Source: Tubiluchus corallicola | Taxonomy: Eukaryota; Animalia; Priapulida | DNA length: 64,000 bases | Direction of reading: 5' to 3' | Assembly (NCBI GenBank): GCA_030141605.1 | Contig: JAQGDQ010000066.1 | Location: forward strand, 124,001-188,000 | Shown: positions 1 to 64,000 of the stretch, in pieces | Numbering within the stretch: position 1 is the first letter of the stretch | Layout of the letters: the number at the start of each line of letters is the position of its first letter | Program-made: the position numbers and the translations under genes | The notes under the pieces: generated by a model | The model's database searches: none | The model's input: only the letters and a program-made list of their open reading frames with translations | What the model was told of the DNA's origin: nothing

Positions 1-37
1 GGCATATCATGCTGTTGAGCTTGTTGTATTGCAATAC

Positions 38-715
38 GTGTGGCTTGCAAACCAAAGCCGTCCATACTAACGTAGTTTTAACTATGCCGACTTATGAATG
101 CTTATGGACTACTTCAAAGTAGAATGCATCAACATTTGGTCTAATGTTAATTTTTTTTGTTCTTTATAAAACCAAATGCTAAATATATTGGACTTTTATA
201 TTCTAGCATCAAATAATCAAGAAAATGTCCAAAAATATTAAAAATTTTATTTTTTAACCGCGTGCCAATTTCTCTGCCTAGAAACTAGTACTGCAATTGC
301 AAAAAACTTGTATTTTCAATCTCTGATAGTAGCTCGTGGAAGCAGTCATATTGTTTTGGGTTTTTTTGTTGACAAGTGCAAATCTTCATCAGGAAAAGCC
401 ATCTACTGGATTTCAGCATAACTTCATTGTGTTCTTGCAAAGTCCATAACAACCGCACTTTTGTACGGTTGCTAAGTGTTTTGTAAAGACGTGACAAATA
501 AACAATGACCGACTTTTACAGCAATTTTCTCAAGATTATGTTTTTCACTGCATAGCCTGCATGTCAACTTTAACGTGGATTATCTCAGCTTAGAAATAAC
601 ATACGGCGATGAACTTGGTATCAAAATGATCCTCATGAAATAGAGATTCAGGGTATTTGAATAACTAGAAAACTAAATTGCTGACTTGTGGACGATTTTG
701 TCATGCAAGCCACAC
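38..715. mobile_element. Putative non-autonomous DNA transposon (MITE) with imperfect terminal inverted repeats
   Basis: Left end GTGTGGCTTGCAAACCAAAGCCGTCCA (38-64) is an imperfect reverse complement of the right end TGGACGATTTTGTCATGCAAGCCACAC (689-715). The interior is non-coding. Superfamily not assigned. Confidence 0.6.
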
Positions 716-1347
716 ATGTACTGCAAAATGACTTTCAGTTATTGATCATTTTTTTGTTTTTATTGTGCTGTTGTGCGAACTTATAAATATTCCCATTAAG
801 TGCAAAACTTGATGACCCAGAACAAAATCAACTGAAGTTAATCTTCTATTGCCTATAACTGTTGCAATATAAGCAAGTATGGGCAATAATAGTACTCTAC
901 TCATTGTTGAACTTCGATGGATATACTTTATTGCTCGTGCGACCTAATATACATTATTTGATCTGGTACTGCACAAGTATAAGTTTCAGTTAGGCAAAAC
1001 AGTGCTTTATACTGGTACCTATAAATTGCATGTTATGTCAGGCAGACTTTATGACCTGAAACAAAGCATGAAGATTGGGTGCAACATTGTAACCAAATTT
1101 CCAGTCAATAAGATAGTATTAATTTCTAGAGTCTTTGTGAAAAGTAGCTTGTAAAAGTAATGAGTTACTTTTTTCAGAAGACTACTAATTTTAACTAGTT
1201 ACTTTTGAAAAGTAACTTACGACACCAAACAGACACATTCTGTTAACGTATTTTCATTGAAGTTTAGACTGCAACACCTTTCATTAAAAAAAATAATGTT
1301 GTGTTTTACTTTCAAACCGTCTGCATCTACTTGTTATTTCATTCTAG

Positions 1348-1349
<2 letters not shown>

Positions 1350-1439
<90 letters not shown>

Positions 1440-1466
1440 CATTATTATTATTATTATTATTATTAT
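1350..1466. repeat. (TTA)n microsatellite
   Basis: Nearly pure TTA run with one interruption; it explains the poly-Tyr ORF 1257..1511. Confidence 0.97.
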
Positions 1467-1757
1467 AGCGCATTGTCTATAATTTGCTTGAGATGTTCCG
1501 AAGTTTCATGAGAAAAACCGAACAAAGTGTTCTGGACGGGAAATGCAACTTTGAGGCTCGATTTCATTAGGAAGGAAGCGATGAAATTTAATAAAATTAA
1601 TGTCAAATTTTAAGTTACAGTTAACTCTTTTAATTAAAGAAGATTTGTTTTTATTTTAAATTTATCTTTAATGAATGATGAGTTGGTATATTGGCAAAAG
1701 CAATTTCGTAAATATTAAGAAAAAGTGTCTAGTGATCGTTGTTGTTGTGTGTGACAG

Positions 1758-4700
1758 GTGCAGACGTAATGAGAAGGAATGGCTCGTCTGATTCGAAGTT
1801 TCGCTATCCTTCATATGTGCAGGATATCATGGGAGACGTGTTTTCACTTGGTTTTGGTCCATTTCGGTAAGTTTATTTTCTGCATAACACTTGTTTTGTT
1901 CTTTTGTAAAGCTTAACATAGTCTTTTGAGAGTGAAAATAAATGCACATGAAAAACTATTTTAAAATACTTTCTCGAAGGGATGCATAACCCCTTTACTT
2001 TTCAACTCTGTTGGAAAAACAATGTTTGTGCTGTGGTTGAAATAGTTGTTAAATTGCACTAATAAGATCGTTTTAAAGAAAAATCTAAATAGAATATTTT
2101 TGCTTTCGATTTACATTGATTACATAAATCTTTGATCTGGCCTATAGATGTTCCTCAGAATCAAAATTTTGCACTTGAGTAGCTTCAGTTTTCTGTCTGA
2201 TGCGTGAAAGTTTTTTGTCTGATGCTTGAAAGTTTTTTGTCTGATGCTTGAAAGTTTTTTGTCTGATGCTTGAAAGTTTTTTGTCTGATGCGTGAAAGTT
2301 TTTTGTCTGATGCTTGAAAGTTTTTTGTCTGATGCGTGAAAGTTTTTTGTCTGATGCGTGAAAGTTTTTTGTCTGATGCGTGAAAGTTTTTTGTCTGATG
2401 CGTGAAAGTTTTTTGTCTGATGCGTGAAAGTTTTTTGTCTGATGCTTGAAAGTTTTTTGTCTGATGCGTGAAAGTTTTTTGTCTGATGCGTTGCATTTAA
2501 ACTGCTCCCTTCAAAAACTACCTATGGAGGGTCAAACATCAGAATACTTAAAAAGACCATTTCATTTGTGTCAAATGAGATAAGATAAGATCTTTTGCAA
2601 ATCAAAGACTTCTATTACATGTAGTTATATCTACCTTTACATTTATGCTACTTATATTATATAAATATTCCTATGTTAGTACAAGTATTCTGCCTTGAGA
2701 TGTTTATTTTAGTTATAAGTGATGGTTTTCTGAACTCAGAATTACGTGTACTGAACAAATGGTTCTACCCTGCATTTATTTTTGATTGTAATGGTTGACT
2801 CATTTCTCGCTCTTTAGTCAAATATACATTGTTCAATTAATTTTTGTAGACCATGTGTGACCTAATCAACATGTGTGTGCGTGTTAAAACAAGAAATCAT
2901 ACACAACTCCCTCCACTGAACTATGATATATAAGAGTTAAATTAATGAATTATTGGGTCCTAGTCTCATCACAACAATACAGGTCTGTGCAAGGTGTTTC
3001 CTAAGTCACTCGCTTTTCAATTTACTTTGCTACTAATCGACTAACAATATTCATCTTGCTAAACTCTTACTGAGTAGTTAAGAATTTTTTGAGTATTCAT
3101 TTGAAGTTTTGTGCTATTTGCTTCTGTTGTCATGCTGATTTAGAGCAGTGCAAAATCACATTGGTTGCTCACTTGCTAGATCATAAACCAACCAATGTCT
3201 TTTCGGTACATTAAGAGCTTTGTGTATGCCACCACGATTAGCAACGCCCCACACTATAAAAAATGTTGTCCATGGTCAATTGACCAAAGAATTCATGAAA
3301 AGATGGCTTGGCTTGTTTCAAAAAAAGGCGAGCATCGCTTTCAGGTCTACTAGTGACTTTCCAGAATGAAACCGATTTTGGTGCCACCAAGAATCTCCTG
3401 AATCACAAACTCATCACTCCTCTTATATTTGCTATTATAGCAAACTTTAAAAACAATGAGGGACTTATGAAACAGCCCGTGTAATACATTAAGTCATAAG
3501 GTATTAATGTAAAATTTGTTGTAAATACGGCTTTTTTAATTTGAGAAAACTATGGATTAACGTTGCATTAATAAATAGAGACTTATTGTACAGTGTAACA
3601 GGTTCACATCAGAATATTTACAGCCCATACTCTTAATAGTGTTAATAATTTAATAATGTTAATATAAAAAACAATATTTAATAACAGCATTTCAGCTCTT
3701 GAAGACAAGAATCCGTTTTTTGTAGAATATGGGCTGTCCGTGTCTGACATATTTGCCACTGCTACTCTAAACCTGAATTTTCATTAAATAGCCGTATAAT
3801 AAAATCACTGGTATAATTAGGTTCATAAAAATTTTCCACGTTCAGTAGGTAATATAAGTGGGTGTTAGACTAGTCTAACAATGATTGTAGGTCATAGTCT
3901 GGGCAGTGTTTTCTAGGTTTCTTGTACAACATGCATTTTAGAGATAGCCGCCCTTGTAGCGTGTTTTTCTCACTGGAACTAGTGTTTTTCGTGAACCCGA
4001 GGAAATTGCATCAATTCTGCGTCATTTTTTTTCCATGACTGCAACGTTACTTTAAATTTCAACTAAACTTAACAGCTTCACATTGTCAAATCCATTAGTT
4101 GTCTTAAATAATAATGCATTCCTATTATGCATGTTTGTATTATTTTCCATCTGTTGGGAAGATTTTTTTTGATAAATATACATTAAAAGTGGCTTAGCTT
4201 TTGTCAATACGTAATTTTTATTTTTGAGCACAAACGGTTTTGTTCTACTTTTTTGGGCATTCAGTACCTTTAAGCTTATTTGACCTTATCAGAGTTGAAA
4301 TTACAGTATCTGTACTTTGAATTTTATGGAGTCAGTAATTAGTAACTAGTCTGACGGCCTTCACAATAGAGTAATTATGTTTGTGTTCAGCCTCTGCCTT
4401 GTAATTTTATATGTTACAAGTGGCTATTAATTGAAGCTTTAGAGTATGCACAAGAAAGAATGTTACTATTGTGTGCCAGTCAGTCTTTCGATAAAATAGC
4501 ATACTAGCGAATTTTTTACCACAATTTTATTATTTTAGTTTTCCTTGCACTAGTTTTTACATAAACTTTGACTGAGTGTAATAGTGTAGTTAGGATTATG
4601 TACTAATTTTTCTGTTGTTTATGATTCTCAAAAACTCATTTCTCGAGAACATAAATTTCCAACTCTGTTTCCCCTTTCATACACAGATTAGAAAACTTGT

Positions 4701-7700
4701 CCAAGGCAGGTCTTTGAAAACATGACCTTGCCACTGCTGTAAGCTCGTGATAGTTATTCGTAAAGGTAGCTTCAACCATTTATTATACCCAGTGTCACAG
4801 GAATTGCTTGCTAGTAAGATGACTAATTGATTTACCTTTGCTTAGTTTACAAACTTTACCTTCACTGTATCTGACAGTTACATGGCTCTGTGAGTTAAAA
4901 AGCTAGAAGTACTGCGACTGTTTTTGTCTCAACATTCATGTTTATACCTGTAGATCTCAATGTGTGTAGACAGTTTACAAAAGCACTTCACTTTTCTGAT
5001 TTTTATCCATAATTTTTATCTGATGTAATTTGCCCATCAATGTAATAAGATTATCCAGTTCCTGCTAAAGTTAAATTCCATTTCGATACCAGAATAAATG
5101 TACTTTTGCTAACAAAGCAACCCGTTGCGCTAACAAAGCATAGGCATATTTAATAATGCATTTGATTATAGTGGCCAGCATTGGCCTGGTCACGTTCAAG
5201 GTAGTCTGTAAAAATCTACTAAAGGCATCAGCTAAAAAGTTTCCATCTTCTATAGCAAACGGATAAATATCAGGACCGTTTTGCCTCAACAAAACTTTAA
5301 TACTTCCATCTGGAAAATGCATCAATAGCTACTGCATATATAAACCATATTTTTCAAAAATTACTTGAGGTGCATCCTTGTACTCATAATTTTCACAATT
5401 GTGGTAAAAATGAATTTAAATGATGCATTTTTGTTATTGCCTTAGATCTTTCAATTAAAAAACCCGATCATTGTTCCTTAAACGTTATTAAAAATCGAGA
5501 AATCAAAATTACAGATACCATTGTCGCAAAGTTCTGAATAGTCTTGTGTCACTTTTTCAAGCATGACCAGAATAGTCTTGATACTTTTAATGTAGCTACT
5601 TGCTATATAAGCTTCTTCCAGTCTGTTCCATACAAATTCAAGCTTATGAAAGACACAGTATAGGTTATAATTCTGTTGTTTTAATTTCATACTATCTTAT
5701 CTTCGAACATAATGAGGTTTTGATTCCTGCATTATTATAATTATATTAATTTAATCTGTCATATCAAAATACACAGTGGGGCTTAGGTTAACAAGTGATT
5801 TTTCATGGTTATTCAATGTATAAATTACGAAGTTGCATATATTTGTTTTACAGAATGTCTGCTTAACTCTGAATTACATTTTAATGTTTACATTTTGCAA
5901 AACCTTCAAAATGAATATTTGAATTTTAATGGTTTGTATAGTGAACAGGGAAAGCAGCTGGTAGTCTGTAATATTTATGTCATTTCATCACATATAGTTA
6001 ACTTAATGGCAACGTGGCACCACCCCTATATACAAGATTGTCAAGGATAAGTGAGGTGTTGCCTGCGGAAGTACTTGTCGTTTTAAAAACATTTCATTTT
6101 ACATGTGAAATGCTTTATGAATTCTCTCAAGGTTATCTGAAATTAGATTCGACAAGTGAAAAAATGAAACAGCAACTTGACACTGTAGTTCTATATTTTT
6201 CCAGCGGTGGGACATTCCACGAAAGATTGATTGTTCCACTTTGTCGTGATATTTTATTTTTATTACGTTGGCAGTGGCTGATATTTAGAGGTGTGCCGTG
6301 TTTCGCATTTATATTCCGATCGCCCATAATCGTGACCTACCCTCTGGCTAAATCTGATTCTTCCTGATATAAAAACTGTATAAACTGATTTAATGGTTCT
6401 TGGCATCAATTACTACCTTCCGTTTTAAACAAAACTTATTTTAATCAGGTCTTAAGTTCCATTATACCACTTGACACGCACTTTGGAAACTTAAAATGCT
6501 ATTAATGTCAGAAAGTGTTTGTAAATAAGTAAATTAATTAAATAGAACTTGAAGAATTCTGCAAGTTTTGGACAGCTGTTTGTCTACGTGAGTTATGATT
6601 ATATAAATCAATATAAATTTTGCAACTAAAAGCAGCCTATACCTTTTGTTTAGCACCTTCTTGAATACTGGTAATTTAGCTGCATTGCTGCAAAAGTTTT
6701 TTAAATCTGTGATCAAAAAACTCCTAATAACACAATTTAATGTCTAATTGGTTAAAAGATAATCTGCAAGAATCTTTGCAGGCAGTTAACCACATGGAAT
6801 AATTCTTGCAATTTTGCAAATGCTACATGGGGATGCAGCAATGTGATGTTTCAGTTATATTTGCTATTGTCGCCCAGGGAATGCAGGCATGATACATTAA
6901 CTGCTTCATTTGGAGAATTCAGCATCTTCCTCAGTGCATTAGTGACCTGCATCCAATTAATCATCTTTAAAGTGTTGGACATTTAATCAATCGCTGTTGC
7001 ATATCTGTAGAGTTTGTGTGGCTGTGTAGTGAGTTCTGTTCTGGTGCAAGAATGTACCTTACTATTCACACTTTATAACATTGCTTGCATTTTTTGTATC
7101 GTGAAGTGAGAATATGTGCAAATTTTCTTGAAACTTGAGTTTATAGTGCTTTGGCATTAAATGCTAGCACAGTTGTAGTAATGGACCATTTTGATTTTAT
7201 TTAGGTAAATTTACTTCATTATGTGGGTATTCATGATTAGCAGTGGATTTATAAAGGTCTTATTGTATTGTAATTGCTAACTTATTTCATTGTTCTGGAT
7301 GTTGTTTCGTCGTCTTTCAAAAATTTAGTGACTACTTTTAATGCGATGTACTTAACTGGTGCAAGTCTTTTGCAAAAATCTTCACATTCTTATATAAGAA
7401 TAAAAAAGTATTGTGACATTACCTATGTTTTTGTATAAACAAATTTCAGTCATAGCTTAAAGTTTCCTTGCAGTTTTGAAATTTAAGCATTTAGTATTAA
7501 TATTTATCACCTACCACTATTGAGATATATACAGTTTACTTTTCGACAAGCATTAATAAATTTCTTTATTGAAAATCCGTCTCTTGTGTTTATTTATTGG
7601 ATTATCATTCTTAACACAATCTGCTATTTGCTTAAAGATTATCAACGTAACTGTTGATAGAATTAAAAGGTATCATCAATAGTGTGTTCATGTATCAAGG

Positions 7701-10700
7701 AGATTTAAGTGTTTAAATTTGACACTAAGCTTGTGAATTTTGGCTTCAGATCTTGTTATTGTTTGAACTTGTGTGGGTTGAAGTAACTTTATCCTTGTTA
7801 TCAGCTATTTGGCAATTTTTTGCAACTATACGTGAAACACTTCACAAAATATGACGTGTGATTCTCTCTAATTGGATTTAATTGCTTAAAATAGTTCTGT
7901 GGTGGTTTTGGTTTGCGAACACTTTAAAAATATCTAAATGGGCTTTACTGGGTGTTTATAAGTTTTACAGTCTCTACTGGCAATAAACAAAATGAAGCTC
8001 ACAGCAGCTGATCTGCTTTTTGACATGCTGCAGAAGTTAGGTAAGGCTATTTAAAACCGCATCATAAACGTTTACAGTTTGTGAGTTGAGTCTGCCTTGC
8101 CAGGCTCATTATTGTGTTTCTGTTTTCAGTTTGTGAATTTTTTTCGTAAACAGTGTTTCTTCTTTTAACTTCGGGACCTCCAAGTTTTCAGTTTATTTTG
8201 CGCAGTGTGCAAATCAAAGCGTCGTATGCAGAGTATTTTCACCAACTGTGTCCTTTTTCATTGTTTATGTAATTGTCACTTGTCATTCTTAATATTTGCT
8301 AGTGAAATAGTAAGAAACGGTTAAAAGTTTTTTGGTGCATAATCTCTTCCTGGTGTTATGCTGTCCCTTCATTACTTTTCGGTTTGACTGTTGAAGACTG
8401 TGATCAGCTTGTCTGCAAGAATCAACTTTTCCTACAAGATCAACAGAGTTTTGTTGTCAGATAAATGGGTTCACTTGTTTTCTTTGCCGCCTGTTTTCTG
8501 AGATAATAATCTTACACATGTTTGTTCGTCCATCCATGAGATGTTAAGTTACCATTGGGCGGCGTAGAGTTTTCCAAAGCGGTCATTTTTGACCCAATGA
8601 CCGGCATGTTTGTCCTGAGGCGCTGCTTGCACGCAAACTGGTTGTAGGAAAACGCGAATTTACAACTGGTTAGTTGAATGTTCTTTCTTATCTAAGAAGT
8701 GTCGAAAGCATTCACTGTAGTGAGCACAGTAATAGCAGTCAGTGAGAAGGCTTGCCTAGTATTAACTGCTATCATCAGGTTGATAACTGATAAAAAGATT
8801 AACGTGTTTTTGTTTGCTTTAGGATTTATTGTTATTAAGCAGTAATTAGTGTCATTTCTTATTTGACGTAGGTAAGCTTTTGAGCGTTAATGGTTTTGTT
8901 TGCAGACTTGCTGCTTTCCATGCCTGTTTTGCTTGTTTTTATTGTTGTTTTTCTTTGTTTGCTTGTTTTATTAGTTTTTAAAGGTTACCTTTAGTTCTGC
9001 TTTTTTAAGCTTATTTGTAGTTGTTTTCTTTTGTTTGCTCTTTTGTTAGTTTTTAAAAATCTGTTTTATTTCTGCTTTTTTAAGTTGTTCTCAAGCTTTG
9101 GTCATTCGAATGTTGTTTGAAATTAAAGTTTTATATAGCTATTGCTACTGTTTTCATTTTTATGAATGATAAGCTCAGATAAATTAAAATGATTGCATAT
9201 AATAAATAATATGCCAAGTGTTAATGATAGAAATGATCACGTGTGTGTTAATATGTGGGAAATAATTGTGACACATCGTACGAAAAGCTATTAAATTGTT
9301 TTTATAATGATTTAATGTGAAATTGAACATTTTTGTCCAATAAAATGGCTCTAAAAGATAACTATTATTATTTTGATAAGGAGATTTTATAACAACCCGT
9401 TAATCAAAAGTTAAAACCACTTGCACTTGTAAATTAAGTATGCATGCATGTAAAATTTTCTAGCACACTTTTGAAAAACATTGCAAATTGTTTTGGTTTG
9501 TAAATTTTTTGAAAATGGGTTTCTGACTAGGTCATAAGAATCAGCTTATCCATGCCCATAAGCATTTCTTTTTGTTTTGCTCAGCATTTGAGCCATTTTT
9601 TGCCATGCAGTTGTTACAATTCTGCTTACAGATCAAGTACTGTGTTGTATTGTTCCCCAAGCCTGTCGTGCTTGGAGGTGGAATCAGTTGCCATGTACAA
9701 AGAAAAACCTTGTACTTTTAGCACTCATGCAAGTAAATACTGCGCATAGAATAAATTCTAACTAGTATATGATCAAAGACTGAATCTGCTATTCATAAAG
9801 GGAATTTGGTGAGCATGTATTACATTGAAATCCTGTTTTTCAAATTGCCCCTGTTTGGCATTCCACCTGCATAGATGTTTTAGTCCAGGTGCATGCAGGC
9901 AGAACCGGTAACTCATGTGCACACCTTGAGGCATTATTCTACTTATCGGCTTTCACTTTTTAGCTGTCTGTGTTCTTACCCAGTCAACGATCCTTGCTTC
10001 TTGACACGCTGAAATGCACCCAATTTGCTGGTTATGCTTGGCGAGCTGTTAATTATTTGTTAAAGTGTTATAATTTAGAGCAAGTAGCTAAAATTGCGTG
10101 GTTTGGGATATATGTTTGAGTACTAGTTCAACTAAGCTCTAAAGTGTGTTTATTTTGCAGAGTAAAAAAGAAGCATCATGAAAACTGAACTATAACTTTT
10201 TTACTTGGTGCACAAATTGGCTGAAGCTTGTGTTAGTGCTGTGAACAAGTGTTCAAGATTTCCAGCAGTTTTTCCATAGAAATGCTTTTGACAAGATAGT
10301 GCAAGCATTTTGACAATACCATAACGATCAGAAGGGTGAGAAACGTTCTCTAAGTTTTCTGCAAAGTGGAACCTGCCAAAATGGCAATGGTGTCTCTTCT
10401 CAGGTGTGTAGCTTTTGTGAGTTTCTTGATGTATGCTTGTGCAGCGAGGAGTACCAACAACAATATGGAATGTGATCCGATGATCGATAAGGATGGAAAA
10501 GAAATTGGTATCGGTTGTCATGTAAATAGCACCAATATGGTAGGTGTGCTGAATCAAATTGGACATTCCAACACCATCATCTCTGTGTATTCATGTCAGC
10601 AGCATAGTGAGTTTGATAGTGGCTTTGCTAGATCTGTCATGCACGTTTTAGAAGAATTGGTCATCAATAACTGTCCAGTGGCTCATCTGCCACGTGTTTA

Positions 10701-13700
10701 TTACACTGGCACGCCGCACATGCGGTGCGGACTTGAAACACATGCTCCCCTCCGCATCCTCAATCTACGTAGCAACAATATCACGTCTATTGAGCCGTAT
10801 GCTTTCTATGGTTTGTCAAAACTTGAACAGTTATTTCTTGGATATAACAACATTATGAAGTTGGAGCAGCATACATTTAATGGACTGAAATCACTAAAGC
10901 TTTTAGAACTAGCGTTCAACAAGATCAGCAGCATTGATGCAGGAACTCTACCAGTCATCTTCCCTCCACATCACCTGCAGGAAATCATAAATAGTGAAAA
11001 GTCAATGGAAGCTTTCTGCTATTTTCCACACTTGGAAGAAGTGTATCTCAACTACAATTTATTAACTTTGTTTTCTAATGCTACTTTTATCGTTAATGAC
11101 TTTATGGCTCACATTGCCCTTCCCGGATCAGCTATAAAAGATCCACAGCTTTTATTAAACAGATTAAGGCCAAAATTGTCACTGTTGAATCTGCAAGGCA
11201 ATAATCTCACCGAAATTGAAGATTATGTGTTTAGTGGACTTCCAAATCTTGCTAAACTTCTACTTGGTGAAAATCTTCTGCAATCAATTAAAAATAATAG
11301 TTTTGCCGGATTGAAAAATTTGAAGATAATGAATTTGTATAAAAACATGATTGAGACAATAGAGTCGGGAACATTCAGTGAGATGTTCCAGTCTGAGGAA
11401 AACGACGTGTCTCGATTTCTGCTAAACCTTGCCGAAAATAAGATCAAGAAAATTAAACCAGGCACTTTTCAGAATTTGAATTATCTGAGTTACCTGCAGC
11501 TTGACGGGAACGAAATAGCTTCATTAGCAAGTGATGAGTTCTCAGGAACAGATTCACTTGTTCAGCTTGACTTAGGAAACAATAAATTGCAGTATATACC
11601 CCCTGAATTGTTCACTGATATGGACACATTAACGCTCGTTAGTTTAAGTGGTAATCGACTTTCATACCTACCTGCTAATTTATTTGCCGATTCTAAAAAC
11701 ATCTGGACTCTAAAGCTGAATAATAACTCTTTAACCGAGAAAGGTTTGCTGGCAGGTTTGCTGGATATCCCACAGTTAAAATCTGTCGACTTAAGTACAA
11801 ATAAGTTAACCCGCATTCCACAAGGTTTGTTTCACAACATTCCAAGCTTACAGTCAGTTTCCTTGGTGAACAATTCTATTTCGGTTATCTATCCAGATGA
11901 TTTTAAAAATTTGCCTGAACTCGAGACTGTTAATGCTAGTTGGAATATCATTACAGCAGTCTATAGAAATTCGTTTGTTGGAACGCCAAGCTTAACATCT
12001 TTAGACTTGGAAGGAAACTCTATGCTAAGTTTTGAAGAGTTCTCGAAAAATATTTCGACTATTTTAAAACGAAATAATCGAGAAGCGTCATCCGTTCTGG
12101 AAATTGTGCTTCACGGTAGTGTGATGGAGTGTGGTTGCTATGACTACGAGAGCATGAAATATCTTCAAGAAGCTGTCAACGATGGCAAACTTATTTTAAT
12201 TGGCGGGCATTGTTACTATAAGCATGATACCACATTCTGGGAACTCAATGTAGTGAATCTTGAATCCATGATGGAACATTGTCCGCAGAATTTTGCGTCT
12301 GTTTCCTATGTTGAAGAGCAATCTTCATGGAAATGGCTGATGTATATTGGCATTGGTTTTGGACTAGCTATCCTGCTTATCGTTCTTATTCTGCTGAAGT
12401 GTTCCACTAGCATTCAACTCGCCTGTTTTAGTCGATACGGTGTGAGAATTTTACCAAAATATCACAATTCAAAGGGAAAGACTTACGATGCTTACATCTG
12501 TTACAGCAGATGTAATGAGCATTGGGTGTTGACCAGCTTAGTTCCAACGCTTGAAAATCGTAAGCATCCGTATCGGCTTTGCGTTCATCATCGGGATTTT
12601 CCAGGCACGGATTACGTCAACGATTGCATCGTCAATGCCGTGAAACACAGCAAGGCAACAATTCTCGTTCTTTCCACAGACTTTATCAGTGGTGACTGGT
12701 GTCAAGTGGAATTCTCTGCTGTTCACAGAAATGCTCTTCGCGAGCATAGAAACGAGATTATTCCTGTTTCTCTTGAGTACATTAGCCAGCAGTACTTGAC
12801 TCCCGAACTGAAGCACATAATGCACAGAACGCGGCCAATATCAGTCGAAGATCCTCAGTTTTGGAACAAGCTTTATCTTGCTCTGCCAGACCCAGAAATA
12901 GACCAAAGCAGTCCAATGCTTAATAAGTATGACAAGAAAATTTATGTTTAATCTTGTTTAATATACGATTGTTTCAGTGTAATATACAACTGTTGCCTAG
13001 TTACTGATCTTAGCTAGCTGGAAAAAAATGATTTATTAAAGTTAAATACATGCAACATATGTCTTGTACAGTATGTAAACTGTGATCATTCAACACTTAA
13101 AGCACATTATTCACATTCTCAAGTTCATTTCTGAAATTGTGCATTTGTGTTTTAAAGGGGTTAGGGAAATGTCGTAGCATAATGTTCTGTTTAATAAGTA
13201 TTTGTGATCTTGAAGCATTGCACACAATATTTATTATGTACCTACATTGTATTGCAATTTAATAGAGAATTTGAAATACAACTAAAACCTTTTTATTATA
13301 GCCATTAAATTTATCTCGTCCACCTTATGGCATTTAGCTGTGATAGATTTACGTCGGTTTTTTACCTTTGTTTGTGGCATTGTATCTTGCTACATGCAAG
13401 GGTCTTCAGGACAATGACACAGTCAGCATTTATTTCACATTTTACAAAGTAATCGCTAAGATTCAAACTGGTTTGTGTATCAGTACAAAACTGCGTGTTC
13501 AGCTTAACTTCTGTTGTTTAAATAAATGGGAATGTCATATTTATGTAATCATAAAAGACTTGGGGGGGTCTTTGACCTTCAAGACCAACGACATCGACGT
13601 TGCTAGCATCTTGTAAGGCTGTGTAATTTGTGTAGTTTATATGGTTTAACATTAATTTCTAATCTTGCTGCCTCCAGGTTCAAGGTCCTGGTGAATTATT

Positions 13701-16700
13701 TACACGTCATTGATACTAGCTTAAAGATATTGCTTAGCTAGCGTAACTCAGCAACTTGAACTGGTGCAGTTGTTTTGTAATAATAGATACTGTCGTGAAT
13801 TATAATGTTTCCGCTAATAATCTATTCTTCGTAAATGTGGAAATTTTTGATTTTTGTGATGTAGAATCAGTTTCCAAAAAGTGCTGCTTAATTTTTTAAT
13901 TTAACTTTTACAGTATATTGAACTTCTCCATTTGTCTTCTGGTCAAAATAAATAACTGTCATCTTTAAATTAATATATTTGTATTGTTTGTCACACTTGT
14001 ACTGCGATGTTGTTTGTTGTAAATATGTGTAAAAATGTGATTTCTGATGCGTAATTGCATGATTTAAAATAAAAAAGCGAAAATTGTTTGAGTAATAAGT
14101 AATTGTATCTGTTAATGTTGCAAACAATAAAATTAGTAAAAGTAAACTAATTGAATCTTGAACATTTTTAATCTAGATTTTTGTGGCTGGATCTATCGTA
14201 ACGTATTATCAGCCTTTGGTTCTTTCACATGAAGGGAGTTGTGTGTAGAAATTAATTTCATACTTTCTGCAAACACGCATTAACCGTGGTTTTCTATCCA
14301 TTGTATATTCATTGCAGCAGTGTATGAACATTAGTTTTTGCATTTATGTTACCATATCAGATTCGATAAGCAAACCAATAAATCACTAAATCAATATAAA
14401 TAGAAGGGATGATAATCAATGTCACCCATTGAGTCGAGAGTTTAACCCATCTGGCCAATAAAAAATAGCTAAAAATTATTCTTGCTTAGAAGTAAGTAAC
14501 AAGTTGTAAAGTCATTCACTGTTTAATTAATTACATAATTAAATTAGCTAACTCAACTATAGATTTTTAAAACAGCATTAAGCCAGAACTTTAAAAATCT
14601 GTTGTTCCACATTCAATTCACACCGTGTCAACTGATTATGGCAAGTCAAGTGTTGAGTGAAGTTTAAGCAGTTTAACTTTACACCTGTTGTTGCACTGAA
14701 TTTTTACTTTAGTCTGAACTTCTATTGTACAATGGGGTTTAAAATTGCTGGTTCTGGTACAATATGATTTTAACATGCAGAGGAAGCTTTAAAATCACTA
14801 TGGGTTTAATAGACTGGTTACTAATAAGCCATATTGTTTGTTTTGGTTTTCCTATAGATCAAGTCATACCCACAATGTGACTTGAGTATAGTGCAACACA
14901 AGCCTTTATTATATGTAATCATTAAATATTTTATTAGGTACTAGGTAGAAGCAGATTTTCTTCAGATGTTTCATGATTGATTGGCCTGCTTGCTGCTTAT
15001 GATAGGTTCTTTGAATGTGAAATCTATCTAATCTTGCTATAAAAACTGTTAGTTGTATTTTTGCTCTTTAGCTGACTTTAGATATTGGATGGGAATTTCC
15101 AATTTGTTATCATGTTGTTATGATCTCAGTACTAGTGCTTTAAAAAGTCACTTTTAGACATCGGTAATTGGTTATCACATTATTCAAACCTGTTAATCCT
15201 GTGTTTGTATGCCTGAAGGGTCTGCTTTGTGTACTTACAACTTGGTTAGCACTTTCACTGTTTGATGCTAGGCAAAATTTATCTAACAGATTTGCCTCGT
15301 GTGTTTAATAAGTTTTCAGGATAGGATTTTCTTTAAGACATTGTTTCATCATGTTAGAATTTTACGTTTGAAATGTTTATTTTATTTTGAATAAATTTTA
15401 AGTTGCCAACGGTTATTTAGTTTTCTATTCGAATGCAAATTTTCTTAATGTGTAGTTGTGTATTCAGCTTTTTTGCCCACTTATACCGAATGATAAAATT
15501 GTGCTGACAGTAAGAATTGTGAGCTCAGATGACATTAAAGATTTTAATCAAATTAACAGTATACTATATACTTTTTTTATTTACCATAAGCGCAATAAAA
15601 TTTGTTTAACAAAGCATGAGTACACACTTTGGGACAAAAAGATTTAAATCTGCAATGAAGGTGTCATTGTTTTCTATAATACTATTTAATATTTGTTCTA
15701 TTAATTTTTGTGTGGTGCAAGTTGTGCAGCCTGCCCCTTTAAATTGAAGCTATGAATAGATTAATGAAATATTTTGTAGCACATAATGGCAAAATTATTA
15801 GAGAAAATCTGATTAAAATAATCTTTTGTTTAACATTTTGTAGTTGGGTATGCACATCAGCTAATCCGGCAGATTTAGAACAGACAGATAAAATTGCTAC
15901 TGCTGTTTTAGAAGAAATTATCAAACAAGATGGTAATCTTTATTTTTCCATTGCAACTGATGCACCTAGATTTTAATATACTGAGATTTATTTCTGTTAA
16001 ATTACCCTTTTTCTCCCCTCTGTAAATTGAATTTCTCTCTGTCTGTCTCTCCCCCCATCTTTTCTCACTGCCCTGACTTCATACACATCATATTAATTTG
16101 CTGAAGCTTAGAAGTTCTCGACATTTTGTGACGTTTATGTTCCCAAGTTTTAGAACTTCACTGATTTTACTCTAAACATATACGACAAGTCTCTTAAAAT
16201 GTCTGTCATTTTACTGCTTTCTTACTGAGAAGCTTTTTTTGGAAAAAAACAGTATAAATATCCTCTTAGAAATGGTATAAAACTGTATATATATATATAT
16301 ATATATAAAACTGGTATATTCACACTATCGGTAGCCTTGACTTATTTATTCACAAGCAGTTTTTGTCAAATTTTCAGTTTACAGATTTTTTTTTATTACT
16401 CTGTTTTTATTATTCTATTTTTATTACTAAATTGATTACTAAATTTATGCAGGTGAACATATAGGAATTCTTAATTTAGGAAATGTAAGATATTCTCTAG
16501 AAGGATTTATATTAACGCTTAAGAACAGAAAAAGTTGATTGGGATTGAGTTGGTACTGTGGCCCGTATTGAAAATACTTGTTAATTTTAAAATCGACGAC
16601 TGATGGATCGATGACCGATGGAATGTGACTGTGTTGAATTTAACGCTGTGGCAGCTACAGTATCATTCCTGCTCTCTGTTGGTATGATGCTGTAAAGTGA

Positions 16701-19700
16701 ATAAATTAAGGGTTATAAGGAAAAGGCTAGTCACTAGCAAAAACATGTGTATTGAAATAAGTGATAAAATACATTTATTTAATGTATATAAGAAAAAGCA
16801 GTGGTCCTAGGGTAGATCCTTGTGGAATACCCTATGTAGATAAGAAAAAGCAGTGGTCCTAAGGTGGACCCATGTGATACGCCATAGTTTATGTTCTGCA
16901 TATGAAAGTACATGTAAAGACATACCGTACTCCATTTAAACCTGTTATTTTGCATATTTTTCAAATTGAAGGGGTGCAACAAAATTAAAACCAGTGGTGC
17001 CACTTGTGTCATTTTCAGTAGCTTCTGCTACATATTAATAAAAATAAATGTACTTCAATACATTTTTGACCAATCTTGTTATCTCTGCTTGTGCAAGTTA
17101 TTTGTGATATCGTTGTAGTACCTGGTGCAGTGCGGCAGCAGTATACTGATAACTTAGAATGGATTCGGCAAGCTGGAGACCACAAGTTAGTTGTCGGCTC
17201 ACAGGCAAGAATTCTTTACTCTGATCAGCAAGGTCGAATTGCTGTTGCTGTTGCATTCAATAAGGCAGTTGCCACTGGTCAATTAAAGGTTGGTATGTAC
17301 TGTGTTAGTAGTTTTTCATATTTAAATCAGTTATAATATGTTTTTCTGAGAGTCATTTGTTTTCCTGGAAACACATTTCCTCGTGCGATCCTTTTGAAGA
17401 CTGTGCTGAATAAAATTTTAGCGCTAGTTAAAGCATTCATCTCAAATTGCAGAATATTATAAGTGCTTTATGGGATTTTAGGACAACTTGTAATAAGCTT
17501 GGCTGAGTTTGAAGCAGTTTTCTTATAGTTTGAAAAAAGGAATGCCTAAATATTCTCTAAAGCTACCGGTATTATTTGTCTAGGCATTAATCACTTTGAA
17601 ATCAACACCTTACAATATAAAAGGCTATACCTGTTTCTTAACACATGTTCTTTGAAATAATTTTTAAGAATTGACAATCATTGTCTCTTAAATTTCAATT
17701 ATTAGGACATGCATTATGCAAGAAAAGACTGGGAGTACCGTATTTTCCCATGTATAAGAGACCCTTGTGTATAAGAGACCCCTTCAATTTTTAGGCAAAA
17801 ATTCTGGAAAAAAGTTTTCTGGTAATGAATAACTTCGGACATTTTTAGAGGGTAGAGTACAACTTTTTTCAACTCAGTGCGGTACTGAAAACAAAATAAA
17901 ACCAGTTAATGTGTTGTAGAAAAAGAGTACTGGTATATATTAAAGTGCGTACCTGCAAACCTGTAACAGGAAAAGAGAAAACGAGGAGATAATGCCTGTG
18001 TCACGATGCTTGTATTGCTTACAACCGCTTCATAGTCGAACGCGACACGCCTTGCTTAGGCTGACTCATCTCGTTGACCTCTGCCGACGTATCAATGACG
18101 TGTCACAATTTATGCATCTTATTGAAAAGACTTACTCCCATGTATAAGAGACCCCCTATTTTTAAAGTGAAAATTCTGAGCAAAAAAGGGTCTCTTATAC
18201 ACGGGAAAATACGGTATATATGACTTGATTCCTTTATATTATTGTTCCCGAATCCTGGTAGTTTATACCCATTGTTTACTAAAGAATTTTCAAGCGAAAC
18301 ACCAGCTTTAATGAATATTTTTAAATCTGCAGGCACCAGTTGTGATAAGTCGAGACCACCATGATGTCAGTGGTACTGACAGCCCATTTAGAGAAACCTC
18401 CAACATATATGATGGCTCATCTTACTGTGCAGGTGCAGCAACCTTTAACTCTTTCCTTTAAGTCTTTTAGAATTATACAGACTTTTAGAATGTAATTATT
18501 AAAGAGGCCCTGGTGATATTTTTGAACCCTTCTTGAAAAAGTTGTTTTGCAGCATGTTGCCAGCTAAATTTATGTTGTGGTTGTTTATATTATTACAAAT
18601 ATTAATTATGTTATTAACTAGAATTCAAGTAATTCGATTAGTATTGTATCCCTTGTATTATAAGCAAAATAGTGACTTCATTAGTGACTATTGATTTTTT
18701 ATGATCCATTTTATTTAGTATGTACCGTATGAAAGGTTAGCTGACCAGATATCAGTTTACTATCGTCTTTCTAGCTTGCTTACAGATATCACACGTTTCT
18801 GATTTTTGAAATATGGCGCTGCCGTGAATATCTTGTCTTTTTTAATTAATGGAGATATATATTGAAATTTAGTTTTCTTTTCTATGTGTACTAAACCTTT
18901 TTATTTTACCATTTTACCATAGATATGGCTGTACAAAATGTGATTGGAGATGCTTTTAGAGGTGCTACATGGGTTTCATTACACAACGGAGGAGGCGTTG
19001 GTTGGTAGGTTTTAAATTCCACTTTCTCTGCTAGTTGCTGCTCGTTTCTTTACGATGAGCAAACTTACAGTAAGTTTGAATTACATTAGCTTAGACTGTT
19101 TTAGTAGAGATAGCAGTGTGTAAACATTATTAGTATTATATGCCAATATATGGTGGCATCTGTTGTCAAAAAAAGTGAAGTATTATAAGTTGGTGCTGCA
19201 TTAATTCACAATCACTTCACATTGCAGTATATTTGTAGTCTATTTTGCAGTTGCAACTGCTCAACTTTGTCCTTGATTCCATTAATTGTGGTGAGTGGGG
19301 GTAAAATGATTAAGGATTAGTAGATTTATAAGACTGCCTGCATGTGCAGCTCACCTATCTGGTGAGTAAAAATTTACTTCAGAAAGTAAACAAGCAAAAC
19401 CCCTAACAAATTATGATTTAGTAATGGAGTAAAATAACTTGAAAAAAGTTGGCCAACCAACTTTTTACCATGTGATCCCGGGACACTTTTTTGTTCATAA
19501 CCACTGATCTGTGACACAGTGTTCCGATGGCCAGTATAATTTTTTTCTGATACATGTACCAAGACTTTATTTACTACACATGCCTATTAAGTACTAACAG
19601 TCTTACAGATAGTATAATTATACAATTCTGCTCGAATAATTATCATTGCAGGAATTACACTCTAATCTGCTTTTGCATTAAAACTTGGTAATCTCTTCCA

Positions 19701-20759
19701 GTAATTGACTTGGGAATAATTCAGCTATGAAGTAAATTTAATTAAATGACTGGAAATTTTTTGCACCGTTTCATTTTCACATTTTTGTGATGTATGATTA
19801 AGTTCCAAAACAACCTAGGGCCTTTGACTGAATGACACTAATAATGAAAACCAGGAAACCAAATACATTGAAAAGGTGGTATGATAGTGCTATTAATGTG
19901 CTAGCTGCTGATGATGGGAAAGATGCCTTTTACACTTTGAATCATTTGAGCAAGCAAATAATAGGGGAAAATATCTGACTTTCTCAAAAATTGAACCATT
20001 TTTCACCTATTAGGACAAATAAATTTCAAATCTTACTATTCCTTTAAGGAAGTAAAAAAATAGTTGTAATTTTTAACCTTATTTGATTATTGCTTAGGGG
20101 TGAAGCGATTAACGGAGGGTTTGGCTTAGTCTTGGATGGCACAACTGAAGCAGAAGAAAGAGCCCGCAGTATGTTAGCCTGGGATGTTTCCAATGGGGTA
20201 TATCTCATTATACTCTAAATGACGTGTTCTTATTCTGTGTTTTAACTGCCTAATAATTTTTACTAGAGTTTAAATGTAAAAGTGTTTCAGGTCTCTAGTA
20301 TTCAATAGCTTCCTGCCTGGAAATGATTGTCATTGCTCAAAATTTGACCTGAAAAAAGTCATTTCGTAGCATGTAAATGTCAGGGTTTGAATCTGAAGGA
20401 TGTTAACCCGCCATACACCCATCCCTCCCTCATCAGACAAGAAGCCTATTTTCCTTGGCAGTTCTATTTAGCAATTCTTTAATCAATTTTTACTTGAAGA
20501 TCGTTGTTTTATGTGTCTGTTTAAGATTTACACAAATTTACTTATTATTCATAGACTGGTTAAGTCTTGCAAGCTGTATTATTGTACTTGATACTTGCAG
20601 GTGGTACGTCGCTGTTGGTCAGGTAACAGTAATGCTCATCTCACAGCAGAACGTATGATGAGACAAGACAACAGGTTGGTCATCACTCTGCCCAATCATG
20701 TGGAAAATGACACCGTGTTAACGAATGCATTTAAAAATTGCAATGCTCAACAAAAATGA
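1758..20759 (+). CDS. UROC1: Urocanate hydratase (urocanase), 3' portion; 5' exons lie upstream of the window
   Basis: Exons 1758-1866, 15844-15932, 17119-17288, 18333-18432, 18923-19004, 20098-20197, 20601-20759 (TGA), all GT-AG and phase-consistent. The spliced peptide contains FRYPSYVQDIMGDVFSLGFGPFRWVCTS, HKLVVGSQARILYSDQ, PVVISRDHHDVSGTDSPFRETSNIYDGS and RGATWVSLHNGGGVGWGEAINGGFGLVLDG, which are typical eukaryotic urocanase motifs. Confidence 0.96.
2194..2490. repeat. 22-bp minisatellite, about 13 copies of TGTCTGATGC(G/T)TGAAAGTTTTT
   Basis: Head-to-tail units with no spacers. The 22-aa periodicity of ORF 2185..2496 equals 3 x 22 nt. Confidence 0.95.
2990..3481. mobile_element. Degenerate Tc1/mariner-like MITE
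   Basis: Left CAAGGTGTTTCCTAAGTCACTC versus reverse complement of the right end CACGGGCTGTTTCATAAGTCCCTC. The right end is followed by TA. Confidence 0.45.
8925..9085. repeat. Degenerate T-rich tandem repeat
   Basis: Recurring TTGTTTTCTTTTGTTTGCT, TTAGTTTTTAAA and TTCTGCTTTTTTAAG blocks. Confidence 0.55.
10381..12951 (+). CDS. Toll-like receptor (signal peptide, LRR ectodomain, TM, TIR), single coding exon, ~856 aa from ATG 10381
   Basis: Hydrophobic N-terminus; many LxxLxLxxNxI/L repeats; degenerate LRR-CT (MECGC...C...C); TM WLMYIGIGFGLAILLIVLILL; TIR box1 YDAYICYS, box2 LCVHHRDFPG, S.DFISGDWC.VEF, and box3 FWNKL. A splice acceptor TTTTGCAG ends at 10160, upstream of the ATG. Confidence 0.96.
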   Translation: MAMVSLLRCVAFVSFLMYACAARSTNNNMECDPMIDKDGKEIGIGCHVNSTNMVGVLNQIGHSNTIISVYSCQQHSEFDSGFARSVMHVLEELVINNCPVAHLPRVYYTGTPHMRCGLETHAPLRILNLRSNNITSIEPYAFYGLSKLEQLFLGYNNIMKLEQHTFNGLKSLKLLELAFNKISSIDAGTLPVIFPPHHLQEIINSEKSMEAFCYFPHLEEVYLNYNLLTLFSNATFIVNDFMAHIALPGSAIKDPQLLLNRLRPKLSLLNLQGNNLTEIEDYVFSGLPNLAKLLLGENLLQSIKNNSFAGLKNLKIMNLYKNMIETIESGTFSEMFQSEENDVSRFLLNLAENKIKKIKPGTFQNLNYLSYLQLDGNEIASLASDEFSGTDSLVQLDLGNNKLQYIPPELFTDMDTLTLVSLSGNRLSYLPANLFADSKNIWTLKLNNNSLTEKGLLAGLLDIPQLKSVDLSTNKLTRIPQGLFHNIPSLQSVSLVNNSISVIYPDDFKNLPELETVNASWNIITAVYRNSFVGTPSLTSLDLEGNSMLSFEEFSKNISTILKRNNREASSVLEIVLHGSVMECGCYDYESMKYLQEAVNDGKLILIGGHCYYKHDTTFWELNVVNLESMMEHCPQNFASVSYVEEQSSWKWLMYIGIGFGLAILLIVLILLKCSTSIQLACFSRYGVRILPKYHNSKGKTYDAYICYSRCNEHWVLTSLVPTLENRKHPYRLCVHHRDFPGTDYVNDCIVNAVKHSKATILVLSTDFISGDWCQVEFSAVHRNALREHRNEIIPVSLEYISQQYLTPELKHIMHRTRPISVEDPQFWNKLYLALPDPEIDQSSPMLNKYDKKIYV
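15091..15100. promoter_or_regulatory. Consensus NF-kB site GGGAATTTCC downstream of the TLR
   Basis: Exact match to GGGRNWYYCC about 2.1 kb after the TLR stop codon; function unproven. Confidence 0.3.
16781..16890 (-). mobile_element. LINE (CR1/L2-type) reverse transcriptase remnant, tandemly duplicated
   Basis: Minus strand encodes YGVSHGSTLGPLLFLIYI followed, in another frame, by GIPQGSTLGPLLFLIYI; both match the GVPQGSxLGPLLFLIYIND RT motif. Confidence 0.8.
17738..18214. mobile_element. pogo/Tigger-like (Tc1/mariner) MITE, copy 1
   Basis: TIRs CCGTATTTTCCCATGTATAAGAGACCC and GGGTCTCTTATACACGGGAAAATACGG, TA on both sides, subterminal TGTATAAGAGACCC repeats. A second copy lies at 62454-62896. 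Confidence 0.9.
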
Positions 20760-21047
20760 ATTGTGCTGTCGTTTTTGATTTTGTCGCCATTCTAATTATT
20801 GTGTCTTAGTGGATGTTTGGAAAGTTAGGCTAATTCATAATCTCGAGGACAGGTATCTTTCTTTTAATGGTTTTCCAAGTAATTATGTAGTTTGTGGTTT
20901 ATTTTACTAATGCCTTTTTTGGAAGAATTTTTACACATAATTTTATCTTACTTTTTACAATATTTTTGTAGTATTACAGTAAAACATGATTTGTGATTCT
21001 TCTATAAAATATTGTGCTCAAGTGTACTAATAATTTCAGTATACATA

Positions 21048-22175
21048 TTTTGCCACTATAATAATAACTTGTTTTAGAAATGTTTTATAGCTTTGAAAAA
21101 GTATTTTCATATTAATGTATACTTTTTACATGATTTTATATAATGCAAAACAAAGGCGTTGTTAGATAGTAGAATATGTGAAAGTGCTTCATTCTTAAAC
21201 ATGAACTTGTATATTACCAGCATTATGCATAAAGATGTCACTTATTAAAAAGAAAATGAGCATAAATTGCTTGTGTTCCGAGATTTCTATTATAAGTCAT
21301 ATTTCAATATAAAACTAATACATTGCGAGTGTTACTACTTTCTACAAAACATTGACTTATAATTAATGTATCAAAAGTGTATTTAGCATGAGCTTTATTT
21401 TTATATTCTATGTGTGATTTAGATAAAGGTAGCAAAGAATATGCAGATATTAAACTGACTGGTTAGTAGTAACAATGCTGAAGTCTGCTATTTTTCAGCT
21501 TTCTTTGCTACTGTATTTCTTATTCGATTATCATGATGCTGAATTGCAGCTAATATTATTATACAATTTCAAGATTTCATCAGCACTTGCTGGCCTTTGT
21601 AAATGAGAACATTAATAAATAATTGTGCATATAATAATAAAAGCCAAATTTTTATTTTGCTTGTGAGTCTCAAAACTTGGGTGTTGATTTTTGACAGTTT
21701 GAAAGCATGCAATTTAATACATGAGCAAGTATAAATAGTTTGCCACTGTATTAATAATTTGTTTTACAAATACCTTTATAAGGCAAAATAGACCAAAATA
21801 CCTGAAAAGCATTTTGCACATAATTACTACTACTATATAGTTTTACGCCTTTTCTTATAATGCAAAACATAAGGTCTGGTAGATAGTAACCATATGTGAA
21901 AGTGTTTTATTCTTAAACGGTACAATATGGTGGCAACTTGTAAACATAAATAAGTAGCATTTTACCTGTAATCAGCAACAGTATATACAATAACATGTTA
22001 ACTTAACAAAAACAAAATATAAGAGTAACTTGCTTAACTAGCATTCCAAGATTACAAATGGTTGTTCTAGCATTTAAAATTTTGTATTCTAAAGCAAAAT
22101 AGCATATTTCTAATTTCTATAAACTTGACTTATAAATAACATACAAACAAAAGGCATCTATATAACATGAGCTTA
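21048..22175. repeat. Diverged direct duplication (~350-430 bp blocks, ~700 bp apart) between the convergent 3' ends of UROC1 and CFAP20DC
   Basis: TTTGCCACT..AATAA.TTGTTTTA.AAAT and TATAATGCAAAACA..AGG....TAGATAGTA..ATATGTGAAAGTG...ATTCTTAAAC occur at ~21048-21400 and again at ~21739-22175. Confidence 0.75.
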
Positions 22176-23245
22176 AACTGGTGTTGAAAAGACTAGTTTA
22201 CAGTAACAGTTCTTGCGCTTTCCTTGTGCAGCTCAAAAATTTTTATCATTTAAATAAATGTTATTTAGTCCATACAGACAGCAATGTGTAGCCAAAGAAA
22301 TTACCGTATTCATAAAGATTTTGCAATACAGTAAAAACAATAAATGTGTTTTACTAGTTAATTATGTATATTTTTAAATTCAAGACTATTAACTGGTGAT
22401 GAAATCGATTAGAATTATTAAATTTCTTAAACCAATATACAGCAGTTCTAATTTGTCACATTTTTTCTTTTGGCCATATTAATTTGGCTTCAAAATTTAA
22501 TAAAAGGGATTTGTTCAACCTTTTCTAGTAACACAATGAGGTAAAGGAAAAATTATCCACAAAAGATGAATCAGTAACTCATTTGGATGGCTTAGGCTAA
22601 GTAAATAGGCATTTCTAGCAATTTCCCACATAAATTCACAATATTTTGCAAATGGGGAAAAGGACCAAGAACATTTTTTAAATAAATCTAGTGGGACTTA
22701 GCAAATTCTTGAAATTTGGCACTCTGTGGTTTCGCTTGTTGTTGTTTGTAAAAGTCATTTTGCAATGAAGAAAATCTTTGCAAGTTCCATCATTTGTCCA
22801 TATTTAATTTTAAATTTGGATTGTAATAACCATTGTTTACGCAAACAAAAAGTGCATTGTTTACACAAGCGAAAAGTGCATATGGCAAAATTTGTTTGAA
22901 TCAAAAGGGTAGCAAGGAAATGCTTAAAAAACCTAATGTTGTTTTGACAATTGAAAGTCATGTATTCAAAAGTATAAAGAAAAAATAATAAAAAATGATG
23001 TTATATTTTACCAATTGTAAATAATACCTTCCAACATCCTTTGAAAGAGGCTACAGAATATTATGAACTGCATAAGAAATGTTTTACGAATTCGCTCCAT
23101 ATTGGAATTTATCACAACAGTAATAAAACTAGAAGTAGCTAAAGCTGTAACTAAAGCTACAGATATCACAACACGAAACTAACCGTGCACTTTGTGTAAA
23201 GGTGTAACACATGTTACCATTTCGTTTAAAAAGTGATAAGAATAT

Positions 23246-26200
23246 TCATGCCAACTCGTAGTATTTCTGAGTCTTAGGATCAAAATAGCAGTTCAGGGAC
23301 GGATCGTAGAGCAAATCCAACATGTCCTCTTCCTGTTCACTGTCCACAGCATCTATAGCTGGAAAATAAAGTTTTACTATTGCTTTTTTGTGCAACTTGA
23401 CACTCTGCAAGCTGGGATGTAGTGCTCAATACATGCCTAATACTAATGTCATATAGTTTTTAGCAGAAATAGCAAGGATGGCATTTTGAGATGTAGCACC
23501 TAATATAGCTGAAATATAAGCATGTTCACATGCATTTAAGAGAGATAACCAGAGACACTATGCCCCCCCCCCAATAGCAATTTTCTTAGCAGTCACCTAT
23601 TTACTAAGTGGGTTTGGAACTGCAGAACTTTACACTTAAGCGCACGCTTCGAACTACTATGAACTATGAATTTTATTTCACACATCAAAATACAATATTG
23701 TACACATAAATAAACAATAAACAAAATGATTTGAGTAGTGTGAGGTGAGTGTACGACCATACGGTCATTAACACACTCACCTTACTTAAATGAAAATAAA
23801 ATAAAGTTATGCGTGCTTTTGTAGATGACTCAATGAAATTGATGTAATAAAGTAAATGATGTAATAATAGCAAGAAAACATAATATGGAATTACGATTTT
23901 GATATATTGAAATAAGTTTGAAATAAAGTAAATGATGTAATAATAGCAAGGAAACATAAGGAAAACATAATATGTAATTACGATTTTGATATAGGCTGCG
24001 AAGAATGAATAATTTCATTTAAATTGATTTATATCTTTTACTAATAAAGTAACAAAGGTCGTAATGGTACCTATTAGTAAAAGAAGCACTTATTTCCCTA
24101 TTAATGAAATAATGCATTTGTAGTGCAACATTTATACACTTTGGCCAATGATTTATTGCACTGTTCCAATTTACTGGATTTCAATCCATAGAATAGTTGC
24201 TAATGGTATATGTAATCCACATGTCACAGTTTTATTTCCAAGTAAACTTTTTTCCTGTGTTACGGGCTGCCAGAAAAAAATCAAGGACAAACCAGCTACA
24301 GTGTTAGGGGAGGGGCGGGGAGGAACAAGTGCCTTTTTTCTGGTATTTAAAGTATATGCAAACCATTCAGTGCTGTGCTAATGGAAAAGAACTTGTTGTT
24401 TAGAACATTTTTATTTAAATAAACTGAATTAGTTGAATAATCATAAATAATACTGTAACAGTGTAACAGACTTGTCAAATGACAATGACTGTAGATCCTA
24501 TTCTATGGAACCTACAGTTACTGTCACTTAATAAGTACCTATATGTTTGCAACTAGTTTTGTTACTTTGTATAAGCCATAATCATTATCATTTAAATAGT
24601 TAGTGGTATTACACAATTATGTATTCAAATCTGCCAGTTAAATTTTCAAGAACTAATGTACTCAACAAAACTTAATTAAGCAAATACCTGACAGCATGAA
24701 TGTAAACTTGTTACATGAAAATAGAACTAATAATGATGATTTAATTTAAATATCAGCATTCTTACAAAAATTTAATTATTTAGACTAAGACACACCTAAT
24801 TTCTGCTTTTAACTCTATTCTAAGTATCTTATAGTTTAATGTAAACATGGTAAGGAAAAGTACGACCCAAACTTGCTGTTTAAGATAATTTAATATCAAG
24901 TGCACCAGTGGGTCGAAGCATTTTAAAAGGCGTGTGCAGTGAGCATGTAAACTGTATGCACAATGACATCAAGCTGGAAAAAACATATTTCGTTTACGTT
25001 ACGCACTTTCGAGGTAAAATCGAGGACAGTAAGCTGGAAGACGTGAAAATTCAGTGGCAATCCTACCTGCATATGACTGCTTTTACAATTCAAATTCCAA
25101 CAAAAGAATATATTGGAAAATTTGGTACAAAATTATATTATAAGAACAAATCTAATAAAACAAAAAGCGTAATTAAATTTAAAGCTGTTATTTTTACTAG
25201 TCCGTAAAGTGTAAAACTATAATGGAATACTTGGACATGAATTACCTGGAAGCTTATCACGTGTTATAGCAGATTCAACTGACTTCCCCACAGCCGCTGA
25301 AGGACTGAATGATGTCGTCCATTCTCTACAGAAAAATAACAAAAAAATCATGCTATTGATTGATCAGCCTTAGCATTGCTTAACTTCAGGTTTAAAGCAC
25401 ACGTGTGTAACCACTCAACTATTTTGCAAATAGTTGGCATATAGAAAGAATTTTACTAATGTCTAACATGCAAATTAAAAATTATATTAATTATTTACCT
25501 AGGGTTAGACGTGTTTAAGGTGTTTCCAGGCGATGGTTGCAACATCTCATCCTCGTAATGGCTCTCCTCTGCCACTAACTGCATTACAAATAAGGAAAAT
25601 AATATAAGTTATATAATTATTTCAATAGGTATGTGCAGATAAATGAAGGAAGGCACAATTATGAAGCAATGATGATCAAAATAAGAACACTCCTCAAAAT
25701 AAAGCTTGGAATTAACTCTGTAAAGGGCAAAGCTTTGACAATACATAAGGGGCTTATTCTTGGGAATTTCTTGTATTTTTGAATATGCAAAGCAACAAAT
25801 TTTGTCAACTAGTTCATCAACTTATTCGTATAAGAGTTTAAAATTTCGAAGTTGAGTCACATACGACACGTATTATTAATAAAATGTAGTTTCAACCATT
25901 TAAACATTAAAATTATGCACGTAAACTTTATAACTCGAGTCTTAGACAATTGGTCTTTAGTAGTAACTTCTGTAGTAAACATTCATATAATACATTGCAT
26001 GGCAACTTTGAAGAAAATTTCTTCAGGTCTCACAAAATCCTTGAAAAAACACCAGTATAGGATTTGAAATTTGTAAATTTAAGAATCTGTTTTATATACA
26101 AATATGTGATAATAAAACAGAAAAAATGGATTTTTTATACGTGAGTGATGCACAGATACGTACAGAATTAATGTTGTATACAGTCAAAATATGTCAGTAC

Positions 26201-29200
26201 AAATGAATGTGTCTTGCTAATTAATTAACTAATTAAGGAATAGATTGCTACAATTTTTCTACTCTAAACTAAAGACATCCTAATTAGTCATCAAATTTAG
26301 TTACCAAATTTCAACCACAAATGGCTAATACTTTTGTAGTTAAAAAAAGTGATAGACAAAGTAAGTGAATCAGTGGATTTTTTCTACAATCCAAGCTATA
26401 ATTTAGCTTTTCCACTGTTCCAACACAGTTATTGCAAAATTCAGATATGAATGCTATTGCGTTACCGGAGGTTTCCATGTTCCTGTCATTAGCTCTCCTG
26501 TATCTCCACCAGTACTCTGAAGAGAATTCTCATAAATAGTTACGGCCGTTGCCGTATTTTCCGATTCCTACAAAAGTCAAAATGACTATTTTGATCCAAA
26601 AAAGTATATAAGTACATAACTATAATGAAATTACTTGAGTACAATTGCCAGCAGCAAAATTTTTGCTGCGATAAGGCCACAAAGCTGTTCCCATATGCAC
26701 TCATATGATCTCGTTATAATTTTGTCAAAATTTTGTCAATTTTCATCGAGCACAAAGAAAAGTCACCCCAGCATGGTAAAATCTCTAAACAAACTTACTC
26801 AATATAAAAAGTTTGCGGCACGATTACATTACAATGACTTTTGGAAAATAACTAGTTTATCAGATATGAAATTACCACAAAAGCTGATTTTCTTTCAACA
26901 AAATAATAGGTTACAGGCCCAATGGCATAAATATGTTACGCTAGTAAGACTGAAATTCTGCTGCCAAATCGTAATTCCAAAGTGACATCGAATCTAACGA
27001 CTTCACATTATCAAACTAAAATTTATGGCAAAATAGTTTGCTTTTTACAGTTCAACTTCTGCAAGCCCTATACTCAGAGCATTACTGATGCTTGGTTATG
27101 AAGGAATTGCAACCTATCACATTATCAAGGATAATCTTCTAAAATCCTGATAGCTGGTTGAAATGTCATAGCCATATCTGGATGTCTATACATTCCTACT
27201 GAACACGAAACTGTCCAAAATAAACTTTGAACCAGGCACGCACTTATCCGTTTGCTGACCAAACTCAACATTATTTTATTTCCGTCATTAAGCACACACC
27301 ATGCTCACATCTGCTCTCAATTCACTTCACAAAAAATTACTCAAGAAATGGATTAGCAGTCTAATAATAGCAAAGCCAGTAGCAAAACTACTAAATGGCT
27401 AGACTGACTAATTTTGTACCGGGTCGTTGTGGGCAGCATCTTCATTTTCCTCTCTTCTCAAAAGCTCCAACATTCTGGCTTCATATGAGGCCGTTAGGTC
27501 CTGCATCTGATACTTGCTGGCATCATAATCATCCCTGGCATCATCACGCACTTCAGGCTTCTTTAACGTCTGTAAAACAGAGTTTTATGATTTAAAGTGT
27601 CCTTTGTGTTTTACTAAAACTTAGTGTGCGCCAGTCATTGGTAGTTGTTATAATATCAATGTTGTGTATTTCTTGCATCTGGACATAATTTAATAACACA
27701 CCACACACCTGTACAAACCTGAAGCACAAAAGATCACTGATTTGGAGACTGTGCTTGCAATGAAGAGTTTTCATTAAGTTCAGTCTCTACAGCCTGTGAA
27801 TTAAACCTATAGTTTTTCGTTACGCTGTGGATTTTATCAAAGGTAAACAAAGACACATTGGCAGATATAAAATTTTAACACCCATTAAATGCAGCACAAT
27901 TAGTGTTCCATTTGGGACATTCTAAACAAACTGAACATATTTTACACTTTAACAATGATATTACAACAGTCATCATGTGAGACTCTGTTTGCAGCTGCAA
28001 GATGATTAATCTGTAGGCCAGGAAATGTCATTTATAATAGTTTCTGTGTGAAAAGTTTTGATTAGCCACCGTGATTCCTTGCTTCTACTATAACGAGTCT
28101 TCAGTATTTATTAAATTTGTACATGAAGTATGCAGCACAATATGGTATTAAGGTGAACTATACAAAAACAAAACTTTTAAAATTCAAACCGATAAATTAT
28201 ACTAGGTTCCCCACAGCAGAAACTAATATCATTAAATCTTGTACAGAAGAAAAGTACCTTGGCCATCTTTTAACAACAGATAAAACAGACAATACGGATA
28301 CTGACCGACAGCGTCGTTTGATCTACATTTGCTCAAACAAATTAATTCGATATTTTTCTAACTGCAGTACAGAAGTCAAACGAACTTTGTTCAAAGCATA
28401 TTGCTCTAACTTTTATTGTGCCGCATTATGGAATAACTATTACGACTACAGCTTAAATAATTTAAAAGTTGCTTATAATAAAGGGATCAGAATTTTGTTT
28501 AATCTACCTTATGACTGCTCGGCTAGACAAATGTATATAGAACTAAGTTTATCATATTATGATTTTATTATTAGAAGATCTATTTATTCACTAAAAATTA
28601 GAGCTACTAACACTTACAATGAATTGATAAATAATATATTTACCAGTGACTGTTTATTTATATCTAGATTGTATAAGCATTGGAATAAATGCCTGCATAC
28701 TGTAGCCCAATAAAGCAAAGTTGTAAATATTGTAAATACTTAATTAACTATATTTAATTGTGAGAGATTACTAATCAATAATTGTATATTGATTTATGTA
28801 AGTTTGATTGTGAACTTGTAATTTGTATTGTAATATGGACTTTGTTCTGAAATAAAAATATTCAGTCAATCAATCAATCAAATACAGAAAAGATACAATA
28901 AATGGACTATATTACACAAATGACAGAAACTTCTTTAACTGCTCTCTCACTCACGTGCAGAACTTATTAACTGATTGTCTAACTCCAATCCAGGTAGTGG
29001 TCACTGAGCGTCATCTCAAAAGGCCATGGATTCAGTTCCAGAACAATTGAGCTACCTCCACAATTTTCTCTTTTCACAAACTAACCTTTCAATCAGTAAT
29101 GCACATGAAAAAAGGAAAACATAAGTAATCATAAACAGATGCAATTTTACTAGGGTTGGGAAGAACAGCTAAATAACTGATATGCCAAAAAAAGGAAAAC

Positions 29201-32200
29201 TTATAAAATTTACATAACTTACCAGCGACTGCCTGACTTCCTCATTTGACAATTCGCGCAGTGTTTTTCTGTTAACGCTAGTTCTGGTCTTCAATTTACT
29301 CTCCTGACCATGTGCTGTGCATGTAGGAGCTCCAGATGTAGAAACAACTGTCACAACGTCCTTCTCAACAAATTCCACAGGATTTTCACCTAAGCTATTT
29401 TTATAATTGTCGCTATGGTAAATATTTTCAGTTGGGGTTTTGTAATTGTCGCTGTCATAAGCATTAGTTCTGTTGGCCTCTTGCTTATCTAATTTTCCAT
29501 CAAGCTGGGAGACATTTTTACTAGAAACATTTCTGGGTTTACGTCGATCTGAAAAATATTTGAATCAAATTATGTAAAAATAACATATTTATATACAAAT
29601 ATGTGACACATAAGCTTTCCAATGAAATTATATTAGCTTTTGTAAACAATTCCTAGTGACCATTTAAATGTACCAAATTTAATTTAACCGATTTCTAAAT
29701 CATAACGACTTAAAACGACATACAACAAAATGAACAACATCTTACCACTTCTGTTTGACTGATCACTCAATGCATCACCAGTGTCATCGTCAAGGACAAA
29801 ATCAGATTCAGGACTAGCCATTTGTCTTGATAAAGTCACTCCCTTCTGGAAAAATATTGAATGGTGTTAAACACTCATGTAGCAAATGCAATGTGAATAT
29901 ATAAATGTATGTGTTCTGTGAAAGATGTAAACAGATGTAAAGATGTAAAAATCAGTAAACAGCATAAAACGTAGCGAAAAGTGAAAGGAAAAGATGGTGA
30001 GAAAATTGTTACAATACACAGTTGCATTTTACTACTGCAGAAAGTAAAGCGTTGTAGCACTTCGGCTGTTTATCGTCTTTCTTTTACGACTTCGAAACCT
30101 TCGAGTAGGAGTCCAGTGATCAAAGGCAGATTCTACTCAAACTAGATGGTTGAGGTGAGAATGGGACTTGATTCATTATAAGGCTATGCCGTTAGGATGA
30201 GCCGCTGGACTGACAAAGGTGTCTCGGCCACGTTCCAATTTGTCTACTTCTTCTCTCTATGAAATAAACAGCCTTAAGCAGAACGAAAGTGCCCAGAGCA
30301 AGAACTGAAGCAGTTCATCCATCCTAACATTGACGAGTTTTAACTTCGGTTGCTAAGAGAACACCAAGAATGTGGGACATACACTTTGCCTCATTTTTCT
30401 CGAGAACATTTGTATGGTCTACTGTATGCTTACCTTTGCTGGTGTGCACACTGGACTTACTGGGGATATTGTCCTATGTGGTGCAACTGATGGCGGTGAC
30501 TCAAACCGGTACAATCTGTCTGGTGGAGACTCACCCTTTCCCCTACAAACAAAACAATAAAACTATGTAAAATGATAAACAATATAATATAAACAAATTA
30601 AACTAATTTTTACAGAAAACGTCTGCACAAAAATTATTTTTATACGTATACTAACTTCTGTTAATTCAATATTAAACTTAGATGGCAGCAACACTATCTC
30701 TGTGCCATCTATAACTGCTACGCAGTATGTTGACTCTTTGAACTTTAGTTTAATATAGAGGGTCAAAGTAATAAATGGAGAATTCGTGAAATAAATGACA
30801 CACAGAAAGACAATCAATATAATTTAACTGAATACAATCAAAATTTATGAATGTTGTCTGGGTGTCTGATCTGTCGTGAGTACATGTCATCCCTCCAAAA
30901 ACTCAGTGCAGAGTGACAGATAAAGCTGGTAAATTCTAAATATGCTCTCACCAAGTGTTTCAATTTAGCTAAAACTTGTTCATCAGTTTACTAATACAAA
31001 CAAACCTCTGGGTCATATCCCCATTAGATCCTTTGTGCTGGACCCGCCTAATCTGGCCAGCCATTGGTAAAATATTCTGATTTAGGCTATTTATTATATC
31101 CTCAACCGAATCGCCTTCTGCCAGACGTAAATCCTTCGATTCTTTATCATTCTTTAGACGTCTATTAACAGGCGTACTGGAAGGAGGCAACTTGTGAACA
31201 TTTGCGCGACGAGAGCGGACGGATGATTTTGAGCTTTCTTCAGAAGATGACTGACTGGCATTTGTGATGGATATGTTCCCTGTACTTTTACTTTTTGGCA
31301 CCCCTATAGTAGTAAAATAAGTAGTATGGCATTAATTAACAGTCAAGCAAAAAATATCATGATTAAGCATATATTAGCATATTATTACTTTTGACACAAA
31401 TTTTAATAGACGGCAACCGCAACAAGCAAATAGTGTTATTATTTGTCATATTGGACATTACATGGCGACATCCACTGGCAGGAAATAGGAAGCATCATAT
31501 TCTGGTGAGTAATAATAATTTTAGGAAGGAGTTACAATTACCCAGACAATTTAAATACACTAACCCTTTACAAACAGCTAGTAAATGTACCGAAAATTGA
31601 GAAGGATAAGTTTAGGTACTAGCTCACTGTAGACTGAAACAGAAATGTAATTGTATAGTTTAGCAATAGACACAACTCAAAGAAATAATGAAATGAATTA
31701 TGAAAAGTACAAGACTCTAAGGAACAGGCCAATACCTGTTGGTGCCTGCAACGTCGAACTGCCTTGTTGTTCAGCACTGCGAACATGAAACTGCCGTTTT
31801 CGAATTTCGGCAGATCGAGACTGTCGTGGTCTCTCCTGTGGAGGTTGTGGAATGATGTTCTCACCTGTGTTGTAATATTTATGTAGTATGAGGTAAACTA
31901 GTGTTGTTTAGTTTACTTGCCAATTCAATCTGTGGCAAAGTTGCGTGACCATCCCAGCAATAGCAGCTTTTTAAATTTTTGAGCATGATAGCTTGCTGTG
32001 GAAAACAGTACAGTACTATTTTTCTAAGAGAAGGTTGTTAGCTTATTAGTAATTTGACAAAATTGACGAAATTGGTTTGTTGTGGGGAAATCTTGTTCTA
32101 ATCACAAAAAAGAAGCATACTGTATAAGTGAACAAAACTTGCAACCTATCAGCTTTATTAGACTTAGTGATTTATCAGAAGTTCTGAAAAAAATAATTTG

Positions 32201-35200
32201 AGTATGTGAAATAGAAATGCCTAAAAATTATTAGTAAATCTGACGTACATGAAAAACAGAACTGCATACAGAACTTTTGATGATGAATCAAGCTACTAAT
32301 TTTGAATAGTAAAGTCTAATAAAGTTGTTATGTCACAAACTTTGTTCATAAATGCCATATCTTTCATTTTTATAATTCACTAATTACCCATACAAGAAAG
32401 CTTGAAATCAAATTTCAAAATTTCTGAAATCACTAGTTTTAAATCACGCCTTTTGACAAAACCACTATTTCATAAATCACCATTTCACAAAATTACTTTT
32501 ACTAGATAGGCCTGGGAAAGGTAACAAAAATTACTAACTCATTTACAGATACTCAACTTTTACTAGATAGGCCTGGGAAAGGTAACAAAAATTACTAACT
32601 CATTAACAGATACTCAACGATCAATTACAAAAATTAAAGTGCAGCTAGGAATTCACTGTAAAAAAAATCAGTGTACTTTAACTTATTCATAGAAAAAGTT
32701 TCAAAACTTAAATTTAATTCACTTAGCAGTTAGGCTACACTTACTTTTAAACACATAATCATAAATTCAGCATTGGTTTCTACAAGTAAGTGAAAATGTA
32801 CATACCTTGAGCTTGTGGCCTTTTCGGTCCTGAAGACACTCTTTTTTTACTTGTTACTGGCTCTGGTATAGGAACACGAGAACCAAAAGCAATATGGGTG
32901 CCCTTATTATCCTCTTTTGAGTTTCTTCTGCTGCTATTACTCGACAAGATAGAACCACCTAAAATCAGTTGTCAGAATTTTGTCATCAGTGCACATTTTT
33001 AAGTAAATACAGGGTGTTTCAGAAAAAACAGAGCAGTAGATAAAGCTAATATGCATATATTGGAATGTACAACAATGAAATCGAACCGTAGGAAAAGTGG
33101 TGTTATGCAAATATAATTTCATTTTGATGTCATTATGATGTTCAGATTCACACTGTATGAAGCAAGTTGCTCAAAGCAACCAATCTAATGAACAGAAGAA
33201 TGTTTTTCATAACAATCAATTACAATCAGTTATAGAATTCAATCAACTATAACGCTATTTTACAAGAATTACGACGATGAAAAATCATTGTATCTAAGTA
33301 GTAACCCCAGTGGACTATGTGTTATTGCGCAAAGGTAATTAGCGTAACGCTACTTGATTTCCCCATAAGGACAGCTATATTTGTCAAGCGACCTTTGCAG
33401 ATTTTCAGAAAAAGAAGATAAGTCAGCAACACATTTGATTTGCATTGGCAAGTGAAAAAATAATCGATGATCAGAAACAAAAATTGATTGTAACTGATTG
33501 AATCAATTAACTGGTTGACCACCAAATGCATACAAAGTGTGTTTAAACAGATGTGCACTTACAAGAATCACTGGAATCGGTTCTCTGATAAGTTCTAGGA
33601 GATGTAGCTATTAAACTTGATGTTATTCTTGCAAATGTGATGACCTAGAAATACATTAATCAGGTTACACAAAAACACAAAAACTTCAGATTACCCGTGC
33701 TGCATTAATACAAACACCTTAGCACCTTTTTAGCATTATAGTAAGTCCCTAGCTTAAAGAGGTTTCGTTTCAATGACATTGAACATTTGTCAGCTTTTTC
33801 TCACTTAACGACGTGTTTCATTTTAACGATGATTTTTTTGCTTTGTTTGATTTTATTTTATGACTTTATTTTAGCAACAACTTTTTTACCTGATTTGAAA
33901 CATTAAAACAGTACCTATTGCATTATTTTTTCCAAGCATCTCCAGGCATAGGATGCAAACTTTATTCAAAGAAGTTTTGCCTGCAATCTGTTGCTATAGC
34001 AACCAGTATCTGGACGAAATTGTTCCAAGGCCACCTCTGGGCCTGGCTTTTACTGCGCTGGGTTTTACCACCAATTGCACACATATGGCTTCCACATTAA
34101 CAAAAGAGAAACCGCTAGTTACGTAGTGGTAAAAGAAATAAGTGGTTTCAAACAAGCAGAAAGAGATTACTCAGTAGAAATGTGAATAAAATTCATAAAG
34201 CATTTAAATTATGTGAATTAAGAAGCATTGATTTTTTTCACATATCTCAATTTTTTTACAATAGTTTCTATGTAAGTTCTGACTTCATTTAACGACTTTT
34301 TGCTTAACTCGCATTTTGCTGTAATAAATAACGTCATTAAGCAAGGACTTATTGTACTGCACAATTGGCAATTTCTACTATATGTACCAAATTTAGTCAC
34401 TTTTAGAACTCTTAGAAAACTTTTAGAAAATAAAGTGAAACACAATTAAATGTGCAGGGTTACCTGTGTGATACATGTCAGGTCTGAAGGCAACTTGTAC
34501 ATGGGTGGAATCTCTTCTGAATCACCATCATTAATCCCACACATTTCAACTAAATATAGCAAAAATAGTTATGATATTACTGCATCATGTAACACCCATA
34601 ACAGGCAATCTAAATTTCGCAAATAAAAGTCATAGTGGTACTTTCATCAGATAACATAACATAACTCCATAAACTTCAATAAAACACTATTAAATAAAAA
34701 ATTTGCAGTGCATGAACAAGACGTTGCCACATGAATTATTCAGTAAGACTAAGGTAACTCGTTAATCAATATTTAACCAAAACCAGTTCAGTGCATGTCT
34801 TAGCACAAAATTGAAAGGCTGAAAATTATCTAAGAAGGCAAGAATAAATTATCTACGAAGAATTTATTCCTGAAATCAAACAACGACGAAAATCCTAACC
34901 AAAGACATATAAACAGTTGGCACATGTGCGACTCAATCATTTGTTACGAAAACTTTTAAAAACGCTTATTAATAACCTACCATTATCACCGGTTGTATCA
35001 GTTGGTTGGCACTTCATAGTAAATAAACGACGTAACCGACAATTGGCACACACAGTTAAACAGTCAATGACTTTATAGGAATGACCTTTCCACAATGCAG
35101 GAACCAGTGACAGAATATCAATGCCAAGATGAAGCCACTAAAACCATAAATTAGAAAATTAATGTAAAAGTAATACACCGGATTTTCTTTAAAAAAAATT

Positions 35201-37623
35201 AAGGTTAGTTGACGTTCTTGTGCAGCTGTATGTGAATTTCCAATAAATAGGTCCTAATAGAACTATAACAGAAAATTATAGCTAAAAACGTATTCCTAAG
35301 TGAAGTGGTAATCGAATCATAATAAGAAAATTATGGCTAAATGCCATATTTATCCATGAAGCCATACTTCAAACAGTCGTCTCTTAGGCAACAATGAATA
35401 CAAAGTCTTAAGGGAGCACATAAAAATTAAATAAATAAGGCCGAAAGCATTAAAGAACAAAAATTAGTTTTACTACCAATTATTAAACATTTTTTTAGCC
35501 ATTGCTAATACACTTCATGGCAATATATTGTTAATAAAAGCAATTATAATTTTAACAACACAAGGTCCTGATAGGCATGTGCATCACAATTTTGTTCCAC
35601 GACTCTTATGGCAAATTAAACCATAATTCGTGCTTTATCTAGCTTAGATACTGATAATGTATCACTAATCCAATAATAATCAGTAGATATATTACTTCAC
35701 TTAGCATAACATTCTACATTTAATGAACATCTTAAGAATCAGCTGCCTTGTTAATGAGCCAAGCACTTTATGATTTTCGAACAATTACTATAATACTATA
35801 ATAAGTAATGTAGATTTAAGTTTATTGCATTTTTTGCATATTACTTACTACTGCACGCTTAACCAAAGATAATGGAAGACGGGCATGAAGAGTAGTAACT
35901 TGTACATCTTTCTGTGCAGTCGACAATGCAATGCGCCTCTTAACTGAACTTGTATCAGTAACACTAAAAAATTACCAAATAAACAAAAACATTCTTTACT
36001 AATAAAGATCAATAATACTAATTAATTTAAAATCAAAATTAAGTGAAGTTTCCATGACAGTTGATATTTTAATAATCTTGATAAATTTTGACAAAAAATT
36101 AAGGTTTACATAAAAATACATCCTTATGAATGTATGTACATCTATACCACAGATAACTATGTATATATAATATAATATACTGCTAGAAATGTTTGACTTT
36201 TCTAATAAAAACTTAATAAAATCTATTATATAGTTGTTTATGAAATGAATATCGTTCTTGTTATAAAGAATTTAAAAACATCATAATACAATATAACCAC
36301 CCCATTACGAAGTAACTTTATGACCACAAAAATTTATGTTTGTTGTCGAGAAAGTGTCATAATCTCTCATTTAAAAGGATTTTGCAATATTTATCTCACT
36401 GCTAAGCTGGTTTTAACACAACATTTACTACTTTTATTATTATTATTTTACAATATAAATATGTTTACAACATTTATTCTATAATTCTGCTATTCTGTAA
36501 TAGCGAAAGAGCAACAAAATAGTCACTGCCTTGTAATGATTGTTTTATCGATGATTGATTTATTGACTGGATTAGAGTCCGTAATAGAATAATCTGTTAC
36601 AGGCACTAATCCAGTCAATCTTAGTGTCATAAATAACATTTCTGAATGTTATTAGTTAATTATTAGTTATTATTAGTTAACAATTGACTAGCACAAATTT
36701 TTTTTATAAAAATCAGTTAACAGTTGATTTCATGTGGTTACGAGGCAAAAATAATATATCACATACCCTATTTCCACGGAGAAGTCTTGTCCAATGGGAA
36801 TATATATTTGCAAGACAATAAACCGTTGTAACAACATCACTAAACAAAATAAAAAACTAATTACACATTACATGGTGTCACTCTGATGCAAATAAGAACA
36901 CTAAATATTAGAAAAAGAGTATATATAAAACAATGAGAGCAAATTATACACCAAGATAAGAAATAAAAAAGAGTGATAAATAAAAAAATGAAAATTATCT
37001 TTCTCATTCAACTTACGATTAATTTTGGAATCCTTTGGTATCTGCATTCGAGCAGTAGTACTTGTGCCCTCCAGCGAGTACACATAACCCTTTGTCTGTT
37101 TGTCATATACCTAGTTATATCACATGCGATACAGTAAAACAACAAATCTGCAAAAACTAGAATATACATGAACTACAAAAGCTGTACTAATTGTTGCTAT
37201 GCAACAAGAATTTTCAGTGCTACGTGAAAAGCCCATACTCAAAAATAAATAATTGACTGTGACAAAGTGATAATCTGCAAAGCCTACGAATCGCTATTCA
37301 AAAATGTTGAAAAGATTTTAAATAAATGGTAATATTTTGAGTAAAATTTTAATCTATTGTTTACATAAGTTTTGCAAAGTTTACTTGGATTATGAATGAG
37401 GTTATACATAAAAAATAATCTAAATTTGACTATTTATAAACTCAAATTTTTTTATAGCAAGGTTAATTAGTGAGTTGGGATATAAAAAATATGAGAAGGT
37501 AAGAGTTTTCCGAACCTTTCGAATGCCAGAACCTCCAGTTAGCTTCCATTTTGCCACTGGATCTTTCCCTTGAGCACTGAATATTTCAACATGAGTGCCA
37601 CCTTGATATTCATTTTTGAACAT
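23246..37623 (-). CDS. CFAP20DC: CFAP20 domain-containing protein (C3orf67 orthologue), complete, ~784 aa
   Basis: 18 phase-consistent GT-AG exons: 37516-37623, 37017-37110, 36767-36839, 35849-35963, 34981-35137, 34464-34549, 33563-33644, 32806-32958, 31736-31864, 31006-31303, 30434-30542, 29746-29845, 29223-29548, 27420-27569, 26466-26567, 25499-25578, 25246-25325, 23246-23358. N-terminus [27 protein letters not shown], then [20 protein letters not shown], and C-terminal [22 protein letters not shown]. Exons in the low-complexity middle are less certain. Confidence 0.92.
23845..23992. repeat. Local tandem duplication (~80 bp unit)
   Basis: AATAAAGTAAATGATGTAATAATAGCAAG and AAAACATAATATG.AATTACGATTTTGATATA each occur twice. 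Confidence 0.75.
28075..28882 (+). mobile_element. 5'-truncated non-LTR retrotransposon (LINE): RT C-terminal region, 3' UTR and tail
   Basis: ORF 28117..28713 has [17 protein letters not shown] and [26 protein letters not shown], typical of the LINE RT thumb/C-terminal region. AATAAA at 28851 is followed by a (TCAA)n tail. It lies antisense in a CFAP20DC intron. Confidence 0.88.
32495..32618. repeat. Near-perfect 61-bp tandem duplication
   Basis: ACTTTTACTAGATAGGCCTGGGAAAGGTAACAAAAATTACTAACTCATT.ACAGATACTCA occurs twice. Confidence 0.92.
33990..34003. promoter_or_regulatory. Palindromic RFX X-box GTTGCTATAGCAAC in a CFAP20DC intron
   Basis: Perfect 14-bp palindrome matching the RFX consensus in a cilia-associated gene. 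Related motifs lie at 37193, 33166 and 30349. Confidence 0.5.
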
Positions 37624-39601
37624 GTTGCCTGTAGAGCTGCAAAATTTTTTTATTTGTTCATTTGACTGATATCACATTGAATAATAAGCCAAAATACTTA
37701 ACTTATTAATAATTAGAAGATGACACAAAAAACATGCGAGCAGTTTTTTTTAGATATTTTGCAAAATTTTATTGTAGGCCTAATTTAAAATGCATCTGTA
37801 ATAATACCAATTCTTAATAATAATTAGTATTAACAATTTATGAGCAAAAAATATAGACTCAACTACAATGCCATAATAGCATTTCGATGATTACCAAATT
37901 TTCTGTGGTGTCAATTAATTGACAAAAACAAGCATATAGTTAGAAGTTCTGACGACTAATGTCCCATTAAGTTAAAATTACATCATATAGTAAGGTAAAG
38001 TCCTAATCTTTCGAAACCCCAAAACTGTCAGCAAATACATTTTCATACTTGTATTATACAAAAGATATGGAACAACTTACAAAACTTCAGAGGAAACTAG
38101 TAAATTTAAAAGTGCAATGAGAGTGACATTGCTTAGTGCCAACCACAGTTTAGAGGTTATATGTAAGCCGAAATTAAAATAGAGTTGTGCCCAGCTATCA
38201 TAACTACTAGGCTAAAGAAAAGTTTTGTTACACACACTAGTAAAAAAAAGTAGTATGCAAATTAGAATACAAGAATTCAATTAAATTTATTGCTCAAATA
38301 CATATAATGTAGAATGGCAAAACACAATACAGTACATATATGTCAAATAGTGCATACATATAAAATTAATTCATATAAGCTTTGTGCAAAAGGTTATTTT
38401 GTGTGACACTAATAACAATTAACATTTTTGCTATAACTTGCATTAACATAGATAAGTTAGCCAGCTTGTTGGGAGCCGTTTGGACCACTGCGCCAAGTAG
38501 ACCAATTGGTCTACATGGGCTGCCCAAGTAGGACACTAGAGACAGGTCGTGAATTCAGTCGTTAAGTGTACTGACACCGTCCGTTGTGCTTGTTTATGTA
38601 ATAATAATAATTAAAAACGTTATTACACGTTGAATAATTTATTATACATCTAATAAAATAAAAGAATTTTATTCTGAGCTGGTAGAACGGACAATATTAA
38701 ATTTGGTTTCGATATTAATGTTGTTGAAGTGAAAAAACCCCACTTTTTTGCGAATTCAACATTTGTTTAAGGTATATCATTTTTGATTTTGTCTCACTTC
38801 ACAAACAGGTGATCCGTTTCACTACCTCTTGGGCAAATAATTGTTTTCTTATAAGTAAACGTTCTAGCGATCTATGTGTCCTACATGGGCTGGCGAGCCA
38901 TGTAGGACAGTGCCCTACATGTTACAATACTACTGATAATATTAAAACTAATTATCCTTGCGTTTCTTAAATGTTAAAAATTACTTTTTGGTGTTGTGAA
39001 GGCTTAGCAGCATCTGTCTCATTTTTAAATTTGCAATTATTTCTGTAATAACTGTGTGCAGAATTTCTCTCTTTAAAGCATTAGATACTAGGTTTAATGT
39101 TATGATATATTAATGGAGTTAATCATAATGATGAAATTATTGTAAGAAATGCATTTGTAAATTGCCAAGGAATATCCATTTCTAAAAGAAATTTTGTTTT
39201 ATGCTTTATTATGTCATAACAATACTTATAAACAATGGTAATATAAACTGGAAACAAGTTTTGCCAGAGCAAGTTTCTCGACAAAAATCGCAGAAATACG
39301 ACAAATACCACTTAGCATTTCATGTAGTTACTTAGCAGCGCGATACTAATTAGTAAACTACTAAAATAATTATAACAATTTAAATTTTTATTTTGTTTTT
39401 TTACACTAACATACATTTTTGCAAAAGGCCTACATTTCGCATTCTGCAATAGCGGATCTTTTTGGGGAAATATTATTCTATGTTAAATTTTAGCAAGTTT
39501 AGTGCACCAACTTCATCGTTAGTTCCTACATTCTCTTCTACACTGTCACTGGAAGAGGCTTCTATAGTTTCATATCATAATAATTGTTATTATGCGTTCA
39601 T

Positions 39602-40061
39602 TACAGGTGAGCACCGAACGTTCGAGTTCAAACATTCGAATCGAATTCGAACGTTCGAATTCGATTCAAGCGACTTTTTTAGCTTGAATTCGATTGGAAC
39701 CTAAAACTATAGATTTTAATAATTCAGCACTTCAATCACATACGTTCTTTTTCAATAAAACGGTTGAAACATCATGCAATCAGCATAATTCAGTTGTGAT
39801 TTCCATGCACAATTTTAAACAAATTATTAGTGGTTTTACTGCAGAACAAAATCGAGTTACATGCATGATATTTGTAAGACTAATTTTTATTGGTGGTTCA
39901 AAAACTTGTTCGAAAATCTTTCATCTCAATTCGAATTTGATGTGAATTCGAAACACTGAAGTTAGGTCATACTGAAGAAACAATGAAATACTGAAGAAAC
40001 TGGAAAGTCACAAATTCGATTCGATTCAAATTCACTTTCTGGTAGAGAATGCCCACCCCTA
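39602..40061. mobile_element. hAT-like MITE with TTCGA-rich subterminal repeats, copy 1
   Basis: Ends TACAGGTGAGCA and TGCCCACCCCTA; dense TTCGA(A/T) repeats near both ends; homologous to 40655-41053. Confidence 0.65.
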
Positions 40062-40654
40062 GTATTTATTCGATGAAGGAGGTAACACGTCAACGTTTTG
40101 CTGCAAAGCGCTTCAGTCAGTCCTTAGCCGCTTTCTAAGATGAGGTATCTTTCAGAATTACAGACATTCCAATGAGATCTTATTGCATGAAATCCACCAT
40201 TGTATAAGTAATCTGGCACCTCTTTGTTTTTGCAATTGTGAGTTGATTTAGGGAAAGCTTTTATAAGTGGATTATTTTTTGGTAATCTCAGAGCATAAAC
40301 CACATTAATAAGTCTTTTATGTTTAATCTTTCTGATCTATTTTTCTTCTTTGATTTTATTGTACAAAATGAAGTTTCTGTTGTTTATAACTTTTGACCAT
40401 TTTATCTACATTCTCTAGTAACCTTCAGTTGATTATTTACATTTAAGATCCACAGTTCTGAATTATTATAGAAAGACGGATGATACAAAAGTATTTAAGA
40501 TCCCGATTACTTTGCAGTTTAAGCTGACAACGTCATTTGTTATTGTTATTGGAGATATTCTAAGTTTTGAGAATGCTGGTGGTAGCCCAGTAGCAGTATT
40601 TTTTCTTTTTGTATTTTTAATTTCTGTAGTTACCTGTAGTCCTATAACACTCAT

Positions 40655-41053
40655 TAGAGGTGAGCATATTGAGCAGTCGAATTCGATTCGAATGAGTTCT
40701 AGCTTTTTTGGTTCGAATTAGATTCATATCTAAAATGATAGATTTGAATACTTCAGGAAGTCAATTATGTACATTCTTTATCACTGAAATGCTTGAAAAA
40801 GCATACAAACAGTGCAATTTGGCTGTGCACAATTTTTAAAAAAATTATTAGTATTTTTATTGCAAAGTAAAATCATGTAATATATGTGTAATCTCCGTGA
40901 GATCGCTTTTTATTGACGTTTCGAAAATCTTCACAACTGAATTTGACTTCGACTCCGAATCGATATCTCGATATTCGGTTTGATTCGTGTTCAAAACTCA
41001 CAAATTTGATTTGATTTGAATTCGTTTTCTGGCAGAGAATGCGCTCATCCCTG
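40655..41053. mobile_element. hAT-like MITE with TTCGA-rich subterminal repeats, copy 2 (a partial third fragment follows at ~41075-41200)
   Basis: Ends TAGAGGTGAGCATATT and AATGCGCTCATCCCTG; shares TGCACAATTTT..AAA..ATTATTAGT and CACAAATT.GATT.GATT.....TTTCTGG.AGAGAATGC with copy 1. Confidence 0.65.
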
Positions 41054-41619
41054 CCATAAAAACGTTTACTCAATTAAGCTGTGATTTCTGCACATAATTT
41101 TTAAACAAACTGTTTAATGTTTTTACTGCAGAATAGAAAATCATGTAATAAGAGTGATCGCTGTGAGACCACTTTTCATTAATGTTTCAAAAATCTTGAT
41201 GTACATTATATCATTGAAAGAAGTTTTTAATTCTAACTGTCTTCTATAACATCGATATGGGCTAGCTAAGAATAGAGCACTAAATAATATTTTTTTGTAA
41301 TAAAATTAAAGTTCTTATCATTTTGACTAGAGTTATTATAAAATAAAAGCATGTTAAAATTCTCAATTATTAGTTTTATCTCCACATATGTTTGGCTATT
41401 GTGAAAAACTCATTCTAAGCAAAAACAACAAATCAAAAATGTGTAAAGTGCTTTTATTAATTAAAAGTAATAAAAAGTGAATTATTAATATTTTTGCTCA
41501 TGGACGTTGGACAGACGTGTATCCCTGCTGTAAAATTCAGATTGTCAAACGTTTTTATTGTTATAAAAGTTGTAACAGGAGTTAACGAAACTAAATGTTA
41601 CTAATTAGGGCATAATGTC

Positions 41620-41930
41620 GGAAGTGGCGATAGCGTGAAACTTGGCCTTTTGACTGTTATACATGTATTGTCGTTGTTGATTTAATGTCCATTTCTTGAT
41701 TAGTGAAACACATATGGTTGGTGTACCTGTTATTGTTATTTTTCTGCTACACATATCTGCTGCACACGAAATCTACTGGAAATATCATTAAGATTATATT
41801 GATGACGAGACCAGCGCCGAATGCGTTATTACTGTTGATGCTGCTAATTGTAACTTTCACGGCTTGAAGATGCGGGCGCTCTCAGAAATCGCCGTATAAT
41901 AATTATGTCCTCAGGGTCCTGAAAGGTGAG
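41620..41930 (+). promoter_or_regulatory. Probable MAGI promoter and non-coding first exon
   Basis: CpG-enriched patch ending in a strong donor AAG|GTGAGA at 41926. An acceptor TTTCTCAG at ~42584 precedes the ATG at 42616. Confidence 0.5.
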
Positions 41931-42615
41931 AGTCGAAGCGAAACCACGCTTTTTAATCATCTGTTATTATATTTTTAACAAAGATTTCCTGTGATCGCCT
42001 TGATGCTGCGAGCAATTTGCCATAAAATCTGAAAATTTTTAATTTTTCTGAAGTGCAGCCAAATAATTTAGTCGGGTGATTTTGTAGATTGTGTTATTTA
42101 ATTGTCATGTTATGTTGGCTCTTTATTTATTTAATTGTCTAACGGGATCGTGTTTAAATGTACTTATGTTTTTTGCCTCATAATTTTGTGTAGGCCTACT
42201 TGACTACTTCAATGTTAAATCTAAAAAATTAAAAAATAATAGTTCTGTTAGTTAAAGCAGTAAGTAATTTATGCATTTGTTCTTTGTTTGCTAAAATTTT
42301 GGCTGCTATTCGCCCTAGCTACTGTTTAGAAGATTAAAAAAAATTAACAAGGTATTGACGTTGCCATAAATTTTATGTAAGATGTCAAAGTTTCACTTTA
42401 AAAATGATTATTCTGCAAGTAATCATAATGCACCTTGTATAAGGCATTGTACGCACTATCCCAAGAATGAGCTTTCCAATTATAACTTCATTAACAATAA
42501 TTATCCTTGTTTTCTTTAGAAGACCAATTACGAATACTATAAAGAGAAGCAGCAGAATTAAATCATGCTTTACTTCTTTTCTCAGGCTGAATAAAAATGG
42601 TTCGTTGTTTGGATC

Positions 42616-63811
<21,196 letters not shown>

Positions 63812-63942
63812 GTATGTGCTTTTTTATTTCATAATCTATATTTTGATGGCATGCATATTTAATACATCTGTTTTTTTTGAAAAATGTAAGTCCCGTTCTT
63901 GACCAGCAAATTTATACTTGAATTACTCCCGATTTACTATCT

Positions 63943-63974
<32 letters not shown>

Positions 63975-64000
63975 TATTTAAAAAAATGCATTTTAATATT

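What the first reader, a model, noticed from the sequence alone, without database searches (positions are those of the whole stretch)
1867..15843. Intact Toll-like receptor nested on the same strand inside a 14-kb intron of urocanase (UROC1)
Seen: the UROC1 codon CG|T of FGPFR-WVCTS is split by intron 1867-15843. The other UROC1 introns here are 0.4-1.2 kb. A complete TLR ORF with no coding introns (10381-12951) lies within this intron in the same orientation. Established: nested genes are more often antisense to their host, and urocanate, the enzyme's substrate, is immunomodulatory and is sensed or consumed by bacteria through the hut pathway. Inference: every UROC1 transcript must read through the TLR's splice acceptor and poly(A) site, so the two mRNAs may compete. 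TLR induction could lower urocanase and raise urocanate, a possible histidine-metabolism/innate-immunity coupling. The arrangement could equally be a neutral insertion.
Basis: partly seen in the sequence, partly recalled or inferred. Interest (0 to 1): 0.8.

Follow-up and report, generated by a model that had tools for sequence, protein, structure and literature searches.

The report
Immune receptor nested in urocanase intron
In what is likely a priapulid worm, an intact Toll-like receptor gene sits in the same orientation inside a 14-kb intron of the histidine-breakdown gene urocanase, a real but common gene-within-a-gene layout in which the two genes likely work independently.

Summary
UROC1 is split at GFGPFR|WVC by a 13,977-nt GT-AG intron (1867-15843); its other five introns here are 403-1,186 nt. 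An 856-aa ORF (10381-12951, same strand) encodes signal peptide, LRRs, transmembrane helix and TIR. By eye it is the ortholog of Halicryptus spinulosus Hsp-TLRα1, so the animal is likely a priapulid. A run of a roughly 90%-alike relative holds a spliced UROC1 contig and contigs over the TLR reading frame and 3' flank; 37 of 40 listed TLR differences are synonymous. DNA contigs tie the TLR to the downstream UROC1 exon. No contig shows the 14-kb splice or a UROC1-TLR chimera, and the nesting could not be dated. The proposed histidine-immunity coupling has no support here. Same-strand nesting is common (about 29% of fly nested genes, 72.5% of them single-exon), and nested pairs tend to diverge in expression. 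The MAGI gene in this window has a 13.1-kb intron with no recognised gene. The scan noted TLRs nested in other hosts on other DNA, one same-strand. Verdict: new member of a known kind; low interest.

The parts
1758..1866 (+). UROC1 exon A (…ADVMRR…GFGPFR); earlier exons lie upstream of the window
   Evidence: tblastn E 2e-13 to 4e-10 with 6 urocanases; AG at 1756-1757
1867..15843 (+). UROC1 host intron, 13,977 nt, GTAAGT…TTGTAG, phase 2
   Evidence: T-over-A skew in 8 of 8 kb bins 2001-10000 and 3 of 3 bins 13001-16000
2187..2491 (.). 22-nt tandem array, 13.9 copies; the place that listed DNA contigs do not bridge
8041..8877 (+). Two donor-like sites (GTAAGG at 8041, GTAAGC at 8872); candidates for the end of a TLR 5' non-coding exon, untested
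   Evidence: pattern scan only
10140..10160 (+). Candidate TLR splice acceptor (ttattttgcAG at 10160); a better-scoring site lies at 9584; neither is shown by RNA
   Evidence: crude score, rank 21 of 719
10381..12951 (+). Toll-like receptor ORF, 856 aa, no coding introns: signal peptide, 14 loose LRR motifs, one juxtamembrane cysteine cluster (C584, C586, C611, C634), TM about 652-674, TIR about 704-840
   Evidence: X6 contigs over 10497-12926
12952..14600 (+). Likely TLR 3' UTR with six AATAAA (13521, 13947, 14068, 14126, 14377, 14457); end not mapped
   Evidence: X6 contigs laid from 13361 to 14497; hexamers
15844..15932 (+). UROC1 exon B (WVCTS…)
   Evidence: Pfam Urocanase_C positions 12-35, E 5.8e-4, below cut-off alone; tblastn
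17119..17288 (+). UROC1 exon C
   Evidence: Urocanase_C E 4e-14
18333..18432 (+). UROC1 exon D (RDHHD)
   Evidence: Urocanase_C E 2e-13; its last bases appear as the loose end of the spliced X6 contig
18923..19004 (+). UROC1 exon E
   Evidence: Urocanase_C E 1.1e-8; X6 joint to exon F
20098..20197 (+). UROC1 exon F
   Evidence: Urocanase_C E 8.9e-9; X6 joint skipping 1,093 nt GT..AG
20601..20759 (+). UROC1 last coding exon to TGA
   Evidence: tblastn; translation

Best explanation
An intact, intron-free Toll-like receptor reading frame lies on the same strand inside a 14-kb urocanase intron, and it likely works as an independent gene with its own intronic promoter and poly(A) site while the urocanase transcript would splice over it as ordinary intron. 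Shown: the layout, the intact frame, purifying selection on the listed differences, and RNA-type contigs over both genes. Inferred: the TLR entered (or was engulfed by) an intron that already existed, by DNA or RNA-mediated relocation; it is tolerated because it brings no coding splice sites; a polymerase coming from the UROC1 promoter passes it as it passes the many other decoy acceptors and AATAAA hexamers of an AT-rich intron; any interference is incidental and is probably limited by expression in different cells or at different times. The protein is predicted to be a single-cysteine-cluster (V-type) TLR with a protostome Toll-type TIR; its ligand is unknown.
For: Layout and frames. Orthology by eye to Hsp-TLRα1, a complete V-type TLR from a Halicryptus transcriptome (PMC8609888 supplement file 3), and 52% identity over 829 columns to P0002: the gene is an old single-lineage TLR, not a fresh retrocopy. 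37 of the 40 X6 differences shown are synonymous. X6 holds a spliced UROC1 contig (joint 19004 to 20098; loose end matching exon D) and separate contigs over the TLR frame and 3' flank. Fly: 71.27% of nested genes are opposite-strand, and 72.53% of same-strand ones are single-exon (PMC3814207 passages). Mammals: orientation broadly balanced, nested genes prefer the largest intron, most pairs show no expression relationship (bioRxiv 2023.05.02.539096 passages). Nested pairs diverge in expression (PMC5174743 abstract). In-window control: MAGI intron 43566-56692 is 13,127 nt with no Pfam match above cut-off among its scanned ORFs of 55 aa or more. Decoys: true acceptor ranks 17 of 719, candidate TLR acceptor 21 of 719; 19 AATAAA in the intron. 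Among the 120 urocanases, 4 unnamed ORFs start two residues before WVC and 1 leaves homology right after GFGPFR, a weak hint that other animals have an intron at this spot.
Against: No TLR start site, first exon or promoter was found: no TATA box in 7500-10381, no clear CpG peak, Inr-like hexamers at chance-like density. The 14-kb splice itself was not seen in RNA. X6 is contigs only, from one run, RNA by guess, about 90% alike to the window, so it gives no strand, level or tissue. Only 40 of 195 difference rows were shown, all from 10535-11307. Nested genes can truncate host transcripts in mammals (7 of 31 same-direction pairs had such ESTs; PMC3192792 section 6), so independence is not guaranteed. 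The nesting was not dated: if it is shared across priapulids, neutrality is less convincing.
Confidence: 0.72

Rival explanations
1. Regulatory coupling: firing of the TLR promoter, or use of the TLR acceptor and poly(A) site, would cut UROC1 transcripts short, lower urocanase and raise urocanate during an immune response.
For: Same strand; candidate acceptor at 10160 scores like the true UROC1 acceptor (3.94 against 3.97); six AATAAA in the TLR 3' flank. Joining exon A to 10161 in silico stops after 8 further codons, which would remove the whole C-terminal domain. Nested genes cause exonization and premature polyadenylation of hosts in mammals. κB-like 10-mers at 6209 and 15091 (no chance control run).
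Against: No chimera among the X6 joints (3 listed; exon A not covered, so weak). Decoy acceptors and hexamers are plentiful. The listing of a search on urocanic acid, urocanase, innate immunity and invertebrates (20 of 22 papers, titles and abstract starts only) showed no invertebrate urocanate-TLR link; the immunomodulation seen there is UV and skin work in mammals. Nested pairs tend to be less co-expressed than neighbours.
Confidence: 0.1
2. The TLR has no promoter of its own and is cut out of the UROC1 primary transcript, as an alternative terminal exon behind UROC1 exons or by spliced-leader trans-splicing at its acceptor.
For: No TLR promoter or first exon identified; acceptor-like site 220 nt before the ATG; in a re-analysis of human data 22 of 53 same-direction 'nested' genes were judged alternative exons of the host (PMC3192792 section 6).
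Against: Cis-splicing from exon A puts a stop at 10185-10187 and leaves the TLR ATG about 190 nt further on behind a short upstream ORF at 10282, a poor template. The TLR has its own signal peptide and an ATG in good context (GCCAAAATGG). Donor-like sites at 8041 and 8872 could end a private first exon. A search for trans-splicing, spliced leader and priapulid listed 3 papers, none on priapulid trans-splicing by title or abstract start.
Confidence: 0.1
3. Assembly artefact: the TLR segment was wrongly joined into the UROC1 locus.
For: No listed contig spans the intron; the 22-nt array at 2187-2491 and a 29-base gap at 13113-13141 are not bridged in the rows shown; X1 may be the source sample. 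No genome is held for a wider check.
Against: X1 contigs 8777-13112 (whole TLR) and 13142-16274 (TLR 3' flank through exon B) abut; summed depth is 152-208 in all 20 bins from 3392 to 16671; a second sample (X4) and a diverged one (X5) hold pieces both up- and downstream of the TLR. X6 contigs carry the TLR 3' flank up to 14497, inside the stretch that X1 joins to exon B. A break at the array would still leave the TLR between exon B and any upstream exon A, because 2882-15843 holds no urocanase exon. T-over-A skew is continuous along the intron.
Confidence: 0.05

Closest known systems
Halicryptus spinulosus Hsp-TLRα1 (PMC8609888; passages, section 9, supplement file 3 part 10 and search hits in files 3 and 4 seen; sequence cells cut)
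   Same: N-terminal 160 residues and the TIR region match by eye nearly motif for motif; V-type architecture with one LRRCT; clade α TIR, in line with the tree (window TLR with P0002 at 100/100 inside a 47-row protostome Toll/Tollo group at 98/98).
   Different: Not the same protein (many substitutions; identity not computed). The paper used a transcriptome and, in the parts read, says nothing on genomic position. None of the three Priapulus caudatus TLRs listed resembles it by eye.
Same-strand nested gene pairs of Drosophila (PMC3814207, passages)
   Same: Single coding exon, same strand, wholly inside one host intron.
   Different: The fly set is enriched for young, fast-evolving, testis-biased genes; this TLR has orthologs in two other species and looks constrained. 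A 5' non-coding intron is possible here.
Host/nested pairs with host truncation in mammals: TXNDC12/KTI12 and others (PMC3192792, abstract and section 6); imprinted loci with premature host polyadenylation (cited in bioRxiv 2023.05.02.539096 passages; the names H13/Mcts2 and Herc3/Nap1l5 are recalled)
   Same: Same-direction nested gene in a host intron; the geometry that would allow interference.
   Different: There truncated host RNAs were observed; here none was seen and none could be properly sought.
TLR genes nested in unrelated hosts, noted by this scan on other DNA (e1-7594141 DNAI7 same strand; e1-8148629 P450; e1-9713496 CAMTA; e1-7590151 MPR; e1-7506308 LSD1)
   Same: Intron-poor TLR inside a long intron of a host with no obvious immune role.
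   Different: Different hosts and genomes; these are unchecked AI notes, not tested here.

Membership tests
Toll-like receptor | Signal peptide, LRR ectodomain, one transmembrane helix, cytoplasmic TIR in one frame | tested here: met
   Pfam LRR_8 and TIR above cut-off; hydropathy peaks at 1-22 and 650-684; TIR match to human TLR2 structures E 7.7e-19
Toll-like receptor | BB-loop proline in register with TLR2 (RDFxPG; role in adaptor binding recalled) | tested here: inconclusive
   Ungapped alignment to TLR2 puts the Pro-Gly one residue earlier; P0002 has Ala-Gly in register. Signalling not testable.
V-type / single-cysteine-cluster TLR | One LRRCT next to the membrane, no second internal cysteine cluster | tested here: met
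   Ectodomain cysteines at 31, 46, 72, 98, 116, 213, then 584, 586, 611, 634; the ortholog is classed V-type in PMC8609888
Ortholog of Hsp-TLRα1 (priapulid) | Mutual best similarity and shared clade | tested here: inconclusive
   Strong match by eye and the only hit for two motifs among 11 supplement files; the Halicryptus sequence itself was not aligned or put in the tree
Nested protein-coding gene pair | Inner coding sequence lies wholly within one intron of an intact host frame | tested here: met
   host 5' exons lie outside the window and were not seen
Nested protein-coding gene pair | Inner gene is its own transcription unit, not an alternative host exon | tested here: inconclusive
   X6 contigs of TLR and UROC1 are separate, but no 5' end was seen
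Nested protein-coding gene pair | Host mRNA splices across the inner gene | tested here: inconclusive
   Downstream UROC1 splices seen; the exon A to B joint was not covered
Host-truncating nested gene (transcriptional interference or intronic polyadenylation) | Host RNAs that end in or near the nested gene and rise with its activity | not testable with these tools
   No raw reads, long reads or challenge series among the 6 runs listed

The most novel reading that the evidence does not exclude
The priapulid V-type TLR has sat in this urocanase intron since before the priapulid genera split, and its induction switches UROC1 transcripts from full-length to intron-terminated, so that one locus couples microbial sensing to histidine catabolism and urocanate levels.
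Probability: 0.07. Interest if true: 0.65.

Novelty: new member of a known kind. Interest (0 to 1): 0.2.

Why it matters
As it stands it is a correct annotation detail: it places the likely ortholog of the only V-type TLR reported from priapulids inside UROC1, which gene predictors could fuse or miss, and it gives a marker for dating TLR movement in a little-studied ecdysozoan phylum. It would matter more only if RNA showed that the TLR truncates UROC1 on infection, which would be a direct genomic link between innate sensing and histidine catabolism.

Tried and rejected
No whole genome is held, so copy number of the TLR, the UROC1 5' exons and the genome-wide rate of nesting were not examined. 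The run search listed 6 runs and no RNA holder on record. In X6 no contig lay on 1670-10314 or 14970-18294, including UROC1 exons A, B and C; short exons at about 90% identity may fail to lay, so this is neither for nor against anything. Contig depths (TLR pieces 43-301, UROC1 piece 51) were not used to rank expression. The X6 loose end behind 14497 only loosely resembles 14503-14516; the pattern was fitted by eye, so its chance figure is no test. A second gene in the intron: 0 of 31 ORFs of 55 aa or more reached a Pfam cut-off; three frames of the tandem array gave sub-threshold PriA-like_WH hits, rejected as repeat noise. Rfam: 0 matches in the window. No long terminal or flanking direct repeat around the TLR, so no trace of the insertion mechanism. 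The first acceptor scoring had one training site off by one base; one search replaces it (ranks moved from 11 and 25 to 17 and 21 of 719). The score is a crude composition model from 7 sites. The tree used the 66 of 271 fetched proteins with a long TIR match and lacks the Halicryptus and Priapulus sequences; its root is the midpoint. Print searches for this pair: 'toll-like receptor + urocanate hydratase + intron' (1 paper), 'nested gene + same strand + toll-like receptor' (1), 'TLR + nested + within an intron + intronless' (1), 'UROC1 + nested + intron' (2); by title and abstract start none concerns it; none was opened. The library lacks most subscription papers, and the supplements of the bioRxiv preprint were not seen. 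No structure or complex was predicted, as neither bears on the question.
Full report
Observation. The window starts inside a urocanase (UROC1) gene on the + strand. Seven coding exons are present: 1758-1866, 15844-15932, 17119-17288, 18333-18432, 18923-19004, 20098-20197 and 20601-20759. Exons B to F match consecutive stretches of Pfam Urocanase_C, and tblastn with 6 of 120 fetched urocanases maps all seven in order, with exon A and exon B adjacent in the protein. Of the 120, 98 carry GFGPFR and 97 of these continue with WVC. The intron between A and B is 13,977 nt, GTAAGT to TTGTAG, phase 2; the other five are 403-1,186 nt. Inside it, 10381-12951 is one open frame of 856 codons on the same strand with LRR and TIR matches above cut-off, a signal-like N-terminus, a transmembrane stretch and one juxtamembrane cysteine cluster. 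None of the 31 other ORFs of 55 aa or more in the intron reached a Pfam cut-off.

What the receptor is. The only close relative in two large protein searches is P0002, unnamed, 52% identical over 829 columns. Motif searches in the 11 supplements of PMC8609888 hit Halicryptus spinulosus Hsp-TLRα1, whose N-terminus and TIR match the window protein nearly motif for motif by eye. The paper classes it as the one V-type TLR among four in Halicryptus and lists three P-type TLRs and no V-type for Priapulus caudatus. I did not determine the species. A TIR tree of 66 of 271 fetched proteins groups the window TLR with P0002 (100/100) inside a protostome Toll/Tollo group (98/98), apart from vertebrate and deuterostome TLRs, in line with the paper's clade α. 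The BB-loop Pro-Gly sits one residue earlier than in human TLR2; the meaning is unknown.

Is the assembly right? Six runs were listed, all as contigs. In X1, which may be the source sample though it differs from the window at 15 of 4,336 letters in the TLR contig, one contig holds the whole TLR (8777-13112) and the next runs from the TLR 3' flank through exon B (13142-16274). Depth is 152-208 in the 20 bins from 3392 to 16671. No listed contig spans the intron, and the tandem array at 2187-2491 is not bridged in the rows shown; 1,902 pieces were not shown. A second sample, X4, and a diverged one, X5, hold pieces on both sides of the TLR. Because no urocanase exon lies in 2882-15843, the TLR stays between exons A and B even if the array is mis-sized. 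T exceeds A in 8 of 8 and 3 of 3 kilobase bins of the intron, as in the + strand MAGI region (21 of 21), and unlike the - strand gene between them (2 of 17). Misassembly is unlikely.

Expression and constraint. X6 is RNA by guess only, about 90% alike to the window. Ten of its contigs lay on 1670-21600. One joins exon E to exon F across the 1,093-nt GT-AG intron and has a loose end that matches the end of exon D, so it is spliced UROC1. Others cover the TLR frame in six pieces from 10497 to 12926 and its 3' flank from 13361 to 14497. Of the 40 difference rows shown (155 more were not shown), all in the TLR frame, 37 are synonymous and 3 change a residue. This fits a transcribed, constrained gene with a 3' UTR of about 1.5 kb or more; contigs cannot give strand, level, start or end. 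Three joints were listed, none between UROC1 and the TLR, but exon A was not covered, so neither the 14-kb splice nor a chimera was tested.

How it likely works. The simplest mechanism is two transcription units. The TLR would start at an intronic promoter, possibly with a short non-coding exon (donor-like sites at 8041 and 8872, acceptor-like sites at 9584 and 10160), and end at one of six AATAAA sites in 13521-14457. A splice from exon A to 10161 would stop after 8 codons and leave the TLR ATG about 190 nt downstream, giving neither a full enzyme nor, probably, much receptor. No promoter was identified, so this step is inferred.

Comparison with what is known. In Drosophila 71.27% of nested genes are opposite-strand, and 72.53% of the same-strand ones are single-exon (PMC3814207, passages). 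In human and mouse the two orientations are broadly similar in number, nested genes prefer the largest intron, and most pairs show no expression relationship whatever the orientation (bioRxiv 2023.05.02.539096, passages). Nested pairs diverge in expression more than other pairs (PMC5174743, abstract). Against my reading: nested genes can force exonization, intron retention and cryptic polyadenylation of the host; 7 of 31 same-direction human pairs had such ESTs, and 22 of 53 proved to be alternative host exons (PMC3192792, abstract and section 6). A long intron is not special in this window: MAGI has one of 13,127 nt at 43566-56692 with no Pfam match above cut-off in its scanned ORFs. The scan's notes on other genomes list five TLR or Toll genes nested in unrelated hosts, one on the same strand (unchecked). 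Four searches of the paper library found no account of a TLR in UROC1 (listings only), and the listing showed no urocanate-TLR link in invertebrates. That urocanate is immunomodulatory rests here on a listed abstract about UV immune suppression in mice (PMC2187071) and on recall.

Verdict. Real, apparently unreported as a pair, and of a well-known kind. Independent nested gene 0.72; regulated coupling 0.10; TLR made from the UROC1 transcript 0.10; misassembly 0.05. The age of the nesting is the main open point and could not be tested. Interest 0.2.

Noticed in passing
window 42967-63860, + strand: MAGI-type gene (PDZ, guanylate kinase, WW, PDZ domains; family name recalled from the domain order) with a 13,127-nt intron at 43566-56692 and no recognised nested gene.
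   Followed up: partly
window 23249-37671, - strand: Gene with a CFA20 domain (34940-35137, E 1.1e-4) and an OCRE-like end (23249-23425, E 3.7e-4), both below Pfam cut-off; likely CFAP20DC (name recalled). It converges on the UROC1 3' end.
   Followed up: partly
window 17736-18216: MITE-like element with 31-nt terminal inverted repeats (97%) and very high contig depth, over 100,000 in X1, in UROC1 intron C-D.
   Followed up: no
window 28075-28713, + strand: 212-aa stop-free frame that reads like the end of a LINE reverse transcriptase (recalled resemblance; no Pfam match), antisense inside the - strand gene.
   Followed up: no
window 1349-1466, 1541-1663 and 2187-2491: (TTA)39 microsatellite, a dispersed high-copy repeat, and a 22-nt tandem array flank UROC1 exon A.
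   Followed up: no
window 10226-11568: At several places the window differs from X1 and from one or more other runs that agree with each other (10226, 10257, 10312, 10542, 10598, 10650, 10791, 11568); 10598 changes residue 73. The window may be a minor haplotype or carry consensus errors.
   Followed up: partly
P0001 residues 733-748 (window about 12577-12624): BB-loop Pro-Gly is shifted one residue against human TLR2, and P0002 has Ala-Gly in register; adaptor use of this priapulid TLR may be atypical.
   Followed up: no
window 6209, 12593, 15091: κB-like 10-mers in the intron, one a perfect GGGAATTTCC at 15091 downstream of the TLR; no chance control was run.
   Followed up: no
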